Sequence record: PQ567651.1
Reading direction: 5' to 3' (one strand)
Length of the DNA: 64,000 bases
From: Escherichia phage cardinal
Shown: piece after piece, positions 1 to 64,000 of the stretch
Layout of the letters: the number at the start of each line of letters is the position of its first letter
Position numbering within the stretch: the stretch's first letter is position 1
Translations under genes and position numbers: made by a program
The notes under the pieces: generated by a model
Seen by the model: the letters and a program-made list of their open reading frames with translations, nothing else
Database searches by the model: none
Told to the model about the DNA's origin: nothing

Positions 1-276
1 AGCACCTAATGCATTTTTAGACATACGATAAAATTTATTTACTGCTGCACTACGAGACATTTTAAAGAAGCTATCCCACATAGTTACAAGAGCATCAGTA
101 ACTGCTCGACGAATACCTAAAACAATTACACCACGTGCTTCACGATCTGCATAGTGTGCAAAGTTTTTATCATTACGAGGAGTTAAATTAGAGAAAATGA
201 GTTTTGTATTTTGGTTGTACATCTGCTTGTGACCAGGTTTATACCAATCAGTAGCAAAAGGTGCAAAAATATTCAT
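1..276 (-). CDS. NAMPT-family protein (NadV/Namat-like), N-terminal ~92 aa; gene continues past window start
   Basis: Minus-strand translation from ATG at ~276 gives MNIFAPFATDWYKPGHKQMY..., matching the NAMPT N-terminal TD(S/W)YK..H motif; RBS AAGGAGA upstream. Confidence 0.7.
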   Translation of the reverse strand, partial: MNIFAPFATDWYKPGHKQMYNQNTKLIFSNLTPRNDKNFAHYADREARGVIVLGIRRAVTDALVTMWDSFFKMSRSAAVNKFYRMSKNALGA

Positions 277-308
277 AGTTATGTCTCCTTGTTTGTTAGT
301 GTGGGAGT

Positions 309-337
309 ATCTTACTAAGCATACTCCCTATTGTCAA
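309..337 (-). promoter_or_regulatory. sigma70-like promoter (TTGACA-17-TAAGAT) overlapping hairpin gggagtat/atactccc
   Basis: Minus strand reads TTGACAATAGGGAGTATGCTTAGTAAGATACTCCC followed by AAGGAGA and ATG. Confidence 0.5.
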
Positions 338-347
338 CACTTATTAT

Positions 348-1241
348 TTAAAAATTCCACACGTATGGAGATACAATTTGTTGTTGCAAATCTGACTGAT
401 TCTTAACAAGAACACCGGAATCTTCTTGGATGTTATCTTCCCACACATTAAGAGAATGAATGCAGTCAAAGTGCTCACTTAACTCTTTAAGACCTTTAGA
501 AAAGATACCGTGTGTAACATATAACTCAATCTTACCTGCGTTACGAGCACGTAGCACTTTAGCCAATTCAATAAAAGTTCTACCGCCGTCACAGATATCA
601 TCTACGATCATCAGGTTACGCTTATTGAAATCCTGTACAGAAATGTCTGTACGAACAATAGCACCTGTTGCAGTATCTCTAACCTTCTCTGCACAGAACA
701 CATCTAAAGACATTTTCTTAGATAATTTAAATATTTTCTTAAGAGCACCACCATCAGGACTAACAAGAGCAAAATTCTCCATACGTAACTTCCACTTTAA
801 AGTTTCATAAGCAATCTCTTCTTGAGGTATTACACAGAGTCTGTCAAACACCGCTGGAGTAACATCACTATGTGGATCAGCAACGATAACACGTGAGAAA
901 TTTAATGAATTAATTATAGAAGCAAATGCTTTAACTCCGAATGCTTCACCAGGCTCACACACTCTGTCTTGTCGTGCATACGGTACATACAACATGAGCA
1001 AATCAACACAATATGGTTTATGATATAGCATATTGTCCAATGCATTCTTAGTCATAACCAAAGTCATCAAGTCTTTAGCAGATCTTACTTCTAAAGAGAG
1101 TAAGATTCTGTCTGTAGCATGATTGAAACCTGATAGATTCGTGTCTAGTTGAACATGTTGTTCTCCACCAGAGAATGTAAAGACTTTAACGTCTACATCA
1201 GTAACATAACAGTCAACACCATGTAGAATACTAACTTTCAT
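348..1241 (-). CDS. ribose-phosphate pyrophosphokinase (PRPP synthetase)-like protein; possibly Adps-like
   Basis: 297 aa; PRTase motif MIVDDICDGGRTF, SPDGG and THGIFS motifs typical of Prs. Confidence 0.75.
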   Translation of the reverse strand: MKVSILHGVDCYVTDVDVKVFTFSGGEQHVQLDTNLSGFNHATDRILLSLEVRSAKDLMTLVMTKNALDNMLYHKPYCVDLLMLYVPYARQDRVCEPGEAFGVKAFASIINSLNFSRVIVADPHSDVTPAVFDRLCVIPQEEIAYETLKWKLRMENFALVSPDGGALKKIFKLSKKMSLDVFCAEKVRDTATGAIVRTDISVQDFNKRNLMIVDDICDGGRTFIELAKVLRARNAGKIELYVTHGIFSKGLKELSEHFDCIHSLNVWEDNIQEDSGVLVKNQSDLQQQIVSPYVWNF

Positions 1242-1662
1242 TGTTTATCTCCTTAGTTGAGTTAGGACTTTATGTTCTCTACTCTACATACAGATAGATC
1301 TAAAGTCAATAGATATTTATTATTTAATTTATTATTTAATTAATAATAAAATTAATAAAGAATCTATTGTTAGTATAGAGTATGTATGTTAGTATTATAG
1401 ACATAACATAGTGCTATATGTAGACTACTCAGTTGTCTGTTAGATCATGTATCACAAGATTAGATAACACCCCCTCGCTGCGCTCGGCGTTTTTCGGGGG
1501 TTAGGGTAGCATACTTTTTTGCGTTTGTCAACACCTTTTTGGATTATTTTTAAGTACAACCTAAACCTCCTAAAAACGATTGTAACGAGTTTTACTGTGA
1601 GGTAAGGTGATTGCATATCTTAAAGGCTATTAGCTCGTTACAGAGCCGTACAGGAGGGAATA

Positions 1663-2031
1663 ATGAGGGTCACACGCTACGTTAGAAGTGAAACAATAGA
1701 TGGAAGCATAATGTATGCTTTCTACGATGATAAAACTTTTTGTTCTGCGTTCTATGAAGAAGACTTATCTACGGAATGGCAACAAATCATCTTCTTACTT
1801 GACATTTTGAAAAGAAGAGATAACTTTGAAGGTATTGAGTGGACAGTGGGAAGCAAAGTTATCATTCCAGGCTTAAGCAAACATGAGTTGCTTGACTTAG
1901 ATTGCAAACTTTGTAATTATCAATTCTCAAAACGTTTACCATTAGAAAGACAGTTAGGAGTTGAGATTCATGTTGACTTGGGCGATGGAGTATCCTATAC
2001 TCTCAACAAGCATAGTGCTGACGTTAATTAG
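1663..2031 (+). CDS. hypothetical protein
   Basis: track ORF, RBS AGGAGGG upstream; no recognisable motif. Confidence 0.55.
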   Translation: MRVTRYVRSETIDGSIMYAFYDDKTFCSAFYEEDLSTEWQQIIFLLDILKRRDNFEGIEWTVGSKVIIPGLSKHELLDLDCKLCNYQFSKRLPLERQLGVEIHVDLGDGVSYTLNKHSADVN

Positions 2032-2097
2032 TGGGATCACAAAGTGCGTCACGAGCATTTGCGATTGTTTAACACATTTTAAACAAAGGAAAAATAA

Positions 2098-2295
2098 ATG
2101 AATCAAACTATACAAACAAGCTATAGAGTAATTCTTGGTGAGTTCCATGTTGTTAAGTCAACATTGAATTATGAAGAAGCTAAAGAGAATTTCTTGCTTT
2201 GGGTTGAAGCATTCTCTGAAGTTGAAAAGGTAAGTTACAATTGTGTAACTTTGACTGCTGATCACGTACCTGTTTTGGAGTTTATTAAAAAATGA
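2098..2295 (+). CDS. hypothetical protein
   Basis: track ORF colinear with neighbours. Confidence 0.5.
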   Translation: MNQTIQTSYRVILGEFHVVKSTLNYEEAKENFLLWVEAFSEVEKVSYNCVTLTADHVPVLEFIKK

Positions 2296-2531
2296 AAAAA
2301 GAAATTTTAACTGATGTAACATATTCTTGTATTAGCAAAGGTGGTTTATATCGTGTAGTTGGCTTTCCTAAACCAGCGGGTGTATCTAAAGTATTTGATC
2401 CTGTTGTGATCTACGAAGATGTAAGGACTGGTCAACAGTATTGGCGATTCCAGCAAGATTTCTTACACCGTATGGAGGTTGTTGATGGCGAAAACACCGA
2501 AGAAGCGATCCGTAACAAAGCACGCATCTAA
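2292..2531 (+). CDS. hypothetical protein
   Basis: track ORF, start overlaps previous stop (ATGA). Confidence 0.5.
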   Translation: MKKEILTDVTYSCISKGGLYRVVGFPKPAGVSKVFDPVVIYEDVRTGQQYWRFQQDFLHRMEVVDGENTEEAIRNKARI

Positions 2532-2820
2532 AGATGGGGCGGCAAAGGCCGCTCCTAAGAAACAAAAATTTGACACAGAGGCTTTTGTCTTTGATACTCC
2601 AATAGAAAAGATAGAAGAAGCTCTTGCTAAATTTGAAGAACGTGAAGCAGATCCTATGGCAGATCCTTTCACAGAAGATGAATTGTATTGGTTTGGCTGG
2701 TGGGTTTTGAATCTACCAGAAGCTAAAAAACGAGGAATGAAATCAGTTCCTATTTGTGCAAAAGAGTCGGCTGTGTTAGGTTTATACGAGAAGCCTAAAA
2801 GAAGGAGCAAAAAGAAATGA
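2485..2820 (+). CDS. hypothetical lysine-rich protein
   Basis: ATG at 2485 preceded by GGAGG; track ORF 2479 uses TTG; basic N- and C-termini. Confidence 0.5.
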   Translation: MAKTPKKRSVTKHASKDGAAKAAPKKQKFDTEAFVFDTPIEKIEEALAKFEEREADPMADPFTEDELYWFGWWVLNLPEAKKRGMKSVPICAKESAVLGLYEKPKRRSKKK

Positions 2821-3095
2821 GAAAAACCTACCTGAAGTGTTTGTCTGTTGTGCAAAATGAATGGTATTCAGGTTTGCTGACAGCAGGTAAGAAATATGAA
2901 GTGCTCAATAAACCAGGGGCAAGGTTTTCATTAATTAAGAACGATGAAGGCACTGAAATGCTTATTTCAGTTGCAGATTCTGTGTATGGTACTTTTGAGT
3001 TTGTCTATGAACATGCACCAATTATTCTTGAATACAGCGGTACAAACAAACCTTACACAGCTTTAGATGTGATCAACAACAAAAGGAATAAATAA
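2817..3095 (+). CDS. hypothetical protein
   Basis: track ORF, colinear. Confidence 0.5.
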   Translation: MRKTYLKCLSVVQNEWYSGLLTAGKKYEVLNKPGARFSLIKNDEGTEMLISVADSVYGTFEFVYEHAPIILEYSGTNKPYTALDVINNKRNK

Positions 3096-3286
3096 TGTTC
3101 CTTATTTATTCAGGTAAAGCCAAATACATGCAAGGTGTAAAGCGTGTAGAAGTAGTAGATACTGTAACTATAGGAAAATCCTTTATTCTTTATCTGTTTT
3201 ATGTCAATGGAGAAAGATTTGCTGTTTCTAAGCAATTGGTAGATAAAGGTAAAACTTGGAAAGAAGAGAAACAGGAAGGGGGTTGA
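3095..3286 (+). CDS. hypothetical protein
   Basis: track ORF, colinear. Confidence 0.45.
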   Translation: MFLIYSGKAKYMQGVKRVEVVDTVTIGKSFILYLFYVNGERFAVSKQLVDKGKTWKEEKQEGG

Positions 3287-3288
3287 TA

Positions 3289-3630
3289 GTGGCTAAAATT
3301 CTTTGGTTAGACGATTTAAGAGATCCTAAAGATTATGGTTATGAGGATGCCATTTGGTTAAAATCTTTTGAGGATTGGTTATCTTTTGTTTCAGATGAAG
3401 ATAATTTCAATAATATCTCAGAGATACACTTCGATAATGATCTTGGAGAAGATCAAGAAGGATATCATGCGTTCTTAGACGTAGAATGTATGTTGTACGC
3501 GGGTGAATGGGATGCTCTTAAAACTATCTATGTTCATACATCAAATCCTTCTGCTGCTGGTAAATATATGTTAGCTAAGGAAAATTTTATTTCATCCTAT
3601 GGTATTGAAATTAAACGTGTTAACTATTAA
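3289..3630 (+). CDS. hypothetical protein
   Basis: GTG start after GGAAGGGGG RBS; track ORF starts at upstream TTG 3256. Confidence 0.5.
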   Translation: MAKILWLDDLRDPKDYGYEDAIWLKSFEDWLSFVSDEDNFNNISEIHFDNDLGEDQEGYHAFLDVECMLYAGEWDALKTIYVHTSNPSAAGKYMLAKENFISSYGIEIKRVNY

Positions 3631-3788
3631 GTAGGTATTATGCATTACTCAGTTTGGTCAGAGCAAGAAGAGGATGAAGGGCATTTTATCTATAAAGAGG
3701 AAGAAAACTGTAGCGATACGAGTAATGATCTTTTACTTCCTGATTACAGTTTTTTCGCTGATAGATTAAAAGAGTATGGGGAAAATTG

Positions 3789-4148
3789 ATGTGCGCTACT
3801 AATCAACATGATATTTGTTACCAACCTCTTACTTGGATTGGTGAGGATCACTATGCTCAACGTGTTATAGTCTGCGCTGCGAATAAGTATATTCTCAATA
3901 ATGGCGAAGAGTTAATTATTCCTTGTGTTAGGCATGCAAATCCTGTACTATCTGCACAACTTAATGTTTTAAAAGATGCAGGATTGATTGATAAACTGTT
4001 TTGCTTACCTGATAATCAAGGGTTTATTGATCAGTATTATAACTGGTGGAGTCGCAAAGATGCTTATATCATTGCAGATAACGCCAAACAAATTAACTAC
4101 GAAAGAAATGGTCACAACAGTGAACTATTCAGCGAGGGATTATACTAA
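3789..4148 (+). CDS. hypothetical protein
   Basis: track ORF; ATG at 3789. Confidence 0.5.
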   Translation: MCATNQHDICYQPLTWIGEDHYAQRVIVCAANKYILNNGEELIIPCVRHANPVLSAQLNVLKDAGLIDKLFCLPDNQGFIDQYYNWWSRKDAYIIADNAKQINYERNGHNSELFSEGLY

Positions 4149-4699
4149 TGTTTATTACAAGTGATTTGCATTTTATGCACAAACGTATCCGAGAGTTTGC
4201 TCCTGAATATCGCCCGTGGGAAGATATGGAGCATATGACAGAAGCACTGATCGAAGCATGGAATAAATGTGCCACAACACCAGGAGTAAAGATGTACCAT
4301 CTTGGGGACTTCTGTTTCGGGACTGAAGAAGATACCCGTAAGATTGCTTCCCGTCTCCAAGGGGATATTACTTACTGTGTTGGGAACCATGATTATAGTA
4401 AACACAGAAAAGTGCTTGCAGAGTATGGAGAAGTTGTGTATTATGACGAAGTGAAATATCAGAAGCTGTTCTTCGTCTTAAGCCATTACCCTATGGCTGC
4501 CTGGAATAAACAAGGGCATGGATCAATCATGCTACACGGACACTCTCACGGATCATTCCCTGATCATTTGTATGGGAAAATGTTGGATGTTGGTTGGGAT
4601 GCACACGGGAAAATCTTGCATTTTGACGAAATCATCTCTATTATGGATAAGCGTGATATTGTTGTTGTAGACCATCATAAGATAATCAAAGGAGATTAA
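4148..4699 (+). CDS. calcineurin-type metallophosphoesterase
   Basis: MPP motifs SDLHF, GDFCFG, GNHD, HGHSHG in order. Confidence 0.7.
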   Translation: MFITSDLHFMHKRIREFAPEYRPWEDMEHMTEALIEAWNKCATTPGVKMYHLGDFCFGTEEDTRKIASRLQGDITYCVGNHDYSKHRKVLAEYGEVVYYDEVKYQKLFFVLSHYPMAAWNKQGHGSIMLHGHSHGSFPDHLYGKMLDVGWDAHGKILHFDEIISIMDKRDIVVVDHHKIIKGD

Positions 4700-4700
4700 G

Positions 4701-5633
4701 GTGGCTAAGTTCAATTGTGATGACCTGATTGCAAAAGGTTTAGTGCATAAAAAAGAAGTTAAATCTGGAGAGTATGCTGGTCTTGCTGTGCTTAAATACA
4801 AAAACAATGTATTCTGGGATAATTTGTGGAACGTTGACAAACGACTTTTAGATTGTCGTGGGTTGGTTGTTGACTCAGAAGATAATGTTGTTATTTGGCC
4901 TTTTACTAAAATCTTTAATCGTTTTGAAAATGGTACAGATCTTCCAGCAGACGAAATTGTAGATGCTGTCCGTAAAGTAAACGGTTTTATGGCATCTGTA
5001 GGTGTGTACAAAGGGAAACTTGTTGTATCAACAACAGGGAGCCTAGAATCAGATTTCGCAATTATGGCAAAGAACCGTATTGTTTCCGAGTGTGACGACA
5101 TAGAGTATTTCATTAAGTGGACAGAGAGTGCAAAAGCAACTTTTCTTTTTGAAATCTGTGATCCTTCTGATCCACATATTGTCGAAGAAGAACCAGGCGC
5201 ATACTTAATTGGAGCAAGAATTCAAAATCTTGATGGAACAAGTTTCATGTTACCTGAAGGTGTTCTTGATGGGATTGCATCTATTACAAAGTTTAAACGT
5301 CCTGAAGTTTATCCGATGATTAAATTTTCAGATGTTGTTGAAATGTCTAAACATTGTAAACACGAAGGGTTTGTTGTTCGTGAAACAAACTATCCGTTTA
5401 ACTTACTCTTAAAGATTAAGTCACCATACTATCTTGCTAAGAAGTTCCTTATGCGTGGTGGCAATAAGAAGTGGGATATGATTTGGGACAACCCAAACAA
5501 TGCTAAACAAATTGTTGACGAAGAATATTATACTTTGTTAGAATGGCTTCGAAATAACTTTACGAAGGTTCAATGGGCTGCTCTAGATCCACAAGAGCGA
5601 CGTAAAGAAATAGAAAACTTCTTTGGAGGCTAA
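4701..5633 (+). CDS. RNA ligase, T4 Rnl1-like
   Basis: GTG start after AGGAGA; DCRGLVVD...FTKIFNRFENG and KVNG (motif I KxNG) and KIKSPYY resemble recalled T4 Rnl1 segments. Confidence 0.6.
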   Translation: MAKFNCDDLIAKGLVHKKEVKSGEYAGLAVLKYKNNVFWDNLWNVDKRLLDCRGLVVDSEDNVVIWPFTKIFNRFENGTDLPADEIVDAVRKVNGFMASVGVYKGKLVVSTTGSLESDFAIMAKNRIVSECDDIEYFIKWTESAKATFLFEICDPSDPHIVEEEPGAYLIGARIQNLDGTSFMLPEGVLDGIASITKFKRPEVYPMIKFSDVVEMSKHCKHEGFVVRETNYPFNLLLKIKSPYYLAKKFLMRGGNKKWDMIWDNPNNAKQIVDEEYYTLLEWLRNNFTKVQWAALDPQERRKEIENFFGG

Positions 5634-6038
5634 ATGAAACAACTTATCATTTTACGTGGTGTTTCAGGCGCAGGTAAATCTACAGTAGCAGAAATTATTT
5701 CTGAAGGTTATTGGCCTATCTGTGAGGCAGATCAATATCATTACACAGAAAACGGTGTTTACGATTGGAAGCCAGAAAATGTAGGTAAAGCACACTCATG
5801 GTGTCAGAGTATTGTTCGTGATGCTATGGCATCTAATATTAAAAAGATTATTGTCTCTAACACTTCAACCACAGAGAAAGAACTTAAACCTTATTTTACT
5901 ATTGCTGAAGAGTTTGGTTATCAAGTTATCTCTTTAGTTGTTGAAAATAGGCACGGTAACGACTCAATTCATGAGGTTCCACAACATATTCGTGATCAGC
6001 AAGAGAAACGTCTTCGCAGTTCACTTAAGCTACAATAA
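5634..6038 (+). CDS. polynucleotide kinase-like P-loop kinase (T4 Pnk kinase domain-like, no HAD phosphatase domain)
   Basis: N-terminus MKQLIILRGVSGAGKSTVA (Walker A) closely resembles T4 Pnk MKKIILTIGCPGSGKSTWA. Confidence 0.6.
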   Translation: MKQLIILRGVSGAGKSTVAEIISEGYWPICEADQYHYTENGVYDWKPENVGKAHSWCQSIVRDAMASNIKKIIVSNTSTTEKELKPYFTIAEEFGYQVISLVVENRHGNDSIHEVPQHIRDQQEKRLRSSLKLQ

Positions 6039-6047
6039 GGAGAGTGT

Positions 6048-6368
6048 ATGGAAATTTATTCTGGTGAAGGTAAGTATTTTACAGTAGTCGATAATGGTGA
6101 AATTATTATTTATCGCTACGGAAGTGAGTGGAGGAACGAGACAGGAGACGGCTATATCTTATCTTTGCTCAGTTTGATTAATGATCTTACGGAAGAACTT
6201 GAAGAAACAAAACGTTCGTATGATGATCAAGTAGATTCATTAGAAAACATTATTTCAGATCTAAACGAAGAAGTTTCTTGTTTGAATGAACAAGTTTCAG
6301 AATTAACACTGGAATGTGAAGATTTAGGTGATGTTATTGCAGATTTAAATGAACGTCTTAAGGATTAA
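6048..6368 (+). CDS. hypothetical acidic coiled-coil protein
   Basis: track ORF; heptad-like acidic C-terminus. Confidence 0.5.
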   Translation: MEIYSGEGKYFTVVDNGEIIIYRYGSEWRNETGDGYILSLLSLINDLTEELEETKRSYDDQVDSLENIISDLNEEVSCLNEQVSELTLECEDLGDVIADLNERLKD

Positions 6369-6371
6369 TAT

Positions 6372-6596
6372 ATGAGTACAGCTATCTATGTTAAAGGTGT
6401 AAGCGAAGATCAACAAATGTTATTCTCATTTGGTGAGAATACTGAAATGGAAGATATGTTTAATGATATCCTTGATGCCCTTTCTTCGGAAGGGTTCACA
6501 ATGATTACATACTTTATGGCAACATCTTCTGAATACGTTGATACAGATCTTGAAGACTTAATGGAAGAAATTCAAACTCTTGTGTATAATTGGTAA
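6372..6596 (+). CDS. hypothetical acidic protein
   Basis: track ORF, colinear. Confidence 0.5.
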   Translation: MSTAIYVKGVSEDQQMLFSFGENTEMEDMFNDILDALSSEGFTMITYFMATSSEYVDTDLEDLMEEIQTLVYNW

Positions 6597-6604
6597 GGGT
6601 AACT

Positions 6605-6793
6605 ATGACATTTATTGAAGAACTAACGAGAATTGCAAACGCACCTAACAGTAGCGAAGATCCTTACTTTATGGTGGATGATTACACTGGTGGTAATATT
6701 GATGATGCCTATGAACTAGGCAGACTACACGGTGAAATTGAAATGGCTAAATGGGTTCTTTCGCAACTGGAGGTTAAAGATGAAACAAACTAA
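6605..6793 (+). CDS. hypothetical protein
   Basis: ATG at 6605 within track ORF 6590..6793. Confidence 0.45.
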   Translation: MTFIEELTRIANAPNSSEDPYFMVDDYTGGNIDDAYELGRLHGEIEMAKWVLSQLEVKDETN

Positions 6794-7895
6794 TCCTACA
6801 TTATACGGCAAAACTTCTACAGGTAAAATTAAACAATGGTCAGTCTATACCGAAGGTAGTGTTGTAACTGTTGCTCATGGTCAATTAGGTGGAAAGATTA
6901 CTAGCAAATCTTATACAGCAGAACCTAAAAATATTGGTCGCTCAAATGAAACAACAGCAGAAGAACAAGCTGAAATAGAAGCTCTTGCCAAATGGACAAA
7001 GCAACTTAAGAGTGGGTATTATAAAACAAAAGAGGAAGCTGAAAATCATGTTCCTTCCACACCCATGAAATGTCAGGATTATAAAGATTATGCTGATCGT
7101 GTTTTGTTCCCAGGTTATGCACAATATAAATTGAATGGTCTACGTTCAATGATTAACATGCAAGGTGAATGTTTATCTAAAGCTGGGGAGGTATATAAAC
7201 TTCCACCTCACTGGGAAGAAATTCCAACCTTCATTAAAGAAGTAGTTGGTCATCCTCTTGACGGTGAAGTTTTTGCTGGTTTGGGTGTCCTTAGCCTTCA
7301 ACAAATTAATAGTGCGTGGAAAAAGCATAATGCTAACACACCACTTCTTAAATACTATGTATATGATGTTCCTGTGGCATCTGTACCATTTGAGAAGAGG
7401 GTTCAAGTTTTGGCTGCGCTAAAAGAAGTTGTTGAAGATAAAGGTTTAGATGAACTTATTTGTGTAGTACATACAGAGTACATTGAAAACCAAGAACAGT
7501 TTGATGCTTTCTATGCAAAAGCTCTACGTGAGAAAGCGGAAGGTGTGGTGTATCGTAACGCACAAGGTGTTTACGAGTTTGATAAACGTTCTTATGATGT
7601 TATTAAACGTAAACCACGACAGACGCTTGAAGTTAAAGTGGTAAGTGCAAAGCGTGATAAAAATGGTGACGGGGTATTGACAGGCGAGATGGAAAATGGT
7701 AAAGTAGTCGAATTCCTGATGCGTAAGGATTCAGATGAAACCATTAACTATCGTAAAGCAGAAAATGCCGAAATGTTAATTGGTAAATTTGTTGAGATTG
7801 AGTATGAAGAGTTTTCCGATGGTGGAATACCTACGAAACCAACAGGTGTCCGTTTACGTAAGATGATTCCAGGTACTTGGGAACCAGCAGAGTAA
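6780..7895 (+). CDS. ATP-dependent ligase-like nucleotidyltransferase (DNA or RNA ligase)
   Basis: ATG after GGAGG; candidate motif I YKLNGLR (KxNGxR); track ORF starts upstream at 6732. Confidence 0.5.
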   Translation: MKQTNPTLYGKTSTGKIKQWSVYTEGSVVTVAHGQLGGKITSKSYTAEPKNIGRSNETTAEEQAEIEALAKWTKQLKSGYYKTKEEAENHVPSTPMKCQDYKDYADRVLFPGYAQYKLNGLRSMINMQGECLSKAGEVYKLPPHWEEIPTFIKEVVGHPLDGEVFAGLGVLSLQQINSAWKKHNANTPLLKYYVYDVPVASVPFEKRVQVLAALKEVVEDKGLDELICVVHTEYIENQEQFDAFYAKALREKAEGVVYRNAQGVYEFDKRSYDVIKRKPRQTLEVKVVSAKRDKNGDGVLTGEMENGKVVEFLMRKDSDETINYRKAENAEMLIGKFVEIEYEEFSDGGIPTKPTGVRLRKMIPGTWEPAE

Positions 7896-7903
7896 GAGAT
7901 AAT

Positions 7904-8083
7904 ATGGTATTAGTAACAGTTCTTATGATGTTAATTGCTATTGCAATTATAATGTTAGCCTCGTTTCCAGTGGACAAATGGTACTGCAATTTTTGTAGAT
8001 TTGTTGTTTTCCTCTGTGCTGGGGTGTATATGGGCGAATCGGTAGTTCGCATTAGTGTTTTGTTAGAACAATATTTTAAATAA
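7904..8083 (+). CDS. hypothetical small membrane protein
   Basis: hydrophobic stretch VLVTVLMMLIAIAIIMLA; weak RBS. Confidence 0.35.
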   Translation: MVLVTVLMMLIAIAIIMLASFPVDKWYCNFCRFVVFLCAGVYMGESVVRISVLLEQYFK

Positions 8084-8092
8084 GGAGAAACA

Positions 8093-8815
8093 ATGATCGA
8101 GAATTTTTTCAAACAAGTAAAAGTGGACAATAGCTTCTTTATCAAAGCTGCCGATCAAATTGTTGCTTGGAATGCTAAGGCACGTGGTGGAGTAACCCCA
8201 GAATTTACTCAAGAGATGTTTGAAGCTCAACTTTCTTTTGTACGAGAAGAACTTAAAGAGTTTCAAGCAGCAGCACAGGAAAATGATCACGTTGAATTAC
8301 TTGATGCAGCAGCAGATATTTTTGTGGTAGCCTCCTACCTGGCATTTATGTTCTTTGGTAAAGAAGGTGTTGATAAAGCTCTGGAAATGCCGACAGGAGA
8401 TGTTCTGGCAGAAAACATTTACGATGTTATCATTGAATTTGATAAAATGGTAGAAAATGACTTGCAATTTGCCTTAATGTCTCTTACACTTACACGTATG
8501 GCACGAGATACTTTGGTGCGTTCTGTCTATAACGAGAAGAAGGTTATGCGTGAAGTGTTGAATAGCAATGAGTCCAAGTATCCTACCAAGAAGCAACTCC
8601 TGGCTATTTGGGAAACTAAGGATATTATTGAAGCTCTTGAAAAAGAGTGCGATGCTATCGAGATGCGAAGCAAAGATCGTGCAGAAGGTTCTTATACTGG
8701 GGTACATGCTGTATATAACGAAGTTCAAAAGGTGTACGTATTCTTTGATGACAAAGGTAAAATTATGAAACCATCTACCTTTGTTAAACCTAATATCGCA
8801 GCAATCATTGCTTAA
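8093..8815 (+). CDS. hypothetical protein, possibly MazG-like NTP pyrophosphohydrolase
   Basis: EELKEF...ELLDAAADIFVVASYLA resembles the MazG-type all-alpha NTP-PPase motif; weak. Confidence 0.4.
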   Translation: MIENFFKQVKVDNSFFIKAADQIVAWNAKARGGVTPEFTQEMFEAQLSFVREELKEFQAAAQENDHVELLDAAADIFVVASYLAFMFFGKEGVDKALEMPTGDVLAENIYDVIIEFDKMVENDLQFALMSLTLTRMARDTLVRSVYNEKKVMREVLNSNESKYPTKKQLLAIWETKDIIEALEKECDAIEMRSKDRAEGSYTGVHAVYNEVQKVYVFFDDKGKIMKPSTFVKPNIAAIIA

Positions 8816-8822
8816 GAAATAA

Positions 8823-8845
8823 AGCCCCTTCGGGGGCTTATTGGA
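8823..8845 (+). terminator. hairpin agcccc-ttcg-ggggct after gene end
   Basis: GC stem with UUCG loop right after stop; weak T-tract. Confidence 0.4.
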
Positions 8846-8851
8846 GGTATT

Positions 8852-9130
8852 ATGTTAACAGCAGAAGATATCTTTAAACACGGTTTGCGTCAGGTAATCA
8901 AATCCTTGAAGAATGCAGGTATTGAAGATATCACACAGGAAATTGTTGGTTTAGAAAAAGAAGGTAAGAGAACAGAGTTTAAGTTTTACACAGAAGAACA
9001 GTGGCTGAGTAATCCGCAAAACAAAGCTAATGAAGCTGTTAGTCTGTTTGGTAAATCTTATAAAGGATTTAAATATCCTGATCATATTGTCGAATATGAT
9101 GGTGTAAAATATTTTGTAGTTATTATTTGA
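8852..9130 (+). CDS. hypothetical protein
   Basis: track ORF, RBS GGAGG. Confidence 0.5.
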   Translation: MLTAEDIFKHGLRQVIKSLKNAGIEDITQEIVGLEKEGKRTEFKFYTEEQWLSNPQNKANEAVSLFGKSYKGFKYPDHIVEYDGVKYFVVII

Positions 9131-9140
9131 GGAGAAAACT

Positions 9141-10025
9141 ATGTTTGCTAAAAATTTCAAATCTTGCGTAACCCTGATTTCTGGTGATGGTCTGTCTATT
9201 TCCGCACTGAACACAGTAACAGACAAACCGCTGGATTTTGTTGTGGCACAGGGTCAACAAGCACATACCATTGGTCTTGTTCGTTTTGAAGATGATGGTT
9301 CCTATGTAAAAGTGTTCTCTGGTTTAGAGGTTATTAAAGTAGGGCAATCTGTTAAGAAAGTTAACAAGAAAAAAGTTAAACGCATTCTTAATGAAAAACT
9401 CCAAGAGATGGAACAAGAGTTTATTGCTGCAAATCCTACTAAAGAATTCTTCTTGGACAAAGAAAGTAAAAAAGCAATTGAGGCTGATATCGTGTTTTCT
9501 CTGCTCCCAGAAACAGAGGCAGATGATTTCTATAACTATGTTGTTGTAGACACTGAAAACAGTATTACCTACGTTCTTAATGGTTCTAAGAAAATTAGTG
9601 AAGATATTGCTGTATTTCTTCGTGAGGTGTTGGGTACTTTCCCAGTCCTGCCGTTTAGTGTACACGAAGAAGCCATTATTAAAGGTTTTGATACCATCTT
9701 AGAAGAACATGAGGCTGAACGACTGACCCTGGGTAATTATATTAAACTTGAAGATTCGGAAGGTGTGGTTGTATGGAGTAAAGAGTCCCTTTATGAATCT
9801 CGTGCAGTAGAACTTATGGAAGATGGTAAGCACGTCGTTGCCATTGGTCTGGAATATGACGGCTTCGTTAACTTTATTGTTGATAAAGAATTTAAGTTGA
9901 GTGGTATTAAATTCCCTAAATACTTTAATGATGAAGAAGGATCTTTTGAAGCATCTGTCCTTCTGTGCTTTAATGAAATCCGTGGTATTATGCAAGACCT
10001 TATCAAGTCAACTATTCAAAAATAA
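9141..10025 (+). CDS. RdgC-like recombination-associated protein
   Basis: FSLLPETE and LGTFPVLPF segments resemble RdgC conserved regions. Confidence 0.5.
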   Translation: MFAKNFKSCVTLISGDGLSISALNTVTDKPLDFVVAQGQQAHTIGLVRFEDDGSYVKVFSGLEVIKVGQSVKKVNKKKVKRILNEKLQEMEQEFIAANPTKEFFLDKESKKAIEADIVFSLLPETEADDFYNYVVVDTENSITYVLNGSKKISEDIAVFLREVLGTFPVLPFSVHEEAIIKGFDTILEEHEAERLTLGNYIKLEDSEGVVVWSKESLYESRAVELMEDGKHVVAIGLEYDGFVNFIVDKEFKLSGIKFPKYFNDEEGSFEASVLLCFNEIRGIMQDLIKSTIQK

Positions 10026-10099
10026 TACTTGACTTACTAATTTAATATGTGTTAATATGCCTACCTACTCAGTTAGGTGGGCTTTTAAGGAGACACACC

Positions 10100-10312
10100 A
10101 TGAAAAAACTTCTTGTCGGTTTACTTTTAGTAATCAGTTCTTATTCTTATGCTGGTCAAATAACTTTAATTAATTCTGGAGAACAAGTTTCTGGAAGTAC
10201 AAAATACTGTTTTTACTCTAACGGTATGTACGACAAGGTTATAGAGGTTTCTGCAAGTCGTCAGTGTCCCTACACACGAACATTCTCAACAGAGAGTTCA
10301 GATGATGAATAG
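10100..10312 (+). CDS. small secreted protein with signal peptide
   Basis: ATG after AAGGAGA; MKKLLVGLLLVISSYSYA signal-peptide-like N-terminus. Confidence 0.5.
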   Translation: MKKLLVGLLLVISSYSYAGQITLINSGEQVSGSTKYCFYSNGMYDKVIEVSASRQCPYTRTFSTESSDDE

Positions 10313-10404
10313 GAGGTAATATTAGCGGTTACATTTTAATCCAACCGGAAGACCTGCACAAATATGTTGACGAGAACACAATTCTTGCAATAGACTACGA
10401 TCAA

Positions 10405-11439
10405 GTGGCGTTCCAAGCGGCTTCAGCTTTAGAACAAAGAAAAATCCACGCTGTACACAAGGCTTCCGGTAATGTAAAAGAGTTTGAAACAAGAACAGAT
10501 TTTTGGGGTAAATCTTCAAAAAATATTGGAGGATGGTTAGGAGCACTTAACGCGCAACGCGAAGCTGCTGGTAAGAAGTTGTTCTCCAAGGAAGATTTTG
10601 AAATAAAAGATGTTCAAATAGTCCCAGAGAATATTTCTTTTACGTTTCAAGCTGCAAAGACAAAAATAACCCAGATGGTGGATCACCTAAAACTTCAAAA
10701 GTATTGCGGTGTCATCGGGGTAGGAAAAACCTTCCGGCATTCTTTCAAAATGCCAAAAGAATATAAATCAGAACGATCAGATTTAAGACCAATCCAATTA
10801 TCAGATACTAAAGATTATCTAGTTGAAAAACATAACGGTGACGTTGTTACTGGTATTGAGGCAGATGATGCTTTAGAAATCTATGGATATGCAGGGTATA
10901 AAGCCTACAAGGAAACTGGTAAGTTTTCTCATATTGTAGCATCTATCGACAAAGATAGCTTACACACACCAAGTTTACTCTTTAACTTTTATAAAGAGGA
11001 TGGTGTTTATAAAAATCCTTGTGTTATTCTGATTGATGAATCTATCGGTGATATCTGGATCGTAGAAAAAGGTAAGAAAAAAGAAGTTAAGGGTTGGGGT
11101 AGTTACTGGTTAGCTTATCAAATGCTAATGGGCGATAAGACAGATAGTATTCGACCTTACCAAGATTTCGATGTTAAGTTTGGAGATATTACTTGCTTTA
11201 ATCTTATTTCCAAATGTAAAACACAGGCTGAACTTTTTCAGACAGTTAAAGATCAGTATTATGAATGGTTCCCAGATGGCGTTAAATTTACTTCTTGGGA
11301 TGGTGAAGAAGTAGAAATGACAACTGATGAATGGATAGAGACAATTTTTCAGTTGGTATATATGAAACGTTGGGCGAATGATGAAACAACTTTTGAAAGT
11401 ATGCTACAAGCATATATTTCAGAGCAGGAGGAACATTGA
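10405..11439 (+). CDS. RNase H / 5'-3' flap exonuclease (T4 rnh-like); true start probably upstream near 10321
   Basis: GIEADDALEIYG and LMGDKTDSIRP (H3TH-like) motifs; in-frame upstream extension encodes ILAIDYDQVAF resembling T4 RNase H ICLIDFSQIAL. Confidence 0.65.
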   Translation: MAFQAASALEQRKIHAVHKASGNVKEFETRTDFWGKSSKNIGGWLGALNAQREAAGKKLFSKEDFEIKDVQIVPENISFTFQAAKTKITQMVDHLKLQKYCGVIGVGKTFRHSFKMPKEYKSERSDLRPIQLSDTKDYLVEKHNGDVVTGIEADDALEIYGYAGYKAYKETGKFSHIVASIDKDSLHTPSLLFNFYKEDGVYKNPCVILIDESIGDIWIVEKGKKKEVKGWGSYWLAYQMLMGDKTDSIRPYQDFDVKFGDITCFNLISKCKTQAELFQTVKDQYYEWFPDGVKFTSWDGEEVEMTTDEWIETIFQLVYMKRWANDETTFESMLQAYISEQEEH

Positions 11440-12398
11440 GTAAATTAACAGACGAACAGAAAGCCTTGATTGTATCTATGAAAGCACAAGGTTATTCTTC
11501 GCGTAAGATTGCACAAGAGGTGTTGGGAAGTTCTACTAAGAAGAGCACAGTAAATGATTACTTAGCTCGTGTAAATTCACCACATCGCGGTGCTCCGCAA
11601 GATAAAGGTGGGCCAGTAATTAAAATTATTGACGTAGAGACAGCACCGGAGATTGTGTATAGCTTCTCACGTTTCAAAGCCTTTATTGCACCTGAACAAG
11701 TTATTCGTCGAGGTTACTTGCTTTCCTATTCCTCTGCTGATTTAGAAACAGGGGAAGTAGAAGGTAAGAACCTTAGCAATTACCCTTTGTTTGACATAGA
11801 TCATACAGATGATTGGGAATTATGTCAAGATCTCTGGCACTTGCTTGATGATGCAGATATTGTGATCGCGCACAATGGTATTAAGTTTGATAAGGCTTAT
11901 ATTAACCAACGTTTTGCTTTTCACGGTATGGAGCCACCATCACATTACGTTGTAATTGATACACTCAAGGCAGCTAAGAAGCAGTTTGCACTACCTTCTA
12001 ATGCGATTAAAGAAATGTGTTTGTATTTTGATACAGAAAACTTTAAACTTGATAATGAAGGTTTTCCTTTGTGGAAAGCATGTTGTGAAGGAGATAGACA
12101 TGCCTTCTTCCGTATGCAAACATACAACGATGGTGATGTTGTTTCTCTTCGAGATCTTTACATCAAACTTCGTGCATGGATTCCACAACATCCTAACGTA
12201 TCTGCATTCTATGACGATGAAAAACTTCGTTGTCCTCGTTGCGGTAAAGAGCACCTTGAAGTTGTTCCTGGTAAGGTTTACACAACAGCGGTTAGTACAT
12301 TCCAAGTGCTAAGATGCACATCATGTAATAGCCTGTCTCGTGGACGTGTTAATTTGCGTAGCAAAGAGAAGCGTGTAAACACTGTTATTGGAATTTAA
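11436..12398 (+). CDS. DEDD-family 3'-5' exonuclease with N-terminal HTH and C-terminal Cys pairs
   Basis: TTG start after AGGAGG; IIDVETAPE (Exo I), IAHNGIKFD (Exo II), C-terminal CPRCG...CTSCN. Confidence 0.5.
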   Translation: MSKLTDEQKALIVSMKAQGYSSRKIAQEVLGSSTKKSTVNDYLARVNSPHRGAPQDKGGPVIKIIDVETAPEIVYSFSRFKAFIAPEQVIRRGYLLSYSSADLETGEVEGKNLSNYPLFDIDHTDDWELCQDLWHLLDDADIVIAHNGIKFDKAYINQRFAFHGMEPPSHYVVIDTLKAAKKQFALPSNAIKEMCLYFDTENFKLDNEGFPLWKACCEGDRHAFFRMQTYNDGDVVSLRDLYIKLRAWIPQHPNVSAFYDDEKLRCPRCGKEHLEVVPGKVYTTAVSTFQVLRCTSCNSLSRGRVNLRSKEKRVNTVIGI

Positions 12399-12403
12399 TA
12401 AAA

Positions 12404-12428
12404 AAGGGGCGAAAGCCCCTTTATTTTT
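12404..12428 (+). terminator. rho-independent terminator ggggc-gaaa-gcccc + T-tract
   Basis: aaaaaggggcgaaagcccctttattttt immediately after stop. Confidence 0.7.
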
Positions 12429-12437
12429 GGAGGATTT

Positions 12438-12839
12438 ATGACTACAGCACTGGATATTCAAATTGATGGTGATCACTACAAACGTATGCGTATGCAACCT
12501 TTGGAACTTGCATATCTAATTGGTGCAACTCCTTGTTTCACTAAGTTAGCTAAGTATGCTTGTCGAAACAAAGGTGATCGTGTGATCAACCTAAACAAAG
12601 CGATTCACGTTATTCATATTGAAAAAGAATTAAGTGATAAGTATTACAATATGTTGTATGAAGCCTACCCTAACTTAAAAAATCCTGTAAAAATTGAGTT
12701 AGCTAATCAGCTAATTGATTTATACACAGACGATGATCTTGTTCGTAAGGCTTTAAAAGCAATGTACAAAGGTAAGTATATTGAAGCAGCAGATGCTATT
12801 GAAACATTGAAGGAGAGTGTAGATGGCTTCTCACGGTAA
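12438..12839 (+). CDS. hypothetical protein
   Basis: track ORF, RBS GGAGG. Confidence 0.5.
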   Translation: MTTALDIQIDGDHYKRMRMQPLELAYLIGATPCFTKLAKYACRNKGDRVINLNKAIHVIHIEKELSDKYYNMLYEAYPNLKNPVKIELANQLIDLYTDDDLVRKALKAMYKGKYIEAADAIETLKESVDGFSR

Positions 12840-13017
12840 ACAATACGGAGAGGGTGAAGTATATAAAATATACAATAAACGTGGAGATAAACTCCTATAT
12901 ACAATCACAATCCCAGAAAACATGTGTAAAGCTGGTTTAGACCGTATGCTTTTCTTTAAATATAACATTCCACCAGGAGATTATGTAGCTAAAAAGGTGA
13001 GCACTATTGGAAAATAA
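12823..13017 (+). CDS. hypothetical protein
   Basis: track ORF, overlaps neighbours by a few codons. Confidence 0.45.
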   Translation: MASHGKQYGEGEVYKIYNKRGDKLLYTITIPENMCKAGLDRMLFFKYNIPPGDYVAKKVSTIGK

Positions 13018-13582
13018 AGAACCTAAAGTTATTTGGGGAGATGGAACACCTTGGAAAACTCAAGCAGCCTTTTATACATATTTAAGGGGTTGCTTAAGGA
13101 AAGCATGGGTGAGACACCCGAATAAAATAAAAAAGATCCAATCTGTACGATTTAAAGCGGATAGGTTGGATAAAGATGGAAATATAGTTTTAGATAAGAA
13201 AACAGGCAAACCGAAACAGGTTTGGAATTGTAAATGTGAATTGTGTGGACATACAGGAGGTATGAAAGACTTTCAAGTAGACCATATTAATGCAGCAGGT
13301 ACATTAACCTGTTATGAAGATATCCCAAGTTTTGTTTTACGCCTATTGTATGTAACAGAAGACGACCTGCGTGTAGTTTGTAAGCAGTGTAACGCTATCC
13401 TGGCTTATGCTGACAAGCACGATATGACATTCAGGGAAGCAAAAGCGGAGAAAGAAGCGATAGCTTTATGCCAATCTAAAAAGGATAAAAATTGGCTAAC
13501 GAAGCGCGGAATTTCACCAGAAAGTACAGTAAGTAAGCGAAGAAAACAAATAGTAAAAATTCTTCTTGACGAAGAGAAATAA
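13007..13582 (+). CDS. HNH endonuclease (homing-endonuclease-like)
   Basis: CKCELCG...DFQVDHINA...CKQCNA arrangement typical of HNH nucleases; TTG start. Confidence 0.5.
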   Translation: MENKEPKVIWGDGTPWKTQAAFYTYLRGCLRKAWVRHPNKIKKIQSVRFKADRLDKDGNIVLDKKTGKPKQVWNCKCELCGHTGGMKDFQVDHINAAGTLTCYEDIPSFVLRLLYVTEDDLRVVCKQCNAILAYADKHDMTFREAKAEKEAIALCQSKKDKNWLTKRGISPESTVSKRRKQIVKILLDEEK

Positions 13583-13627
13583 TAAAGTATTATCGCTCCC
13601 ACAAATGGGAGCGTTAGAGGAGAAAAT

Positions 13628-14191
13628 ATGGCTAAACTTTATTTCCGATATAGTCCGATGAACAGTGGTAAAAGCACACATTTGCTACAAACAGCTTGGA
13701 ACTATAAAGAAAGAAATATGAAAGTTCTTCTTTTAACTTCAGCTTTAGATACCAGATCTGGTTGTGCTATTGCTTCTAGGATAGGTATTAAAGAGGAAGC
13801 AAAACCAGTTAAAACAAAAGAAGATATGCTGGAAATTTATACACAACTTAAAGAAAATCCAGTAGATGCAGTATTTGTGGACGAATCACAATTCCTAACT
13901 AAAGATATGGTTGACATTCTTGGAGATGTGGTAGATAATTACGATATTCCTGTATTCTGTTATGGGCTTAAAACAGATTTTGCTACAGAATTGTTTGAAG
14001 GTTCTGAACGGTTATTAGCCATAGCAGATTCAATTACAGAATTGAAAAGCATTTGTAAATGTGGAAGAAAAGCTATTTTCAATGCTAGACTTATCGACTC
14101 TAAAGAACAGATTGTTATTGGAGGAGAAGACATTTACGAAACAATGTGTAGAAAATGTTATAACAGGAGAAATAATGCGTCTAGTATGTGA
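13628..14191 (+). CDS. tdk: thymidine kinase
   Basis: N-terminal YFRYSPMNSGKSTHLLQ P-loop and C-terminal CKCG...CRKCY zinc motif. Confidence 0.85.
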   Translation: MAKLYFRYSPMNSGKSTHLLQTAWNYKERNMKVLLLTSALDTRSGCAIASRIGIKEEAKPVKTKEDMLEIYTQLKENPVDAVFVDESQFLTKDMVDILGDVVDNYDIPVFCYGLKTDFATELFEGSERLLAIADSITELKSICKCGRKAIFNARLIDSKEQIVIGGEDIYETMCRKCYNRRNNASSM

Positions 14192-14765
14192 TTGGGATTT
14201 AGTAATAGCTCCTGCCGATGTAGAATGGTTGAGTTGGTTAAATGCGGTAAGTAGATCTAATATCAAATTTGATAAGACACATAAGACTGTGCATTATGAT
14301 ATTACGAAATATTTTCCTGATTTTAAAAAGCAATTTGGTGTAGATCCTTACTCTTTTTGGGATAACCAACATCTATATGATACTATGGGAGTAGTACCTA
14401 ATAGTACAGATGTTGTTCATCGTATAATTGCAAATGGAGCTAATATATCTATAGCAAGCCACACTAAAGGTGGACACCTTAGTTCTAAATATAGACACGT
14501 AACACGATCTTTAGATAAAGTGGACTTTAGTAGAACATCTGGTAATGGCTTTTTTGCAACAAAAGAAAAATACTTATTACCTTGCGACGTAACTATTGAC
14601 GATAGGGCTGAAAATCTTGTCCTATTTCCAGATGAAACGTTGAAAATATATTTCAACACTATTTACGAAGATCCATACTTGGAAGAGTTAAAGAAACTTC
14701 CTAATGTAATTATCACTGGTTTAGATAATCAGTGGGAAGAAATTGAAAGTATTTTACTACCTTAA
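14175..14765 (+). CDS. HAD-family 5'(3')-deoxyribonucleotidase-like protein
   Basis: ATG after GGAGAAATA; N-terminal VCDWDLVIA (DxD HAD motif I); track ORF starts upstream inside tdk. Confidence 0.5.
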   Translation: MRLVCDWDLVIAPADVEWLSWLNAVSRSNIKFDKTHKTVHYDITKYFPDFKKQFGVDPYSFWDNQHLYDTMGVVPNSTDVVHRIIANGANISIASHTKGGHLSSKYRHVTRSLDKVDFSRTSGNGFFATKEKYLLPCDVTIDDRAENLVLFPDETLKIYFNTIYEDPYLEELKKLPNVIITGLDNQWEEIESILLP

Positions 14766-14774
14766 GGAGAAATA

Positions 14775-15746
14775 ATGACAAACTCTATTTCAGCAAAAAT
14801 TATTGCACACTCTCAAACATCTGAAGGTAAGGATATTGTTACCTTTGAACTTGAATATCCTCGAATCATTCACTCTGAATTGATGACGCATCGTTTGTTT
14901 TCTCGTAATGCCGCATCAAGTCGAGCTATCCCTGTTAAAACTCTAATTGAAATGGTACGGCAATCTCCAGCACGTCCTTATCGTTTTGGTGCTAACCAAC
15001 CAGGTATGCAAGATAAAGGCACAGATCACGATGCCCTGATTGATGCAGGTTACACTGCAAAAGAATGGTGGGACTTGGCTGCACTAAGTGCTGCACGTTT
15101 TGCAGAAGAGTTTGCCCTTGCTGGTTATCATAAACAGGTTGCAAACCGCCTACTAGAACCATTCCAGCGTATGAAGACTGTAGTAACCACTACAGAGCTA
15201 GAAAACTTCTTGTGGTTGCGCGTAGATGCTGATGCAGATCCTACTATTGAGGCTCTTGCTAAAGAAATTAAAAAACTGTATGAATCTTCTGAACCATATC
15301 TTCTTTTCCCAGGGGAATGGCATACACCTTACGTTAATCGTGATCGAGATCCAGAAACTGGCATGATCCGTTATTTCTTGGGTGAAACCTTCTCCAACGA
15401 GAAAATGTTGACAGAAGAGGAAGCAAAAGCTATTTCAGCTTCTTGTTGCGCTCAGGTAAGTTATCGTAAATTGAATGATACTAAAGATAAAGCATTGGAC
15501 ATCTATTCTCGTTTGCTGTCTGGACAAAAGGTACATGCATCTCCGTTTGAACACCAGGCAACGCCAATGAAAGAAATGGATTTGTCAGGATTAAAACAAC
15601 AGAAAGGTGGTATTAATATTCCTCCGTTCCCTACTTCTTGGGAAGAAGGTATTACACACATGGATCGTAAACATCGTTTGTGGAGTGGAAACTTCTGTGG
15701 TTGGATTCAACATCGTCAACTTTTGACTAACCATACAAAATGGTGA
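14775..15746 (+). CDS. thyX: flavin-dependent thymidylate synthase ThyX
   Basis: ThyX signature ELMTHRLFSRNAASSRAIP (RHR...S...R). Confidence 0.85.
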   Translation: MTNSISAKIIAHSQTSEGKDIVTFELEYPRIIHSELMTHRLFSRNAASSRAIPVKTLIEMVRQSPARPYRFGANQPGMQDKGTDHDALIDAGYTAKEWWDLAALSAARFAEEFALAGYHKQVANRLLEPFQRMKTVVTTTELENFLWLRVDADADPTIEALAKEIKKLYESSEPYLLFPGEWHTPYVNRDRDPETGMIRYFLGETFSNEKMLTEEEAKAISASCCAQVSYRKLNDTKDKALDIYSRLLSGQKVHASPFEHQATPMKEMDLSGLKQQKGGINIPPFPTSWEEGITHMDRKHRLWSGNFCGWIQHRQLLTNHTKW

Positions 15747-15763
15747 TCAACTTAAAATTATAG

Positions 15764-15792
15764 TTGACTTTTAATTGAGATTCGTGTAGTAT
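15764..15792 (+). promoter_or_regulatory. sigma70-like promoter TTGACT-17-TAGTAT
   Basis: consensus-like -35/-10 with 17-nt spacer in intergenic gap, followed by hairpin ggagagc/gctctcc and RBS. Confidence 0.5.
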
Positions 15793-15843
15793 AGGCTAAC
15801 GTTAGGAGAGCTATGCTCTCCTTAAAAGAGAGAAGGAGAATTT

Positions 15844-16254
15844 ATGTCACTAATTAATACAACCATTTGGGCGACCGTAAGTATGTCTACCATTAAGGCT
15901 ACACCGATCTGGAAAGAAATGGCTAAAAAACACGGAGGAAAAATTCCTCACGAGTATCATAACACTACATTGCGAGCAGCATTAGTAATGCTTGGTATGT
16001 CTACCGATGGACATTATACAGTAGAACGTGGTGTTAATATTCGTAGTAACAACAATCGACGTGTGGTGTTTGCAAATACTACATTGTATACTTTCCCAGT
16101 TCGACAAGACTATAAATATAAGCGAATCTATCAAGGTGTAGATATTTTGCACTTTGGAGAAGAAGATTTTACAGGTTGGGGTAGCTCTCATATCAAAATG
16201 GAAGACTTCGGAAATGAACATGATCCATCACGAGATGATGATTCTGAATTCTAA
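15844..16254 (+). CDS. hypothetical protein
   Basis: track ORF, RBS AAGGAGA. Confidence 0.55.
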   Translation: MSLINTTIWATVSMSTIKATPIWKEMAKKHGGKIPHEYHNTTLRAALVMLGMSTDGHYTVERGVNIRSNNNRRVVFANTTLYTFPVRQDYKYKRIYQGVDILHFGEEDFTGWGSSHIKMEDFGNEHDPSRDDDSEF

Positions 16255-16266
16255 TTGAGAGGCCAA

Positions 16267-16515
16267 ATGACAGAAAGTAATAAATATGAAGGCTGTGAAA
16301 TTGAAGTCTATTTTGATGAAACATTAGGTTGCAATGTAACAGTTATTCTTGATACATCTAAAAGATTATCCCCAAAAAGACAAGAAGCAGACCGCAAAGC
16401 AAAGGCAAAAGGTTTTGAAGGTATAGATCATTTTGAAGGTTTTCTATACGCAAATGGCTTATATAATGAGATGCGTGGCGGTTATGATGTAGATGTTCTA
16501 AACATGCACAATTAA
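16267..16515 (+). CDS. hypothetical protein
   Basis: ATG at 16267 after GAGAGG. Confidence 0.5.
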   Translation: MTESNKYEGCEIEVYFDETLGCNVTVILDTSKRLSPKRQEADRKAKAKGFEGIDHFEGFLYANGLYNEMRGGYDVDVLNMHN

Positions 16516-16526
16516 TAGGAGAGGAA

Positions 16527-18791
16527 GTGACTCAGTATCTAAGCAAATCTATCCGTTATGTAACAAAAACAAACGGCAAGAAAGAAGAATTTAATCCAGA
16601 AAAACTTCGTAAATGGTCAGAGTTTGCTGCTGGTAAATTAAATTGGTCTGAAATTGAACTCGAAGCTGTTAAACGTTGTTACGACGGTGTGCCTACTCGT
16701 GATTTACATAAAGCTATGATAGCAGCATGTATTGATAAGAAAGATCAGGCATATAGTGATATGGCAGGTCGGTTACTTCTTGGTATGATTTATAAACAGG
16801 CTCATGGGGGATATCACAATATCCCCTCCCTCCTGGATTTCTACAATATGTCTGTAAGTAAAGGCTATTGGGGAAAAATGGATTATACAGAAGAAGAAAT
16901 TATTGAGATTGGTAAAATTGTCAATCATGATAAAAACCTAACTTATGGTTATTCCGTACTGCGCCAGATGGTTGATAAGTATCTTGTGAAAGATGCGATC
17001 AATGATGTGGTTTTTGAATCACCACAATTTTTATTCATTGGTGTAGCAATGAAGGTAATGGAAATTCAACCAAAAGATCGCAGAGTAGAAGACATTAAAC
17101 GTCTATATACCTACGTAAGTGATCTTAAGATTAATTTACCATCACCTTATTTAACAACGTTGCGTACTAAGATTAAAGGTAGTGCTTCTTGTTGTCTGTT
17201 TAGAGCAGATGATACAGCAGAATCTTTAGCAATTGCTAACTATCTTGCTCATGAATATACATTGAATAATGCAGGTATTGGTGTTAACCTCCAAACCCGT
17301 GCTACAGGACAAGGTGTTAAGAACAACCGTATCGTTCACGGTGGTCTTTTACCATATCTGAAATGGATGGAAACAAGTGTTGGAGCATCAAAACAAGCAA
17401 GCCGTGGTGGAAGTGCAACAGTAACGTTTACAATATTAGAACCTGATTTTGAAGATCTGGTACGTTTGAAAAACCCAACTACTGTTAGTGAAAAACGAGT
17501 AGATAAACTTGATTACTCTATTGTAGTAAACAATGCTTTCCTGCGCCGTGCAGCAAAAGGTAAAGATTGGATGCTAGTCAGTTATGACGAAGCACCAGAA
17601 CTCTATGAGGCGCTTTATAAAAGCGAGGAAGAGTTTGAAGAAGTATATGAAAAAGTTAGTCGCAAACGAATTAAGAAGAAGTTTGTAAAAGCACGAGATC
17701 TTCTGGCAGAAATTATTACACAAAGAGCAGAGACAGGACGTATTTATATGTTCTTTGCGGATAATGCTAATAAGCATACTCCGTTTAAGGATGTTATTTA
17801 TCAGTCCAACTTGTGCCAAGAAATTTTCTTACCTACGAAAGCATTTCACAGTATGACTGATCTTTTCACAGGTGAGAATACAGAAGACCAAGAATTGGCA
17901 TTATGCTTCCTGTCTTCTATTGTAGCTGGTCGTGTTACACCAGAAGAATATGAAGATGTTGCATATTATACCGTTCTAACTATTGATAATGTTATTGAAA
18001 CAATGCAGTATCCGTTTAAACATAACGAAATCACTGCTAAAGCACGTAGGTCTATCGGTGTAGGTATTACAAACCTGGCACATTATCTGGCAAGTAATTT
18101 TGTTACTTATTCAGATCCTTACGGCAAAAAACTAATTCACGAATTAGCAGAAAGACATTATTACTGGTTAGCAAGAGCTTCTCTTCGTTTGGCAAAAGAG
18201 AAAGGTAATGCAGAATGGATGCATAAAACCAAGTGGCCTGAAGGATGGTTGCCTATTGATACCTACGCTAAAGCTGTAGACGATATTGGCAATTTTAAAC
18301 TTAAAATGGATTGGGAAGGTTTACGACAAGATATCATTGCACAAGGTGGTATCCGAAATAGCGTATTAGCAGCTATTGCTCCAAATGAGTCCAGTAGTCT
18401 TGTAAGTAATACGACTAACTCTGTGTATCCTGTACGTGATACTATAGTTTATAAACAAAGCCAAAAGGGTAATGTTCTGTTTATTGTGCCAGACTACGAT
18501 AAACTAAAAGATATTTACCAATCGGCTTGGGATACACCAGATAAAGATATGGCTGAAGCATATGGACTGTTGACTAAATTCTTAGATCAAGGTGCATCAT
18601 GTGATAAGTGGATTGACTATTCTAAGATGGAAGGTGGTCGTTTATCCATTAAATCAGAAATGCAATATATTCTTCAGTTTGCAAAACTTGGTGGTAAATC
18701 TTTGTACTACCTAAATAGCAGAACAAAATCGGCATCCTCACTCGCTCAAGAAGATTCTGAAGACGAGGGGTGTAGCGCCTGTAAAATGTAA
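16527..18791 (+). CDS. nrdA: ribonucleoside-diphosphate reductase large subunit
   Basis: 754 aa; N-terminal ATP-cone-like region, C-terminal Cys pair CSACKM, overall class Ia NrdA organisation. Confidence 0.85.
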   Translation: MTQYLSKSIRYVTKTNGKKEEFNPEKLRKWSEFAAGKLNWSEIELEAVKRCYDGVPTRDLHKAMIAACIDKKDQAYSDMAGRLLLGMIYKQAHGGYHNIPSLLDFYNMSVSKGYWGKMDYTEEEIIEIGKIVNHDKNLTYGYSVLRQMVDKYLVKDAINDVVFESPQFLFIGVAMKVMEIQPKDRRVEDIKRLYTYVSDLKINLPSPYLTTLRTKIKGSASCCLFRADDTAESLAIANYLAHEYTLNNAGIGVNLQTRATGQGVKNNRIVHGGLLPYLKWMETSVGASKQASRGGSATVTFTILEPDFEDLVRLKNPTTVSEKRVDKLDYSIVVNNAFLRRAAKGKDWMLVSYDEAPELYEALYKSEEEFEEVYEKVSRKRIKKKFVKARDLLAEIITQRAETGRIYMFFADNANKHTPFKDVIYQSNLCQEIFLPTKAFHSMTDLFTGENTEDQELALCFLSSIVAGRVTPEEYEDVAYYTVLTIDNVIETMQYPFKHNEITAKARRSIGVGITNLAHYLASNFVTYSDPYGKKLIHELAERHYYWLARASLRLAKEKGNAEWMHKTKWPEGWLPIDTYAKAVDDIGNFKLKMDWEGLRQDIIAQGGIRNSVLAAIAPNESSSLVSNTTNSVYPVRDTIVYKQSQKGNVLFIVPDYDKLKDIYQSAWDTPDKDMAEAYGLLTKFLDQGASCDKWIDYSKMEGGRLSIKSEMQYILQFAKLGGKSLYYLNSRTKSASSLAQEDSEDEGCSACKM

Positions 18792-18798
18792 TGAAACT

Positions 18799-18822
18799 AG
18801 GGGGCTTTGTCCCCCTTTCTTA
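18799..18822 (+). terminator. hairpin aggggg-ctttgt-ccccct + T-rich tail
   Basis: located right after nrdA stop. Confidence 0.5.
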
Positions 18823-18831
18823 AGGAGGAAT

Positions 18832-19167
18832 ATGCCTACATTAGTTGTATTACCTGGAGCAACACCACAAAGACATTGGGGAAATTATACACTGGTAGAT
18901 AGTAAAGATTTTACATTCGATTGGTGTTGCCATTATATTGCAGGTTTTCAATTTTCCAGTGTTGAAATATGGGCTTCCAATGATCCAGAAGCTACCTGGT
19001 ATGCTTTAACCAGGGCAAGATATGATGGAGAGGTTACTGTACTACTCACAAAGAGTGTATGGAACGCATTAGAGAAGGCTTACATAGAGAATGGTATGGA
19101 GAGAAAACACATTGATACAATAAAAGCAATGTGTGATATTGTGGAGGATTTAAATGGCAGCGATTAA
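18832..19167 (+). CDS. hypothetical protein
   Basis: track ORF between nrdA and nrdB. Confidence 0.5.
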   Translation: MPTLVVLPGATPQRHWGNYTLVDSKDFTFDWCCHYIAGFQFSSVEIWASNDPEATWYALTRARYDGEVTVLLTKSVWNALEKAYIENGMERKHIDTIKAMCDIVEDLNGSD

Positions 19168-20239
19168 TTTATACAACGACACTTACAAAGAAGGTTTCTA
19201 CCCTGTATTTTTGGGAGAACAGTTAGGTATTTTTGATTCTATTAACGTAACATACCCAGAAATGCATCGTCTGTACAAACTACAAAAACAGCAAGATTGG
19301 GATGAAAACGAAGTAAACTTAGATCAGACACGAAAAGATTTCGTAGCTTGTTCTAAAAGCAACTATGATGTTATGATCAAAAACCTATCCTTCCAATGGG
19401 AAAATGATTCACTTGCTAAATCAATCATCACTTTGTTTGCACCATTTTTAAGCAACAACGAAGCATGTGCAATGATGATGAAGCAATCAGAAATGGAAGT
19501 TTTACACGCTTTGACATATTCTGAAATTATTCGTCAGTGTATCCCTAATCCAAATGAAGTTATCGATCAGATTATGGAGAACGAAAGAATCTTCCAGAGG
19601 ATGGGTATAGTTGAAGAGATAATGAGTGATCTGGCAGAGGCAGGGCATAAATATGCTCTAGGTCTGATTGAGAAGGATGATAACCTTCGTCTACTGATTC
19701 TGAAAGGAATGATTGCACTTATCGGTCTGGAAGGCATTCAATTCATATCATCTTTTGCTGCAACATTTGCCTTAGCAGAGCAGCAATTGTTTGTAGGTGC
19801 AGCTAAACTCATTCAAAAAATTATGTTGGATGAACTATTGCACGTTAAAATGGATTATGCTATTATTGATGCACTGCTGAAAGATCCTGTTTGGAGAAAA
19901 GTATACGAAGACAATATCGACGTTCTGACAGAAATTCTTGACACGGTAGTTGGACAAGAGGAAGATTGGTGTGACTATCTGTTTAGTGAAGGAAGGGTTA
20001 TCGTTGGTGGTAACGCAGAGTTGTTCAAACTTTGGGTTTACTTCAATGCCGCGCCTATCTATCGCAGACTGAAAATGAAACACAAATTCCGTGCACCGAA
20101 GAAAAGTCCACTGCCTTGGATGGATGTTTGGTTAAATCCAGATCAAATTCAAGCAGCAGCACAGGAGATCCAAATTACAGCTTACAAACTGAATTCAGCA
20201 AATAAAGATGTAAGTGATGACGAGGAGTTAGACTTCTAA
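19154..20239 (+). CDS. nrdB: ribonucleoside-diphosphate reductase small subunit
   Basis: 361 aa; position after nrdA and iron-ligand-like E/H-containing helices; C-terminal acidic tail DDEELDF. Confidence 0.8.
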   Translation: MAAINLYNDTYKEGFYPVFLGEQLGIFDSINVTYPEMHRLYKLQKQQDWDENEVNLDQTRKDFVACSKSNYDVMIKNLSFQWENDSLAKSIITLFAPFLSNNEACAMMMKQSEMEVLHALTYSEIIRQCIPNPNEVIDQIMENERIFQRMGIVEEIMSDLAEAGHKYALGLIEKDDNLRLLILKGMIALIGLEGIQFISSFAATFALAEQQLFVGAAKLIQKIMLDELLHVKMDYAIIDALLKDPVWRKVYEDNIDVLTEILDTVVGQEEDWCDYLFSEGRVIVGGNAELFKLWVYFNAAPIYRRLKMKHKFRAPKKSPLPWMDVWLNPDQIQAAAQEIQITAYKLNSANKDVSDDEELDF

Positions 20240-20457
20240 TGAAACTACTTTGTGTTGGATTAATTTCTGACTTCAAAGACGTTTTCGAAAAGGGAGCCTC
20301 TTATGAGGCTTCCGAATTACAGAATGGTTTCTGTGATGTTTACGGCAAACGTTTAAAAAAGAATGGTGATCATTGGCTAGGAGTTATGTCTTGCGGTCAT
20401 ATTATAGTTAATGGTGTAGCCAAGTTTGAAATTATCAAAGGAGAAAAAGATGATTGA
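20239..20457 (+). CDS. hypothetical protein
   Basis: track ORF. Confidence 0.45.
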   Translation: MKLLCVGLISDFKDVFEKGASYEASELQNGFCDVYGKRLKKNGDHWLGVMSCGHIIVNGVAKFEIIKGEKDD

Positions 20458-20632
20458 TTTTGTTGATGTAGATATTAATTCTGACTTAACAGAAGATGAA
20501 GGTGGTGCTTTTGTGTGTTCAGATGGAGAGAAATGTTTTACTCTGATGGTAGAAACTTATGATGGTATCACAGAAATTCTGTTAACAGAGAATGAGTTAA
20601 AACAGATGTTAGAAAAGATTGAGGAGCTTTAA
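20450..20632 (+). CDS. hypothetical protein
   Basis: ATG after GGAGAAAAAG within track ORF 20426..20632. Confidence 0.45.
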   Translation: MIDFVDVDINSDLTEDEGGAFVCSDGEKCFTLMVETYDGITEILLTENELKQMLEKIEEL

Positions 20633-20634
20633 TA

Positions 20635-20781
20635 ATGGACGATGTAAGTATTTGTCCTATCTGCGGCGGCACTGGGAATTTTATTGTTAGTATGGAACAA
20701 TTTATTCCTTGTTGGAATTGTAACGGTTTAGGTTTCGTTCATACGGAAGAAAAAGAAGAGGAGGAAGATAATGGGAACTAA
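20635..20781 (+). CDS. small Cys-pair (zinc-ribbon-like) protein
   Basis: 48 aa, CPICGG...CWNCNG; RBS GAGGAG; below track size cutoff. Confidence 0.35.
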   Translation: MDDVSICPICGGTGNFIVSMEQFIPCWNCNGLGFVHTEEKEEEEDNGN

Positions 20782-21097
20782 TATTGAATGGCGTATGTTA
20801 CAGGGTGCGCCTTTTAATAAATGGGAAGAGGCTGTAGGAGAAGATCCTAGAATTGAAGAAGAATTTGATGGAGATTTTAACTGGTTCTTACAAGAAGGTC
20901 TTGATTTAAGTCGTATCTCTCCTTTCTATGACGCTGATGAATCTTACTGCATATATGGCATTTATTTAGAAGGTGGCGAAGGAAGTATAGCTGTAGATCT
21001 TGAGCAACTAAATAAGAATGCAAAAGAAGCCTATGCACAACTTCTTGAAAAATATAACATTGAAACGGAAACTATTATTTCTCAACACGTTTGGTAA
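20771..21097 (+). CDS. hypothetical protein
   Basis: track ORF. Confidence 0.5.
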   Translation: MGTNIEWRMLQGAPFNKWEEAVGEDPRIEEEFDGDFNWFLQEGLDLSRISPFYDADESYCIYGIYLEGGEGSIAVDLEQLNKNAKEAYAQLLEKYNIETETIISQHVW

Positions 21098-21110
21098 GGA
21101 GGATAGTAGA

Positions 21111-21308
21111 ATGATGCTAGATCAACTGATCAATGCTCCTCGCGTAACAGTAAGTCCAAAAACATTTGCATCACTTTTAGAAGATGCTAGAGAGGTTTAT
21201 AACTTTACTGAAGAAGAGATTCCTGTTCCTGTTGAAAAAGGTTCCAGATGGTTGTTTTATGAAGGTATTATTTTTACTGAAGGGAATAATTGGAAGGAGA
21301 CTAAATGA
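21111..21308 (+). CDS. hypothetical protein
   Basis: ATG after AAGGAGG within track ORF 21018..21308. Confidence 0.45.
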   Translation: MMLDQLINAPRVTVSPKTFASLLEDAREVYNFTEEEIPVPVEKGSRWLFYEGIIFTEGNNWKETK

Positions 21309-22213
21309 AATACTTAGTAACAGGTGGTTTAGGCTTTATTGGAAGTGCGGTAGTTCGTTTCCTGGCTAAAAACACTAAGAATGATATTTACGTTATAGAT
21401 AAATGGAGTTACGCTTCAGACCCTAGAAATTTATCAGAAACACCTAATGTAAAGTTTTGTCGTGTTGACTTGACAAATGCTCAGTTAACTGCTAAGATTG
21501 TGGCAGATGTTAATCCAGATTATATAATGCATCTTGCAGCAGAAAGTCACGTAGATAACTCAATAGCATCACCGAGTGTTTTTATAAATTCAAATATTGT
21601 TGGAACATTTAATCTTCTAGAAGCTGTTCGTTTAATGGGAGATAAATCAAATCTTAAAATGTTTCATCATATTTCAACAGACTATGTTTTTGATGGGCAT
21701 GTTGCTGGCACAGAAGATAGTAAAACAAACCCCTTGAACACCTACGGTTACAGTAAACAATTAGGTGAAACTTTAGTACAAACAGTTTGTCCTACAGCAC
21801 TTATTATCAGAACAGCTTCTGTTTATAGTGAATTTGGACATAACTTTTTGAAAACTATGTTGGAACGCTACAACGGTGGTCAAAAAGAATTTAATGTAGT
21901 ATGTGATCATTTATCATGTCCTACTTATGCACCTGATCTTGCAGAAACAATTTTTAAACTTGTAAAAGATGGTGTAAATAGTAAAATTGTACACTATGCA
22001 GGTGCAGATTATATTTCTTGGTATGATTTTGCACGAAAGATATTTCTTGTTATAGATTTATCTGTTACAGTTAATCCTGTATCTGCTTCAACCTATAATT
22101 CCAAAGCAGTCAGACCAGCAACATCTTATTTAAGAACAGATCCTACTTTAAATCCGCGAAGTGTTGATAGCGGTATTGTAAGAGCTTTAACTATACTTTT
22201 AAACAAGGAGTGA
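21305..22213 (+). CDS. NAD(P)-dependent epimerase/reductase, RmlD (dTDP-4-dehydrorhamnose reductase)-like
   Basis: Rossmann VTGGLGFIGS and STDYVFDG motif characteristic of RmlD-type reductases. Confidence 0.5.
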   Translation: MKYLVTGGLGFIGSAVVRFLAKNTKNDIYVIDKWSYASDPRNLSETPNVKFCRVDLTNAQLTAKIVADVNPDYIMHLAAESHVDNSIASPSVFINSNIVGTFNLLEAVRLMGDKSNLKMFHHISTDYVFDGHVAGTEDSKTNPLNTYGYSKQLGETLVQTVCPTALIIRTASVYSEFGHNFLKTMLERYNGGQKEFNVVCDHLSCPTYAPDLAETIFKLVKDGVNSKIVHYAGADYISWYDFARKIFLVIDLSVTVNPVSASTYNSKAVRPATSYLRTDPTLNPRSVDSGIVRALTILLNKE

Positions 22214-22476
22214 AAATGAATTTTATTATCTACGGTAAACCAAATTGTCCTTTCTGCACTAACGCTAAGATTCTACTAGAACAGCGTGAACAGGATTTTA
22301 AATACCTTACCTTAGATGAAGACTATTCTTTAGATCAGATTCAGAATCTGGTTTTAGAGAAAACAGGTGTTCTACCACGCACATTTCCTCAGATTTTTGT
22401 GGAAGATGGTGAACAGCTAACCCACGTAGGAGGTTTTTCTGAACTACGTGAATTCATGGCTCAGATTGCGGAGTAA
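22210..22476 (+). CDS. glutaredoxin / NrdH-like redoxin
   Basis: 88 aa with CPFC active site and thioredoxin-fold length. Confidence 0.75.
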   Translation: MKMNFIIYGKPNCPFCTNAKILLEQREQDFKYLTLDEDYSLDQIQNLVLEKTGVLPRTFPQIFVEDGEQLTHVGGFSELREFMAQIAE

Positions 22477-22480
22477 CAAT

Positions 22481-22624
22481 ATGAAAGGTAAACAGAAACG
22501 TAAAATCTTTTCTCGTGCTTTGGCAACAGAGCTTAAGTCCCAAACTAAAAAGACGAAGCCTAAACGTGAAATGTCTCCTGAACACCTACTGTTTCAAGAG
22601 TTAGATCATGGGGAGGGCGACTGA
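22481..22624 (+). CDS. small basic protein
   Basis: 47 aa ORF with RBS GGAG; below track cutoff. Confidence 0.3.
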   Translation: MKGKQKRKIFSRALATELKSQTKKTKPKREMSPEHLLFQELDHGEGD

Positions 22625-22636
22625 TATAAGGAAAAC

Positions 22637-23137
22637 ATGGCTAAAGTAGTTGATGTGTTTGATATGTTACGTTTTGATGAAGGACTAAAGCTAACTGTGT
22701 ATCCTGATACCGAAGGGTATTGGACAGTTGGTATTGGACACCTTCTGACAAAACTCAAAGATAAAGCAGAAGCTATACGTATTCTTGATAACTTAGTAGG
22801 TAGAAAAACCAATGGGGTTATTACTGAAGCGGAAGCTAGAAGAATCTTTGAGAGTGACGTAAAGAAAGCGATACAACAAATCCATTCAAGTGCCATATTA
22901 TCTCCTATTTACGATAAAGTAAGTCCTAATCGTAAAATGGCTATTATTAATATGGTATTTCAAATGGGATTGAAAGGTGCAGAATCTTTCAAAAATAGCT
23001 TGACTTTAGTGAGTAATTCATATTATACTCAAGCCTCTATAAATTTACGTAAAAGTAAATGGTATCGCCAAACACCTAATCGCGCAGAGCGTGTAATTCA
23101 GGTACTTAAAACTGGAACATTAGACGCTTATAACTAA
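22637..23137 (+). CDS. T4-type lysozyme (GH24 endolysin)
   Basis: MLRFDEGLKLTVYPDTEGYWTVGIGHLLTK and WYRQTPNRAERVI closely match T4 lysozyme. Confidence 0.85.
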   Translation: MAKVVDVFDMLRFDEGLKLTVYPDTEGYWTVGIGHLLTKLKDKAEAIRILDNLVGRKTNGVITEAEARRIFESDVKKAIQQIHSSAILSPIYDKVSPNRKMAIINMVFQMGLKGAESFKNSLTLVSNSYYTQASINLRKSKWYRQTPNRAERVIQVLKTGTLDAYN

Positions 23138-23140
23138 ACA

Positions 23141-23162
23141 AAGGGGCGAAAGCCCCTTTTAT
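23141..23162 (+). terminator. rho-independent terminator ggggc-gaaa-gcccc + TTTT
   Basis: same hairpin sequence as at 12404 and 34425. Confidence 0.7.
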
Positions 23163-23175
23163 AAGGAGTGCAAAC

Positions 23176-23928
23176 ATGGGAAATAAAACCGCAAAGGCTC
23201 GTCGTCAATCAGCAGCCAATGATGACAAACGTGCCAGTCGTTATGCGGCTAAAGCAGTAGGAAATGATGATTACCGTCTTGATGAATTTACCCCTGTTGG
23301 GAATCAAGAAGCTATTGTAAGAAGCATGGTTTGGAATGATTTAACCATTGTTAATGCCCCAGCAGGAACAGGAAAAACGACAACAGCACTATGGAAAGCA
23401 TTGCAAATGCTTAAAGCTGGTGATTTCAGAAAGTTGATTTTCCTTAAAAACCCGACAGAAGTAGGTGATGATCAAATTGGTTTCTTATCTGGAGATAAGA
23501 CTGATAAACTAGCAGCACATTACGAATCAACTAAAAGAATTTTCCAACAGTTTATGACTGCAAATAAATTGGAAAACGATATTGCAAGTGGCAAAATTGA
23601 ACTTAATATTCCAAACTATGCACTAGGTGCTACGTGGGATAACAGCATTATTCTTATTGATGAAGTTCAACTTATGTCACCAAATACAGTAAAACTTCTC
23701 CTTGAGCGAGCAGGTCTTAATACACGTATTGTCATTATGGGTGATGTTAATCAAACATATGCAATTAAACGAAGAGCTAATGGGTTAGGTGATTTGTTAG
23801 ATCGTGTTGTTCCTATTAACGAAGAAGGAGAAAGGGAAGCTATTGTAGATTTTATTGGTTATGTTGAAATGACAACTGCTGATAACCAACGTTCCCGTTT
23901 GTCTCAGTTCATCACGGAAGTATATTAA
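23176..23928 (+). CDS. phoH: PhoH-like ATPase
   Basis: Walker A NAPAGTGKTTTAL and PhoH-like overall organisation. Confidence 0.8.
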   Translation: MGNKTAKARRQSAANDDKRASRYAAKAVGNDDYRLDEFTPVGNQEAIVRSMVWNDLTIVNAPAGTGKTTTALWKALQMLKAGDFRKLIFLKNPTEVGDDQIGFLSGDKTDKLAAHYESTKRIFQQFMTANKLENDIASGKIELNIPNYALGATWDNSIILIDEVQLMSPNTVKLLLERAGLNTRIVIMGDVNQTYAIKRRANGLGDLLDRVVPINEEGEREAIVDFIGYVEMTTADNQRSRLSQFITEVY

Positions 23929-23964
23929 TAATTACAAGGCAAGGATGCCTGTTATGGAGGTTAA

Positions 23965-24456
23965 ATGACGCTAATTGAGATTGATCGCAATGGTATTGAT
24001 GAATGCTATCAAGCTGGCTTAGTTAAGCCGAATGAGTTTAGACAGATTTATATTGACAAGATTGAAAAAGAAATATCTCTTCGTTTAGAGAACATGACAA
24101 CTTTGCAAAAAGTTCAGATGTTTTTTAGTTGGTTGAAAGGAGAGGATTGGCTAACTAAATATTACCAGGAATTATCTGATAGTCAAGAAGGCTTGTTTGA
24201 GTGTATAATAAATGTAGCTGGGTCTAATTCAGAGTTACTCCTGATTGATGAAGAAGATTCTAAACTTCTTTTTCTTAGCAGTATTTTTCACAAGAAATCT
24301 ATGTTAGTAAGAAATTGCAGTGATTTACTAAATCATCCACTAACAAGAACTAATAAAATTCTTGTGGATAAAGAAACACTAAGAGCTATTGATTACCTCC
24401 GTAAATATGTAAGCGGTGGTAAAGCAGTCCTTAAAACACTACAGGAGGAAGTATAA
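23965..24456 (+). CDS. hypothetical protein
   Basis: track ORF. Confidence 0.5.
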   Translation: MTLIEIDRNGIDECYQAGLVKPNEFRQIYIDKIEKEISLRLENMTTLQKVQMFFSWLKGEDWLTKYYQELSDSQEGLFECIINVAGSNSELLLIDEEDSKLLFLSSIFHKKSMLVRNCSDLLNHPLTRTNKILVDKETLRAIDYLRKYVSGGKAVLKTLQEEV

Positions 24457-25109
24457 TGACAACAATTATTGCAACACGTAACAAAATTTTGTCTGACGGT
24501 AAGGTAACAGTAGGTAGTCGTGTAGACACTTTAAACTTCAAGAAAGTGCGTAAAATTGGGGACTACCTTGTTGGTGGTGCAGGACGTCTGTCTTCTATCC
24601 TGACTTTCTTTTCTTGGTTTGAACAAAACTTACAATGCCAGGCAGCACAAGAGACAATCCCAGGTTTGGTGATCCAGTCAGATCCCGATAAAGAAGATGA
24701 AGAGTTTGTGGCATTGGTTGTTCATCCAGATGGTAAAATTTATATGCACGAGGGTAATAATCCAACGCGAGCATATCCTTTAACTGAAGATTATTATGCT
24801 GTTGGTAGTGGGGCAGATTTTGCTTTAGCAGCTTTAGATGCAGGGGCAACTCCAGAAGAAGCGATGGAAGTTGCAAAACTGCGAGATGCTTTTTCCGGCG
24901 GTGAAACTTTTATCGAAGAGATCGAAGAACAACTGGAGTTAACAGCGGAAGATATTCTGAACTTCAGCAAGGAGCAACTAATTAGTATGCTGTTGACTGG
25001 TGATCCTGATAGCGATGAAGCTGAAAGTATTTTAGCAGAAATGAAAGAATCACAAGAAAAAGTATTGACAGTCTCTGAAAAACTTGATAAAGTGTCCTCT
25101 GATAATTAA
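24456..25109 (+). CDS. HslV-like Ntn-hydrolase peptidase with acidic C-terminal extension
   Basis: MTTIIATR (Thr right after Met) and YAVGSGADFALAA resemble HslV TTIV.. and AIGSGG motifs. Confidence 0.5.
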   Translation: MTTIIATRNKILSDGKVTVGSRVDTLNFKKVRKIGDYLVGGAGRLSSILTFFSWFEQNLQCQAAQETIPGLVIQSDPDKEDEEFVALVVHPDGKIYMHEGNNPTRAYPLTEDYYAVGSGADFALAALDAGATPEEAMEVAKLRDAFSGGETFIEEIEEQLELTAEDILNFSKEQLISMLLTGDPDSDEAESILAEMKESQEKVLTVSEKLDKVSSDN

Positions 25110-25117
25110 TCTAGTAT

Positions 25118-25140
25118 AAACCCCCTCAAGGGGGTTATTA
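25118..25140 (+). terminator. hairpin accccct-caa-gggggt
   Basis: GC hairpin after stop; weak T-tract. Confidence 0.4.
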
Positions 25141-25149
25141 GGAGGAGAT

Positions 25150-25578
25150 ATGTTACCAGTACCTGTAACCTTTGTAGAAAAAGCCTACTACTCTTTAGAA
25201 CAAAACTGTAAAAGAGCTAAAAATTTTATTGAAAGTTTAGCAGAACAGCGTTACACTGTATCTAAAAAGGGATGGTTCAGAACTTCACAATATTCAGTCA
25301 ACCCTTTCGGAGAAGTTCGTGTGTTGTACGGCAACACAGAAAATATCTTAGAAAGAATGTTAGAACTAGATAGGATCTCCTCCTGTGATTATCAACTGTT
25401 GAAATTTTACGATTTGTCAGAAAACTTTAAAAACTTTCTTGACGATTTATGTAAACGAAAAACAGAAGAAGATACAATACCAGTATCTATGGAAGAATTA
25501 ACGTTCTTAAGAGATATTATGGTTTTTGAAGAAGACCCTGAAATCACAAAAGAGGAGATTTTAAGTAGTGGCAAATAA
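25150..25578 (+). CDS. hypothetical protein
   Basis: track ORF, RBS AGGAGGAG. Confidence 0.5.
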   Translation: MLPVPVTFVEKAYYSLEQNCKRAKNFIESLAEQRYTVSKKGWFRTSQYSVNPFGEVRVLYGNTENILERMLELDRISSCDYQLLKFYDLSENFKNFLDDLCKRKTEEDTIPVSMEELTFLRDIMVFEEDPEITKEEILSSGK

Positions 25579-26077
25579 GTATGATCGTCCACCAACTGAT
25601 TACTATCCTACTCCACAAAAATGTATAAATGCATTATTTAGTGTAATAGATTTTAATAACCTTAAAGAAGAAGGTTTTATTTTTGCAGAACCGTGTAAAG
25701 GCGCTGCTGCTGCAATTTATCAACATTTTCCAGAAGGATCAGAATATTGTGAGTTAGAAGAAGGGAAAGATTATTTTAACCACGAATGGCATACTAAGCC
25801 GGATATTATAATCACAAATCCCCCATTCAAACTTGCACTTGAGTTCTTGCAAAAGAGCTTAAAAGAAGCAGACGTTTGCATATACTTGTTGCGTCTTGGG
25901 TTCCTAGAGTCTATTAAACGAAGGGAATTCCATAAACAGAATCCACCAACAAATTTGATTGTTCTTTCTGAACGACCATCTTTTGTTGCAGGTGGTACTG
26001 ATAAGACAGCATATGCTTGGTACGTCTACGACCCAAAAAACAGGCTGGGTTTAACTCAACCTTTCTATTTTGTTTAA
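25568..26077 (+). CDS. small DNA N6-adenine methyltransferase-like protein (NPPF motif)
   Basis: EPCKGAAA (SAM-binding-like) and IITNPPF (motif IV). Confidence 0.45.
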   Translation: MANKYDRPPTDYYPTPQKCINALFSVIDFNNLKEEGFIFAEPCKGAAAAIYQHFPEGSEYCELEEGKDYFNHEWHTKPDIIITNPPFKLALEFLQKSLKEADVCIYLLRLGFLESIKRREFHKQNPPTNLIVLSERPSFVAGGTDKTAYAWYVYDPKNRLGLTQPFYFV

Positions 26078-26090
26078 GAGGAGCATTTTT

Positions 26091-26321
26091 ATGACCGAGA
26101 AATTTATTGTTACTATGGAACTCACCTTTGATGAAGAAGATTTTGATCTTCATGTATCAACTAAAGCAGATAACATTCACACAACACAGAGTGTTGCAAT
26201 CGCTATGTTCTTTAAACAAGCTATTGCAAAACAAGCTGAAGTATGTGCTGGTTTAGCTGTAGAGTATGCAGAAGTTGTCAAGGTTCTTGAAAGTGCTCGT
26301 AACGGCGATTGGGATGAATAG
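26091..26321 (+). CDS. hypothetical acidic protein; ends at TAG followed by in-frame open extension
   Basis: ATG after GGAGCA; TAG stop at 26319..26321. Confidence 0.5.
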   Translation: MTEKFIVTMELTFDEEDFDLHVSTKADNIHTTQSVAIAMFFKQAIAKQAEVCAGLAVEYAEVVKVLESARNGDWDE

Positions 26322-26528
26322 TGGCATACAATTACTATCTGGTATATTTTTAACGAAACTAAGAAAAAAGACACAGGAACTAATGTTTATGCGGAATCCG
26401 AAGAACACGCAAAAGCTATTGGTTCAGTGCTTCTTTCTAGAATAGCAGGTGAAGAAATTCCTGTAGAGGCTATCTTTGCAGAAGTTGACCCTAGTATTCA
26501 AGAGGATGGTATTACCACTACTTAACTG

Positions 26529-26557
26529 TTGACTTTAACATTAAGGTAGTGCATACT
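26529..26557 (+). promoter_or_regulatory. sigma70-like promoter TTGACT-17-CATACT upstream of recombinase gene
   Basis: -35/-10-like hexamers followed by AGGAGGG RBS. Confidence 0.4.
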
Positions 26558-26582
26558 TCCTGTAACAGAACAGGAGGGTATT

Positions 26583-27245
26583 ATGAAGTTTGTACTATAT
26601 CATCGACTTTCTAAGAAGAAACAACAAGGCAACCAGTATGGTATAGAATCACAGGAAGCAGATATTCAACGCTTCCTGGATTCACAAGAAAATTATACTA
26701 TTGTAGGTAGCTTTGCAGAGTTTTATTCGGGTAAAGGCGATTGGAAGCAACGTAGAGAGCTTGTAAAAGCTGTTAATCTTTGCAAAGAAACAGGTGCTAC
26801 ACTTGTTGTTGCTAAGGTTGACCGTCTTGGACGTAACACAGCTTCTGTTGCAACCTTGTTAGAGATGATCAATGTACGAATAGCAACTATGCCCTCCGCT
26901 GAAAATATGATAATAAATATTTTAGCAGTTCTGGCAGAAGAAGAGGCTCGTGCAATATCTGATCGTGTTAAGAAGAGCCTTAAGGTAGCAAAAGCGAAGG
27001 GAACGCTTCTTGGTGCAGCAAACCCTAAATACAAAAGAACAGATTATAAGAAAACGGAAGAAGCAAAACGCTCAAGAGAGTTTGCGCTTTCTTTAAAAGA
27101 TTCTTTAGTTGCATACAGAGCTTGTAAAACGCCATATATGACGATTGCAAAGCATCTGAATGAATCAGGAAAGAGAACTATTCGTGGGAGTTTGTTCGAT
27201 GCCAAAGCGGTACAACGTCTTTGTGCAAAATTGAATATTAAATAA
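26583..27245 (+). CDS. serine recombinase (resolvase/invertase family)
   Basis: YHRLS (catalytic Ser context), VAKVDRLGRN, EEEARAISDRVKKSL motifs. Confidence 0.75.
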   Translation: MKFVLYHRLSKKKQQGNQYGIESQEADIQRFLDSQENYTIVGSFAEFYSGKGDWKQRRELVKAVNLCKETGATLVVAKVDRLGRNTASVATLLEMINVRIATMPSAENMIINILAVLAEEEARAISDRVKKSLKVAKAKGTLLGAANPKYKRTDYKKTEEAKRSREFALSLKDSLVAYRACKTPYMTIAKHLNESGKRTIRGSLFDAKAVQRLCAKLNIK

Positions 27246-27254
27246 GGAGGAAAC

Positions 27255-27458
27255 ATGGCAGTTCAATCTTTTGAGGAGACTGTTAAAAAACAATTCCTAT
27301 CGAAGCGAGCGATGGTTGAATTTTTGCATTTTCTCGAAGTAGATAGGGTACTTATTGAGACTACACCAGATGGTAACTGGCAAGTCTCGTATATTGCCAC
27401 CAGGCATATCGTAGACAGTACGAAAGAAGAAAGTTCGGAAGTTACGGTTGCTAGTTAA
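27255..27458 (+). CDS. hypothetical protein
   Basis: track ORF, RBS AAGGAGG. Confidence 0.5.
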   Translation: MAVQSFEETVKKQFLSKRAMVEFLHFLEVDRVLIETTPDGNWQVSYIATRHIVDSTKEESSEVTVAS

Positions 27459-27469
27459 AGGAGTTAAGT

Positions 27470-28042
27470 ATGCGTTTAGCTTTTAACGGGAAGATAAGCA
27501 CAGCAAACATATTATCAGCCATAGGATTATTAGGTAAAAAATTCACACCTTTCAGTTTACCTGTTTGTGTAGATTTTGATCATGTATTTGATATTAATAA
27601 TCCTTCACGTTGTATCGCCAGAAGTAATATTGATAACCCAAGTGAAAATCTGTTTTATATTACTAAACCATCCCAGGCAATTTTGAATCAATGGGAAGCA
27701 GGTCTGATTAAACCAGGTAAATATTTTGCATTACTACCTTGTAAATCATTGGCTATAGAGGACAGTCTAAACTATGCAAACAATCTTGTTGTTACAGCAT
27801 TCATTGTCTCAGAAAAAGAAGAAACTGCGGCACTTGCAAACACTGTTAAATCTTTGTATGATGCTTTGGGTGTTACTTACACTACCTTCGTTTGTGAAGA
27901 TATTCCACATTGCGTTGAATTCGTGGTGAATGGTGTAACTGTATGTCGTGTAGAAACAACTCAAGACGAAGACGTTTTTATTACTGTAGCCGATGTAATA
28001 TCTGAACCTGTGTTTAGTTATGCAGTTTCATTAACACATTAA
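27470..28042 (+). CDS. hypothetical protein
   Basis: track ORF. Confidence 0.5.
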   Translation: MRLAFNGKISTANILSAIGLLGKKFTPFSLPVCVDFDHVFDINNPSRCIARSNIDNPSENLFYITKPSQAILNQWEAGLIKPGKYFALLPCKSLAIEDSLNYANNLVVTAFIVSEKEETAALANTVKSLYDALGVTYTTFVCEDIPHCVEFVVNGVTVCRVETTQDEDVFITVADVISEPVFSYAVSLTH

Positions 28043-28052
28043 GGAGAAGGGG

Positions 28053-28379
28053 ATGAAAATAACGACAGAACAGGCTTTAATAGACAAAGGAAGGGAAATC
28101 TTAGAAAGTCATTTGGAGGATATTCAAAGGACTCCAGGGTATCTCGGCTGGCGTATACAAGAAGCCGTCGATTTTCTACCCCGTAAAAATAAAGAGATTG
28201 AAGTAAGATCTCTATTCCTCCTTGTTAAAGTAGATGGTGACGCTATATACAAAGATGTAGCGTCTCACATTGAACAAATAGAAGAAAAAGCCTACAAAGA
28301 ATTTGCAGATCTTGTTGTAGAACATAATATAGAAGGTAAAGTTAATATCTTTATACTTATGGATTTTGAGGAGAGTTGA
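28053..28379 (+). CDS. hypothetical protein
   Basis: track ORF, RBS AAGGAGAAGGGG. Confidence 0.5.
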   Translation: MKITTEQALIDKGREILESHLEDIQRTPGYLGWRIQEAVDFLPRKNKEIEVRSLFLLVKVDGDAIYKDVASHIEQIEEKAYKEFADLVVEHNIEGKVNIFILMDFEES

Positions 28380-29121
28380 TGCTAGTATATCAAGAAATTA
28401 GTGTAAAAGATGATCAAGACCTGTTTATTATTGGTGATTTACATGGTTGCTTTGATTGTACCAGAAAGGTGTTAATACTTTAGGTATCCGAGATCAAGAT
28501 GTTGTTGTATCTTTAGGAGATCTTACAGATCGCGGCAAGCAGAATTTTCGTTGTGTTGTTGAATTCACCAGAAAGCTAAATCGTTATGGTATTCGTGGAA
28601 ACCATGAAGATATGATGATTAAAGGGTTGCTAGAAGGTGATAGACGATATTACGAATGTTGGTTTCAGAACGGAGGCCATACAGTTCTAGACGAGTGTGG
28701 AGAAGAGGGTGCAACTGCTCTTGCTTCGATGCTAGAAGATTTACCTGTTGTACTTGTTGTCAATTATCGTAATATGAAACTAGGCTTTATTCACGGTGGG
28801 TATCCTTCAGTTTTGGAACATTTGCCAATAACAGAAGTTTTGCCATTTTGTTTGAATATGAATAAAGAGCAAGTTTCTCGATTCACAGAATCTTTAATGT
28901 GGGATCGTGATATGATAGATTGCGCACTTGAAGGGATTCTTCTTCCTAGAGTTTCAGGAGTAGATTATGTATTTCACGGGCATTCTTATGTTCCTAAACC
29001 TGTGATTAGCAGTAATAGGGTATATATGGACACAGGATCTTGCTTCAATGGTAATTTAACCTTTGCATATTTTGATGATTCAAATACGTTACAATTTTAT
29101 TCTACTTTAGAGGAGGACTAA
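28379..29121 (+). pseudogene. lambda-type Ser/Thr protein phosphatase (PPP family) interrupted by apparent 1-nt frameshift near 28465..28483
   Basis: GDLHGC in frame of ATG 28379, then GDLTDRG, GNHE, HGG, GH in the track frame 28456..29121. Confidence 0.6.
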
Positions 29122-29441
29122 TGTATAAAATCACAATTAAAGAAACAGTAGGAGAACTTACGAAAGAAACTACTATTGAGACGGAAGATGTTGAGTTAGT
29201 CAAAGAGCTTTTATTTCCAAAACCAGAAATAAAAGATAATGATGAACAGTTGGATGAAGATAATGAGACAGCAAGGGATAAATGGAAGAAACAACTAGCG
29301 GAGATTTGGAAAAAGCCTGAAGTAACTCCTCCATTTGATCCTCGTAGACCTTATAATCCTTGGGAAATTGGAAGCCCTTGGTTTACGTACCCTATTACTC
29401 CAATTGTTAATCCAATTGTTACTCCCAATATTACTTGTTAA
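29121..29441 (+). CDS. hypothetical protein
   Basis: track ORF. Confidence 0.5.
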   Translation: MYKITIKETVGELTKETTIETEDVELVKELLFPKPEIKDNDEQLDEDNETARDKWKKQLAEIWKKPEVTPPFDPRRPYNPWEIGSPWFTYPITPIVNPIVTPNITC

Positions 29442-29451
29442 GGAGAAAACC

Positions 29452-30030
29452 ATGAGCGATTTATTCTACACAGGTGTTGGTAGCAGAGATATTACAGACG
29501 AAGAATGGGATACTATGGTATCTGTTGCAAAATGGCTATCTACATGGTTCATTTTGCGATCTGGTAAAGCAGAAGGTGCAGATTCCGCATTTGAATGCGG
29601 GGTATATGATAGTGGGAACAATACAAAGAAAGAAATATACATCCCTTGGCTCTCGTTTAAAGGTAATGAAATAGAGGGAGAGGTTATTGTTCTTGACAGA
29701 CCAGATAGTGTAAACTATGCTCTAACCTTGCAATATGCAAAAGAATTGCATCCAGCTTGGGACAGATTATCTCAAGGTGCTAAAAAATTACATCAAAGAA
29801 ATATCCACCAAGTTCTTGGAAGAGACCTTGAGAATCCAAAACCATCTTGTTTTCTTTTAGCTTGTGCAAATACAGATAAAAATGGAGATCCTTTAGGTGG
29901 TACAAGAACAGCTTGGATGTTGGCTAAAAAGTTTAATGTCCCTTGTTTTAATATTCGAGGTAAAAGTAAAAAACAAATTTTCGAATTTATTAAGCCTATT
30001 TTAGAGGAGAATGGTCTTGTCCAGAAATAA
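29452..30030 (+). CDS. SLOG/DprA-like Rossmann-fold protein
   Basis: ATG after AAGGAGA; YTGVGSRDIT and SGKAEGADSAFECG resemble DprA/YpsA-type motifs. Confidence 0.4.
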   Translation: MSDLFYTGVGSRDITDEEWDTMVSVAKWLSTWFILRSGKAEGADSAFECGVYDSGNNTKKEIYIPWLSFKGNEIEGEVIVLDRPDSVNYALTLQYAKELHPAWDRLSQGAKKLHQRNIHQVLGRDLENPKPSCFLLACANTDKNGDPLGGTRTAWMLAKKFNVPCFNIRGKSKKQIFEFIKPILEENGLVQK

Positions 30031-30535
30031 TATAAGCGTCATTAAAGATAGTTTTATTGATGTAACAAACGATATTGTACCTACAATACAATATATAGTT
30101 GAGGCACAAGGTTTAAACTTTATACGTGATAAAGTTAAGATTGTTTTTCATAACACTCCAGGTTTTGTAACAGTAGGTTCAACAAAAACGCCGTGCTCTA
30201 CAGATCTGATTACTTTAGACAAAAACTTAACACAAGAAGAAGTAGAAATTCTTAACCTCTATTGGCTAGGTTTTAAAAGATATGAGGATACAGCTTTATC
30301 CCGAATGTCAACTATTTTAGCTAACATTCTGGTTCGGAAAATTTCTAAACTATGGGATGAAGAAAACCCAGATGAAATAGTTTTACACTTTGCTAAACCG
30401 GAAGACGGGGCATATGATATAGACACATCTGAAATGGCTTATGGGTTTATTATTTCTGGTAATGTATTACAGATGGAATCTTTATTGTATGTTGAGACAG
30501 TAAAACACAATAACAATTACGAGGAGGTTGTATGA
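30011..30535 (+). CDS. hypothetical protein
   Basis: track ORF. Confidence 0.5.
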   Translation: MVLSRNNISVIKDSFIDVTNDIVPTIQYIVEAQGLNFIRDKVKIVFHNTPGFVTVGSTKTPCSTDLITLDKNLTQEEVEILNLYWLGFKRYEDTALSRMSTILANILVRKISKLWDEENPDEIVLHFAKPEDGAYDIDTSEMAYGFIISGNVLQMESLLYVETVKHNNNYEEVV

Positions 30536-30789
30536 AAGGTTTAGAGTTTAACTTTGTAGATGCGTGGGAAGGATGGGATGAACTAGGAGTAGGGGATTTA
30601 TGTTTTTATGATGTTACCTTGAAGGAAGAATACAAACATCTAGCTCCTAGTGAAGATTGCGATGTGATTCTAACTATCCTATTAAGTCAGTCTATAGTGC
30701 AATTTGATTTTCTAAAAGGTAGTGAGTGTATTGAAAGTAAAGCATTCCGTTTAGAAGTTTCTCTTGGTGAAGAAGTTCCTGTAGAATAA
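30532..30789 (+). CDS. hypothetical protein
   Basis: track ORF. Confidence 0.5.
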   Translation: MKGLEFNFVDAWEGWDELGVGDLCFYDVTLKEEYKHLAPSEDCDVILTILLSQSIVQFDFLKGSECIESKAFRLEVSLGEEVPVE

Positions 30790-30792
30790 TAT

Positions 30793-30817
30793 AAACCCGC
30801 TTCGGCGGGTTTTTTGT
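30793..30817 (+). terminator. rho-independent terminator cccgc-ttcg-gcggg + TTTTTT
   Basis: strong hairpin and T-tract after stop. Confidence 0.75.
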
Positions 30818-30845
30818 TGACAACACCAGTTTTTTCGAATAAACT
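30817..30845 (+). promoter_or_regulatory. sigma70-like promoter TTGACA-17-TAAACT
   Basis: directly after terminator, upstream of 30872 gene. Confidence 0.45.
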
Positions 30846-30871
30846 ACAGAAAAACAGAAGAGGAGTTTAGC

Positions 30872-31282
30872 ATGTATTATAGTGATTATTTTGTAAACCC
30901 AACAAAAGAACAACTTCAATCAGCAGTGGATAAGATGCAGATTGTAGTTAAAGAATGTGAAAAAATAAGAAAACAACTACAAGAAGAGACTGTTGTTGTT
31001 AATAAATGGTTTGGTCTTAGGAAGAAAGTTGTTAGTAAACACAATATCATCCTTGAAAAAGCAAAAACGACAGGAACTAGTTACGCCTTACAAGCCTTGT
31101 TACTAAATTACATTGATATAGAACAACATTCTCTTCTGCACTGTTGGCTTAACAGTCCTGGTATTGAGGATCTCTTGTTCTGGTTATCGTGTGAATCTGT
31201 ACTTTTAAATGAGAATGAGGCTTACCGTTTAAACTTCTGCCTCAAGGCAGAATTACCAGCTAGTGTTAAGGAGAAGAAGTAA
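30872..31282 (+). CDS. hypothetical protein
   Basis: track ORF, RBS GAGGAG. Confidence 0.5.
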   Translation: MYYSDYFVNPTKEQLQSAVDKMQIVVKECEKIRKQLQEETVVVNKWFGLRKKVVSKHNIILEKAKTTGTSYALQALLLNYIDIEQHSLLHCWLNSPGIEDLLFWLSCESVLLNENEAYRLNFCLKAELPASVKEKK

Positions 31283-31284
31283 TA

Positions 31285-32274
31285 ATGAAAGTTTTAAGTC
31301 TTTTTGATGGTATGTCAGGAGGAATGCTTGCGCTAAAAAGTGCAGGTATTGAAGTAGATACATATTATGCTTCAGAATTAGACAAATTCGCCATAGCTGA
31401 AAGCCAAGCAAATTTTCCAGATATTATTCAGTTAGGTGATGTTACAAAATGGAGAGAATGGGATATCCCGTGGGGAGAAATTGATCTTTTGTTAGGTGGT
31501 AGTCCGTGTCAAGGCTTCTCTTCTTCTGGTAAGGGTTTGAACTTTCAAGATCCGCGATCTAAGCTATTCTTCGAATATGTTGAGATTCTTGAACATATTA
31601 AAAAGTTTAACCCTAATGTTAAGTTCATGCTTGAAAACGTTAAGATGAAAGTGGAGTGGGAAAACGTGATCACAAGTTACTTAGGTGTTGATCCCGTATT
31701 CATTAACTCCGCAGATTTCACGGCACAGAATAGACAACGTTTATACTGGTGCAACTGGGAAATAAAGCCTTGGGATATTACCAATGCAGTGCTGCAAGAT
31801 ATCATTGAAGATGATAGTATTGTAGACAGAGATAAGGCTTATTGCATAGATGCAAATTATGCCAAAGGTGGTAATATAGAACAGTATTTTGAAAAGAGTC
31901 GCAGACAACTGGTTTTTTATCCGGCAGCAATATATGGGCGTAGAATTAATGAAAATGGCAAACGTAGTACATCTAAAACTGATCGTTTGGTACATTGTTT
32001 GGAAGTTCAGGACAGTGAAAAAACTCGTTGCCTCACGACTGTGCCTAAAGACGTACTATTAGCTTACATTCCACCTGGAAGATATCTAGATGCCTTTGAA
32101 AAATTAAGTGAAGGCGTACATTATAGAAAGTTAACGGTTAAAGAGTGTTGCCGCTTGCAAGGTGTGCCAGATGACTACTTTAAAGTGAGTAGTAACACAC
32201 AAGCATATAAGATGTTAGGTAACGGTTGGACTATACCTGTCATTGCACATATTCTTAAATGTATGGAGGAATAG
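31285..32274 (+). CDS. DNA (cytosine-5)-methyltransferase
   Basis: SLFDGMSGG (motif I), GGSPCQGFS (PCQ motif IV), ENV, CCRLQGVPDDY, GNGWTIPVI. Confidence 0.8.
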   Translation: MKVLSLFDGMSGGMLALKSAGIEVDTYYASELDKFAIAESQANFPDIIQLGDVTKWREWDIPWGEIDLLLGGSPCQGFSSSGKGLNFQDPRSKLFFEYVEILEHIKKFNPNVKFMLENVKMKVEWENVITSYLGVDPVFINSADFTAQNRQRLYWCNWEIKPWDITNAVLQDIIEDDSIVDRDKAYCIDANYAKGGNIEQYFEKSRRQLVFYPAAIYGRRINENGKRSTSKTDRLVHCLEVQDSEKTRCLTTVPKDVLLAYIPPGRYLDAFEKLSEGVHYRKLTVKECCRLQGVPDDYFKVSSNTQAYKMLGNGWTIPVIAHILKCMEE

Positions 32275-32397
32275 TGGAAACATTGTGGAAAGGCTGGAAG
32301 ACTGCTCTGATAGCTTTTATAATTCCATTAACTTTTCTTGGTTGGTGTTTTTGGGAATTTATCTTTTGGTTAATTTCCCATATACATTGGGGGTAAT

Positions 32398-33006
32398 ATG
32401 ACTCAAAAAGTTGCATATCAAGTAGATCGTGAAGATGGTGAAGGTAGTGTTGTAGTTTTTGATACACATGGTCTTGCAGCAAGACGCAAAGGCGCTTGTC
32501 TACTGGACATTGGTGGTGAAGATGAATACTGCACTGTACGTAGAGTAAAAGAATTTGATCAATATGCTGAAAAAGGTTTTGTACCCGTGAAAGCACTATT
32601 AGAAGCTGGATGGTGGATACCTAGTGCACATGATTATGATATTTTGGAAGATACAGATGAATTCAACAGTGAAGATTTTGTTTTTTCTCTGGATGAAAAA
32701 TGCGTTTGGAAAAACTGGGATGAAATGGAACGCCATGCTTATTTTATAAACGAAGCATTAGATCGTAAAACTTGGTTTGAAAATACAGTTAAAGCAGCGT
32801 ATCCTCAATTTACTTTTATACAGTTTTGGGGTGGCCCACATCATATTACTCATACAGCATATTTCGAGTTCCCAGGTTCACGTTATAAAGGTACTGTTTA
32901 TTGGGATTGGGACGAGGACAAAGAACCTTCTGCTCAAGACTTCCGTTGCTATGTTTGTCAAGGTGATCAAGAAGCCCTTGACAAGTACCTTAAAAGTCTG
33001 GTATAA
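32398..33006 (+). CDS. hypothetical protein
   Basis: track ORF. Confidence 0.5.
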   Translation: MTQKVAYQVDREDGEGSVVVFDTHGLAARRKGACLLDIGGEDEYCTVRRVKEFDQYAEKGFVPVKALLEAGWWIPSAHDYDILEDTDEFNSEDFVFSLDEKCVWKNWDEMERHAYFINEALDRKTWFENTVKAAYPQFTFIQFWGGPHHITHTAYFEFPGSRYKGTVYWDWDEDKEPSAQDFRCYVCQGDQEALDKYLKSLV

Positions 33007-33023
33007 TCCGTAAAACTTAACCA

Positions 33024-33050
33024 AAGCCCCCCAAGCAGGGGCTTTATTTG
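33024..33050 (+). terminator. hairpin agcccc-ccaagca-ggggct + T-rich tail
   Basis: after stop of 32398..33006. Confidence 0.55.
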
Positions 33051-33062
33051 TCTGGAGGATAT

Positions 33063-33617
33063 ATGGGTTTTGATGATATGTTATTATATGAGGAGGCTTG
33101 TGTGAAAGAAGCTATGGCTTTACCAGTTTTATCTATTGATATTACAACAGTAGACACTTTTTCAGATTGTGAAACGTGTGGATCGTATTCAAGTATTGTA
33201 CATGTGGTCTGTGGGGATTTAGGCACTTACGAAGATGGAGATTATGCAAGTTGTTTAGGTGATAATCAAGATGGTGAAGTGGCAAATGTTGCAAACTGGA
33301 TTGCTTCTAAGTTAAAAGAAAGAAATCGTCCGTTCCCTAATCTTCTTACACCAGAAGCTATGCTTAAAGCTGAACAAGAGATGTATGATTATGGTTATAA
33401 AGTAGATTATGACTATAATGATCCTAATTATAAAAAATTGAGTGACAAGTATTGGGAACTAGCTAACGCTTATGATAAATACTACTCTACAGAAAACATT
33501 GTTAAATTGTTTTTAGATTTTGGAGTAGAAATTAATTGGGATTTCGAAGAGGAAGAGCGTTACGACGCATCTTCTTGGGATGATGATTACGAAGAGGATA
33601 TTGAATGCGAAGAGTAA
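33063..33617 (+). CDS. hypothetical acidic protein
   Basis: ATG after GGAGG within track ORF 33048..33617. Confidence 0.5.
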   Translation: MGFDDMLLYEEACVKEAMALPVLSIDITTVDTFSDCETCGSYSSIVHVVCGDLGTYEDGDYASCLGDNQDGEVANVANWIASKLKERNRPFPNLLTPEAMLKAEQEMYDYGYKVDYDYNDPNYKKLSDKYWELANAYDKYYSTENIVKLFLDFGVEINWDFEEEERYDASSWDDDYEEDIECEE

Positions 33618-34417
33618 TTTTTGTTAGTGGCGCAGGACTATCTGTGGATAGCGGTATCCCAGCTTTTAGAACAGATACTTCTTCAGGGGAGGCGTTATGG
33701 TCTTCTTATGATCTTTCTGAGGTTTGTGACATTTTCAACTTCCGTGACGGTTATCAGCAAGAACAAGGTGTTCTTGATGCTATGGGTGGTTTAGATGCGG
33801 AAGGATATAACCTCTACCGTAAAACTCACGACTTTTACAATAAACGTCGCGTGGAATTAGAGAAAGTTGACCCGAATCCAGCACATCTTCAGATTGGAGA
33901 ATGGTTCAAAAAATATGGCCCAGAACGAATTATTAACATTACTACTAACGTGGATGACCTCCTTGAACGAGCAGGAGTAGATAGGGAAGAAGTGCTACAT
34001 GTGCACGGTTTTCTTCCTGAAATTACTTTTCAAAGAAAAGCCGGACAACCTACAATTGTAAAAGATGTTGGTTATCAAGCCATAGATGTAGATGACTACC
34101 ATTATGTAAAACCTAATGTAATTTTCTTTGGGGAAGCTGCTCCACTTTACACGGATATGTATTATATTTTTGATACACTGACGGCTCAAGATTTGGTTGT
34201 AGTAGTAGGATGTTCAAACCAAGTTATCAATTTTAATTGGGAATTATTCCCTGCACTTAATATGGGTACAAAAATGATCGTTGTTAACCCAGGAATTAAT
34301 TACGAAGAAACTCTTCTTTACGAAGATAGAGGAGTCTTTGTTTATCGAGAAAAGGCCGCAGATGCTTTTAGCAATCCTGCTTTCATAAAAATGATAGAAG
34401 ATCATTTGACTAAATAA
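33605..34417 (+). CDS. Sir2-family (sirtuin-like) NAD-dependent protein
   Basis: VSGAGLSVDSGIPAFR, TTNVDDL, HG, PNVIFFGE, VVGCS match sirtuin motifs. Confidence 0.7.
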   Translation: MRRVIFVSGAGLSVDSGIPAFRTDTSSGEALWSSYDLSEVCDIFNFRDGYQQEQGVLDAMGGLDAEGYNLYRKTHDFYNKRRVELEKVDPNPAHLQIGEWFKKYGPERIINITTNVDDLLERAGVDREEVLHVHGFLPEITFQRKAGQPTIVKDVGYQAIDVDDYHYVKPNVIFFGEAAPLYTDMYYIFDTLTAQDLVVVVGCSNQVINFNWELFPALNMGTKMIVVNPGINYEETLLYEDRGVFVYREKAADAFSNPAFIKMIEDHLTK

Positions 34418-34424
34418 CTTAACC

Positions 34425-34448
34425 AAGGGGCGAAAGCCCCTTTTCTTA
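34425..34448 (+). terminator. rho-independent terminator ggggc-gaaa-gcccc + TTTT
   Basis: third copy of the same terminator hairpin. Confidence 0.7.
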
Positions 34449-34460
34449 TAGGAGAATATT

Positions 34461-34718
34461 ATGACCACAGAACAAATCGTTAAAGACCATTTTATGATGC
34501 ACTACGTTTATTACTTCAATAATAATCAACAGAAAGGTGAGGGATTTTGTTATCTATCCGCACAACAAGGTTTTGGTATCCGTCAAGCAGATATTAACGG
34601 AGCAGTGGCTGGAATTACAAAAGGCTTGGTTGCAAACCTTAAAGACAATGTTGTTGTTGTCCCAACGTGCATCTCTTACCTCTCAACCTGCCCTGAAGAA
34701 GATTTTATGCATTCCTAA
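34461..34718 (+). CDS. hypothetical protein
   Basis: track ORF, last gene of plus block. Confidence 0.5.
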   Translation: MTTEQIVKDHFMMHYVYYFNNNQQKGEGFCYLSAQQGFGIRQADINGAVAGITKGLVANLKDNVVVVPTCISYLSTCPEEDFMHS

Positions 34719-34783
34719 AACCTCCTGTAACGAATTCTAACGCACTTTTTATTTTAGTAATACGTTTCCCTATCCAATGCAAA

Positions 34784-34820
34784 CAAAAGCCCCTAGAATC
34801 GCTTCTAGGGGCTTTATTTT
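34784..34820. terminator. bidirectional terminator at convergence of plus and minus blocks
   Basis: aaaagcccctagaatcgcttctaggggctttatttt: 9-bp stem flanked by A-tract and T-tract. Confidence 0.65.
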
Positions 34821-34893
34821 AGTCTTCTGTAAAATATCCTATGACAACAATGATAAAGATGATTAACACTACGATACTCTCTAGTAAAGTCAT

Positions 34894-35115
34894 CTATAAA
34901 TCTCGTTCATATAGTTCAATTATCAATTCATCCTCTGCTGTTATCGTACCAATTTGCCAAGTGTGAAGATAAACCTCTGTGTAAGAGTGTATCTTACTAT
35001 CTAACAAGCACAACCACGTATTGTTGCTTACCTTTTCTTGAATATGAACCTTAACCACGAAAGGGTGAGGGTTATCTACTAAGAAACCAATACTACCTTC
35101 TACAACTACAGACAT
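34894..35115 (-). CDS. hypothetical protein
   Basis: track ORF. Confidence 0.5.
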   Translation of the reverse strand: MSVVVEGSIGFLVDNPHPFVVKVHIQEKVSNNTWLCLLDSKIHSYTEVYLHTWQIGTITAEDELIIELYERDL

Positions 35116-35176
35116 AATACCTCCTATTATTTATGCTAAGAAAATACTTATAACAAATAAAGAACACACATACAAG

Positions 35177-35198
35177 AAAACCCGCCGAAGCGGGTTTA
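35177..35198 (-). terminator. hairpin cccgc-cgaag-gcggg flanked by A/T tracts
   Basis: identical core to hairpins at 30795 (reverse orientation) and 60976. Confidence 0.5.
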
Positions 35199-35202
35199 TG
35201 TG

Positions 35203-35526
35203 TTATACAATGTGTTTTGTTTTAACGTGCGAAGATTTAAAAATCTTATTATGTAATGAAATACGATTATCACGGAACACATAATAGTTAACAACATCTG
35301 GTTTATCAACACAGAGTGTAGCCACAACTTTCATAGGTATAGATACATTCTCACGAAGAGTAACACTACCTTTCAAACGTTCAGATGAAATGTGAATCAA
35401 ACCTTCTTTTTCATCAATGATAACTTCTTTAACATTTTTGAAATTATAACAAGAGTTGTCAACATAAGATACCCTTGCTTTTGTTTGCTTCTGTTTAGGA
35501 CGAGAACCAGTGTTTATTTTTTGCAT
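35203..35526 (-). CDS. hypothetical protein
   Basis: track ORF. Confidence 0.5.
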   Translation of the reverse strand: MQKINTGSRPKQKQTKARVSYVDNSCYNFKNVKEVIIDEKEGLIHISSERLKGSVTLRENVSIPMKVVATLCVDKPDVVNYYVFRDNRISLHNKIFKSSHVKTKHIV

Positions 35527-35534
35527 AGTTTTCC

Positions 35535-35822
35535 TTATTTGCTTTCACGAGCAAAATAATAATTTTCATATTCATTACGTGTAACGATTTCTGGATGATC
35601 AGGTTCACCGTAACTAAGTTTAATTTCAGGATACACTTTGGTGTTGAATAGACACGTAACACCTCTCATATAATATCCTGTAGGACTTAAAACAACATCA
35701 TCTTCACTTACACTTGAGAATTTTATTTCACCATTAGTATCTTTGACGACAATAAGAGCATGTTCAGGCCAATCAAGATTCTCTTCTTTCAGTTTTTCAT
35801 AAACTTCTTGCACTAGTTCCAT
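35535..35822 (-). CDS. hypothetical protein
   Basis: track ORF. Confidence 0.5.
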   Translation of the reverse strand: MELVQEVYEKLKEENLDWPEHALIVVKDTNGEIKFSSVSEDDVVLSPTGYYMRGVTCLFNTKVYPEIKLSYGEPDHPEIVTRNEYENYYFARESK

Positions 35823-35829
35823 ATTGCCT

Positions 35830-36005
35830 CCTCAGATTACAAATTTTTCTTCTTCTGGTTTCTCGTAGTTGGGAGAATAAACGTGGGATGGATTAAAACC
35901 TTTAAAGCTACCCCGCCCTTTTCGTGGACAATTGAATGTTTTAGCTTTGTGATCACCAAAAGATTTACCACAATGTACACATTTATAATTGGTATCTTTG
36001 AACAT
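35830..36005 (-). CDS. small Cys-rich protein (CxxC...C)
   Basis: 57 aa MFKDTNYKCVHCGKSFGDHK... with RBS GGAGAG; preferred over overlapping track ORF 35837..36034. Confidence 0.35.
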
Positions 36006-36160
36006 TTTACTCTCCTTTGAAAGATAGGCTGCACAGCAGTACAGCCTTTTAAAAATTAGTGTTTAAATTTTTCGATTACTTCGTCAACTTTAGCGATGAT
36101 AACATCTTGGTACTTGTGACCAAAATAACCAACAACAACACCAACAATAAACGTCATCAT

Positions 36161-36760
36161 TTACTTCTCCTTTTTAACTATAATTGCTTCTTCATTCAGG
36201 GTAAACAGCAAGGAAGATGTATCACCAACACACCTTGCACCTGGAATGAGTTCTAAAATCTTAGAGGATATAGCAATAGTATCTTCATCCAGTACATATT
36301 CTCCAGGTAACAATCTTAATGTTATTGGAAAATCTACGGATGCCAAACCAGAGAACATCCCATCATTAAGAAGAACAACTTCTAAACCGTTGCCTTCTTG
36401 TTGTGCATTATGCACTTTTTCAGGTAAGAAGTCAATACATTGATTTAAAATTTCCACATTTAATTCTACGCCAGTCCGAGCTTTATAAACTCTAGCCAAA
36501 TCTATGATCCGAGGATCAATACTGGCGTAAGGAGATTCTAGGTGTTTTGGGTCAATAGGAGCAACGCGCAATTTACCATCGAGAGATATCCACGTTACAA
36601 TCCACATTTCACCAACCCCAGGTTGATCTCGCTCAGTAAGGAATTCTACTAATGCTCCAGGGTTAGGCATTATGTAATCTTGTGTGATCAACATGTTCTT
36701 TACTCGCAAAAGCATTCCTGGCTTTAGTAAGCCCCTCTCACCACTCCAATATTCTTTCAT
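36161..36760 (-). CDS. hypothetical protein
   Basis: track ORF, start moved to ATG with AGGAG RBS. Confidence 0.5.
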   Translation of the reverse strand: MKEYWSGERGLLKPGMLLRVKNMLITQDYIMPNPGALVEFLTERDQPGVGEMWIVTWISLDGKLRVAPIDPKHLESPYASIDPRIIDLARVYKARTGVELNVEILNQCIDFLPEKVHNAQQEGNGLEVVLLNDGMFSGLASVDFPITLRLLPGEYVLDEDTIAISSKILELIPGARCVGDTSSLLFTLNEEAIIVKKEK

Positions 36761-36773
36761 TTTTACTCCTGAT

Positions 36774-37046
36774 TTAATGTCGTAGTTCACTAAACTTACA
36801 AACAAAGTGAACGTTAAGAAAAGTTAGTTTTCGATCTGGTGTAAACTCTGTTACTGTTTTATACACCTGTGCAATACCGAACCTGTTGATAGCAGGTACT
36901 GACAATTGGCTTATACATTTCATAGCTGACAGTTTTGCCTCTTCTTCAGATGCAAAATAAGTAAAGATACCTTCTTCGTCAACTATAATTTCTTGTGTAA
37001 CACAATCTACAAAACAAAAGAAAACATTAGGTAATTTTTCCGACAT
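36774..37046 (-). CDS. hypothetical protein
   Basis: track ORF. Confidence 0.5.
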   Translation of the reverse strand: MSEKLPNVFFCFVDCVTQEIIVDEEGIFTYFASEEEAKLSAMKCISQLSVPAINRFGIAQVYKTVTEFTPDRKLTFLNVHFVCKFSELRH

Positions 37047-37047
37047 A

Positions 37048-37260
37048 TTAGTTGTTCCTGTACTTAGAGAACAAAGTATTGACTAACCAGTCAGCAAACA
37101 GTAATCCAAGTGTACCAATACCGTAACCGATAAGCATAATGTAAGGCACTGCCTTATTTTCATTACCTGTCATTACTTCAGGAAAAATCAAAAACACAAT
37201 ACCGTTACCAACGATAATCCAGAACATAAGAAACACAAACATACGAAGCAACATTGTCAT
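37048..37260 (-). CDS. hypothetical membrane protein
   Basis: two hydrophobic segments. Confidence 0.5.
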   Translation of the reverse strand: MTMLLRMFVFLMFWIIVGNGIVFLIFPEVMTGNENKAVPYIMLIGYGIGTLGLLFADWLVNTLFSKYRNN

Positions 37261-37261
37261 A

Positions 37262-37444
37262 TTATTCTTCCTCCTTCACTTCTTCAACTTTACGAAGCAT
37301 ACGTTTATCAAATGTAGCTTTCTGTAGTTGTTCATTAACATCAAACCACACCACTTCGCAAGTATCGTAGGTAGATACCATTACAGTCATTAACATTTCT
37401 TCACTGGCAAGACGTACAATATCACCTGTTTTAATATTTACCAT
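37262..37444 (-). CDS. hypothetical protein
   Basis: track ORF. Confidence 0.45.
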   Translation of the reverse strand: MVNIKTGDIVRLASEEMLMTVMVSTYDTCEVVWFDVNEQLQKATFDKRMLRKVEEVKEEE

Positions 37445-37848
37445 AACTCCTCCAGAAGTTTACCAAGTTTAGTTTTAAATTCATTATCCCACGCTATACG
37501 AACTATGTCAAGATCACCTTGTGCATTACGTTTTGTATCTAAGTAGTAACCACCATGCTCATAGCGGTGTTTTATATGCTCGATCAGACGTTCTTTACCA
37601 CTCTTAGATAAATAATCATCAAATTCCCCATTGAAAAGGTCTAAGATTGTTTGTCTATTATCTCCTAATTGAGTGATTCTAAAGCTAATCAAACATCCCT
37701 GTAAACCTATATCTGTTTGTTTAAGAGAAAACTCATGACCAAAGCCGCCTGTAACTATAACAAGCGGTTTTCCTGTGATAGAGCTTTTAATAACATCTTG
37801 CTTAGGTTCTGCCAAAGATGTTAGAAACTCTTTTAACCATTTGAACAT
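37438..37848 (-). CDS. hypothetical protein
   Basis: track ORF. Confidence 0.5.
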   Translation of the reverse strand: MFKWLKEFLTSLAEPKQDVIKSSITGKPLVIVTGGFGHEFSLKQTDIGLQGCLISFRITQLGDNRQTILDLFNGEFDDYLSKSGKERLIEHIKHRYEHGGYYLDTKRNAQGDLDIVRIAWDNEFKTKLGKLLEELW

Positions 37849-38008
37849 AAACTCTCCTGTGTGGCGTGGCTTTGCCTAAGCGCCGAAGGCGCGGATCAAA
37901 TATAAGCTGAATTTATTACGCCCAGGTAGCCAGGGCGCATAAATATCAGAAATTTACCATCGAATAACTATTCGAGTAAAATTTTCATCGTAATGAGATG
38001 TTTCTGTA

Positions 38009-38203
38009 TCAATAAAAGTTGAAAAAACCTTCAGCATCCAAGCTAACTTTTGCGAAAGTTGGATAAAGCGTGTATATAGCAACTTCTCTGTCTCCATCTT
38101 TAGCTGCTCTCTCAATATACGCGTAGATATTTTGTAAACTCTCCTTTGCTTTGTTAAGTTCTGCGTTTTCTGCCAGTTCTCTCATTTTATCTGCTACAGT
38201 CAT
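38009..38203 (-). CDS. hypothetical protein
   Basis: track ORF. Confidence 0.45.
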   Translation of the reverse strand: MTVADKMRELAENAELNKAKESLQNIYAYIERAAKDGDREVAIYTLYPTFAKVSLDAEGFFNFY

Positions 38204-38472
38204 TTGTCAGTATCCTTTTCAATAAATCCTGTGGTTTTACAAGGCACACATTCATACATCTGTCCAACATCTGCAACTACCCAACCCATTCCATTGCAAT
38301 AAGGACAGATTGTTTTGTTCTCTTTAGCATACACAGCCAGAAGTCTTTCTTCTAGCTTGTTGTAATCAGCAAGAAGAACATAGTCTCCTTCTGGATCTGG
38401 TACAATATCACATTGACCAGCAGCACCTTGGCTGTACACCTCTAAATCATATCGTGTAACCATTATTCCCAC
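38200..38472 (-). CDS. hypothetical protein with two Cys pairs
   Basis: CPYCNG...CVPCK. Confidence 0.5.
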   Translation of the reverse strand: MGIMVTRYDLEVYSQGAAGQCDIVPDPEGDYVLLADYNKLEERLLAVYAKENKTICPYCNGMGWVVADVGQMYECVPCKTTGFIEKDTDK

Positions 38473-38681
38473 TCCGCAATCAGTTTTGGATTTTCTGCAC
38501 GAGAATAGAATGTTGTAATGTCACCGTAAGTGTACTCTTGTTCCGACAGTTTTACAAGAGAGATCATTTCACGATCTGGAGTACCAGGAATCCAATCAAA
38601 TACGGCAACGCCACGTGGTGTTACATAGAAACCAGATGTATTACCCGTAAACTTATCTTTTCCTTTATATAATTTGTACAC
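38463..38681 (-). CDS. hypothetical protein
   Basis: track ORF. Confidence 0.5.
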   Translation of the reverse strand: MYKLYKGKDKFTGNTSGFYVTPRGVAVFDWIPGTPDREMISLVKLSEQEYTYGDITTFYSRAENPKLIAEWE

Positions 38682-38888
38682 TTTCTACTCCTCATAGATA
38701 GAATCTATTAAAAACCTGCTATCAATCGGTATAAACAGTTTTACTTTTCGTAAAAAACATGCTACCCTAATCTTATATACCGAGCGATAGCGAGGTAGAG
38801 AATATTCCATGTTATACATGGAAAGAGTATATGTAATGTTACTAACTCTATAACTAACTATATACTCTTTATACCTTACTTACTACTC

Positions 38889-39152
38889 TTATTGAAGTTC
38901 AAAGATATCCCCATCTCCATCATATCCATACTCTAACTCTCCTGTATCATATAATACAATAAAGTCTGTATCATCTTCAATAAAAGATTTAGCATAATCT
39001 ACTAACTCTTCATTATCTTCATACCCTTCCAGGTACTCAATACGACCATTGATACATTTAGCTGCAACAACTCCTGGGCCATTGCTTGGAGTCCACTCAC
39101 TGTATACTCGCATACCTAATTCTTTAATCATTGTTTGTCTCCTCATAATCAA
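38889..39152 (-). CDS. hypothetical protein
   Basis: track ORF. Confidence 0.5.
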   Translation of the reverse strand: MIMRRQTMIKELGMRVYSEWTPSNGPGVVAAKCINGRIEYLEGYEDNEELVDYAKSFIEDDTDFIVLYDTGELEYGYDGDGDIFELQ

Positions 39153-39348
39153 TGTAGTTGTAACACTTATTCTTTAAGAAATCTTCTGCTTGTTTCTTGT
39201 GTTTTAGAATGATGCACTTCTCTTTATTCTGTTCTACATCATTATGTAGATTGTATAAGTTAGATGCACCATACAGAATACCAATTAACAAAAGCAAAAA
39301 GATTGCTGTTGATAACAAAAATTGTTGCAACTTGTTTACAGACTTCAT
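39124..39348 (-). CDS. small membrane-anchored protein (paralog of 44134..44343)
   Basis: N-terminal TM helix; C-terminal KCIILKHKKQAEDFLKNKCYNYIDYEE. Confidence 0.5.
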   Translation of the reverse strand: MKSVNKLQQFLLSTAIFLLLLIGILYGASNLYNLHNDVEQNKEKCIILKHKKQAEDFLKNKCYNYIDYEETNND

Positions 39349-39402
39349 AAACCCTCCTTATCGTTAGTACACATTGATACTAACAAGAAGTTAAGATCGT
39401 GT

Positions 39403-39575
39403 CAACATCTTTGTGTTAATTTTATCCACTGTTCACATTCTTCTTTTGTGTCGTACTCTACAGGCTTTCCTGTATCATTTCCACAACCATCTCCGAACGT
39501 AGCCCACCAGGAGAATAGAAAACAAGTTTCTCTTACTCTCCACTTATTGGCATAAGGTACAACATAATAACTCAT
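39403..39575 (-). CDS. small hypothetical protein
   Basis: 57 aa ORF below track cutoff; fills gap on coding strand. Confidence 0.3.
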
Positions 39576-39823
39576 AAGATTGTGATCCTTAGTTCATTTT
39601 CTAAGGTATGTCTCACACATTCTTTGAAATTGTTATCAATATAAACAACACGTACTCCATGAGGTGTTTCTTTACATTCAAACACATTATATACAGTGTC
39701 AGATAAGACATGTTGTACGTTTACTTGTCCAATACCATCTTTAACCACAACCATCACTTTCAGTAAACTTGTATGGTTTTTAACTTCATCTTCTACGTAT
39801 GCTACAACATCTTTGATATTCAT
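39572..39823 (-). CDS. hypothetical protein
   Basis: track ORF. Confidence 0.5.
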   Translation of the reverse strand: MNIKDVVAYVEDEVKNHTSLLKVMVVVKDGIGQVNVQHVLSDTVYNVFECKETPHGVRVVYIDNNFKECVRHTLENELRITIL

Positions 39824-40119
39824 TGTTTCTCCTGTTTAAGTACGATATAAGATTGACGAGATTTCCATCGTCCTATCTTAACAAGGCAAATAATGCCTCT
39901 CTTTAACAGATATTTCATATCTTCGTCATAAGCTGTTTGCAATTGCCACTTACTGTTAACAGGAAGAGAACCATGTACCCTTAAATGAGCTAACAGATAC
40001 TTTCTTCGCTCCTTCCCATAAGGCAGATATTGCCATTCTTTCTTTGATACAGGTTCATGTACTTTACGATGCCAGTAAGTAAGGTGTCTTCTTTTATGTA
40101 AACCCCTATTCCTTACCAT
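39820..40119 (-). CDS. hypothetical basic protein
   Basis: track ORF. Confidence 0.5.
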   Translation of the reverse strand: MVRNRGLHKRRHLTYWHRKVHEPVSKKEWQYLPYGKERRKYLLAHLRVHGSLPVNSKWQLQTAYDEDMKYLLKRGIICLVKIGRWKSRQSYIVLKQEKQ

Positions 40120-40358
40120 TATACCTCTACCTCCGTTACCCCAGGATCTCTAGTCCAGGTGTAGTAGAGCATACCATCTTCTTTCAGTGCAATGCGATCA
40201 CTTTCGTCTCGAAGATATAGGTCACATACTACGCGCAGTTGCGGATCTGATCCGAGTAGTTCTGAAACAATAAGGTCATCACCGCTCATACGAGCAACAA
40301 TCACTGCATATTGACCAGTATCTGCATCAAAAATTGGTTGTCCGATGTTTAATTGCAT
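40119..40358 (-). CDS. hypothetical protein
   Basis: track ORF. Confidence 0.5.
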   Translation of the reverse strand: MQLNIGQPIFDADTGQYAVIVARMSGDDLIVSELLGSDPQLRVVCDLYLRDESDRIALKEDGMLYYTWTRDPGVTEVEV

Positions 40359-40543
40359 TGTGTTGTCTCCTTATTCAGTACGTTGTTTTGTGCTGCGCAC
40401 CAGCACTCATAAAAACCTTGGGTTAATGGCATAGTGTAGTTTCCAGAAGGATCTCTTTCGAGATCCCCATCTGCATAACAACCACTACCTAAGAACCATT
40501 TTTCAAAATCGGATAAATCATCCCAATCTACACTATTTTTCAT
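40349..40543 (-). CDS. hypothetical protein
   Basis: internal ATG of track ORF 40349..40630, avoids overlap. Confidence 0.4.
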   Translation of the reverse strand: MKNSVDWDDLSDFEKWFLGSGCYADGDLERDPSGNYTMPLTQGFYECWCAAQNNVLNKETTQCN

Positions 40544-40544
40544 A

Positions 40545-41003
40545 TTATACTGTCTTATATCCGACAATAGCAACCTGATTCGTAGGCTTCCAACGACCAA
40601 TAATCTCACCAGAAATCTCTGTGCTACCATTTATGTATTGGTAATGGGTATCATCATGATTAACCCATGCCATAACGTCAAGAGTAGGGGTTTTGACGTG
40701 TACCAGTAGTGTAGCCCATTCTGGGGCTTCTTTAATATCCACAGAATCTTGCCAATCTTCTTCGATGTGCCAAGTAGGTTCGCCATCAACATCTGTAACG
40801 AAGAAACGAGCTTTCATACGTTTAAAGAACATTGGTGTATACCCATGATCGCACTCTGGGATAAAATCATCCATCGTTTCGTCATAGGTGAAATATTGTC
40901 CATCTTTATAATGAAAAGATGCACAAAACAGTTCATTACGAGCAGGAACATGCCATACAGCTACAAAACTACGACCATGTGGATAATGTTTAACCTCTTT
41001 CAT
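40545..41003 (-). CDS. hypothetical protein
   Basis: track ORF. Confidence 0.5.
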   Translation of the reverse strand: MKEVKHYPHGRSFVAVWHVPARNELFCASFHYKDGQYFTYDETMDDFIPECDHGYTPMFFKRMKARFFVTDVDGEPTWHIEEDWQDSVDIKEAPEWATLLVHVKTPTLDVMAWVNHDDTHYQYINGSTEISGEIIGRWKPTNQVAIVGYKTV

Positions 41004-41018
41004 AGTTTTCTCCTTATT

Positions 41019-41363
41019 TTATTCAAAAGAATCAATTCGATTTTGTTCTATGTCAATTGCAGCTTCTAAGATAAGTTTTAATGCTTCAAATTGCAAGTCT
41101 TCCTCTAAAGAGAAGACATATAAAACAACGGATTCCAAGTAAGACAGCACTCCAAGACTAAGCGTTGCAATCTCTACTCCTGCATCGGAGAAACCTGTTT
41201 GCAAAACTTCTTTGAAGAAACGTTGTTTATCAACAATAGCAGATAAGATAAGCGTTTTACGCTCGTCTGCTGATCGTACTGTGCAGTATATGTTGCTAAA
41301 AGAATCTAGCCACATTTTGATCATACCTTGTCGGTACATAAGGATTTCAATATCAGCCAACAT
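41019..41363 (-). CDS. hypothetical protein
   Basis: ATG with GGAGAG RBS within track ORF 41019..41462. Confidence 0.45.
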   Translation of the reverse strand: MLADIEILMYRQGMIKMWLDSFSNIYCTVRSADERKTLILSAIVDKQRFFKEVLQTGFSDAGVEIATLSLGVLSYLESVVLYVFSLEEDLQFEALKLILEAAIDIEQNRIDSFE

Positions 41364-41364
41364 A

Positions 41365-41532
41365 TTATCTCTCCTCTGGAGAAAGATTTGCATTAATTTG
41401 ATAGTAAAAATCAAAATCCTTGTGTTGATCGCACCATTCTTGAGCTTCTTTAAATGACGCAAATTGCATAGTGAATGTTGCCATCCACGTGTTCATACTT
41501 TTATTGAACTTGTCGATAAAAAATGTTTGCAT
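41365..41532 (-). CDS. hypothetical protein
   Basis: ATG with GGGAGG RBS within track ORF. Confidence 0.45.
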   Translation of the reverse strand: MQTFFIDKFNKSMNTWMATFTMQFASFKEAQEWCDQHKDFDFYYQINANLSPEER

Positions 41533-41750
41533 TATTCCTCCCATTTTATCCAAAGGCAGTATTCTGGAACATAAACCTCCTTCCCTTTGTTATTTACAAA
41601 GGTGTACTCCACAAATTCTGCTTTATATGTTTTGTTATATTCCTGTGCTGCTGGCACAGGACATTTTGTAATGCGCGTTTCAGTCCAACGGCGGTGTATA
41701 ACCGCCTTGTTCTTTGGATCAAACGGATGTATAAAGTGTGTTTTACTCAT
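41532..41750 (-). CDS. hypothetical protein
   Basis: track ORF, internal ATG. Confidence 0.45.
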   Translation of the reverse strand: MSKTHFIHPFDPKNKAVIHRRWTETRITKCPVPAAQEYNKTYKAEFVEYTFVNNKGKEVYVPEYCLWIKWEE

Positions 41751-42147
41751 GCGCCATTTCCACAAGATTTTTAATCATAGTTTCTCGACAGAGATTCCAC
41801 ATGTCCGAAGCAACCATAGCAGCATATTCATCGGGGTTGGATTCTGGTAAAATCTCTTTAACTGCTTCTGGTGTCGGGTTGCACATAGCAGGTAGTGCTT
41901 TAAGTGCATCTTCAATAGAGAGCTTTTTACCTTCACTGTAAATAACTTCGTAAGCATAGTCATTTACATCTTCTGGAATATCTTGATCCAGGTAACGCAC
42001 AGTAGAGTTATGCATTTTGTTCATAGCTTCACTAACACCAGCGCCACAAAGCTGTGCAACTTCTTTAGAGATACAGTCACAAATAACAACTTCGTAAGGC
42101 TTTCCACCATAATACTGCGCATTATATTTGATTTTAACAGACCACAT
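41743..42147 (-). CDS. hypothetical protein
   Basis: track ORF. Confidence 0.5.
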   Translation of the reverse strand: MWSVKIKYNAQYYGGKPYEVVICDCISKEVAQLCGAGVSEAMNKMHNSTVRYLDQDIPEDVNDYAYEVIYSEGKKLSIEDALKALPAMCNPTPEAVKEILPESNPDEYAAMVASDMWNLCRETMIKNLVEMAHE

Positions 42148-42157
42148 ATTACTCTCC

Positions 42158-42844
42158 TTATTTAACGTGTTTTAGCAATTCAATGTTGGCAGAATAGTTT
42201 TCACCACAATTAGTAACGCTCAACAGTGACCATTTACAAGAGAATACACCTTTTAGATGATCTGGAACACACATCAGCGGAACATAAACTGTTTCTGAAT
42301 CTTGTGTTTGCTCTGTTTTGTTAACATTGCAACAAAATGGCAATACATCATCATGAATCATTTTACATTCACTCAAATTATCTAACATATGTGAAACTTG
42401 TTCTGAAGTTTCAAACATTTGTGCTTCACAAGCCAGCGCACCAACCACTTGATAAGCCTCTCCACACAAATCTTCTAGTTCTAAAATACGTTCAGACATA
42501 GCTTCGATGATTGCTGATCGTGCTTTCACCTTAGTTTCTGCTTCTTTAATTTTCTTCTCAAGTTCTGTAATGTACTTCAGTAGTGCACTAACAACATCTG
42601 GAGTATTTTCTTGATCATCTTGGGAAATTTTTACCAAAGAAGAAGCTGCTTTGCAGCGCACTTTAGGCTCTACGTAGCCAAAAGTCATATTTTCCGAAGA
42701 AGATTGTTGTGAAAACCAGTGTTTGTTCGAAGAAAACACAGGTTCATCTTCAAACCAGAACACATCTCCAGTGATATCACGAGCCATGAAATTTGCATTG
42801 TCTGGAACTTCGTAACGATGCCCTTCAAACATAATCTCTTTCAT
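42158..42844 (-). CDS. hypothetical protein
   Basis: track ORF. Confidence 0.5.
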   Translation of the reverse strand: MKEIMFEGHRYEVPDNANFMARDITGDVFWFEDEPVFSSNKHWFSQQSSSENMTFGYVEPKVRCKAASSLVKISQDDQENTPDVVSALLKYITELEKKIKEAETKVKARSAIIEAMSERILELEDLCGEAYQVVGALACEAQMFETSEQVSHMLDNLSECKMIHDDVLPFCCNVNKTEQTQDSETVYVPLMCVPDHLKGVFSCKWSLLSVTNCGENYSANIELLKHVK

Positions 42845-43254
42845 TACACATCCTCCATTTGGAACATCTTCTTGTGGTTAGAATAGATCTGTTTGAAAAT
42901 CTTGTCAAGGCGTTCATATGATTCTTTATGCTCTTGTTTCCATCCATGATTTCGGATTTTATCTGCCAGGTCATAAGCCTCGCATAAAACTTTGGCAAAG
43001 TTGGTATTATCTATAGCACAAGCCTCAAAACCTTGAACTAAACCCTCTACATCATACCACGTATAGTCAGAGTCACTAGGAGTCTTTCCTGCATCGGCTA
43101 AACGTTGCCTCACCCATTCGATACGTTTTTCATTTAAATGGCACTTACCTTCTCTACACTCTTGTTCTAATTCTTCTTTAGATTCGTTGAATGGGTGAAG
43201 GACAGGAAGTTCTGCTTTTTGCAATTGCTCCAGGTATTCACCTACAATGCGCAT
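42844..43254 (-). CDS. hypothetical protein
   Basis: track ORF. Confidence 0.5.
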   Translation of the reverse strand: MRIVGEYLEQLQKAELPVLHPFNESKEELEQECREGKCHLNEKRIEWVRQRLADAGKTPSDSDYTWYDVEGLVQGFEACAIDNTNFAKVLCEAYDLADKIRNHGWKQEHKESYERLDKIFKQIYSNHKKMFQMEDV

Positions 43255-43258
43255 AGCT

Positions 43259-43426
43259 TCACTGTGTACACTTTCTGCCTGTGTGCCAATAACGGAAGAT
43301 ACTTTCTGTTAAACAGATGTTTTTACTAAACATCGCATTGTCTTTAACATTCGATCTATTAACCCAGTCTAAGTAATATACATAAAACTGCAATAATTCA
43401 TAACTGCTTGGTATAACTTTACTCAT
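43259..43426 (-). CDS. small hypothetical protein
   Basis: 55 aa ORF with AAGGAGA RBS, below track cutoff. Confidence 0.35.
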   Translation of the reverse strand: MSKVIPSSYELLQFYVYYLDWVNRSNVKDNAMFSKNICLTESIFRYWHTGRKCTQ

Positions 43427-43435
43427 AACCTCTCC

Positions 43436-43603
43436 TTAATTGTGCAAAATGTTATCGATCAGTATGACTAATAGTACGAGGATAGAAGGGAGTAGGAATA
43501 GAAATCTTAACATTATGTGATGCGTGTGAGAAGCGGCTTTAGCGCCAGCCGCCAATAAGCCTACTAATCCTACAATAAAGAGCAGTTGTTCAGGGACACC
43601 CAT
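43436..43603 (-). CDS. small hydrophobic membrane protein
   Basis: 55 aa ORF, start overlaps upstream stop (TAATATG). Confidence 0.3.
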   Translation of the reverse strand: MGVPEQLLFIVGLVGLLAAGAKAASHTHHIMLRFLFLLPSILVLLVILIDNILHN

Positions 43604-43607
43604 ATTA

Positions 43608-43829
43608 TGGAACACTTGGATACTCCGTAAGTTCGGCTAATAGTTGGATATGTGGACACGTGAATTGTTGTCCTGGATAGCGTGAGCTAATATCATCCAG
43701 TAAAGCAATCACAGCATTGTGCAATGCTTCGTAATCTTCATAATACACCATCTCTCCATTAGGATCTTCAACAATATCACAGTGGCAAGCGTGAGCAGTA
43801 CACGCATCCCATTCCAGACGTTTTACCAT
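43608..43829 (-). CDS. hypothetical protein
   Basis: track ORF. Confidence 0.5.
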
Positions 43830-43875
43830 AAACCCTCCTATTTATATATCAAGAAACACAAAAGAATAACATCTA

Positions 43876-44124
43876 TCACCAAACCGTTACTACTCCGGTA
43901 CGTAGCGTCTCTTCATGTCCCCAAATATCCGCTTCAATTGTAATTACAACCCACTCCGTGCTCCACTGAATACCAGTGATCTCTGTGAGATGTGCAGCTT
44001 CACGTTGTAGTGAGGCTGTGTCTGTAAGAGACGCACGTAAAGCATCCAATTCTTGTTCAATTTTGGTACGTTCTTCTTCGGTAATCGGTGTACCAACACG
44101 ATCAAAGGTAAAAATATCTAACAT
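43876..44124 (-). CDS. hypothetical protein
   Basis: track ORF. Confidence 0.5.
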   Translation of the reverse strand: MLDIFTFDRVGTPITEEERTKIEQELDALRASLTDTASLQREAAHLTEITGIQWSTEWVVITIEADIWGHEETLRTGVVTVW

Positions 44125-44133
44125 ACTTCCCTC

Positions 44134-44343
44134 CTAATTATAATTCACATAGCGCCCACAATCCTGTTCAAGAAATTTTTCAGCATCCCTTTGGTGCTTT
44201 AACACGATGCACTGTTCTTTTTTAGCTTCACTTTCACGAGCTTCTCTTGCCATATACTCACCTAAACGAATGATACTAGAGAATAACACGTATGCAAGAA
44301 TAAGACAAACAGTGATTGCACAGAAAGTTTTAAACTTAACCAT
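44134..44343 (-). CDS. small membrane-anchored protein (paralog of 39124..39348)
   Basis: ATG after GGAGG; TM helix; EQCIVLKHQRDAEKFLEQDCGRYVNY. Confidence 0.5.
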   Translation of the reverse strand: MVKFKTFCAITVCLILAYVLFSSIIRLGEYMAREARESEAKKEQCIVLKHQRDAEKFLEQDCGRYVNYN

Positions 44344-44686
44344 TGTATTCCTCCATATCACGAATACGATCAATCACCCATTGTACACGTTCTTTATTAA
44401 GGTGTGCAATGCCTAGTTCTGTTTCCGTAAAGTAGTGCGAGAAATCCGTATTAAACGGATGTAAATGGTTCAAACCCGCTTTCTTAAATTGTTCCTTCAT
44501 TTCCTCTCGTACAGAGGATTGGAGCTTTGATACATTCTCAACATCTTTTATCCAAGCAATATTGTACAAGAAGTCTACAAGACACGTGCAAAGACCATAA
44601 TGCTTTTTGCTAAAGTTTGTATCTTCTTGTTCTAACCACCACTCATAAAATTGTAGCAAATAGGAGCTGCTTTTCATGTTACACAC
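44336..44686 (-). CDS. hypothetical protein
   Basis: track ORF. Confidence 0.5.
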   Translation of the reverse strand: MCNMKSSSYLLQFYEWWLEQEDTNFSKKHYGLCTCLVDFLYNIAWIKDVENVSKLQSSVREEMKEQFKKAGLNHLHPFNTDFSHYFTETELGIAHLNKERVQWVIDRIRDMEEYNG

Positions 44687-44699
44687 TTTATTATTCTCC

Positions 44700-44999
44700 T
44701 TAATACCAGTCTACGATCACTGAATCTACAAAGCCCTCTTTGGTGTTTAAAGCATACACCTTACTAAGCCCATGCTCTCGTAGTGCTTCCATAGCAAGAT
44801 CAATCAAATCAACTTGTCGTTTCTTTGCTTGTTCATTTTTTGGATAGTCATCCAAACCGAAAACAGACGGTTTAAATGCTTTGGAGTATTTGCCAGTTTT
44901 AGCCTGATCATAACAGTCCTGAATAATTTCCTCAATAGGAAACCATAAACCTTCTCCACTTTGCTTTGCAATACAGCGCAGTTTTTCTGTAATAGTCAT
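44700..44999 (-). CDS. hypothetical protein
   Basis: track ORF. Confidence 0.5.
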   Translation of the reverse strand: MTITEKLRCIAKQSGEGLWFPIEEIIQDCYDQAKTGKYSKAFKPSVFGLDDYPKNEQAKKRQVDLIDLAMEALREHGLSKVYALNTKEGFVDSVIVDWY

Positions 45000-45208
45000 T
45001 CTTCCTCTCCTTTCAATTTACACTCAAAGATACCATTCTTAATGTTATCTGTCAAATAAAGGCTATCTTCTATCTCTTCTTTTGTATACACATAAGCCTC
45101 CTTTTCCACGTCTGTCAGACCTTGCATCGGAGCTAGTAGCCACCAGCCCCGCCAGTCAAACATAGGAGACTTATCAGATACACGAAGAATGTATCTGTCA
45201 TTACACAT
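44996..45208 (-). CDS. hypothetical protein
   Basis: track ORF. Confidence 0.45.
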   Translation of the reverse strand: MCNDRYILRVSDKSPMFDWRGWWLLAPMQGLTDVEKEAYVYTKEEIEDSLYLTDNIKNGIFECKLKGEEE

Positions 45209-45211
45209 ATA

Positions 45212-45664
45212 TTATACGATGTTCACACTAATATCTGCAACACCAACAAGAGAATAGACTTCAACTACACTTTGTGTACGATCCAGCTTGTAACGTTTCG
45301 CCTCTTTTTCAACTTCCTCACGGGAGATGGTTTCCATGATCGGAACTCCATCCACTACAAGCAGGTATTTCTCTTCGTGTTTACTTTTTGGTGCTTCCTC
45401 TAAGACTTCTACAAAATACTCAAACTCACTTTTTGCAAGCAACGTGTAACACTGAAGAAAGTCTCCTTCATTTTGAGCGATAATTTCTTGTTCTCCTGCT
45501 AAGGATTGCAAAGCAGTGACACCATACCAATCATCCACATCTAATACACGAAAATAAGAATCACCTAAAAAAGAAGCAATCCTGCTATTGCACTCAGACA
45601 CGTTAGCAAACTTACGGATATAAGATGGGTTTTTAAAACGATACACTTTACCAATTTCAAACAT
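45212..45664 (-). CDS. hypothetical protein
   Basis: track ORF. Confidence 0.5.
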   Translation of the reverse strand: MFEIGKVYRFKNPSYIRKFANVSECNSRIASFLGDSYFRVLDVDDWYGVTALQSLAGEQEIIAQNEGDFLQCYTLLAKSEFEYFVEVLEEAPKSKHEEKYLLVVDGVPIMETISREEVEKEAKRYKLDRTQSVVEVYSLVGVADISVNIV

Positions 45665-45674
45665 TACACAAATC

Positions 45675-45852
45675 CTTATTGTTCAAGAGTAAAAGGAATG
45701 ATTTCACCATAGCTGTATTGCATGGCATTCACTTCTGCTTCTGCACGTTGTGCTAGTTCTAATGTTGCACAGATTTTGTAAGGTACAGTGCTGCATTGGC
45801 TCCAGCCTGGGGTATTCTTTGTTACTAAGTACACAGTAGTCTCTTTATCCAT
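45675..45852 (-). CDS. small hypothetical protein
   Basis: 59 aa ORF with GAGGAAAAG RBS. Confidence 0.35.
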
Positions 45853-45866
45853 CTTCTTTTCCTCTT

Positions 45867-46082
45867 TTAAACAGTATATTCGTGTGGAAGGAAAACATAG
45901 TCTTCTCCTTCAACAACATCAACTACTTCCCACTTCCAGCCAGGTACTTGGCTCATTGTCTTGAATGACACATAAGCAACTCCGCTGTAAGCGATATCGG
46001 CATCTAACATAAGAGGGAAAGCAACGTGTGTCAATCCCAGATAACCACAATTATTTTCAATACACACCTGAATGCTTTTCAT
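45867..46082 (-). CDS. hypothetical protein
   Basis: internal ATG of track ORF 45867..46127 just after upstream stop. Confidence 0.45.
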   Translation of the reverse strand: MKSIQVCIENNCGYLGLTHVAFPLMLDADIAYSGVAYVSFKTMSQVPGWKWEVVDVVEGEDYVFLPHEYTV

Positions 46083-46083
46083 G

Positions 46084-46542
46084 TTATGCTCCATTAAAGA
46101 CGGGGCGTGTAGCATTACGTTCATCATTCACTGTAATAAGGTTTTTCATAACCATAACACCCTGAATATAGCCTAACCAACGATGGCGTTTGGTTTCAGA
46201 CATACCATTACACCCATCCTGAATTTCATTCAACATCCACAGTAAGTGGGAAGCACCTGTTTCACTGGTATCTGGATCTTCTACAGAACTAAGAATCGTT
46301 TCATAGCGTTCACAAATTTCTGGGTAGAATTCATAATCCTGTTGTACATCTCGCATTTCTCGAATGAAGTGACGAGCAATAGGCTTCCCACGAAAATATT
46401 CATTGATGAAATCAATAACACACATCTCACTGCCTGTCACCACGGAAGGCGTTCCTATGTTAAATTGAACACTCACACCGCATTCTTTTACAAGATTATG
46501 TACACGCTCAGTGTTAGCAAGATACAAAGATACAGTTTTCAT
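46084..46542 (-). CDS. hypothetical protein
   Basis: track ORF, first gene of minus block. Confidence 0.5.
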   Translation of the reverse strand: MKTVSLYLANTERVHNLVKECGVSVQFNIGTPSVVTGSEMCVIDFINEYFRGKPIARHFIREMRDVQQDYEFYPEICERYETILSSVEDPDTSETGASHLLWMLNEIQDGCNGMSETKRHRWLGYIQGVMVMKNLITVNDERNATRPVFNGA

Positions 46543-47000
46543 TTACACCTCTCATTAGTAGTTTGTTATGCGCGATATTGCATATTTTATGGAACACAGT
46601 GTACAGACATTTCTATTCAATGCAAGCATTATTTGCATCTTATAAATTTACGTCTCATGCCACACATCATACAGCGTCTTTTCATCTATTACAAGAACAG
46701 CAACCTAGGAACATCATTAATGGAGGGATTAGTATAGGGATTAGTATAGGATTTCCCTATCAATTATTCTATATATACCTAATATTTTTAACACACCCCT
46801 TTGTACATAATATAGACAAATAAATATCTATGCCACAAAAATTTTCTGGTATACCCGATTTATTTCGACACACCCCCTTTTCATAAGCGTAAAGTCAATA
46901 ATATCAATAACTTGCCGCAAAATACTGCTCGCTTGCGAGAGGTGCTTAACGCGATTTTCAGCGCCCCCCCGATTTCTGCCGACCGTCCCCCTCAAATATC

Positions 47001-47037
47001 AATGAGAATAATTATCATTTGCATTATCATTCAATGA
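47001..47037. promoter_or_regulatory. Fur-box-like AT palindrome cluster
   Basis: aatgagaataattatcatttgcattatcattcaatga. Confidence 0.35.
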
Positions 47038-47198
47038 CTTATAAGACTTTTGATTATTTTCTGAGCAAGAAAGGTACTACTCACAACAAAACAGATAAAT
47101 TCTAAGTAAATCAATGGCTTGGCAAGTCTAAACATCTATATACACCTTGCCAAATGAAATGATCTGGCGTGAAATAGTGCCACCCGTGGAAGATAGCT

Positions 47199-47219
47199 GA
47201 TAATGATTATCATTTGCAT
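47199..47219. promoter_or_regulatory. Fur-box-like palindrome
   Basis: gataatgattatcatttgcat vs Fur box GATAATGATAATCATTATC. Confidence 0.4.
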
Positions 47220-47451
47220 ACTTTCTGTACTATAAAACCGACTAAAAATCAAGATAATTCTGATTTATTGCGCTTTTAAGAGAGTAGGCTCAACAAATAA
47301 CAACAAATGAGGTATGTTATAGGGGCAATAGTATGAAAAATCATCTATTCAGATGTAAATAATTTTGCGCAATAGTGGTAATATTTTTCTTGACAAGAAA
47401 GATTTCTTTGTGTGCACATAGCGCCCCTGGAGGGTGGCGCATTATGATCAT

Positions 47452-47505
47452 CAGTGTCATTATTCATTTCAGTGTCATTATTCATTTCAGTGTCATTATT
47501 CACCA
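47452..47505. repeat. 3 tandem copies of 18-bp unit cagtgtcattattcattt
   Basis: perfect copies 1-2, third diverges at end. Confidence 0.8.
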
Positions 47506-48120
47506 TGTTTATTATTGCATAGCTTATTATATGGAGCTTATATTATAGCCAATGTTCTAAACATTAGCTAATAATAACGCACCGCAACAATGTAAGGGAT
47601 ACAATATACCATGTATATTGTTGCGCTTGCAATTGTTGCAAGCTACATAAGCACAAATAATAACTATCGGTGATGGTTATTATGTGGGGTGTGTAGTTGC
47701 GTTATTATTAGCCGCCTATGTGTCCGGCATAGGCTGCTAATGATACGCTTGCGAATTATATTTCTTGTTATAGTTATTGTATGGAATGATTACTACATGA
47801 AATGGTTACTGTATGAAATGATTATCTAAGTAATAGATAGGAAGGTAAAGATTAGATCATAAATAGATAGGATGTGAATTATTTAGTAATGTTACTAACA
47901 ATTTAATAGTTACTTTGTGCAACAATTCGATAGATTATAATTGTAGTTTTAAGGGTTAGATAGATTATATTTAGCTTAGTAATGATTTATATTAGTTATT
48001 ATTGTTTAATACAATGTTATCAATGAGATAGTAACAGTAAGTTATAAATAAAGGTGAGATAATTAGTTTTAATTTAGTTAGATAACTTATTATTTTATAG
48101 GTTAGATGGTCTTAAGTTAA

Positions 48121-48196
48121 GAATGATTCTCATTATTGCATTATGCAATTTATTGCATAAATAATCAGCTATAAATAAGAATGATTATCATTTAAG
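48121..48196. promoter_or_regulatory. Fur-box-like palindromes
   Basis: gaatgattctcattattgcattatgcaat...aagaatgattatcatttaag. Confidence 0.35.
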
Positions 48197-48406
48197 AGGA
48201 AAGACAAGAAAAAGGCTGTTTTTGCCAGGTAATTACATGAAGAAATTAAAAATAAGCGGTCTAAAACACGTTGTAAGCGCCTTATGATCTTCATGGTATG
48301 GTTGTTCATCTGCTCCTTGATTAGCTCGATACCGCGATCTATTCACTTTTTTCGGTGAACGTTTTTGATAGGTAAAAGCTATCATCTTTATTTAGGTAAA
48401 AAGAAA

Positions 48407-48423
48407 GGGCGCAATAAGCGCCC
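48407..48423 (-). terminator. terminator hairpin gggcgc-aataa-gcgccc at end of minus block
   Basis: minus strand reads hairpin then TTTCTTTTT; same hairpin (opposite orientation) at 52283. Confidence 0.6.
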
Positions 48424-48439
48424 TTGTTTGAAATGTTAT

Positions 48440-48811
48440 TTACTGATAAGCTGGATCGTTTGTTATATCAATCCAATGAGATAAATTAATTTTATTTTTT
48501 GCTTTCATTTTCTCGATCAAACGTTCGGCTAATGTTTCTGAACGAATATAAACATGCTCGCTAAAATCTTGCCCCGTTTCTTCGTCGATCATTTCTCTAT
48601 ATTCAACCTTGCCGATAAACGCATAAGTTTTACCCGTGTACCAGTTATGTAAATGGATCTCGCATTTATAATCATCGCTATACCCTTCGGTTGTTCTAAC
48701 TTCAACCAAGTCACCTTTAAACACTGATAAGCACCACATAGGATCACGATCTACAGCGCCGTTAAAATCTTTACCGTTTACAGTAGCCGCCAGGTTGATG
48801 ATATTGCTCAT
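48440..48811 (-). CDS. hypothetical protein
   Basis: track ORF. Confidence 0.5.
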   Translation of the reverse strand: MSNIINLAATVNGKDFNGAVDRDPMWCLSVFKGDLVEVRTTEGYSDDYKCEIHLHNWYTGKTYAFIGKVEYREMIDEETGQDFSEHVYIRSETLAERLIEKMKAKNKINLSHWIDITNDPAYQ

Positions 48812-48886
48812 GGTGATTCCTCGTTTACCGTTTAAAATGATTTGCCCTACACGATAACTATAAGTTAACAGAGGCTATAAAGCAAG

Positions 48887-49117
48887 TTATTTTTCAAAAA
48901 ATTTTTCTACTGTGATATTCTTCCCAGTGGGATTAGCTACTTTCAAAATTTTATCATGTACTGGACGCCCAAAAGAATAAGATCCGTATACAGTAAACCA
49001 ATAATCACCGTCAGGCTGTACTATCACCGCTGCATAGGGTACGCCTTTTTCGTTATTGCTGACAGAATAGATCACATTGCCGTTAATAGCTTCAGCGCGT
49101 TTAATTTGTTCGATCAT
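48887..49117 (-). CDS. hypothetical protein
   Basis: track ORF. Confidence 0.5.
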   Translation of the reverse strand: MIEQIKRAEAINGNVIYSVSNNEKGVPYAAVIVQPDGDYWFTVYGSYSFGRPVHDKILKVANPTGKNITVEKFFEK

Positions 49118-49136
49118 GATATGATTCCTATATTGA

Positions 49137-49196
49137 GCGGGAAACCACTTCCCGCCTTACGTGATACATCTTAGTATAAGGGCGATCCGGTGTCAA
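49137..49196 (-). promoter_or_regulatory. promoter + stem-loop cassette (PeSL-like)
   Basis: minus: TTGACA-17-TAAGAT-GTATCAC..GGCGGGAAGTGGTTTCCCGC. Confidence 0.55.
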
Positions 49197-49324
49197 TAGG
49201 TAGAATTGTAAAGATTTGATAGTTTATTTCTTTGATGTTTTGTTATTTGATAGGTGGAAGCTATCAATATATAATAAGATCGTCCGGTGATTATCTTCCC
49301 CTGCTCCCAGGTGCCGCCCGTTCA

Positions 49325-49365
49325 ATAAGCATAACAAAAAACAGGACAAAAACAAGCCCTGTTTT
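49325..49365 (-). terminator. rho-independent terminator after 49373..49576
   Basis: minus: ACAGG-loop-CCTGT followed by TTTTTTGTT. Confidence 0.5.
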
Positions 49366-49372
49366 GTAAAGA

Positions 49373-49576
49373 TTAGATGATCTGCATATCCTCCACGATA
49401 ATTTCTAATTTCCAAACAAGATGATCTAAGCTCCCTGATAAAAATGATTCCGATACATAACCGCCATCTGACACCGTAGCAAGGATCTCGCCATTTGCTT
49501 GCTCTTTGATTTGAACATCCAGGCGGTTAGCCTTTGCTTTATTCAGGACGGCGATCAGGCGGTTAGCTGTAGTCAT
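49373..49576 (-). CDS. hypothetical protein
   Basis: track ORF. Confidence 0.5.
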   Translation of the reverse strand: MTTANRLIAVLNKAKANRLDVQIKEQANGEILATVSDGGYVSESFLSGSLDHLVWKLEIIVEDMQII

Positions 49577-49598
49577 GGTGTTTTCCTTCCAGTTGTGA

Positions 49599-49654
49599 GC
49601 GGCACTATTGCCGCCCTACGAAATACATTCTACCCGATTTATAATTGTTGTCAA
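49599..49654 (-). promoter_or_regulatory. promoter + stem-loop cassette (PeSL-like)
   Basis: minus: TTGACA-16-TAGAAT...GGCGGCAATAGTGCCGC. Confidence 0.5.
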
Positions 49655-49655
49655 A

Positions 49656-49925
49656 CTATTTTTTCAAGCTCGACCAGTCAAAACACGGGGCGATCTCGTT
49701 AAAACTTGTACCATGTAAAGCACATAATTTTTTAGCAATAGCCGCCGTAACCTGGCGTTGTACGCGCGGATCTGCTACTGATTGGAGAAAATAGGCGGTT
49801 TTATATGTGATCATGCTTTCGCCTGTTTCCTTGTTAACGTGGTGCACGGTTTTAGCCTTATCATCTTTTACCAGGGTGTAACCGGATTCGATGGCCTTGA
49901 TTGCAACGTCCAAAGATATTTTCAT
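49656..49925 (-). CDS. hypothetical protein
   Basis: track ORF. Confidence 0.5.
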   Translation of the reverse strand: MKISLDVAIKAIESGYTLVKDDKAKTVHHVNKETGESMITYKTAYFLQSVADPRVQRQVTAAIAKKLCALHGTSFNEIAPCFDWSSLKK

Positions 49926-49945
49926 GATTTACCTCTTTATTGACG

Positions 49946-49965
49946 GCGGGGAATACTCCCCCGCC
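49946..49965 (-). promoter_or_regulatory. leader stem-loop ggcgggg/ccccgcc
   Basis: GC hairpin of cassette family upstream of 49656..49925; no clear -35. Confidence 0.4.
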
Positions 49966-49972
49966 TTATTAA

Positions 49973-50143
49973 TTACTCTTCATCGTCGCCGTTATAGTAT
50001 TCAATGCCGTTTTCATCGGTTACAGTAATGTTAACGCCACCGATAGCAACACGATCACGGGCAAACGTCATGGCTTCATTTAAATCTTCAGACCAAAAAA
50101 TATTGTGACCTTTGCGCGATACATAAAACATAGTTGGGATCAT
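49973..50143 (-). CDS. small hypothetical protein
   Basis: 57 aa ORF filling gap between cassettes. Confidence 0.35.
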   Translation of the reverse strand: MIPTMFYVSRKGHNIFWSEDLNEAMTFARDRVAIGGVNITVTDENGIEYYNGDDEE

Positions 50144-50165
50144 GATTTGTTTCTCTTCTGTTGTG

Positions 50166-50226
50166 AGCGGGAAACCATTTCCCGCCCTATGTGATAAACT
50201 TTACTACGTTGTTTGCCTAGTGTCAA
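50166..50226 (-). promoter_or_regulatory. promoter + stem-loop cassette (PeSL-like)
   Basis: plus: gcgggaaaccatttcccgccctatgtgata...tgtcaa. Confidence 0.5.
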
Positions 50227-50227
50227 A

Positions 50228-50512
50228 TTATTTTTTAATGTTTTGCCCTACAAAATTGATCACTTCCTTAAGCTGTTTCTCAGTCATGATCGTGCCTGGT
50301 AATTCTTCTTTGATTTCTTCCGGTAGATAGATATTACCGCGCCAGGTTAATAAACAACCGTTTTGATCTTCGCAGATAGAATAAGAGAAGATCCACTCAT
50401 TATCATTCTCAAGCTCCCAAAAGCACAAAAAATCTTCTTTCCCTAAATTTTCAACGGTTAAACATAATCCGCGACGTGCTGCATAGTTGGAAAGTGCTTT
50501 TGTGATCTTCAT
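50228..50512 (-). CDS. hypothetical protein
   Basis: track ORF. Confidence 0.5.
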   Translation of the reverse strand: MKITKALSNYAARRGLCLTVENLGKEDFLCFWELENDNEWIFSYSICEDQNGCLLTWRGNIYLPEEIKEELPGTIMTEKQLKEVINFVGQNIKK

Positions 50513-50531
50513 AGCTTATCTCTTCTGTTAA

Positions 50532-50594
50532 GGCGGGGAAACCATTTCCCCGCTCTATGAGATACAATATACTATCTGTTAGGTGTGCTGTCAA
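50532..50594 (-). promoter_or_regulatory. promoter + stem-loop cassette (PeSL-like)
   Basis: plus: ggcggggaaaccatttccccgc...tgtcaa. Confidence 0.5.
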
Positions 50595-50918
50595 TCAATA
50601 ATCTTTAAGATTTTCTACATTTACAAAAGTGCGTTTATTTTCTAAGTTTTCGCCGTACCATTGCCCCATGTTGATTTCTGCGGTGCGCAACCAGGACATG
50701 CCGCGCTCTATCTTTTTACTTGCAATCTCGATCCGGCTTTTGCATAGTGCTTTCGCTTGCAATGTAAAAACACTATTGCCCTGTAATGCTTCCAGGTCAT
50801 CATGTGCAAGGCGATACTCTTTAAAGCCTGATTCTATCATTTCAATAGCATCAAGTAAACGCGCGCGATGATAGAAAAAATCAGAGTTATCCAAATAAAC
50901 ACCGATCACAGATTTCAT
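50595..50918 (-). CDS. hypothetical protein
   Basis: track ORF, internal ATG start. Confidence 0.45.
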   Translation of the reverse strand: MKSVIGVYLDNSDFFYHRARLLDAIEMIESGFKEYRLAHDDLEALQGNSVFTLQAKALCKSRIEIASKKIERGMSWLRTAEINMGQWYGENLENKRTFVNVENLKDY

Positions 50919-51247
50919 AATTTTACCCTTTTGTTTGCGGCCTTTGCCGTTTTCAAGATATAGTTTAAAGCATAACAAAAAATTGTCAAGCCTTTAAAGC
51001 GTACAACTATAAAACCTATTAAAACACAATGTATAACAACATGGCTATAGTAGCAATACAACATAAAGCCATGCTTGTTTTCCTTCCTTCCTCGTATGCT
51101 GGATTTATTACGCTATATTGTACGGGAATAATTTTCATGCTGTTTCCTTAATGTCTTAAAACGTGGTTTACAATAGAAACAAGCATACAGAAGAAAAAAG
51201 ATCCTGTCAATAAGATACCGAAAAATAAATGTAAATAGGGCATGGTT

Positions 51248-51550
51248 TTACTCCTTAAAAAAATCATTGACAATTAAACTGATAACGCCCAGCACCAGAT
51301 CACCAGGTAGTGCCGCGCTTTCGTTGTTGCTTGTTTGCACTTCCTCACTAGTACCAGCACGATAGATTGCATGGTAAGCAATAGTATAATAACCTTTCGT
51401 TATTTCTTTAAGATTAATGATTAGCACGTTATTTGTTTCATCTTGAAACAATTTAGCGGTGATAGTATTGTTTTCTTTTACACTATCGACTTTTATTGAT
51501 GGATCATTTACACCAGAAAAAAGAAAAAACGTTTTAGCTATGCCGTTCAT
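51248..51550 (-). CDS. hypothetical protein
   Basis: track ORF. Confidence 0.5.
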   Translation of the reverse strand: MNGIAKTFFLFSGVNDPSIKVDSVKENNTITAKLFQDETNNVLIINLKEITKGYYTIAYHAIYRAGTSEEVQTSNNESAALPGDLVLGVISLIVNDFFKE

Positions 51551-51597
51551 GTAGTTCTCCTTTGTTGTGTGTATCTTATAACGTGCTTTCTATGTTG

Positions 51598-51999
51598 TCA
51601 ATCTTTTATCTCGGTGCATTTTGCCAGGGTATACGTTGCAAGTGCTGACACTAGTTTTTCATTGCTACGATCTGCGGCTGTACTGTGTACTTTTTGAATA
51701 CTTTTTAACCACGGCGTAAAATTTTGAGTAGTCAGCACACTGGTAATAATTTCACATGGCACATCTTCATTTAAGCCGTTAACAATAGATTTATCTATTT
51801 TTGCCGTTAGTTGTGTAACAGCACCATAAGCGATCATGTGTGAATCCTCCATGATTTCATCGGGGATCGCATTATTAATAAGCATGACGTTTTCCATTGC
51901 ATCAACGGCGCTTAATTCTGCTACTGTGGAGGATATCGCCGCGCTAGATGTTCCAACCATGCCAAAAGAGATTAAACCAGCGATCAATAATTTTTTCAT
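51598..51999 (-). CDS. secreted protein with signal peptide
   Basis: MKKLLIAGLISFGMVGTSSAA signal-peptide-like. Confidence 0.5.
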   Translation of the reverse strand: MKKLLIAGLISFGMVGTSSAAISSTVAELSAVDAMENVMLINNAIPDEIMEDSHMIAYGAVTQLTAKIDKSIVNGLNEDVPCEIITSVLTTQNFTPWLKSIQKVHSTAADRSNEKLVSALATYTLAKCTEIKD

Positions 52000-52007
52000 T
52001 TCTTGCC

Positions 52008-52190
52008 TCATATATGTTTTATTGAGATTATATTGTCACTATATACAACGTTTTTCAACGTGTCAATAAAAATCTTATTGCCTTCAATCCCCAGGATCAC
52101 GCCGCTAGTTATGAAGCCATATTGATCACGATATCGGGCGCATAACCTTTGCCCCTGGGCTAGTGCCTTGCTTATTTCGTCTAATTTCAT
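52008..52190 (-). CDS. hypothetical protein
   Basis: track ORF. Confidence 0.45.
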   Translation of the reverse strand: MKLDEISKALAQGQRLCARYRDQYGFITSGVILGIEGNKIFIDTLKNVVYSDNIISIKHI

Positions 52191-52282
52191 TTTTAAAGCT
52201 CCTGTAAAGCCGTCTAACGTTGATTTATAGGCTTATCCTGGCGTTACCATTGCCTATGGGTAACAAGCCTCTATATAAGCTA

Positions 52283-52310
52283 AAAGGGCGCTTATTGCGC
52301 CCTTTTTTGT
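52283..52310. terminator. bidirectional terminator hairpin gggcgc-ttatt-gcgccc
   Basis: aaaagggcgcttattgcgcccttttttg. Confidence 0.55.
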
Positions 52311-52447
52311 TATTCGTTCCAGTATCTTTTTGTGCTGCGATCTCTTTTTGTTTTGTTCCGCTTGTCGCCTTTTTTGGTGATCTCTTCGTTCCAATTTTTA
52401 CGCGCCTTGCTGCGGTTGAATTTTTCGATCTGCTGTGATGCGTTCAT
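52310..52447 (-). CDS. small basic protein
   Basis: 45 aa ORF with AAGAGGAAG RBS. Confidence 0.3.
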   Translation of the reverse strand: MNASQQIEKFNRSKARKNWNEEITKKGDKRNKTKRDRSTKRYWNE

Positions 52448-52462
52448 GTTTCTTCCTCTTAA

Positions 52463-52822
52463 TTACGCCACGTTATGCTGTTTTGCCAGGATTACGATCA
52501 TGCTTGCAATATATAACCAATAATTTTCCCGCTCACGGGTAACGGTTGTTTCTTTGCTTGTTTCTTTTATGTACTTCCATTCAATTAACAAGTGATCGAT
52601 CTCGTTATAATCAAAAGCAATATTGATTTCTGACGGTAAACCTTGTAACCAGGAGGCTATCGCCTTGATCATGTTGTGATTGTAACGTTTTTGATTATCG
52701 GGATACCAGTATTCAGATGTAAAACGGCGCATCAGTTCGGTGATCTTTTCTTTTTCTGTTGTAGTACCCTCAAAAGAAATAGCCGACACAATGTAAGTTT
52801 TAATTGCTTTTACTGATTTCAT
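52463..52822 (-). CDS. hypothetical protein
   Basis: track ORF. Confidence 0.5.
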   Translation of the reverse strand: MKSVKAIKTYIVSAISFEGTTTEKEKITELMRRFTSEYWYPDNQKRYNHNMIKAIASWLQGLPSEINIAFDYNEIDHLLIEWKYIKETSKETTVTRERENYWLYIASMIVILAKQHNVA

Positions 52823-52842
52823 AATCTTATCTCTTTATTGTT

Positions 52843-52901
52843 GGCGGGAAACCATTCCCCGCCGTTGTTGTTACTTTACTTATAAATGATGCTACTGTCA
52901 A
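52843..52901 (-). promoter_or_regulatory. promoter + stem-loop cassette (PeSL-like)
   Basis: plus: ggcgggaaaccattccccgcc...tgtcaa. Confidence 0.5.
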
Positions 52902-52908
52902 ACGGATA

Positions 52909-53079
52909 TTATTTGTTTTTTAACGTTAATGTTCCCAGCTTATCAGCGTGACGCAGACCAGGAAAGATCCATTTTCCTGATTCATCTTTTACCGGGGCTT
53001 TAAGCGTAGCGCCCAGGTTGGCGGCATTAACTTTACGTGCAACGTTGCGAGCGGCTTCACGGGTAGCGAAAGTGATCAT
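52909..53079 (-). CDS. small hypothetical protein
   Basis: 56 aa ORF with GAAGAGGAAA RBS. Confidence 0.35.
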   Translation of the reverse strand: MITFATREAARNVARKVNAANLGATLKAPVKDESGKWIFPGLRHADKLGTLTLKNK

Positions 53080-53103
53080 GATGTTTTCCTCTTCTCTTTG
53101 TTA

Positions 53104-53188
53104 GGCGGTGGGCTATTCCACCGCCTTGATGAATACAGTTTACTTTATTTTTGCAGTATTGCAAGCGGTTTTATGAAATAAATGTCAA
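53104..53188 (-). promoter_or_regulatory. stem-loop + TTGACA element (cassette variant)
   Basis: plus: ggcggtgggctattccaccgcc...tgtcaa. Confidence 0.4.
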
Positions 53189-53386
53189 AGTAAAATCATA
53201 ATCTTTTGACAGTTTATATTGCACCTTGTTACCGTATATGTCACCTTTACGTAAAGATCCGCGAATACCTATTACATCCTTTACATCTTTAAGATTTTTC
53301 ACGCCTGTAATGTCTTTATTGAAATGATCGTGATCAGAAAATAAAACCTGCTTTGCATTTTTTAACAGTGTGCGGATATTAGCCAT
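53171..53386 (-). CDS. hypothetical protein
   Basis: track ORF. Confidence 0.5.
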   Translation of the reverse strand: MANIRTLLKNAKQVLFSDHDHFNKDITGVKNLKDVKDVIGIRGSLRKGDIYGNKVQYKLSKDYDFTLTFIS

Positions 53387-53407
53387 TTGATAATCTCTCT
53401 TACTAGG

Positions 53408-53464
53408 GGCGGCACTATTGCCGCCCTATGCATTACATTTTACTGATTTTAGTTATCTTGTCAA
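53408..53464 (-). promoter_or_regulatory. promoter + stem-loop cassette (PeSL-like)
   Basis: plus: ggcggcactattgccgcc...tgtcaa. Confidence 0.5.
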
Positions 53465-53472
53465 TATTATTT

Positions 53473-53700
53473 TTAGTTTAATTGATCCAGGCACAACAAG
53501 CGATCAACATTCAGATCGGTTAGGCTAATCGTTGGCACCTGGTAGGATTCGATGTACTCAACGCTCGACCATTGCCCGAAGTTAGCGACCGCCCAGCTAT
53601 TCAAGGAAGAGTGAAGATCATCCCCTTTCTTCTCGGTGATAACTGCTACTACCTGGGAGCTTCCAACCGTACCGGATACGCGAACAATAACGATAGCCAT
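53473..53700 (-). CDS. hypothetical protein
   Basis: track ORF. Confidence 0.5.
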   Translation of the reverse strand: MAIVIVRVSGTVGSSQVVAVITEKKGDDLHSSLNSWAVANFGQWSSVEYIESYQVPTISLTDLNVDRLLCLDQLN

Positions 53701-53722
53701 AATGATAACCTTTCTTTGATTT

Positions 53723-53782
53723 GGCGGGAAACCATTTCCCGCCCTATGTGATATATCTTACACTAATTTAAAACGTTGTCAA
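53723..53782 (-). promoter_or_regulatory. promoter + stem-loop cassette (PeSL-like)
   Basis: plus: ggcgggaaaccatttcccgccctatgtgatatatctta...tgtcaa. Confidence 0.55.
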
Positions 53783-53877
53783 ATTATTTTCTATTTCTTC
53801 CGTAATAGCCCAATTTATGATCTAAGCTAAAACGTTTTGTGAGATAGGTCGAACGATGTTTCATTTTTATGTCTCCT

Positions 53878-54117
53878 TTACATTCCAACCATAGCGGCAC
53901 GGATCGCGGTTTTACTGAACTTGAATCCGTCTGGCGTTTTATCTTGATCCATACTTTCAAGAAATAACATCATATCCCGCGCTGCGTCATTCTTATTGGT
54001 GTTAGCTGCGATAAATTCACGCGCAAGATTATAAAAACCTTCATCGTTGTTGATCCAAAGGCTTACATTCCAATGAGTTTTGTTTTTGTGACCTAAGAAC
54101 ATTTTAGATTTAGCCAT
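53878..54117 (-). CDS. hypothetical protein
   Basis: track ORF. Confidence 0.5.
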   Translation of the reverse strand: MAKSKMFLGHKNKTHWNVSLWINNDEGFYNLAREFIAANTNKNDAARDMMLFLESMDQDKTPDGFKFSKTAIRAAMVGM

Positions 54118-54141
54118 GATGTTAATCTCTTTTTCAGTGAG

Positions 54142-54199
54142 GCGGGAACTATTCCCGCTCTCGATATAAGTATTATATGCTTTTTATTCGTGCTGTCAA
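54142..54199 (-). promoter_or_regulatory. promoter + stem-loop cassette (PeSL-like)
   Basis: plus: gcgggaactattcccgc...tgtcaa. Confidence 0.5.
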
Positions 54200-54205
54200 T
54201 GCTTT

Positions 54206-54571
54206 TTATAAATCTTTTTTACGTTTAACATCGCTTGCATGACTGTATACAGCGATCCCATTATCACGGCAAAAACGGGAAAGATACGCGCCGCGTGAAA
54301 ACTCTTTGCCCTCCAGGTTGATAACCTTGCTAAACTCTTCCAGGGCGACGGTATCAAAATGATCCCCATAACCATATTGAAACGGAACGTTAACGACTTC
54401 AATCAGTTTACCGCCGATCTCAACGTCAACCATCAAAGAGAAATAAGTATTACCATAAGACTTTTGAAACCAGCGACGGGCGCTAATATGTACCGCTTCA
54501 ATGCTGGATAGTTCAATTTTAGCAGTGTTAGCCAGGGTAGCATAAGCAGAAACATTGATATTTTTAGCCAT
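54206..54571 (-). CDS. hypothetical protein
   Basis: track ORF; preferred over overlapping 54196..54402. Confidence 0.5.
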   Translation of the reverse strand: MAKNINVSAYATLANTAKIELSSIEAVHISARRWFQKSYGNTYFSLMVDVEIGGKLIEVVNVPFQYGYGDHFDTVALEEFSKVINLEGKEFSRGAYLSRFCRDNGIAVYSHASDVKRKKDL

Positions 54572-54666
54572 AGTCTTTAATCTCTTTTGATTAGTTAGGA
54601 GTATTCCCGATAAAAGTTATTATGCTTGTACTATCGTTCGTTGTCAATAGCACAAGACTAAAACTT

Positions 54667-54848
54667 TTAACGATAATCATCATAGGCTTTATTGACCTGG
54701 CGAATATAGCATTCAAAAGCTAGATCAATAGATTTATATTCACGGATATAATCACCATAGGAAACCACATACATTTCTATAGCTTCCTCATATGCCAGGA
54801 TGATAGAATCTAAACCTACGATCTCAGTCTTTGCAATAATAGCCATGC
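54667..54848 (-). CDS. small hypothetical protein
   Basis: 59 aa ORF with TAAGGAA RBS. Confidence 0.35.
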
Positions 54849-54932
54849 TTTTATTCCTTAGTAATGTTTCAATCTATATAAGCATTATAGCTTACTGATT
54901 TCAGGTGTCAAGTGATTTTTTATTTCACCTTA

Positions 54933-54989
54933 TGGGGCGTTGCCCCGCTTTATGTGGTACATATTACGGGGCTTGTTCGCATATGTCAA
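54933..54989 (-). promoter_or_regulatory. stem-loop + TTGACA element (cassette variant)
   Basis: plus: ggggcgttgccccgc...tgtcaa. Confidence 0.4.
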
Positions 54990-54992
54990 GCC

Positions 54993-55547
54993 TTACACAA
55001 GACAATTTTCATAATTTTTTAGGGCTTGTCTTTTTTCCTCTTCCGTCGGCATGTATGGCTGGATCTCTTCCTCTTCCAGGGTAGGCATGATTTCTTCCTC
55101 TTCCTCCTGGTCGTCCTGGTCTTCCTCTTGCGCTACTGCAACAAGTTTATTGATCTTCTCCTGGGCTTTAATCAATTTTGCATCTAGCACCATTTTAGCG
55201 GTGTTGTATACCGTCCATGCCATGCGTTTTTCTTCGTATGCTTTATCTAGTGCGGCTAATTTAGCGGGATACTCTTCCAACACCTTAAAAGCCGGATCAA
55301 TGCTGTATAAGGGATTATTTTTAGCGTCATCGCTTGGATCTGCGGCGCTTGCAATGTCAGCGTTGCCATTCGCCAGCCATCCAGGGCGAACGGATCGCGC
55401 CTTTGTGTTGCCGTTGCTCTTTGCCGCTCGATTTCCTATCTGCTCCCCGCTATACCCTACCATGTGATCGATCATGTCATCTGGTATTATGCGCGGATCA
55501 TTAGCGTCATGCTTTACCCAGGACTGGATCACATATTCACGCCCCAT
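54993..55547 (-). CDS. hypothetical protein with acidic C-terminus
   Basis: track ORF. Confidence 0.5.
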   Translation of the reverse strand: MGREYVIQSWVKHDANDPRIIPDDMIDHMVGYSGEQIGNRAAKSNGNTKARSVRPGWLANGNADIASAADPSDDAKNNPLYSIDPAFKVLEEYPAKLAALDKAYEEKRMAWTVYNTAKMVLDAKLIKAQEKINKLVAVAQEEDQDDQEEEEEIMPTLEEEEIQPYMPTEEEKRQALKNYENCLV

Positions 55548-55809
55548 GTTCGTTCGCCTCTTCTGTTAGTAGTTTACATACCTTAAACATGCTTGCCGCG
55601 TCTTTTGACGGTAGCCAGCCTATGCGATACACTCCAGGATCTGGATTCGTTATATCTGTTAATTGAGCGTTACGATGATTAAAAATAGTGTAACCGCCGC
55701 CAGCACGGGGATAAACATTATCTTTAAACCTGATAGCGTATCTCGCCAGGTTGAACGTTGTAGCATGTTCAAAAGCGATCACATTATCAAAAACTTTTAG
55801 AAAAAACAA
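55537..55809 (-). CDS. hypothetical protein
   Basis: track ORF. Confidence 0.5.
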   Translation of the reverse strand: MFFLKVFDNVIAFEHATTFNLARYAIRFKDNVYPRAGGGYTIFNHRNAQLTDITNPDPGVYRIGWLPSKDAASMFKVCKLLTEEANEHGA

Positions 55810-55810
55810 G

Positions 55811-55957
55811 ATTATCCTCCCCAGCGTTTAAAGCCCGTTGCACGGTTATTTTTTAACTCTCGTTTTAGTCTCTTGCAACGGTTTACAAGTGCAAACCGTG
55901 CCGGAGTGGTAACAGTAGCGCCGTTTTTGGTGTGAATACTCATTACATATTGTTTCA
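55811..55957 (-). CDS. small basic protein
   Basis: 48 aa ORF with AGGA RBS. Confidence 0.3.
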
Positions 55958-55976
55958 TAAAGTTTTATCCTATGTA

Positions 55977-56030
55977 AGCGGGAACTATTCCCGCTTTAAG
56001 ATAGCTTATCAGGTTTTAGTGCAATGTCAA
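55977..56030 (-). promoter_or_regulatory. promoter + stem-loop cassette (PeSL-like)
   Basis: plus: gcgggaactattcccgctttaagatagc...tgtcaa. Confidence 0.5.
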
Positions 56031-56036
56031 CCGTTT

Positions 56037-56399
56037 TTATTCGTAAATTTTACCGCTTTCTACCCATACCATAACGCGGCGCATATTATCCCATGCATCT
56101 TGTCGCAGATTTAAGGCATGCAATTCTTCGGTTGTGCTCATACCTGGTACGGGCTTGCTATATGTTACAAAGAGATCGCCAGCATATTCATAAGCCAGGG
56201 TAAGATCACATTGAATCATCTTTTTAAGCATAGCATTAAGCATCATATTAGCGGCATGTTGATCACGTTTTAGCGGTAGCGTTGCGATCTGTGAGCGATA
56301 GCTTTCGATCCGTGCATCCACTGCATCACGTGGAAGATTTTTCACGTCGTCGCGGAAAGATACCAGGTTTAACATGATAGTATTGATTTGCTTGCTCAT
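56037..56399 (-). CDS. hypothetical protein
   Basis: track ORF. Confidence 0.5.
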   Translation of the reverse strand: MSKQINTIMLNLVSFRDDVKNLPRDAVDARIESYRSQIATLPLKRDQHAANMMLNAMLKKMIQCDLTLAYEYAGDLFVTYSKPVPGMSTTEELHALNLRQDAWDNMRRVMVWVESGKIYE

Positions 56400-56424
56400 T
56401 GTGTTACCCTTTCTTTGATGGCCT

Positions 56425-56484
56425 GGCGGGAAACCATTTCCCGCCCTATGTGATACATCTTATCAGATTAAAAAACGTTGTCAA
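56425..56484 (-). promoter_or_regulatory. promoter + stem-loop cassette (PeSL-like), best consensus copy
   Basis: minus: TTGACA-16-TAAGAT-GTATCACATAG-GGCGGGAAATGGTTTCCCGCC, about 25 nt before ATG. Confidence 0.6.
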
Positions 56485-56503
56485 GAATATTTTTTAGATA
56501 ATT

Positions 56504-56785
56504 TTAACTATATGATCCACATTGTTCGCAGTAGTGATCATCGTCGCCATCAGCTACCTGGCTGATAAAGTGATCTACTTTTGCTTTTAGGTTATTATAA
56601 TTGTTTTCTACTTCCTTTAATCGCTCCTGATAGTAGCCCAGGGCTTTAATATACGCCGCCTCTTCTGTTTTTTCACGCATGGCTAAATTCATGCCGCGCG
56701 TATCATCATACAGCCAAAAGCCATCGGTACATTCACTCATTGAAAGGGTAGGGCTTAACTCTTTATGATTAATTACCTTGCTCAT
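56504..56785 (-). CDS. hypothetical protein
   Basis: track ORF, internal ATG start; C-terminal CEQCG. Confidence 0.45.
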   Translation of the reverse strand: MSKVINHKELSPTLSMSECTDGFWLYDDTRGMNLAMREKTEEAAYIKALGYYQERLKEVENNYNNLKAKVDHFISQVADGDDDHYCEQCGSYS

Positions 56786-56796
56786 AGTGTGCGCCT

Positions 56797-56901
56797 TATA
56801 GAATGATTGAAACAACAATTGCTACAGTGATCCACACTGGAACGGCTAACAAAATAGCGTTAATCGTTCCAACCGTCAAGCTGTTTTCTTTCTTGATCAT
56901 C
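56797..56901 (-). CDS. small membrane peptide
   Basis: 34 aa hydrophobic ORF with AAAAGG RBS. Confidence 0.3.
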
Positions 56902-57169
56902 GTTATCAACCTTTTATAAGTAATGTTATTGTGACGGTGGATTGTGGAGATCCTCACCTTTGCCCGTCCTGCATTGCGCCCTCCTTTTGTTTATTGTCGT
57001 TGTGCCTCGCCCCCCTCGACAAGATGAATAATACGCTACCAGGTGAGGAACGTCAACCCCTTTTTTAATCTTTTTTTCATTTCTTTTTTTTGCTTGCTAT
57101 CTATAAAGGAAAGGGCTATTATCTTTCTACCACGCCAACCAGGGCGCACATCAAAGAAAGGGCGATACC

Positions 57170-57436
57170 ATGACAAATACTACTTTACACCTCATGCACT
57201 CATTAGGCTGGCAAGGCGGCACGGTGCACCAGGTAGCAAGCGCAACGGGCTTAAAGGTTGAAACCGTTCTCAACCTGGGCGATCATAAGGTGGAAGAAAT
57301 AGATCATTTTGATACGTTCGCAAATGGTTATCTATGGGCTTGCAGTGGCGGCGGGGAAAGCAAGATCCCACCAGGGGCGCGGGGTGATATATATTTTTGG
57401 TTAGGTGTCCTATCCTGGCAAGAAAACAAAAAATAA
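57170..57436 (+). CDS. hypothetical protein
   Basis: track ORF. Confidence 0.5.
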   Translation: MTNTTLHLMHSLGWQGGTVHQVASATGLKVETVLNLGDHKVEEIDHFDTFANGYLWACSGGGESKIPPGARGDIYFWLGVLSWQENKK

Positions 57437-57438
57437 TA

Positions 57439-57467
57439 TTGACAAGCCCAGGGATCGGGCTTATACT
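57439..57467 (+). promoter_or_regulatory. sigma70-like promoter TTGACA-17-TATACT with palindromic spacer
   Basis: TTGACAagcccagggatcgggctTATACT. Confidence 0.5.
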
Positions 57468-57586
57468 GTTTTACATACAGAAGAGGAAGCGCCACCCCCA
57501 CGGCGTAAAGGCGGGGCTAACATACCAGGGCACTACTGGTTGGAAGGTTGATCGCTGGTACAACGTATTTACAAAGGAGGTTAGCA

Positions 57587-58180
57587 ATGAAAAAAGTTTT
57601 TGGAGTAGGCATTAACGATAGTGCAAAGCCGATCAAAGGTTGTCGATTCTATGCAACATGGCGCAACATGTTACAACGTTGTTATAGTGAATCATATCAG
57701 GACAAAAGGCCATCTTATAAAGGTTGTAGTGTTTGTGATGAATGGTTGACGTTTAGCACTTTTCGTGCTTGGATGGAACAGCAGGATCACCAGGGAAAAC
57801 AATTAGATAAAGATATAATAACACCGGGTAATAAACTCTATTGTCCTGATCGTTGCGTATTTGTAACGCAAGAAATGAATAGTTTGTTAACAGTTACAAA
57901 GAGTAACAAAGGGGATCATCCTTTGGGTGTTTCATTTTTGAATCATAAACCATTGCCGCGCCCTTATTTAGCAACAATACGTTATAATAACGTAGTGGAA
58001 AGATTAGGGTACTATGTAGATCCTTTATCCGCTCATTTGGCCTGGAATAGGCGCAAACGTGAAATAATCATAGAGATTATTAGTAATGAAACGGATTCAA
58101 GGATCGCCGCTGGCTTGGCTTTACGTGTTGACGCTCTCGATCTGGCTTATGAAAATAAAGCGGAAATAACTTGCTTATGA
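57587..58180 (+). CDS. putative homing-endonuclease-like DNA-binding protein
   Basis: ATG after AAGGAGG; N-terminal FYATWRNMLQRCYSESY...GCSVCDEW motif and AP2-like GVSF...RLGYY segment. Confidence 0.4.
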   Translation: MKKVFGVGINDSAKPIKGCRFYATWRNMLQRCYSESYQDKRPSYKGCSVCDEWLTFSTFRAWMEQQDHQGKQLDKDIITPGNKLYCPDRCVFVTQEMNSLLTVTKSNKGDHPLGVSFLNHKPLPRPYLATIRYNNVVERLGYYVDPLSAHLAWNRRKREIIIEIISNETDSRIAAGLALRVDALDLAYENKAEITCL

Positions 58181-58183
58181 CGC

Positions 58184-58212
58184 TTGACAAGCGCCCGACA
58201 AGGGCGCATAAT
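58184..58212 (+). promoter_or_regulatory. TTGACA + palindrome + CATAAT element at start of non-coding region
   Basis: cTTGACAagcgcccgacaagggcgCATAATc. Confidence 0.4.
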
Positions 58213-58436
58213 CTCTTACATAGACAGGAACGCCTACCAATGGCGCTAAACTTGGTGATGATAGCCGCAGGGCATCGACAGCTATAATCGCCGGTAGCTC
58301 GTCTAAAATAAATTTGTAAAGAAATGTAAAGATAAAAATAATCGCTTGCTTTTGTTGTTGGTTATGCTATTCTTATTGTATGGCGAGGGGACACGGGAGC
58401 GCGAGACAAACACCGCCCCTGCGCGTTATTTTCTAA

Positions 58437-58546
58437 ATGAGAAAATTCTCATTTGCTAATGATTCTCATTCTCTTACTGAGAATGATTATCACTTACATA
58501 ATTAAATGATAATGATTCTCATTTACAAATGAGAATGATTATCATA
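58437..58546. promoter_or_regulatory. cluster of Fur-box-like palindromes
   Basis: repeated aatgattctcatt / gagaatgattatcat units. Confidence 0.4.
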
Positions 58547-58569
58547 CGCATACCTATAAAAACACGAAA

Positions 58570-58766
58570 TTGAACTTTTCATTTTTGATTTTTCTACGGA
58601 AAAAGGCAAAAAAACTTTAAATAAACTGGGGAATTTTTAAAAAATTGAAGTTTTCATTTTCAAAATCTGGATAGAAATACGTACAAAAACTTTAAATAAT
58701 TTTGACCAAACTTGAACTTTTCATTTTCAAAATTTGTACCCAAAAATCTGTAAAAACTTTAAATAA
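58570..58766. repeat. 3 direct repeats of ~55-bp unit TTGAACttttcattttcaaaat...aaaaactttaaataa
   Basis: three similar units at about 70-bp period. Confidence 0.7.
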
Positions 58767-59082
58767 TTTTGTACTTTTTATAAAAATGATTTTACTGTTC
58801 TGTTATAAGTAGTAGTTAAGAGATAGTATGCCTTTTAAAGATCAGATACCATAGTCAAACAAACAAATTAAATACTTTATTAACAGAGTACAGAATAATA
58901 TTTACTCTGGATATATTATTCAGAGGGTGGATTTCCGTACATGAAACCCACACCCCTTTTTATAAAAATAAAAATTTTCAAAATATCAGTAAATATCAGA
59001 TTGTGCTTTTAGATAAACAGCAAGGTCTGTATGCCATTTTCCTAAAAGATTTTGTCCTTTCCAACAGTCCTTATTTTCCACA

Positions 59083-59538
59083 TCACGATCCCACATTCCC
59101 ATTTTTGATACCATAAATAGAATCATAAGGGCTTGCCTCTACGAACTCCTTATCTGCGTAAGCGATAAGTTTATTTTTGAGATCTTCATTTTGTGTGTAT
59201 TTAAGATACAAACCACGTTTGACAATCTTCTCCCGTAAAGAAGTCCAGGTATCTTCATCATAATCTTTAACTAATCTGCCTAGACGTTTATAATATGCTT
59301 GTTCTTTTTCTCCTGTATATCTTAGATCTCCGGTTAAAATAGAAGATGCAATATTGTAATCATAAAACAAACATGCTTTTCTCCACATCATATATTGTTC
59401 CACACAAGTAAATTCGACAGAACTTGTGATAGAATTATTATACTTGGGAGCTAAAGGTTCAATAAAAGATGATAGATACCAGTTGCTAAATTCATCTTTT
59501 GCCGAGAAAAAGAACACATACTTGTCAGTAATCCGCAT
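59083..59538 (-). CDS. NADAR (YbiA-like, DUF1768) domain protein; C-terminus apparently frameshifted
   Basis: FTCVEQYMMWRKACLF, RLGRLVKDYDEDTW, EFVEASPYDSIYGI match NADAR; conserved C-terminal WKGQNLLG lies in +1 frame. Confidence 0.6.
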   Translation of the reverse strand: MRITDKYVFFFSAKDEFSNWYLSSFIEPLAPKYNNSITSSVEFTCVEQYMMWRKACLFYDYNIASSILTGDLRYTGEKEQAYYKRLGRLVKDYDEDTWTSLREKIVKRGLYLKYTQNEDLKNKLIAYADKEFVEASPYDSIYGIKNGNVGS

Positions 59539-60936
59539 TTACACCTCCTTATTGTATACTAATTTGCCACCATATTGTGTAACAATTTTTTGAAGATTTT
59601 CCAAATCAGAAACACTTACTGTTTCTGTATGACCATCTTTCAACTCTCTTGCCGTTAAAATACCAGTTTTTAATTTTTTCTTTATAGCTCTTTCAGCAGC
59701 CTTACATTGTTTCACTGTGCTAAAATCATATAAACAAATACGCTCCATAGGAAACATATTACAGCTATTTTGACGTTTTAATCGACTATCACTATTTTTA
59801 GCTATACCAAACTTAAGAGCAACTATAATATTATCATCCTTAACAATATTAATATATAACTGCTGCTGACTATGACCAGCACACATAGGACAACCTCGAC
59901 CGTGGCTTAATAAGGCATTAGCCCTCCCTGTCTGTTCCCCATGCACAAGACAAAGATATTTAAACTTACCGTGACTTCTAGACGGTTTACCGATCCAACC
60001 TACCCAGACATACCCTTTCCCTTCTACTTCCTTTTTTACCCTGTAGGTAATCTGATTTTCTGTATAGTGATAACTAGTTGCACAGCGGCAAGGGATACTT
60101 CCTTGTTTTAGGGGCCACCCTTTAGAGTAAAATTTACCATCGCAAACACCTGCTTGAACATATTCATCATGGGAGCAAACAGGACACTCAACCATCCATA
60201 CTGCATCACGCTTGTTACGTTTCCCTGTATTGGTGAAGATAGTGCCTTCCTTAAATTTCCCTGTAGAAAAGAAATCTGCAATATGTTGATCGTCGGACAT
60301 TGTTAGTGCCTTCCTTGTATTCTCATACCTACATAAAGGACAACCATAACCACGTTTAAAATTGTTAATACTTGTAGTATCCCATTTATAACCACAGTGA
60401 CACAACAAATCAAGTTTTGTTTTATGTCCTTTCCATTTTCCAACGTACCCTAACACCTGATACCCCTTCTTCTGTGCTATCTCTTCCAAGATCGGTAATT
60501 CTGTTTCCCATGCTAACGGTTTATTACTTGCACATGCCGGACAACCACGTCCATTCCTAAAATCAATAATGTTTGTGGTGTTCCACTCTCCATGTTTAGG
60601 GCAAATTATGCGAATTTTTGTTCGCACACCTCGCCACTCCTCGGCAAGACCTATAAAAGTAAACCCTCTTTCTTTAGCAATATCAACAAGGGAGATACAT
60701 TCCTTTTCTTCTGTTACTTTTCTATGACCATTGCAATCGGAGCAACATTTACCGCCTTTAGTTTTAAATACATTGATTATGGTACTTTCCCACTCTCCAT
60801 GATCAGAGCAAGATAGCTTAAGCCTAGTCCTGCTACCTTTCCATTCACCAACATAACCCAAGATTTGAATATTGTGATTTTTAGCAAGGGGTATTAATTC
60901 TTCTTTATATTGTTCCCATGATTTTAGTGCTACCAT
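59539..60936 (-). CDS. protein with five N-terminal Cys-rich (zinc-ribbon-like) repeats and C-terminal T5orf172/GIY-YIG-like domain
   Basis: repeats of LGYVGEWKG..TKL.L.C..HGEW.TT.IN.F..G.GCP.C; C-terminal LYINIV...FGIAKNSDSRLKRQ. Confidence 0.5.
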   Translation of the reverse strand: MVALKSWEQYKEELIPLAKNHNIQILGYVGEWKGSRTRLKLSCSDHGEWESTIINVFKTKGGKCCSDCNGHRKVTEEKECISLVDIAKERGFTFIGLAEEWRGVRTKIRIICPKHGEWNTTNIIDFRNGRGCPACASNKPLAWETELPILEEIAQKKGYQVLGYVGKWKGHKTKLDLLCHCGYKWDTTSINNFKRGYGCPLCRYENTRKALTMSDDQHIADFFSTGKFKEGTIFTNTGKRNKRDAVWMVECPVCSHDEYVQAGVCDGKFYSKGWPLKQGSIPCRCATSYHYTENQITYRVKKEVEGKGYVWVGWIGKPSRSHGKFKYLCLVHGEQTGRANALLSHGRGCPMCAGHSQQQLYINIVKDDNIIVALKFGIAKNSDSRLKRQNSCNMFPMERICLYDFSTVKQCKAAERAIKKKLKTGILTARELKDGHTETVSVSDLENLQKIVTQYGGKLVYNKEV

Positions 60937-60973
60937 CTACTACTCCTTTTATTAAATCTGGCATCAATACAAG

Positions 60974-61000
60974 AAAACCCGCCGAAGCGGGTTTTTATTT
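60974..61000. terminator. terminator hairpin cccgc-cgaag-gcggg with A/T flanks
   Basis: caagaaaacccgccgaagcgggtttttattt; identical core at 35177. Confidence 0.6.
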
Positions 61001-61010
61001 GCTGGCTTAC

Positions 61011-62045
61011 TTAAAACACACTTGCCAAAGTTGCACCATTGGTGATAGTTGGTTCCAGAACAATACGGAAAGAATCTTCTGGATCATCACTAAACACAAC
61101 GATTTTACCGCCTGTAATAAGGTCTGCTTTCATTTTTGTCGCATTCAATGGAATTCGAGCATCTCCTTCATCATCAAAAACCACGTAAGAGCTATTAGCA
61201 AGGGCTTCTTTAGAGTCTGCATCACTTGGAGATGACAAGTACACGTCTAGTGTGCACGAACCACCTAAAAAGATTGCAGGTGTGAAGTTATGCCAACTAG
61301 ATACCCAGCTAACTTTCTGAAGTTTTCCATTAATAACAACGCTGCTGATATCCCATTTATTACCACCACCTAAAGAAACACCCATCATAGAGATGCATTC
61401 TTTAAAGGATAAATCAGGGTAGAAATTAAGTTCTTCTACTATACCTTGGATCACATCAAAGGACAACTCTAAACTTACATCCCAAAGTCTTTGGAAATTA
61501 TCAAAGTGTGCTTTGTTATCCAGGTTTTTATCTAAATAGTCAATCATAGTTTCTAGTGAGATTTTATCATAATTAAAATTATAAAACACACGACTAGGAC
61601 GATTTAAAAAGAATTCAGAGATAAAACCACTGTTTTTAGTCAGAATAAACAGTTTATTACCACTGCCAGTACCATCTAACAAAGTGAGAAGTGCTTCTTG
61701 ATCTTGTTTCTTCTCATACACTTTATCAAACTCGTCAAAAATAATCACTGCTTTGTCGGTGATCTTGCTAATAAGTTCAATGAAATTAGCATCGCTGTAG
61801 GCTTGAGTAACCATAATAGTTGGAATACCTTCTTCTACAAGGTCACGACTAATGAGTTTGGCTAACATAGTTTTACCACTGCCCTTAGTTCCTGTCAGGA
61901 GCAAACCTGTATTTTTACCTTGTGCACTCCGGCGATGGAATGTACGAATAACGTGATTTGCTCGTTTTTCTGTTTCACCATACAGAACATCCGGTACACC
62001 TGTTAGATTACCACGGCTTAAAAAAATAATTGCCAAGGGGATCAC
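61011..62045 (-). CDS. AAA+/P-loop ATPase; N-terminus may extend to ATG near 62140 through a frameshift at an A7/T7 run
   Basis: Walker A GTKGSGKTML, Walker B VIIFDEFD; GTG start lacks RBS while upstream ATG has AAGGGG RBS in +1 frame. Confidence 0.6.
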   Translation of the reverse strand: MIPLAIIFLSRGNLTGVPDVLYGETEKRANHVIRTFHRRSAQGKNTGLLLTGTKGSGKTMLAKLISRDLVEEGIPTIMVTQAYSDANFIELISKITDKAVIIFDEFDKVYEKKQDQEALLTLLDGTGSGNKLFILTKNSGFISEFFLNRPSRVFYNFNYDKISLETMIDYLDKNLDNKAHFDNFQRLWDVSLELSFDVIQGIVEELNFYPDLSFKECISMMGVSLGGGNKWDISSVVINGKLQKVSWVSSWHNFTPAIFLGGSCTLDVYLSSPSDADSKEALANSSYVVFDDEGDARIPLNATKMKADLITGGKIVVFSDDPEDSFRIVLEPTITNGATLASVF

Positions 62046-62151
62046 GACTAACAGTATAGAATCCAGGTGGAAGATAGTTAGATTCCACGCCCATATCTTT
62101 ATTTACACTTACAATATCACCATAAATCGTGTATTTCATTTTAAACCCCTT

Positions 62152-62589
62152 TTATTTTTGTTGAGATGAACGAATTAAATCAGCAGCAAATTCAATCAGA
62201 TACACTTTTGGTGCAATAATGATTTTTAGCCAATCAAAATTCGAAAAGAAAATAACAAATCCTAAAAAGAAAAAGAAAGCACAGACAACAAGACCAACAA
62301 TAGGTAAAGCAGATACTTCACCATAGCGATCTCGTGACCACAGGCATTCTTTATCTTTAATTGCTTTTACGAGGTTCCGTACAGCAATAAAAGTAATAAA
62401 CATAAAGCAAATACTAAAAAGTTGCCATAAACCTGCGGATACTGCTTTCCACAATAACAATTGATGGATTACTTCTGGAATTTGTTGTTTTCCAAACTCC
62501 ACAACATCACTCATTGTTTGAATAGTGACGTTAACCATGTTCAGAAGTACATCCGTTGCTTTATCTGCGATTGCGTTTGTTTTACTCAT
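62152..62589 (-). CDS. hypothetical membrane protein
   Basis: two or three hydrophobic helices. Confidence 0.5.
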   Translation of the reverse strand: MSKTNAIADKATDVLLNMVNVTIQTMSDVVEFGKQQIPEVIHQLLLWKAVSAGLWQLFSICFMFITFIAVRNLVKAIKDKECLWSRDRYGEVSALPIVGLVVCAFFFFLGFVIFFSNFDWLKIIIAPKVYLIEFAADLIRSSQQK

Positions 62590-62603
62590 TCTTTATTCCT
62601 CAC

Positions 62604-62778
62604 TTACCTTTTAAGGAAACCAATCATAATGAAGAACCACATCCAGGCAGGAGAGATAATAAAGCCAAAGAAACCGCAAATAACCGCTTTCTTAATCTCT
62701 TCCAGACAACCCACCAGGAAAAGACCGAGTGAGACTACAATCCAGATAGCCATAAATACTGTAACAAAGAAACTCATA
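62604..62778 (-). CDS. small membrane protein
   Basis: 58 aa hydrophobic ORF with GGGAGAAAGG RBS. Confidence 0.35.
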
Positions 62779-62797
62779 CCTTTCTCCCGTCTGTATT

Positions 62798-63049
62798 TTA
62801 AAATTCAACCACCACTTTATCGAGGTGCTCTGCTTCAACTTGATCTAATGTTAACACCTCAACTAAACCCTTGTCAATACCTAATTTAATAACATCAACA
62901 TATTGTCCAAACAGATCCTGAATAGATATCTTGTGTTCGACAACAACCACTACTTCATTCCCTTTTGTGAATTCTCTCCATACACGTCCACATTTGAAAA
63001 TAAAGTCTGCTTCATCTGCTGTTATCATTTTAGGTTTGATACTTAACAT
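62798..63049 (-). CDS. hypothetical protein
   Basis: track ORF. Confidence 0.5.
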   Translation of the reverse strand: MLSIKPKMITADEADFIFKCGRVWREFTKGNEVVVVVEHKISIQDLFGQYVDVIKLGIDKGLVEVLTLDQVEAEHLDKVVVEF

Positions 63050-63600
63050 TATAAAACTCCGTATTCCGGCTCAAAATCATATTTTTCACAAATCATGTCC
63101 CAGCGTTCGTTGCCGAAGCTGCGACCACAAATTGCATCGTAAGCATAATGCTCTGCTAACCATTTTACAACAGTGTCTACATCGTTATCAAGTGGTAATC
63201 TGAATTCTTTGCCATATCGCATACGAAGAACAAATTCATCCCCTTCTTCAAACAAGTGCATATGGCTTTTTGCATAAGAAGCCAAGTTGAAAAAAGATAC
63301 CTCTTCCCAGCATTCTTTTTCCACTGCAATCCCGTGATCAACAACTAAAGCACCGATAACGCGATACATAATAGGGCTAAACAGTGCGCTTGAGCTAGGC
63401 TGCTCTTCAACTACAGACCAACCTGTTCCCTGCCAAATTTCATTTTTGAACCATTGTTGCATGTCATTCCCTTTTTCATCTACAAGGGATCGGTTACGCA
63501 TTTCAAACCATTCTCCTTCGCAAAAGTATTTATGTTTAACACGTTTGCCTTTTAACATTGCTTCTTTGGCTTCTATCCAAGTCAGATCGGTGTTTTGCAT
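63049..63600 (-). CDS. DUF2829-like (Tad2-fold-like) N-terminal domain fused to unknown C-terminal domain
   Basis: ATG after GGAGATAAACGA; TWIEAKEAMLKGKRVKH...EIWQGTGWSVVEE resembles DUF2829 consensus. Confidence 0.4.
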   Translation of the reverse strand: MQNTDLTWIEAKEAMLKGKRVKHKYFCEGEWFEMRNRSLVDEKGNDMQQWFKNEIWQGTGWSVVEEQPSSSALFSPIMYRVIGALVVDHGIAVEKECWEEVSFFNLASYAKSHMHLFEEGDEFVLRMRYGKEFRLPLDNDVDTVVKWLAEHYAYDAICGRSFGNERWDMICEKYDFEPEYGVL

Positions 63601-63719
63601 TCGTTTATCTCCTCTCATTTGTGTATGCATTAAGATTAGCACAATAAAACAGTATGTCAATACTTGATCTGAAATTAATTTCTGGTATTCTGTGTGTATC
63701 GTAACAAAAGAGGTTAGAT

Positions 63720-64000
63720 ATGAACATCACACTAGCAACTAAGAATATTACAGAAACTTTTGATGGTTTTGGCATTATTATTGCTGTTCATGGGCATAAC
63801 GAAAAATGGTTAGCCTCTTTTGAAGAGGACAAAGAACGCAATGTACGTTTGAATGCACCAATCAAAGTTTTACACCAGGTAGGTGAGAATAAGAAACAAT
63901 GGAGATCATACAAAGAGTGGAACATTACGAACGAGTTAATACACAAACTTGACAAAGTGATAAACATGTTCGACAATGCACCAAGCAGTGCAAAACGTGT
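63720..64000 (+). CDS. hypothetical protein, 5' part; continues past window end
   Basis: ATG after AAGAGG, open to window end; absent from track because no stop in window. Confidence 0.4.
   Translation, partial: MNITLATKNITETFDGFGIIIAVHGHNEKWLASFEEDKERNVRLNAPIKVLHQVGENKKQWRSYKEWNITNELIHKLDKVINMFDNAPSSAKR

What the first reader, a model, noticed from the sequence alone, without database searches (positions are those of the whole stretch)
29452..30030. SLOG/DprA-like Rossmann protein near the methyltransferase and Sir2 genes
GVGSR and SGKAEGADSAF resemble the nucleotide-binding motifs of DprA/YpsA-type (SLOG) proteins, a fold recurrent in nucleotide-signal processing and conflict systems. It sits about 3.5 kb from the Sir2 gene.
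Basis: inference. Interest (0 to 1): 0.4.

Follow-up and report, generated by a model that had tools for sequence, protein, structure and literature searches.

The report
Phage DprA-like SLOG nucleotide-binding protein
This is an already annotated phage gene (identical to phi92 gp047) for a small DprA-like/SLOG Rossmann protein from a very widespread phage family whose function is untested; it most likely handles a nucleotide or ADP-ribose-derived molecule during infection, and it is not a dedicated partner of the nearby Sir2 gene.

Summary
Window 29452-30030(+) is a real 192-aa gene with a strong RBS, and both quoted motifs are present. The window is a phi92-like E. coli myophage. The protein is 100% identical to Phi92_gp047, which GenBank/RefSeq already annotate as "DprA-like" (PHROG 768, E=9e-60).

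An AlphaFold model (pLDDT 96.9) matches only SLOG-superfamily structures at the top: DprA, MCP, LOG, ShosA, YpsA and ThsA-SLOG. The SLOG/DprA-like fold call is therefore correct.

It is not a canonical DprA. Pfam PF02481 is matched only weakly, only in the N-terminal ~45 residues, and below the family threshold. It is not a LOG enzyme either, because the Glu of PGGxGTxxE is absent.

The Sir2 link is weak: Sir2 lies within 6 kb in only 1 of 31 lineages. However, close family members are repeatedly fused to NADAR and DUF4326. In other phages they sit beside Macro, NARP1 and NadR/PnuC genes.

My best reading (about 0.45) is a nucleotide/ADP-ribose-derivative-binding or -hydrolysing accessory of the phage NAD+/ADPr counter-defence network. 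The main rival (about 0.25) is a DprA-type ssDNA binder.

The fold and family are already known. The function is still experimentally open. Interest is low to moderate.

The parts
29452..30030 (+). CDS of the 192-aa SLOG/DprA-like protein (= Phi92_gp047, PHROG 768)
29440..29445 (+). Ribosome-binding site AAGGAG, 6 nt upstream of the ATG; it overlaps the stop codon of the upstream gene (29121-29441)
   Evidence: Read directly from the sequence. An RBS is annotated at the same place in phi92.
29473..29487 (+). G-V-G-S-R loop after strand 1 (residues 8-12); matches DprA signature motif 1, G-[STA]-R
   Evidence: G10, S11 and R12 are invariant in 50 homologs. The motif is defined in PMC3950713. It aligns to the VGSR of DprA structures and of E. 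coli Smf.
29557..29592 (+). R-S-G-K-A-E-G-A-D-S-A-F (residues 36-47): end of strand 2 and start of helix 2; the SGxAxGxD motif shared with DprA, and LRxGxAxGxD shared with YAcAr SLOGs
   Evidence: R36, G38, A40, G42 and D44 are invariant. Aligned to DprA SGLAxGID and to Seurat gp80 LRHGDADGVD.
29644..29658 (+). P-W-L-S-F just after strand 3 (residues 65-69); a family-specific, near-invariant aromatic motif at the position where TIR/DrHyd/SLOG domains carry active-site residues
   Evidence: P65, W66 and F69 are >=90% conserved. The 'PW' is shared with the YAcAr protein Seurat gp80. The active-site location is as described in PMC9503650.
29788..29802 (+). L-H-Q-R-N (residues 113-117) on the helix preceding strand 4; fits DprA signature motif 2, [FLY]-x-x-R-[ND], and corresponds to the R-K of LOG and the R89-N90 of ORF83
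   Evidence: H114, R116 and N117 are invariant and L113 is >=90% conserved. Motif definition. Helix 108-122 is seen in the model. The positional equivalence is inferred from topology and from the LOG/ORF83 alignment reported in 10.1101/2025.06.06.658234. It has not been shown by a residue-level superposition of this model.
29896..29913 (+). G-G-T-R-T-A loop/helix start after strand 4 (residues 149-154); counterpart of DprA SGSLxTA and LOG PGGxGTxxE, but with Ala where LOG has its Glu
   Evidence: G149, G150 and T151 are invariant; T153 and A154 are >=90% conserved. The LOG motif is quoted in PMC3950713.

Best explanation
The gene encodes a stand-alone, single-domain SLOG-superfamily Rossmannoid protein.

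Shown: the fold, and a dense set of invariant polar residues. These are the G-S-R loop, RSGxAxGxD, PW after strand 3, HPAW, the LHxRN helix and the GGT loop. They lie on the C-terminal edge of the sheet, where DprA holds a flipped-out base plus phosphate, LOG holds AMP, and ThsA holds 3'cADPR.

Inferred: the protein binds one nucleotide-like moiety in that pocket. It acts as a soluble accessory expressed from the long rightward early/middle block. It binds or hydrolyses an adenine-nucleotide or ADP-ribose-derived substrate, either a soluble ADPr derivative or an ADP-ribosylated base on nucleic acid. In this reading it is part of the phage's NAD+/ADP-ribose counter-defence and salvage network. 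It works alongside, but is not physically coupled to, the NARP1-like, Macro, DUF4326-like and Sir2 genes scattered in the same genome. It is not a Sir2-specific partner.
For: - Enzyme- or ligand-pocket-like conservation: 17 invariant columns at <=45% pairwise identity, including S11, R12, R36, D44, H114, R116, N117, Q120, S132 and T151, plus near-invariant H100, W66 and W103. The family pI is near neutral (median 7.0), against 8.6-8.8 for the Smf Rossmann domain.
- Fusions: 14 multidomain proteins were checked, 13 from the 150 best family representatives plus P0072. Four carry NADAR (P0241, P0242, P0259, P0321) and four carry DUF4326 (P0332, P0350, P0359, P0072). P0241 and P0242 are ~1,480-aa polyvalent proteins with several SLOG types plus NADAR.
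- Neighbourhood: 11 of 31 SLOG lineages have Macro, NADAR, DUF4326, Adps, Namat or Sir2 within +/-6 kb. The Pakpunavirus order is Adps-Namat-Macro-x-x-SLOG (PMC12846349). In Mydovirus the gene adjoins a NadR-like NMNAT, with PnuC ~3 kb downstream; this is the NARP3 gene pair of PMC13464706.
- Experiment on partner domains: phage NADARs and a T4 macrodomain counter DarT DNA ADP-ribosylation (PMC11257639; 10.1101/2025.11.20.689424).
- Published inference: Iyer et al. 2022 reached the same conclusion for viral SLOGs (PMC9503650).
- Related family: deleting a related small viral SLOG, PhiDruSM1 ORF83 (YAcAr type), sensitises that phage to Avs type III (10.1101/2024.04.14.589459).
Against: - No biochemical or genetic data exist for this family, and the substrate is unknown.
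- In the phi92-like window the gene has no NAD/ADPr neighbour closer than Sir2 (3.6 kb). It sits in a syntenic block of nucleotide-metabolism and auxiliary genes: PhoH in 12/31 lineages, ClpP-like in 9/31, plus RNR and dCMP deaminase. Part of the 'association' could therefore be inherited synteny among related myophages.
- The sequence motifs are most like DprA, an ssDNA binder.
- The catalytic Glu of LOG is missing.
- A lysate screen of 72 phages found 2'/3'cADPR cleavage only by an unrelated RyR-domain enzyme (PMC13232231). I could not establish whether SLOG-bearing phages were in that panel.
- ORF83 belongs to a different SLOG family (PF10686), so its phenotype transfers only loosely.
Confidence: 0.45

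Rival explanations
1. DprA-type ssDNA binder. The domain grips single-stranded phage DNA by inserting a base into the conserved pocket (R12, L113, R116, N117). It either protects replication/recombination intermediates or hands them to a RecA-like recombinase, host RecA or a phage protein, as bacterial DprA and the ShosA antitoxin do.
For: - 40 of 50 family members weakly match Pfam DprA (PF02481). None match LOG, YpsA or YAcAr.
- Foldseek's nine best PDB hits are H. pylori DprA.
- Both motifs proposed as signatures of the ssDNA-binding DprA domain, G-[STA]-R and [FLY]-x-x-R-[ND], are present and invariant.
- ShosA binds ssDNA with the equivalent arginines.
- Iyer et al. 2021 suggested that jumbo-phage DprA/Smf copies act as extra ssDNA-binding proteins.
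- In Nankokuvirus the gene lies between a DNA ligase and a helicase.
- The other PhiDruSM1 genes whose loss sensitises to Avs3 include a DNA ligase.
Against: - The Pfam match covers only ~45 N-terminal residues and is below the gathering score (best 26.8 vs 29.6 bits).
- hhalign against an Smf profile gives 36% probability, N-terminal part only.
- There is no SAM or C-terminal winged-helix domain.
- The family is near neutral in charge.
- It carries many invariant His/Ser/Thr/Asp residues that a backbone binder would not need.
- No recombinase is annotated in 1-100 kb of the closest RefSeq genome.
- Recurrent fusions are to ADP-ribose hydrolase-type domains, not to recombination proteins.
Confidence: 0.25
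2. LOG-like nucleotide N-glycosidase (phosphoribohydrolase). The protein cleaves the base from AMP or another (deoxy)nucleoside monophosphate and so reshapes nucleotide pools during infection.
For: - The R of LOG 'MHxRK' and the T of 'PGGxGT' have counterparts in R116 and T151.
- This activity was proposed from AlphaFold3 AMP docking for the related ORF83 (10.1101/2025.06.06.658234).
- Frequent neighbours are nucleotide-metabolism genes: RNR, dCMP deaminase, PhoH.
Against: - The defining PGGxGTxxE Glu is replaced by a conserved Ala (A154).
- No family member hits Pfam PF03641.
- The proposal for ORF83 is itself untested, and ORF83 is in another family.
Confidence: 0.15
3. Antitoxin mimic. The protein substitutes for the DprA-like antitoxin ShosA and neutralises the ShosT toxin of the ShosTA defence system.
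Against: - ShosA needs its SAM domain, dimerisation and RecA contact, none of which is evident here.
- ShosA is not a closer match than other SLOGs.
- The family is far more widespread than would be expected for a single-system mimic.
Confidence: 0.03
4. One reading: the SLOG protein forms a functional module with the nearby Sir2 and methyltransferase genes, a ThsA-like SLOG sensor plus Sir2 effector split into separate genes.
For: Sir2 (33605-34417) is 3.6 kb downstream on the same strand. ThsA combines Sir2 and SLOG domains.
Against: - Sir2 is a neighbour in 1 of 31 lineages only.
- Six other genes lie between the two.
- In PVP-SE1 the homologs are ~39 genes apart.
- The methyltransferase cluster near the gene is present in only 3 loci.
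Confidence: 0.03

Closest known systems
DprA/Smf Rossmann-fold domain (Pfam PF02481; H. pylori 4LJK/4LJR, S. pneumoniae 3UQZ, R. palustris 3MAJ)
   Same: - Shared G-S-R loop, SGxAxGxD, an [FL]xxRN helix before strand 4, and a G-x-x-x-T-A loop.
- It is the only Pfam family that most members touch.
   Different: - Detectable sequence similarity is limited to ~45 N-terminal residues and is below Pfam's threshold.
- No SAM or DML1/winged-helix domains.
- Extra family-specific invariant motifs (LRSG, PW..F, IHPAW, H114, Q120) and two insertions (residues ~65-85 and ~139-148).
- Near-neutral pI.
- Fused to NADAR/DUF4326 rather than to DNA-uptake or recombination modules.
YAcAr/YspA small viral SLOGs (Pfam PF10686), e.g. 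PhiDruSM1 ORF83 / Seurat gp80, reported as an anti-Avs type III factor
   Same: - Stand-alone small phage SLOG.
- Shares LR[SH]GxAxGxD, the PW after strand 3, the R-N helix and the GG.GT-type loop.
- Relatives of both are fused to DUF4326.
- Both types occur together in the polyvalent proteins P0241/P0242.
   Different: - A different family. PF10686 does not hit gp047 or its homologs, and the A1 profile hits Seurat gp80 only marginally.
- ORF83 is 130 aa, lacks the insertions, and has PGGAGTMD with an acidic residue that gp047 lacks.
LOG / PpnN phosphoribohydrolases (Pfam PF03641)
   Different: The PGGxGTxxE catalytic Glu is absent. There is no Pfam hit and no GGGxxGxMG motif.
ThsA SLOG domain of type I Thoeris (7UXS)
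   Same: SLOG fold with a pocket that binds an ADP-ribose-derived ligand. Thematic link to NAD+/ADPr conflicts.
ShosA antitoxin (8ZVA)
   Different: ShosA has a SAM domain, dimerises, and binds RecA and ssDNA. None of these has been shown or is evident for gp047.

Membership tests
SLOG superfamily (SMF/DprA-LOG Rossmannoid domains) | Three-layer alpha/beta Rossmannoid fold with a parallel 5-stranded core sheet, matching solved SLOG members | tested here: met
   [not shown]
SLOG superfamily (SMF/DprA-LOG Rossmannoid domains) | Conserved polar/Gly-rich loop after strand 1, and conserved residues in the loop/helix after strand 3 and the G-rich loop after strand 4 (ligand site) | tested here: met
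   Invariant G10-S11-R12. Near-invariant P65, W66 and F69. Invariant G149-G150-T151. Feature description from PMC9503650.
PHROG 768 ('DprA-like DNA recombination-mediator protein') | Significant full-length match to the PHROG profile | tested here: met
   E=8.6e-60, residues 2-186 on profile positions 2-184 of 191.
DprA/Smf (Pfam PF02481 DNA_processg_A) | Score at or above Pfam's gathering threshold (29.6 bits) over the ~205-residue domain | tested here: not met
   The query has no hit even at E<=10. 40 of 50 homologs hit, but with at most 26.8 bits and only profile positions ~45-97 of 212. hhalign against an Smf profile gives 36% probability over 46 columns.
DprA/Smf (Pfam PF02481 DNA_processg_A) | Signature motif 1, G-[STA]-R, after the first core strand (HpDprA G50-R52) | tested here: met
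   G10-S11-R12 are invariant. They align to the VGSR of 3MAJ, 3UQZ and Smf. Motif from PMC3950713.
DprA/Smf (Pfam PF02481 DNA_processg_A) | Signature motif 2, [FLY]-x-x-R-[ND], on the helix before the fourth core strand (HpDprA F140-N144) | tested here: inconclusive
   L113-H114-Q115-R116-N117 fits the pattern, is conserved, and lies on helix 108-122 just before strand 134-138. However, no confident residue-level alignment to DprA was obtained. A forced hhalign placed the Smf motif on a different helix with near-zero confidence.
DprA/Smf (Pfam PF02481 DNA_processg_A) | Accessory SAM (N-terminal) and/or DML1/winged-helix (C-terminal) domains | tested here: not met
   The protein is 192 aa and entirely taken up by the Rossmann domain. 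By contrast, E. coli Smf homologs carry PF17782 and PF25317.
DprA/Smf (Pfam PF02481 DNA_processg_A) | ssDNA binding, dimerisation and RecA loading | not testable with these tools
   Needs EMSA/MST, SEC-MALS and RecA filament assays. The only indirect data are a near-neutral pI and no annotated recombinase in 1-100 kb of phage muut.
LOG / lysine-decarboxylase-like phosphoribohydrolases (Pfam PF03641) | P-G-G-x-G-T-x-x-E motif with the catalytic Glu | tested here: not met
   The sequence is L-G-G-T-R-T-A, with conserved Ala154 where the Glu would fall. No family member hits PF03641.
YAcAr/YspA SLOG (Pfam PF10686, formerly DUF2493) | Match to the PF10686 profile | tested here: not met
   No hit for the query or for 50 homologs at E<=1. 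A true member, Seurat gp80, scores 65 bits. Only LRxGxAxGxD...PW aligns between the two families.
YpsA (Pfam PF06908, DUF1273) | Match to the family profile | tested here: not met
   [not shown]
Thoeris ThsA-type SLOG sensor | SLOG coupled (fused or strictly linked) to a Sir2 or other effector, and encoded with a TIR signal generator | tested here: not met
   The protein is stand-alone. Sir2 is a separate gene 3.6 kb away and is a neighbour in 1 of 31 lineages. There is no PADLOC hit.

The most novel reading that the evidence does not exclude
PHROG-768 SLOG proteins are a new class of enzymatic phage counter-defence factor. They use a DprA-like base-binding pocket to recognise and remove, or to sequester, an ADP-ribose adduct. 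The adduct could be an ADP-ribosylated base on phage ssDNA, complementing NADAR (guanine) and Macro (thymine) enzymes, or a TIR/Sir2-derived ADPr signal. This would explain why the domain is fused to NADAR and DUF4326 and why it is carried by more than 1,200 sequenced phages.
Probability: 0.25. Interest if true: 0.65.

Novelty: already known. Interest (0 to 1): 0.25.

Why it matters
The gene is ordinary for this phage group. However, its family is one of the more widespread phage protein families with no tested function: 1,246 of about 50,700 phage records, and about 6,000 clusters at 50% identity. Databases label it a 'recombination mediator' on the strength of ~45 residues of similarity. If it instead processes ADP-ribose-derived molecules, thousands of annotations would be wrong. 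It would also add a new enzymatic arm to the phage response to NAD+/ADP-ribose-based immunity (Thoeris, DarTG, Sir2 systems, possibly Avs3). For this window specifically, the result is that the finding is correct about the fold, already annotated, and not a Sir2-linked system.

Tried and rejected
1. Pfam, NCBIfam and PADLOC on the query gave no hits. Sequence search of the PDB gave only marginal DprA N-terminal matches, E 0.1-0.7.

2. hhalign of the family profile against E. coli Smf, alone or as a 15-sequence profile, aligned only the N-terminal ~46 columns. Forced global or low-MAC alignments were unreliable, so motif-2 equivalence could not be confirmed. The Smf homolog search returned only close enterobacterial sequences, which limited profile diversity.

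3. The afdb50 fold library was unavailable.

4. The Iyer 2022 supplement is not held, so I could not check whether gp047 is in their SLOG list.

5. I looked for the PhiDruSM1 ORF83 family in Queuovirinae. There was no A1-profile hit in the first 50 kb of phage 9g or of Seurat. Seurat gp80 turned out to be the ORF83 ortholog but is a YAcAr SLOG, not PHROG 768. The anti-Avs3 phenotype therefore cannot be transferred directly.

6. The RyDEP preprint does not list its phage panel in the held text, so its negative screen cannot be applied to this family.

7. Two further fusion partners (phrog_2072, phrog_9995) have no known function.

8. A literature search on DUF2493/YAcAr/YspA returned almost only papers on Caiman yacare.

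9. The Sir2/methyltransferase module idea was rejected because linkage is not conserved.

Full report
**What is there.** The window is a phi92-like E. coli myophage (Justusliebigvirus). 12 kb around the finding is 97-99% identical to phages muut, BME3, phi92 and others, and the whole window maps collinearly onto muut 13.5-80.6 kb. The finding's coordinates are exactly one CDS, ATG 29452 to TAA 30030, 192 aa. AAGGAG lies 6 nt upstream and overlaps the stop codon of the preceding gene. The mechanical ORF list offers a longer TTG start at 29335, but all homologs begin at M..FYTGVGSR, so the ATG is the real start. The protein is 100% identical to Phi92_gp047. The GenBank/RefSeq records for phi92 already describe it as 'potential DNA processing protein like fold' and 'DprA-like DNA recombination-mediator protein'.

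**Observation.** GVGSR (residues 8-12) and SGKAEGADSAF (residues 37-47) are present. They belong to columns that are invariant in 50 homologs at 39-77% identity to the query: G10 S11 R12 R36 G38 A40 G42 D44, plus H114 R116 N117 Q120 G123 S132 G149 G150 T151. The family is large:
- PHROG 768 at E=8.6e-60.
- 1,246 phage records, from Pseudomonas, Klebsiella, Escherichia, Aeromonas, Vibrio and Acinetobacter phages among others.
- 5,991 representatives at 50% clustering with E<=1e-3.

**Fold.** An AlphaFold2 model built on the 50-sequence alignment has mean pLDDT 96.9 and pTM 0.92.
- Foldseek ranks H. pylori DprA chains first (E=1.5e-5 to 1.8e-4).

**Which SLOG family?** Pfam, NCBIfam and PADLOC do not recognise the query.
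- Scanning all 50 homologs, 40 touch PF02481 (DprA) and 6 touch LDcluster4. None touch LOG, YpsA or YAcAr.
- The DprA matches are at most 26.8 bits, below the 29.6-bit threshold, and cover only the first ~45 residues.
- Profile-profile comparison with an E. coli Smf profile behaves the same way: 36% probability over 46 columns.
- Wang et al. (PMC3950713) proposed two signatures for the ssDNA-binding DprA domain, G-[STA]-R and [FLY]-x-x-R-[ND]. They contrasted these with the LOG signature PGGxGTxxE.
- The phage family has invariant G-S-R. It also has L113-H114-x-R116-N117 on the helix before strand 4, which fits the second pattern. I could not confirm that positional equivalence with a residue-level alignment.
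- The LOG Glu is replaced by a conserved Ala.
- The family also shares LR[SH]GxAxGxD and a 'PW' after strand 3 with YAcAr-type small viral SLOGs.

I conclude that it is a distinct SLOG family. It is nearest in sequence to DprA, but it is not a member of Pfam DprA, LOG, YpsA or YAcAr.

**Context in this phage.** The gene lies in a long run of same-strand genes (muut 15-52 kb). That block encodes RNA ligase, DNA ligase, exonucleases, thymidylate synthase, RNR, PhoH, an HslV-like peptidase, a small NPPF methyltransferase, a serine recombinase, a NinI-type phosphatase, the SLOG gene, four unknown genes, a C5-methyltransferase and Sir2. Its immediate neighbours belong to PHROGs of unknown function.

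**Context elsewhere.** I fetched 80 IMG/VR loci, called ORFs, clustered the neighbours and annotated cluster representatives. The loci fall into 31 lineages at 60% SLOG identity. Neighbour counts by lineage were:

| Neighbour within +/-6 kb | Lineages (of 31) |
|---|---|
| PhoH | 12 |
| ClpP-like protease | 9 |
| HslV-like | 6 |
| NinI phosphatase | 5 |
| dCMP deaminase | 5 |
| NPPF methyltransferase | 5 |
| Macro | 5 |
| Adps | 4 |
| RNR | 3 |
| Namat | 3 |
| NADAR | 2 |
| DUF4326 | 2 |
| Sir2 | 1 (the phi92-like clade) |

- Eleven of the 31 lineages have at least one NAD+/ADP-ribose-related neighbour.
- In Pakpunavirus the order is Adps-Namat-Macro-x-x-SLOG (PMC12846349).
- In a Mydovirus the gene abuts a NadR-like NMNAT, with PnuC ~3 kb downstream. 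This is the pair now called NARP3 (PMC13464706).
- In a T4-like Marfavirus it follows an RNA ligase.
- In Nankokuvirus it lies between a ligase/endolysin and a helicase.

The Sir2 argument is therefore lineage-specific. A looser link to NAD+/ADPr genes recurs, but many of these myophages share deep synteny, so the counts are not independent events.

**Fusions.** I checked 14 multidomain proteins: 13 among the 150 best-scoring family representatives, plus P0072 from the first homolog search.
- Four carry NADAR: P0259, P0321, and the ~1,480-aa polyvalent proteins P0241 and P0242. The two polyvalent proteins also contain YAcAr and LDcluster4 SLOG domains and extra PHROG-768 copies.
- Four carry DUF4326: P0332, P0350, P0359 and P0072.
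- Four carry two unknown domains, phrog_2072 and phrog_9995.

NADAR domains in T4, T5-like and Vequintavirinae phages have been shown experimentally to remove ADP-ribose from DarT1-modified DNA (PMC11257639). A T4 macrodomain counters DarTG2 (10.1101/2025.11.20.689424). Iyer et al. reported the same fusion pattern for viral SLOG domains and predicted that they process ADP-ribose derivatives (PMC9503650). The same group had earlier suggested that jumbo-phage DprA/Smf copies might be extra ssDNA binders (PMC7824862).

**Only experimental hint.** In phage PhiDruSM1, deleting ORF83, annotated 'Smf/DprA', lowered plating on an Avs type III host (10.1101/2024.04.14.589459). A later preprint modelled ORF83 with AMP and proposed a LOG-like phosphoribohydrolase (10.1101/2025.06.06.658234). 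I identified Seurat gp80 as the ORF83 ortholog. It has R89, N90, T112 and D114 at exactly the reported positions. It is a PF10686 YAcAr SLOG, related to gp047 but not in the same family. The phenotype is therefore suggestive only.

**Weighing.**
- Shown: gene, fold, conservation pattern, distribution, fusions, neighbourhoods.
- Inferred: that the conserved pocket binds a nucleotide moiety, and that the biological role lies in the NAD+/ADP-ribose conflict network.

I favour a ligand-binding or enzymatic role over a plain ssDNA binder for four reasons:
- There are many invariant polar and His residues.
- The pI is near neutral (median 7.0, against 8.6-8.8 for the Smf Rossmann domain).
- The domain is fused to ADP-ribose hydrolase-type domains and occurs in polyvalent proteins.
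- The recombination context is not consistent.

Against this reading:
- The clearest sequence signatures are DprA's.
- No substrate is known.
- Synteny inflates the neighbourhood signal.
- A 72-phage lysate screen found cADPR cleavage only by an unrelated enzyme (PMC13232231).

The two ideas can be reconciled if the pocket recognises an ADP-ribosylated base on ssDNA, but that is speculation.

Confidences: nucleotide/ADPr-derivative handler 0.45; DprA-type ssDNA binder 0.25; LOG-like NMP glycosidase 0.15; ShosA mimic 0.03; Sir2/methyltransferase module 0.03; something else for the remainder.

**Novelty and verdict.** The fold assignment, the family (PHROG 768) and even the conflict-system interpretation are already in databases and in the literature. 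The protein is identical to an annotated one. The finding is correct about the fold, overstated about Sir2, and not new. What remains open is the function of a very common phage protein, which is a reasonable target for experiment. Interest 0.25.

Noticed in passing
window 1-276(-) and 348-1241(-): A NARP1-like gene pair sits at the window's left edge. It comprises an Adps-like ribose-phosphate pyrophosphokinase (297 aa) and the 5' part of a Namat-like nicotinamide phosphoribosyltransferase. The assignment rests on 98% DNA identity to annotated muut genes. It shows that this phage carries NAD+-reconstitution genes about 28 kb from the SLOG gene.
   Followed up: partly
window 21305-22213(+), junction at 21668-21681: Compared with phage muut, the window lacks about 2.3 kb (muut 35774-38114) of the dTDP-rhamnose cluster. 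The remaining 302-aa ORF looks like an in-frame chimera of the N-terminus of the 4,6-dehydratase and the C-terminus of the reductase, joined across a 14-nt overlap. This may be a deletion by recombination between paralogous SDR genes.
   Followed up: no
window 33605-34417(+): A phage-encoded Sir2-family protein (PF02146, E=1.3e-22 on the 99%-identical locus L006). Among SLOG-bearing loci it is conserved only in the phi92-like clade. Its role in a virulent phage is unknown.
   Followed up: partly
window 25568-26077(+) and 31285-32274(+): Two orphan DNA methyltransferases. One is a small 169-aa protein with an NPPF motif and no Pfam hit, found near the SLOG gene in 5 of 31 lineages. The other is a 329-aa C5-cytosine methyltransferase.
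   Followed up: partly
window 24456-25109(+), 26583-27245(+), 28456-29121(+): An HslV/proteasome-like peptidase, a serine recombinase/invertase and a NinI-type Ser/Thr phosphatase lie in the same gene block. The HslV-like and NinI genes recur near the SLOG gene in several lineages.
   Followed up: partly
window 33550-33607: The window lacks the ~0.74-kb gene found in muut (gp166, 50043-50783) immediately upstream of Sir2.
   Followed up: no
proteins P0241 and P0242 (metagenomic, 1475 and 1488 aa): Giant polyvalent proteins that combine 2-3 PHROG-768 SLOG copies, a YAcAr SLOG, an LDcluster4 SLOG and a C-terminal NADAR domain. Several paralogous SLOGs in one chain suggests a division of labour over different substrates.
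   Followed up: partly
L091 4156-4548 (Escherichia phage Seurat gp80, KM236243 53155-53547): A 130-aa YAcAr (PF10686) SLOG with R89, N90, T112 and D114 at exactly the positions published for the anti-Avs3 protein ORF83 of PhiDruSM1. ORF83 is therefore a YAcAr SLOG rather than a DprA.
   Followed up: yes
proteins P0315/P0343 (C-terminal) and P0334/P0342 (N-terminal): Two uncharacterised domains are recurrently fused to the SLOG domain: phrog_2072 (motif VFVFGSNxxGxHGAGAA...YAIPT) and phrog_9995 (motif YEVSxKGDKRFS). Neither has a Pfam match.
   Followed up: partly
L088 35483-35641 and 47832-48275 (phage muut 85.5 kb and 97.8 kb, outside the window): phi92-like genomes also encode a DUF4326-like ORF and a Macro-domain protein annotated as 'phosphatase'. 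These are dispersed far from the SLOG gene.
   Followed up: no

Follow-up and report, generated by a model that had tools for sequence, protein, structure and literature searches.

A zinc-less sirtuin gene of a phi92-like coliphage and its candidate activities

A gene on the plus strand at 33605-34417 of the analyzed DNA (the window, a stretch of 64,000 nucleotides from a phi92-like coliphage) raises the question of whether its product is a working Sir2-family enzyme and, if so, which NAD+-dependent reaction it performs and on what substrate. The interval was found to be one ATG-to-stop ORF of 270 aa (pI 4.7) with a GAGGA ribosome-binding site 7 nt 5' of the ATG, and its product was assigned to the Sir2 family (sirtuins), within a zinc-less phage clade. 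The Sir2-like protein named in the initial annotation was confirmed by these exact bounds, by a match to Pfam SIR2 (PF02146; E=3.7e-20, 73 bits, cut-off 24), and by a full-length match to PHROG 2162 ‘Sir2 (NAD-dependent deacetylase)’ (E=2.6e-99), and every motif quoted there was located (GAGLS at residues 9-13, SGIPAFR at 16-22, TTNVDD(L) at 113-119, and PNVIFFGE at 170-177).

Family assignment and active site

A sequence search of the PDB matched 92 distinct sequences (E<=0.1); sirtuins were all but one among the 60 of these 92 matches that were listed, and the top matches among those listed were Sir2-Af2 and E. coli CobB, followed by SIRT5. An AF2 model of the protein (pLDDT 74.6, pTM 0.75) was compared with known structures using Foldseek, in which CobB ranked best, followed by Sir2-Af1 and SIRT5 (best matches 1s5p, 6rxm, and 3riy), and the best 50 structural matches were all classical sirtuins. 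The NCBIfam CobB/deacylase models (NF040867 / PRK00481) scored far below their cut-offs, the best match reaching 93.7 bits where 243 are required, and another 77.9 where 320 are required. The ORF encodes a single-domain sirtuin from a large phage-borne branch of CobB/SIRT5-like (class III-type) sirtuins, and it is almost certainly a genuine, functional member of the family.

The segments of the gene that specify the active site and its surroundings are as follows.

33629..33670, plus strand: codons of the NAD+-binding motifs G9-A-G-x-S13 and S16-G-I-P-x-F21-R22, invariant or nearly so in 121 homologs and aligned with Sir2-Af2 and CobB
33833..33850, plus strand: codons of F77-Y78-N-K-R81-R82, the class III (CobB/SIRT5) Tyr-x-x-Arg dyad, aligned with FYNARR of CobB
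33941..34006, plus strand: codons from T113-T114-N115-V-D117-D118 (the TQNID equivalent, Gln replaced by Thr) to the catalytic H134
34010..34114, plus strand: codons of residues 136-170, the part of the small domain where classical sirtuins have CxxC...CxxC; no Cys
34124..34252, plus strand: codons of F174-F-G-E177 and of the clade-specific block G202-C-S-N-Q-V-I-N-F-N-W-E-L-F-P216

Conservation was counted over 121 clade homologs spanning 52-89% identity. Invariant throughout (121/121) were F21, R22, Y78, R81, R82, N115, and D117, together with H134, F174, F175, E177, G202, S204, and N228. The catalytic His, which the initial annotation had left to alignment together with the zinc-binding cysteines, is H134 of HVHG; its counterparts in the alignment are the His of the Sir2-Af2 ELHG and that of the CobB HMHG. 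The GxS motif (G202-C-S204) and N228, the conserved Asn of the adenine-ribose site, are also kept. Because the NAD+ site and the catalytic His are intact, NAD+-consuming activity, as anticipated from the motifs, is very likely.

The zinc-binding cysteines turned out to be absent. The whole protein holds only C41 and C203, and the small-domain segment contains 0 or 1 Cys in each of the 121 clade members, whereas the nearest zinc-bearing relatives have CxxC...CxxC at positions aligned with the small domain of the phage protein. In the AF2 model, three beta-strands are retained across residues 136-170 (pLDDT about 70-86); pLDDT falls below 50 at residues 205-212, within the clade-specific block. 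The Gln of TQNID is Thr (T114) in every clade member, and in a set of 140 representatives, each 200 aa or longer, Thr occurred together with zinc loss in 35 and Gln together with the zinc tetrad in 71. Across relatives, zinc loss tracks the Gln-to-Thr change, which is a new detail; zinc loss as such had been remarked for the Sir2 of KVP40-like phages (PMC5107563).

Compared with CobB and SIRT5, the phage protein shares the fold, the NAD+ motifs, the catalytic His, the FGE loop, and the Tyr-x-x-Arg dyad (FYNKRR vs FYNARR in CobB). It differs in being only about 20-24% identical, in lacking the zinc-binding Cys, in having Thr for the TQNID Gln, in a variable insert at residues 47-70, and in the substrate-staple loop, where the classical GxSxxVxP (GTSxxVYP in CobB/SIRT5) is replaced by the invariant clade block GCSNQVINFNWELFP.

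Locus organization, relatives, and recombination

The elements surrounding the gene are listed below.

32978..33007, plus strand: sigma-70-type promoter-like site, TTGACA-18-TATAAT with extended TG (12/12), a pattern match from a consensus scan that in itself says nothing about function
33023..33045, plus strand: GC-rich hairpin that separates the promoter-like site from the first gene of the unit
33063..33617, plus strand: gene for a very acidic 184-aa protein (pI 4.05, PHROG 9509), the stop of which overlaps the Sir2 start by 13 nt
34425..34442, plus strand: terminator-like hairpin 8 nt 3' of the Sir2 stop, AAGGGGCGAAAGCCCCTT and then TTCTT
34461..34718, plus strand: 85-aa ORF (PHROG 15991) with which the plus-strand gene block ends
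34786..34815, no strand assigned: strong bidirectional terminator-like hairpin with a 13-bp stem, at the meeting point of the converging plus- and minus-strand gene blocks

The promoter-like site, the ribosome-binding site, and the terminator-like hairpin enclose a two-gene unit that consists of the acidic protein and Sir2. The promoter-like site overlaps the end of the preceding gene, the hairpin at 33023..33045 may weakly terminate transcripts from upstream or form a stem in the 5'-UTR, and the sign of the GC skew flips at about 34 kb. Genes adjoining Sir2 had no Pfam domain, and no macro domain or NADAR was found next to it. The acidic protein was considered as a conserved Sir2 partner and rejected: it is no clade-wide partner, since no more than 133 phage records, almost exclusively from Stephanstirmvirinae, contain a homolog, and in phage nepoznato another gene intervenes between the two. 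A similarity of the acidic protein to the L32 zinc ribbon (E=0.0045) was below any threshold.

The Sir2 gene is already known, being annotated as Sir2-like in close relatives and discussed in PMC5107563 and PMC9503650. The initial annotation made no mention of this existing annotation, of the zinc loss, or of the change of the TQNID Gln to Thr. The product is 99.6% identical to UAB_1 gp039 (“putative Sir2-like protein”), 72% to phi92-type alleles, about 57% to T5-like Sir2, 49% to rV5 ORF84, and about 36% to the KVP40 group; the annotated phage proteins (phi92 gp038, UAB_1 gp039, rV5 ORF84, and the T5-like and KVP40-group Sir2/CobB proteins; PHROG 2162) are direct homologs. Homologs were found in 982 of 50,697 phage records (about 2%), with 289 of the 982 from Salmonella phages, largely T5-like. 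Longer relatives carry WG repeats, a GIY-YIG domain, or nothing recognizable in their extensions; domain fusions were uninformative as a functional clue, the longer relatives being zinc-bearing except for one zinc-less protein that has no extra Pfam domain. A literature search for experimental work on phage sirtuins found none, only annotation-level or in-silico statements, and phages go unmentioned in one review of bacterial sirtuins.

The present allele differs from the annotated ones in being a chimera, a recombinant between phage genera in which the 5' two-thirds are of Phapecoctavirus type and the 3' third is of phi92 type; this is a further new detail. The segment involved is the following.

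33645..34204, plus strand: recombinant segment of the Sir2 gene, 87-98% identical to the Phapecoctavirus (nepoznato) allele and 48-75% to phi92

In the 3' third of the gene and in the flanks, the sequence is phi92-like at 97-100%. With a dN/dS of 0.16 against the nepoznato allele, the gene is under purifying selection.

Candidate activities

The product is most likely an active NAD+-dependent, class-III-derived enzyme, with protein lysine deacylation as the leading but tentative candidate activity. Such an enzyme would cleave NAD+ to nicotinamide and transfer ADP-ribose to the acyl acceptor. Alignment with CobB places Y78 and R81 in the predicted active site. The Tyr-x-x-Arg dyad of CobB and SIRT5 recognizes acidic acyl groups by binding their carboxylate, so the phage enzyme may favor acyl groups with a negative charge (succinyl, malonyl, or glutaryl). 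Expression would occur early in infection from the sigma-70-like promoter of the unit, together with the small acidic protein, and the targets would be proteins of the host or the phage while the metabolism of the cell is being taken over. The protein has a net charge of -16 and the clade is uniformly acidic (median pI 4.9), which is more in keeping with an enzyme directed at proteins than with one that binds RNA. Several observations stand against deacylation. The zinc module, which forms one wall of the peptide cleft in classical sirtuins, is without zinc ligands; the loop that provides half of the peptide beta-staple (GxSxxVxP) has been swapped; the CobB/deacylase models score far under their cut-offs; and in other phages Sir2 lies beside RNA-repair or tRNA-related genes, which points to a role in RNA repair instead.

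RNA repair is the main rival, although an unlikely one. According to this explanation, the sirtuin would use NAD+ for the ADP-ribosylation and removal of the 2'-phosphate on cleaved tRNA or RNA, in the manner of Tpt1/KptA. Its partners would be the RNA ligase, cREC, kinase, phosphoesterase, and MazG-like proteins of the phage, and the group held by the Tyr-x-x-Arg dyad would be a phosphate and not a carboxylate. An RNA-repair role was predicted for most phage sirtuins from their gene neighborhoods by Iyer, Burroughs, Anantharaman, and Aravind in 2022 (PMC9503650), and the present protein belongs by homology to the clade concerned, which takes in the rV5, T5-like, and jumbo-phage sirtuins (49% identity to rV5 ORF84, about 57% to T5-like; same PHROG). 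In rV5, Rnl1/ORF83 and a MazG-like gene flank Sir2. On two T4-like metagenomic contigs a distant zinc-less member adjoins or lies near RlaP (PF10127), a predicted RNA-repair nucleotidyltransferase, and on another contig the Sir2 gene overlaps that of the peptidyl-tRNA hydrolase PTH2. A full RNA-repair module is also encoded in the window (cREC-like, Metallophos, Rnl1, Pnk-like kinase, and MazG-like).

This module, however, is intact at 3.3-8.8 kb, and Sir2 lies about 25 kb away at 33.6 kb as a separate unit with its own promoter-like site and terminator-like hairpin. Sir2 adjoins the RNA-ligase module in rV5 but not here; no RNA-ligase/cREC/kinase/MazG/phosphoesterase neighborhood surrounds it in the window. 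The phyletic patterns also differ, with Sir2 in 982 records and Rnl1 in 689 (only 15 from Salmonella phages and 175 from Pseudomonas phages), and a strict coupling of Sir2 to RNA ligase was rejected as these patterns overlap only partly. Known RNA 2'-phosphotransferases are basic, whereas the sirtuin clade is strongly acidic. Tpt1/KptA is a functional analog only, similar in its NAD+-dependent ADP-ribosyl transfer to an anionic group and unrelated in fold, and no sirtuin is known from biochemistry to act on RNA.

A broader form of the same idea, also considered doubtful, is that the zinc-less clade with the Gln-to-Thr change comprises NAD+-dependent ADP-ribosyltransferases that act on phosphate or another anionic non-protein acceptor, and not deacylases. 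The leading acceptor candidate may be the 2'-phosphate ends of nuclease-cleaved tRNA, and phages may loosely pair Sir2 with genes for NAD+ rebuilding (NARP) and ADP-ribose processing (NADAR). If true, the phage clade would be the first sirtuins known to work on RNA.

Less probable still is an NAD+ glycohydrolase, or a protein or small-molecule ADP-ribosyltransferase, employed in host take-over or counter-defense. A host protein may be modified, or the enzyme may alter the NAD+/nicotinamide/ADP-ribose pool on which the Thoeris, DSR, and SIR2-HerA systems act, and NARP1 would restore NAD+ for the phage. Defense SIR2 NADases are likewise without the zinc module. On contig L014 a distant Sir2 member is directly followed by a NADAR gene, and on contig L011 another lies two genes from NAMPT. 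(A 130-aa neighbor of Sir2 on contig L011 and its homolog at 57752-58057 in the window are both HNH homing-endonuclease fragments and irrelevant.) The genome itself encodes NADAR and a NARP1-like Prs/NAMPT pair.

348-1241, minus strand: Prs-like gene
start near 277, minus strand: NAMPT-like ORF, N-terminus only, running off the window
59083-59538, minus strand: NADAR gene

The co-occurrence claimed for this window thus held for the NAMPT/Prs pair and NADAR; the DUF2829-like protein also claimed was not found, there being no match in 99 small ORFs (E<=0.001) or in 40 other ORFs of the window (E<=0.01). A functional link between these genes and Sir2 found no support, as they lie about 25-33 kb away on the opposite strand. 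Prs/Adps-like genes are far commoner than Sir2 (1566 phage records) and are present in numerous lineages that lack Sir2, among them Staphylococcus, Listeria, Pseudomonas, Felix O1-like, and ICP1 phages, so their co-occurrence here is not specific, and a specific Sir2-NARP1 association was rejected.

Sirtuin folds can serve as NADases or ADP-ribosyltransferases (PMC9503650), and the phage protein has the Rossmann fold, NAD+ use, and lack of a zinc ribbon in common with the defense SIR2 NADases (ThsA, DSR1/DSR2, SIR2-HerA, and SIR2-pAgo). It differs from them in that it is encoded by a lytic phage, has no sensor domain, and keeps the deacylase-specific FGE loop and acyl pocket; no fused or adjoining partner of SLOG, HerA, TIR, or pAgo type was found. 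The analogy with defense NADases drawn in the initial annotation was not borne out, and a defense-type SIR2 effector was rejected: the PADLOC defense models gave no match to Sir2 and its three neighbors, and the closest proteins were the classical deacylases CobB, Sir2-Af1/Af2, and SIRT5, the top structural matches being classical sirtuins throughout. A plain NADase would need neither the FFGE loop nor H134 nor the Y-x-x-R acyl pocket, yet all three are invariant. The macrodomain-linked SirTM is likewise a small sirtuin that could transfer ADP-ribose, and the contig L014 relative followed by NADAR recalls it, but no macro-domain or NADAR gene adjoins the phage gene (NADAR is 25 kb off on the other strand), and the phage protein retains the catalytic His and the class III dyad.

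A catalytically dead or decaying remnant, in which the sirtuin fold would act as a binding protein only or the gene would be a nascent pseudogene after zinc loss, is very improbable: zinc-ligand mutations inactivate classical sirtuins and the gene is subject to recombination, but its catalytic and NAD+-binding residues are invariant or nearly so, its dN/dS is low, the small-domain beta-strands are still predicted, and 911 phage records have the ORF intact (at least 80% coverage).

Significance for phage biology

The present copy is a genuine, ordinary, near-identical allele of an annotated gene and nothing categorically new, and it is useful as a clean representative for experiments, in which mutagenesis could be guided by the zinc loss with the Gln-to-Thr change, by the conserved Tyr-x-x-Arg dyad, and by the substrate loop particular to the clade. 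Sirtuin genes span model and therapy-relevant phages (T5-like, rV5-like, phi92-like, and KVP40-like). Knowing whether their role is protein deacylation, RNA repair, or NAD+ manipulation would fill a gap in phage physiology and would bear on the current view that phages and bacterial immune systems fight over NAD+.

Identity and relatives of the Sir2 gene

Exactly one long ORF, encoding 270 aa, was located at 33605-34417 (+), with a GAGGA ribosome-binding site 7 nt 5' of its ATG. Every sirtuin motif quoted in the initial annotation was found in the product, namely GAGLS (residues 9-13), SGIPAFR (16-22), TTNVDD (113-118), and PNVIFFGE (170-177). The protein scored 73 bits against Pfam SIR2 (gathering score 24) and was matched over its full length by PHROG 2162, 'Sir2 (NAD-dependent deacetylase)' (E=2.6e-99). 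A PDB sequence search returned 92 distinct matches, with Sir2-Af2 (1ma3) and E. coli CobB (1s5p) at the top and sirtuins making up all but one among the 60 listed. Comparison of the AF2 model (pLDDT 74.6, pTM 0.75) with the PDB using Foldseek ranked CobB first, followed by Sir2-Af1 and SIRT5. Judged from these matches, membership of the Sir2 family is beyond doubt. The NCBIfam CobB/deacylase models gave 93.7 bits, far under their cut-off of 243, and a CobB equivalog was therefore ruled out.

The window belongs to a phi92-like myovirus (Stephanstirmvirinae, Justusliebigvirus), and the 2 kb surrounding Sir2 were 98% identical to Salmonella phage UAB_1. The counterpart in UAB_1, UAB1_gp039 (99.6% protein identity), is annotated as 'putative Sir2-like protein', and that in phi92, gp038, as 'predicted NAD-dependent deacetylase (Sir2-like) fold'. 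Homologs were detected with tblastn in 982 of 50,697 phage records, including phi92-/phAPEC8-like, rV5-like, T5-like, Klebsiella Mydovirus-type, and KVP40-like phages and some jumbo phages. The observation is therefore real, but it was annotated before and is widespread.

Several records were noted during these comparisons. Salmonella phage Stitch (T5-like; L003) carries a second 'Sir2'-annotated gene of 171 aa (7156-7671), three genes 3' of the full-length Sir2, possibly a fragment or wrongly annotated. Records named 'Campylobacter phage' (H15, H16, H71, and others; ~146 kb) were 95-96% identical to the phi92-like region of the window, and their host labels look doubtful. Between the ribonucleotide reductase and lysozyme genes the window is ~2.7 kb shorter than UAB_1 (window ~19150-23140; L001 3799-10135), with one 302-aa ORF (21305-22213) where UAB_1 has four dTDP-rhamnose biosynthesis genes.

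Allele structure and local organisation

A detail beyond the initial annotation is that the Sir2 allele is an intragenic chimera, in which the 5' two-thirds resemble the Phapecoctavirus nepoznato allele and the 3' third and flanks resemble phi92. Both the flanks and gene nt 600-813 were 97-100% identical to phi92, but nt 1-600 only 48-79%; the reverse was seen with nepoznato (87-98% over nt 61-600, 63-77% over nt 600-813). The invariant GCSNQVINFNWELFP block, near window position 34200, marks the crossover. Over residues 1-200, dN between the alternative N-terminal versions is 0.32, a substantial divergence at the protein level, and yet, from the alleles compared, one can evidently stand in for the other.

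Sir2 is the last but one gene of a long plus-strand block that ends at ~34.8 kb, where the sign of the GC skew flips.

Features surrounding the Sir2 gene; promoter-, hairpin-, and terminator-like calls are pattern matches and not evidence of function.
32978-33007: promoter-like site, sigma-70-type, 12/12
33023-33045: hairpin
33063-33617 (+): very acidic gene, 184 aa, its stop overlapping the Sir2 start by 13 nt
33605-34417 (+): Sir2 gene
34425-34442: terminator-like hairpin
Between 34425-34442 and 34786-34815: 85-aa ORF
34786-34815: strong bidirectional terminator

The order of the promoter- and terminator-like sites suggests that the acidic gene and Sir2 may form an early two-gene unit driven by the host polymerase. 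The acidic protein (pI 4.05) has an N-terminal C-x2-C...C...C pattern and resembles the L32 zinc ribbon below threshold (E=0.0045). The protein was excluded as a general Sir2 partner because its homologs (133 records) occurred in Stephanstirmvirinae only and because another gene intervenes between the two in nepoznato.

Catalytic residues, zinc loss, and clade signatures

The catalytic His was recovered as H134 (HVHG), which aligned with that of Sir2-Af2 (ELHG) and CobB (HMHG) and was unchanged in 121/121 sequences of the close phage clade. The zinc-binding cysteines are gone, the sole Cys residues being C41 and C203; in the small-domain segment (residues 136-170) each of the 121 clade members has at most one Cys, and the nearest zinc-bearing relatives have CxxC...CxxC at the aligned positions. 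Three beta-strands are still predicted there in the AF2 model, from which the module seems to be retained without metal. Zinc loss in KVP40-group proteins has been recorded before (PMC5107563).

Also invariant in 121/121 sequences were F21, R22, Y78, R81, R82, T114, N115, D117, G135, F174, F175, E177, G202, S204, V207, I208, F210, and N228. The Gln of canonical TQNID is replaced by Thr (T114) in every clade member. A HMMER search covered 1.84 billion representatives, and the 140 matches of at least 200 aa among its best 150 were classified: 35 combined Thr with zinc loss and 71 combined Gln with a four-Cys site, and mixed states were rare. As the sequences are related to one another, these counts are descriptive rather than a statistical test. 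F77-Y78-N-K-R81-R82 aligned with CobB FYNARR, whose Tyr/Arg dyad enables CobB and SIRT5 to recognise succinyl-/malonyl-lysine, and on this alignment the phage clade derives from the class III type; its nearest zinc-bearing relatives carry the same motif. The GxSxxVxP loop, which forms half of the peptide 'beta-staple' in classical sirtuins, is replaced in the clade by its own, nearly invariant block GCSNQVINFNWELFP, the lowest-confidence part of the AF2 model.

Candidate activities

The ORF was intact at 80% coverage or more in 911 records, and dN/dS was 0.16 relative to the closely related nepoznato allele. By every available sign (intact ORF, invariant catalytic set, dN/dS) the gene is functional, and its product is a genuine and intact sirtuin, very probably active, from a phage clade that is known and already annotated. 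No experiment on any phage-clade sirtuin was found in the accessible literature. Among its possible activities we favour, tentatively, a putative lysine deacylase whose class III-type pocket would accept acidic acyl groups, followed by RNA 2'-phosphate removal and then by NADase or ADP-ribosyltransferase activity.

KptA-like removal of RNA 2'-phosphates was proposed for most phage sirtuins by Iyer et al. (PMC9503650), because their genes lie near those for RNA ligase, cREC, kinase, MazG, and phosphoesterase. The rV5 gene order (Rnl1, ORF83, Sir2, MazG-like gene) was confirmed, and independent support came from distant zinc-less members on T4-like metagenomic contigs: RlaP, Sir2, and NADAR directly side by side (L014, 5001-6181), RlaP and NAMPT near Sir2, NAMPT being two genes off (L011, 2993-5711), and Sir2 overlapping a PTH2 peptidyl-tRNA hydrolase gene (L007, 6001-7100). 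In the window, however, homologs of the rV5 Sir2 neighbours are grouped at 3.3-8.8 kb, and Sir2 stands alone ~25 kb further on; every rV5 neighbour with a window match falls in this cluster, two small ORFs having no match.

RNA-repair-like genes of the window.
3256-8815 (+): compact module, syntenic with the rV5 Sir2-flanking genes
Within 3256-8815 (+): cREC-like small protein
4148-4699 (+): Metallophos phosphoesterase
4701-5633 (+): T4 Rnl1-like RNA ligase
5634-6038 (+): Pnk-like P-loop kinase
6732-7895 (+): ATP-dependent DNA ligase
8093-8815 (+): MazG-like protein

The phyletic patterns of Sir2 and Rnl1 overlap in part only: Salmonella phage records numbered 289 for Sir2 (largely T5-like) versus 15 for this Rnl1 family, the one ligase family counted, and 175 Pseudomonas phage records had Rnl1, Pseudomonas lying outside the top ten host genera of Sir2 matches. 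The clade is acidic throughout (median pI ~4.9; net charge of the window Sir2 -16), which would not be expected of an RNA-end enzyme. Given the distant module, the partial overlap, and the acidity, RNA repair was therefore kept as the main rival, itself rather unlikely, and not as the best explanation.

An NADase or ADP-ribosyltransferase acting in host take-over or counter-defence is improbable; the analogy with defence Sir2 domains drawn in the initial annotation was not borne out, as PADLOC defence models matched neither Sir2 nor its neighbouring genes and the best 50 Foldseek matches were all classical sirtuins. Of the NAD+-related genes said to co-occur with Sir2, the NAMPT/Prs pair and NADAR are present, but none is linked to it within the window, and no DUF2829 match was found among the window ORFs scanned.

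NAD+-related genes of the window.
348-1241 (-): Prs-like (Prs/Adps) gene
Start ~277, running off the window (-): N-terminus of a NAMPT-like ORF, following the Prs/Adps gene
59083-59538 (-): NADAR-domain gene

The first two probably represent the NARP1 Adps/Namat NAD+ reconstitution pair, as compared with bioRxiv 10.1101/2024.02.11.579819. Since Prs/Adps-like genes occurred in 1566 phage records, many Sir2-less lineages among them, and the genes are unlinked here, their co-occurrence with Sir2 says little. The NADAR gene lies directly 3' of genes for a CapR/T5orf172-domain protein (465 aa, 59539-60936, -) and an AAA-type ATPase (61011-62045, -). An HNH homing-endonuclease fragment (57548-58180, +; C-terminal half of the PHROG 953 profile only) sits inside the minus-strand block, with local G+C raised to 0.42.

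The Sir2 finding is ordinary and already known; the role of phage sirtuins is a worthwhile question, which the window copy alone renders no more tractable than T5, rV5, and KVP40 already do.

What the first reader, a model, noticed from the sequence alone, without database searches (positions are those of the whole stretch)
37849..38008. Structured 160-bp intergenic segment inside the minus-strand block: candidate small RNA or leader
The minus block is otherwise tightly packed, but this gap holds two GC hairpins (gcgcc-gaag-ggcgc and cgccc-loop-gggcg) and a palindrome cgaataactattcg, with no ORF of note.
Basis: seen in the sequence. Interest (0 to 1): 0.35.

Follow-up and report, generated by a model that had tools for sequence, protein, structure and literature searches.

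The report
Conserved hairpin spacer between two phage genes
This is an ordinary, well conserved, hairpin-containing untranslated spacer between two small early genes of a phi92-like coliphage; it looks longer here only because a one-base insertion truncates the upstream gene, and nothing suggests an independent small RNA.

Summary
The window is a phi92-like coliphage (Justusliebigvirus). Both GC hairpins and the palindrome exist. The "160-bp gap" is partly an artefact. The window has a T6 run at 38022-38027, where all 55 GenBank relatives and 17 metagenome-derived loci (one a copy of a GenBank phage) have T5. This frameshift cuts the phi92 gp026 homolog from 82 to 64 aa. In every relative the gap is 105 bp (37849-37953), and the palindrome lies in gp026 coding sequence.

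Within the real spacer, hairpin 1 extends to a 43-nt, 18-bp stem-loop (37907-37949; -19 kcal/mol; z = -4.4). Hairpin 2 is a 5-bp GC clamp (37880-37892). A 14-nt AU-rich linker separates them.

Such GC hairpins are about 35-fold over-represented in the window. The spacer varies about three times less than the flanking genes, but covariation is uninformative. The region has no U-tract terminator, no strong promoter, no Rfam match, no paralog and no host homolog. More distant relatives lack it.

Best reading: a sense-strand leader of the gp027 homolog inside an early operon. Its non-terminator stem-loops probably act on mRNA processing or stability. A weak extended -10 promoter is a rival. A small RNA is not supported. 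Low interest.

The parts
37849..37953 (-). True intercistronic spacer (105 nt) between the gp026 and gp027 homologs. It is 51% GC in a roughly 35% GC neighbourhood.
   Evidence: The length is 105 bp in 28 of 29 relatives and 106 bp in one. Among 16 sequences 3.8% of sites are polymorphic, against 10-13% in the flanking coding sequence.
37907..37949 (-). Extended stem-loop 1, starting 4 nt after the canonical gp026 stop. Layout: CUGA-(U bulge)-AUUUAUGCGCCC-U-GG-CUA-CC-U-GGGCGU-(A bulge)-AUAAAUUCAG. It has 18 bp. The GC core is 37918-37938.
   Evidence: -19.1 kcal/mol, z = -4.38, 0 of 200 shuffles as good; the bulge U37945 varies U/C, G37938 to A turns a G.U pair into A-U, and one sequence breaks the outermost pair. 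The G.U pair exists only on the sense strand.
37893..37906 (-). AU-rich single-stranded linker CUUAUAUUUGAUCC between the two stem-loops. It is a candidate endonuclease (RNase E type) site.
   Evidence: The sequence is and is unpaired in the minimum-free-energy fold. It carries the only indel and two singleton substitutions of the spacer. Cleavage is inferred, not shown.
37880..37892 (-). Stem-loop 2: GCGCC-UUC-GGCGC, 5 GC pairs. It ends 31 nt before the ATG and 21 nt before the Shine-Dalgarno sequence.
   Evidence: -7.1 kcal/mol, no U tail. It is invariant in 30 sequences. The 58-nt segment containing it is not significant on its own (z = -0.73).
37854..37858 (-). Shine-Dalgarno sequence AGGAG of the gp027 homolog.
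   Evidence: Annotated as the ribosome binding site in phi92. Sequence.
37438..37848 (-). Downstream gene, the phi92 gp027 homolog (136 aa, unknown function).
   Evidence: phrog_14510. The AlphaFold2 model has pLDDT 89 and no significant PDB match.
37954..38203 (-). Upstream gene, the phi92 gp026 homolog. It is 82 aa in relatives. Here it is frameshifted and read as 64 aa, ending at 38009.
38022..38027 (-). T6 homopolymer (T5 in all relatives). This one-base insertion creates the apparent extra 55 bp of gap.
37960..37975 (.). Palindrome TCGAATAGTTATTCGA. It lies inside the canonical gp026 reading frame and between the hexamers of the weak promoter-like site.
   Evidence: It is invariant in 28 of 30 sequences, with one substitution at 37972 in two of them.
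37951..37980 (-). Weak promoter-like site: TTTACT-N18-TGgTAAATT (extended -10). The -10 hexamer overlaps the gp026 stop codon and lies 12 nt before the GC core of stem-loop 1.
   Evidence: It scores 8 of 12 consensus positions, so the scan does not list it. On the phage's own promoter matrix it scores 2.1 bits, rank about 1045. The spacing to the hairpin matches the cassettes at 49-57 kb.

Best explanation
The segment is a cis-acting, sense-strand untranslated leader of the gp027 homolog, inside a polycistronic early transcript of a phi92-like phage.

Proposed mechanism:
- Transcription most likely enters from the strong sigma-70 promoter at 39405-39377 and reads through gp026 (inferred).
- The RNA then forms a long stem-loop 4 nt after the gp026 stop, a 14-nt AU-rich single-stranded linker, and a short GC clamp upstream of the gp027 Shine-Dalgarno sequence. 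The folds are predicted and their conservation is shown.
- Neither stem-loop is a terminator (shown by the tail scores).
- Together they most plausibly set the processing and decay pattern of the message (inferred). An endonuclease would cut in the AU-rich linker, or RNase III would cut in the 18-bp stem. Stem-loop 1 would then protect the 3' end of the upstream segment. Stem-loop 2 would protect the 5' end of the gp027 segment.
- This is the same role I infer for the non-terminator hairpins that sit between promoter and Shine-Dalgarno sequence in about a dozen cassettes elsewhere in this genome.
For: - Both hairpins are real and far beyond chance: 35 loci against 1.0 expected.
- Extended stem-loop 1 is exceptionally stable for its composition (z = -4.38). 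One of its pairs (G.U) forms only on the sense strand. The sense strand also folds better than the antisense strand.
- The spacer is 3.8% polymorphic, against 10-13% in the flanking genes.
- The GC core of stem-loop 1, all of stem-loop 2 and positions 37860-37896 are invariant in 30 sequences.
- The two recurrent changes within stem-loop 1 are structure-neutral: one in a bulge, one G.U to A-U.
- The terminator d-scores of the two hairpins (-33 to -60) match those of the cassette hairpins (-49 and -52). They do not match four of the five terminator-type hairpins scored (+18 to +30).
- In the cassettes the same kind of hairpin ends 19-26 nt before the ATG. One occurs without any promoter, at 49926-49972.
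- The scan lists no terminator-type hairpin with a U tract between the 39405 promoter and the spacer, only two weak terminator-like matches with 3 GC pairs. No strong promoter lies in the spacer.
Against: - No transcript data exist for any phi92-like phage in the literature searched.
- There is no covariation. 21 of 23 pairs never vary, because all relatives are at least 97% identical.
- Conservation extends to loops and linker. That is more than a simple protective hairpin needs.
- Other intergenic gaps of this phage are equally conserved in a 5-sequence comparison.
- Stem-loop 2 is not significant on its own (z = -0.73). The 105-nt spacer as a whole is only marginal (z = -1.86).
- The element is absent upstream of gp027 homologs in sister lineages, so it is dispensable for the gene as such.
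- RNase E or RNase III cleavage is pure inference.
Confidence: 0.5

Rival explanations
1. Degenerate promoter-plus-stem-loop cassette. A weak extended -10 promoter (TTTACT-N18-TGgTAAATT, 37980-37951) overlaps the end of gp026 and starts transcription at about 37944. Stem-loop 1 would then be a 5'-terminal stabilising hairpin of a gp027 transcript, as in the strong cassettes at 49-57 kb.
For: - TGnTAnnnT is present and invariant in 30 sequences.
- The GC core of stem-loop 1 begins 12 nt after the -10 hexamer. In the cassettes the hairpin begins 9-13 nt after it.
- The region upstream is AT-rich.
- In the phiWec188 group, the spacer upstream of the gp027 homolog is a clear TTGACA-hairpin-TATTGT unit.
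- T4-type PeSL cassettes use TTTACW as the -35 element (PMC4122927).
Against: - On a matrix built from 18 promoters of this phage the site scores 2.1 bits, against 14-25 for real ones. About 1000 positions in the window score as well.
- It has 8 of 12 consensus matches with an 18-nt spacer. Even 9-of-12 sites occur at chance frequency here: 14 found against 11 expected.
- The -10 hexamer is largely dictated by the Trp codon plus the stop codon.
- All clear early promoters of this phage carry a perfect or nearly perfect TTGACA.
Confidence: 0.2
2. Leaky intrinsic terminator or attenuator. The long stem-loop 1 plus the moderately U-rich tail CUUAUAUUUGAU would stop part of the read-through from upstream. 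This would lower expression of gp027 and later genes until the internal promoter at 37511.
For: - The stem is stable (-19 kcal/mol) and sits directly after a stop codon.
- 7 of the 12 nt after it are U.
- A strong promoter-like site lies downstream inside gp027, at 37511-37483.
- In PeSL cassettes, stem-loops act as attenuators (PMC2839356).
Against: - The tail score is 1.7 and d = -44. Four of the five terminator-type hairpins scored have tails above 4 and d of +18 to +30.
- The base of the stem is A-U rich and bulged.
- The terminator scan does not list it.
Confidence: 0.1
3. DNA-level feature: a module-junction or recombination linker, or a protein-binding site, with no RNA role. The gene upstream of gp027 differs between lineages, so the spacer may be the scar or linker of a gene-shuffling event.
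For: - Upstream neighbours and spacers of gp027 homologs differ between genera: 0-14 bp, 61 bp or 105 bp.
- Every base of the central 37 nt is conserved, including loops.
- PeSL elements are proposed recombination linkers (PMC2839356).
Against: - There is no second copy or related sequence in the window or in any of the 55 genomes. Each record has one matching place.
- No host homolog was found.
- The G.U pair and the better sense-strand fold point to RNA.
Confidence: 0.1
4. Independent small RNA gene.
For: The region is compact, structured, conserved and non-coding.
Against: - No terminator on either strand.
- No credible promoter. The best candidate on the plus strand points away from the hairpins.
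- No Rfam match, even at E up to 10.
- It lies on the sense strand between two co-oriented genes.
Confidence: 0.03

Closest known systems
PeSL (promoter-early stem-loop) cassettes of T4-type phages (Arbiol et al. 2010, PMC2839356; Comeau et al. 2014, PMC4122927)
   Same: It is an intergenic unit with the same order of parts: stop codon in an AT-rich stretch, -35/-10-like boxes, a GC stem-loop near the -10, then a Shine-Dalgarno sequence and ATG. It sits among small early genes of unknown function. The same genome carries about a dozen clear units of this design at 49-57 kb.
   Different: - The promoter part is at background level.
- There are two stem-loops and a roughly 90-nt leader rather than one compact motif.
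- The sequence is unique in the genome, so it cannot act as a repeated recombination linker.
- The stem-loops do not look like terminators.
- The phage is not T4-like.
5'-terminal and intercistronic stabilising stem-loops of E. coli and phage mRNAs (ompA 5' UTR type; REP-like 3' barriers). This is from my own knowledge of the literature.
   Same: The stem-loops are stable, have no U tract, and flank an AU-rich single-stranded segment in a polycistronic message. One sits just after a stop codon and the other upstream of a Shine-Dalgarno sequence.
   Different: No processing or half-life data exist here. The sequence is unrelated to REP or ompA elements, and no E. coli homolog was found.
RNase III processing sites between the early genes of phage T7 (R0.3-R1.3). 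This is from my own knowledge.
   Same: It is an imperfect hairpin of about 20 bp with bulges, lying between early cistrons of a coliphage.
   Different: It has only 18 bp and no asymmetric internal loop of the T7 type. It is a single site rather than one per junction. Cleavage is untested.
Rho-independent terminators of the same phage (for example AAACCCGC-TTCG-GCGGGTTTT at 35178-35197)
   Same: A GC-rich stem-loop in an intergenic position.
   Different: It has no A-tract or U-tract flanks. The d-score is -33 to -60, against +18 to +30 for four of the five terminator-type hairpins scored.

Membership tests
Intrinsic (Rho-independent) terminator | GC-rich stem-loop | tested here: met
   5-bp all-GC stems, and an extended stem of -19 kcal/mol.
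Intrinsic (Rho-independent) terminator | U-tract immediately 3' of the stem, with a positive d'Aubenton-Carafa d-score | tested here: not met
   tail scores 0.5-1.7 and d of -33 to -60. Four of the five terminator-type hairpins scored in the window give +18 to +30. One search lists no terminator here.
PeSL-like promoter/stem-loop cassette | Near-consensus sigma-70 promoter (-35, 16-18 nt spacer, -10) | tested here: not met
   2.1 bits on the phage's own matrix (rank about 1045), against 14-25 bits for the cassettes. The site has 8 of 12 consensus positions and is not listed. Only the extended -10 (TGgTAAATT) is good.
PeSL-like promoter/stem-loop cassette | Stem-loop adjacent to the promoter, followed by a Shine-Dalgarno sequence and start codon | tested here: met
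   the GC core starts 12 nt after the -10-like hexamer, and AGGAG plus ATG follow.
PeSL-like promoter/stem-loop cassette | Member of a repeated, sequence-conserved family within the genome | tested here: not met
   no paralog in the window; one matching place per genome in 55 genomes.
Small RNA gene | Own promoter and own terminator that delimit a short transcript | tested here: not met
Small RNA gene | Discrete transcript in infected cells | not testable with these tools
   No transcriptome of a phi92-like phage was found.
Any Rfam family (cis-regulatory element, ribozyme, sRNA) | Covariance-model match at the gathering score | tested here: not met
   no match in the whole window; the best hit is 17 bits, against a gathering score of 55.
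Conserved structured RNA (general) | Compensatory base-pair changes across relatives | tested here: inconclusive
   21 of 23 pairs never vary and no pair changes on both sides. One pair varies between G.U and A-U. All relatives are at least 97% identical, and more distant relatives lack the spacer.
RNase III site | About two helical turns of imperfect duplex | tested here: inconclusive
   18 bp with two single-base bulges and one U.U mismatch.
RNase III site | Cleavage in vivo or in vitro | not testable with these tools
   Needs RNA work in rnc+ and rnc- hosts.
RNase E site | AU-rich single-stranded segment flanked by stem-loops | tested here: met
   CUUAUAUUUGAUCC is unpaired between the two stems. 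This is a permissive sequence criterion only. Cleavage is untested.

The most novel reading that the evidence does not exclude
The spacer is invariant through its loops and linker. It could therefore be a genus-specific RNA operator, recognised sequence-specifically by a phage protein (for example the uncharacterised gp026 or gp027, which some depositors annotated as possible regulators) or by a host factor. Such an operator would give translational or stability autoregulation of the downstream early genes, rather than a passive stabiliser.
Probability: 0.1. Interest if true: 0.35.

Novelty: new member of a known kind. Interest (0 to 1): 0.15.

Why it matters
The finding matters little on its own. 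Hairpin-containing intercistronic leaders are common in phage early operons, and this one has no feature that challenges current ideas.

Its practical value is threefold:
- It flags a frameshift, or a homopolymer sequencing error, in the gp026 homolog of this genome.
- It shows that this phage uses two distinct classes of GC hairpin: U-tailed terminators and non-terminator hairpins upstream of ribosome binding sites.
- It gives a defined, conserved 105-nt element that could be tested when a transcriptome of a phi92-like phage is made. These phages are used in phage therapy collections.

Tried and rejected
- **Rfam.** Neither the gathering threshold nor E up to 10 gave anything meaningful. No tRNA or tmRNA was found.
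- **Paralogs.** The best hit in the window is a 16-nt match at E = 0.3.
- **Host origin or REP-like element.** There is no match in 5,426 E. coli genomes.
- **Covariation.** Thirty sequences give no information. Scans of metagenome and viral contigs, and look-ups of distant gp027 homologs, found no intermediate relatives that keep the spacer. The 61-bp spacer of the phiWec188 group is not alignable with this one.
- **Hidden coding.**
  - The only mini-ORF (14 codons, ATG at 37940-37938) has no Shine-Dalgarno sequence and loses its ATG in 3 of 30 sequences.
  - The gp027 frame has a stop 10 codons upstream of the ATG, so no N-terminal extension is possible.
  - Read-through of the gp026 TAA would add 25 codons, but nothing supports this.
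  - The AAAUUUC heptamer at the stop is in the wrong frame for -1 slippage. These last three points come from reading the sequence.
- **rV5 "late" motif TggTAaAAtA** (PMC3606486). The spacer site matches 8 of 10 positions. The motif is not enriched in the window, and nearly all copies fall inside predicted ORFs.
- **Lambda-type nut site (boxA/boxB).** Only a loose CGCTTA resemblance exists. This rests on my own knowledge and I rejected it.
- **Palindrome as operator.** It lies in coding sequence. Its invariance is not significant given only 8 codons.

Full report
**What the window is.** The 1.2 kb around the finding matches 55 GenBank phage genomes at 97-99% identity. All are phi92-like coliphages (genus Justusliebigvirus, subfamily Stephanstirmvirinae). 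The finding lies between the homologs of phi92 gp026 (upstream) and gp027 (downstream, 37438-37848). Both are on the minus strand, inside a run of small genes of unknown function.

**Check of the observation.**
- They are not chance events. Perfect all-GC stems of at least 5 bp occur at 35 loci in the window, against 1.0 +/- 0.75 in dinucleotide shuffles. This is one of only two closely spaced pairs.
- The 160 nt fold with z = -3.55 on the sense strand and -1.92 on the other strand.
- The length of the gap is an artefact of this particular sequence. The window has six T at 38022-38027, where phi92 and PaulScherrer have five.
- All 55 GenBank records align with one base fewer across this run. 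All 29 other sequences in a 30-sequence alignment have T5.
- With T5 the upstream gene is 82 aa and ends at the TAA at 37956-37954. Every record and every gene call shows this. PHROG 25653 matches residues 1-82 of 82.
- The true spacer is therefore 105 bp (37849-37953). The palindrome encodes ...FTRIVIRW* of gp026.
- Whether T6 is a real mutation or a homopolymer sequencing error cannot be decided here.

**Anatomy of the real spacer, read on the sense strand.**
- The first hairpin starts four nucleotides after the stop codon. It extends well beyond the GC core into a 43-nt stem-loop with 18 base pairs, two single-base bulges and one U.U mismatch (37949-37907). It folds at -19.1 kcal/mol, with z = -4.38 and no shuffle as good among 200.
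- A 14-nt AU-rich unpaired linker follows (CUUAUAUUUGAUCC, 37906-37893).
- Next comes the 5-bp clamp GCGCC-UUC-GGCGC (37892-37880), then 21 nt, then AGGAG (37858-37854) and the ATG at 37848.
- The second hairpin is not remarkable by energy on its own (z = -0.73). The 105 nt as a whole are marginal (z = -1.86).
- The spacer is 51% GC in a roughly 35% GC neighbourhood.

**Conservation.**
- Among 16 genomes the spacer has 4 substitutions in 105 positions (3.8%). The flanking coding regions have 10-13%.
- In 30 sequences, the GC core of hairpin 1, all of hairpin 2 and positions 37860-37896 never change.
- Within hairpin 1 the two recurrent changes are structure-neutral. One is the bulged U37945 (U or C). 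The other is G37938 to A, which converts a G.U pair into A-U.
- One sequence breaks the outermost pair.
- A formal count gives 21 of 23 pairs invariant and no double-sided change. Covariation neither supports nor refutes the structure.
- Other intergenic gaps of these phages are similarly conserved in a 5-genome comparison. The constraint is real but not exceptional.

**Distribution.**
- At nucleotide level the spacer is found only in this genus.
- gp027 homologs at 40-50% identity exist in Phapecoctavirus and unclassified relatives. Their upstream junctions differ: 17 bp in ESCO13, 8 bp in Citrobacter Tr1, 13-14 bp or overlapping in two metagenome lineages, and 25 bp after a divergently oriented gene in Klebsiella phage phi1_175008. 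One further lineage (L044) has no called gene within the 1.2 kb upstream.
- In the phiWec188 group the junction is a 61-bp unit of a different kind. It reads TTGACA - hairpin with UUCG loop - TATTGT, and it does not align with the spacer here.
- The element is thus a lineage-specific addition at a variable gene junction.

**What it is not.**
- It matches no Rfam family, even at E up to 10.
- It has no paralog in the window or in the relatives' genomes. It has no counterpart in E. coli genomes.
- It is not an intrinsic terminator. The d'Aubenton-Carafa-type score is -33 to -60 for both hairpins on both strands. Four of the five terminator-type hairpins scored in the phage give +18 to +30, and the fifth gave -15. 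The consensus scan lists none here.
- It has no convincing promoter. A matrix built from 18 clear promoters of this phage gives 2.1 bits to the best sense-strand candidate (TTTACT-N18-TGgTAAATT, 37980-37951). That is rank about 1045 in the window, against 14-25 bits for real sites.
- It hides no coding sequence. The only mini-ORF loses its ATG in 3 of 30 sequences.
- An independent small RNA is therefore not supported.

**Context that suggests a function.**
- GC hairpins in this phage fall into two classes.
- The first class is U-tailed, often bidirectional terminators, for example AAAGGGGCGAAAGCCCCTTT.
- The second class is non-terminator hairpins placed between a promoter and a Shine-Dalgarno sequence.
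- Between 49 and 57 kb, about a dozen gaps follow one design. The order is TTGACA, 16-17 nt, TAnnnT, 9-13 nt, a GC hairpin (often GGCGGGAAATGGTTTCCCGCC), 19-26 nt, then ATG. One gap (49926-49972) has the hairpin without a promoter.
- By tail score, the hairpins of the finding belong to this second class.
- The design recalls the PeSL cassettes of T4-type phages. Those combine near-consensus early promoters with stem-loops at variable positions (PMC2839356; PMC4122927).

**Most likely mechanism.**
- The nearest strong sense-strand promoter upstream is at 39405-39377. The scan lists only two weak terminator-like matches between it and the spacer.
- I therefore read the spacer as an intercistronic leader within an early polycistronic mRNA.
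- Two stable stem-loops flanking an AU-rich single strand is the classic layout for endonucleolytic processing. The upstream product would gain hairpin protection at its 3' end, and the downstream product at its 5' end.
- Alternatively, the 18-bp stem could itself be an RNase III substrate.
- The structure and conservation are shown. The processing and stabilising roles are inferred. I give the cis-acting mRNA-element reading a confidence of 0.5.

**Rivals.**
- *Weak extended -10 promoter (0.2).* It would make hairpin 1 a 5'-terminal stem-loop. The 12-nt spacing from the -10 hexamer to the GC core matches the cassettes. However, the site is at background level and is partly dictated by the Trp and stop codons.
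- *Leaky attenuator (0.1).* It would use the long stem and the tail CUUAUAUUUGAU.
- *DNA-level junction or linker (0.1).*
- *Small RNA (0.03).*
- A remainder is left for no function at all.

**Neighbouring genes.** gp026, gp027 and their neighbours have no Pfam match above threshold, and their PHROG families are of unknown function. A confident AlphaFold2 model of gp027 (pLDDT 89) has no significant match in the PDB. No partner protein can be proposed from the data.

**Verdict.** The finding is a real, conserved, structured leader of an ordinary kind. Its size was overstated because of a frameshift in this genome. It is not an independent small RNA. Interest is low (0.15). In novelty it is a new member of a known kind.

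Noticed in passing
window 38022-38027: A one-base insertion (T6 against T5) truncates the phi92 gp026 homolog from 82 to 64 aa. It is unique among 55 GenBank records and 17 metagenome-derived loci (one a copy of a GenBank phage). It is either a real frameshift mutation or a homopolymer sequencing error.
   Followed up: yes
window 48400-57050, minus strand (for example 56484-56400, 53782-53701, 50226-50144): About a dozen near-identical intergenic cassettes share one design: TTGACA, N16-17, TAnnnT, 'gtatcacatag', the GC hairpin GGCGGGAAATGGTTTCCCGCC (variants keep the pairing), about 20 nt, then ATG. One gap has the hairpin only (49926-49972). This is a PeSL-like architecture in a phage that is not T4-like. 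I found no description of it for phi92-like phages.
   Followed up: partly
window 46988-48197 and 58430-58547: Clusters of Fur-box-like repeats (TGAGAATGATTATCA type). The Fur consensus GATAATGATAATCATTATC matches 4 times with at most 3 mismatches, against 0.03 expected. At least seven 15-17-mers, plus inverted partners, lie inside two large stretches for which the crude ORF map shows at most short ORFs of 57 aa or fewer. This could mean iron-responsive control, Fur titration, or sites for a phage repressor.
   Followed up: partly
window 58567-58787 and 47440-47502: Three direct repeats of about 75 nt (66-72% identical) lie in the 902-bp stretch 58181-59082, where the crude ORF map places no ORF. 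Three tandem 18-nt units lie at 47440-47502. This might be an origin-like or iteron-like region.
   Followed up: no
window 37483-37511, minus strand: A strong promoter-like site, TTGACA-N17-TGgGATAAT, lies inside the coding sequence of the gp027 homolog, 39 nt upstream of the next gene's start. It scores 11 of 12 consensus positions and 13 bits on the phage matrix.
   Followed up: partly
window 12403-12422, 23140-23159, 34425-34442: The same bidirectional terminator, AAAGGGGC-GAAA-GCCCCTTT, recurs at three intergenic sites on the plus-strand gene block.
   Followed up: no
GenBank MG065639, MG065645, MG065656, MG065689: Four records named 'Campylobacter phage', with Campylobacter jejuni as host, are 97% identical to these E. 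coli phi92-like phages. A fifth (MG065650) carries a Phapecoctavirus-like gp027 homolog. The host labels look doubtful.
   Followed up: no
L005/L006/L011/L015/L040, position 1440-1500 (1140-1200 in L040): In the phiWec188 group the spacer upstream of the gp027 homolog is a compact unit: TTGACA - ACACCCUC(UUCG)GAGGGUGU - TATTGT. The hairpin fills the promoter spacer and is followed by a U-rich tail, so promoter and terminator overlap.
   Followed up: partly
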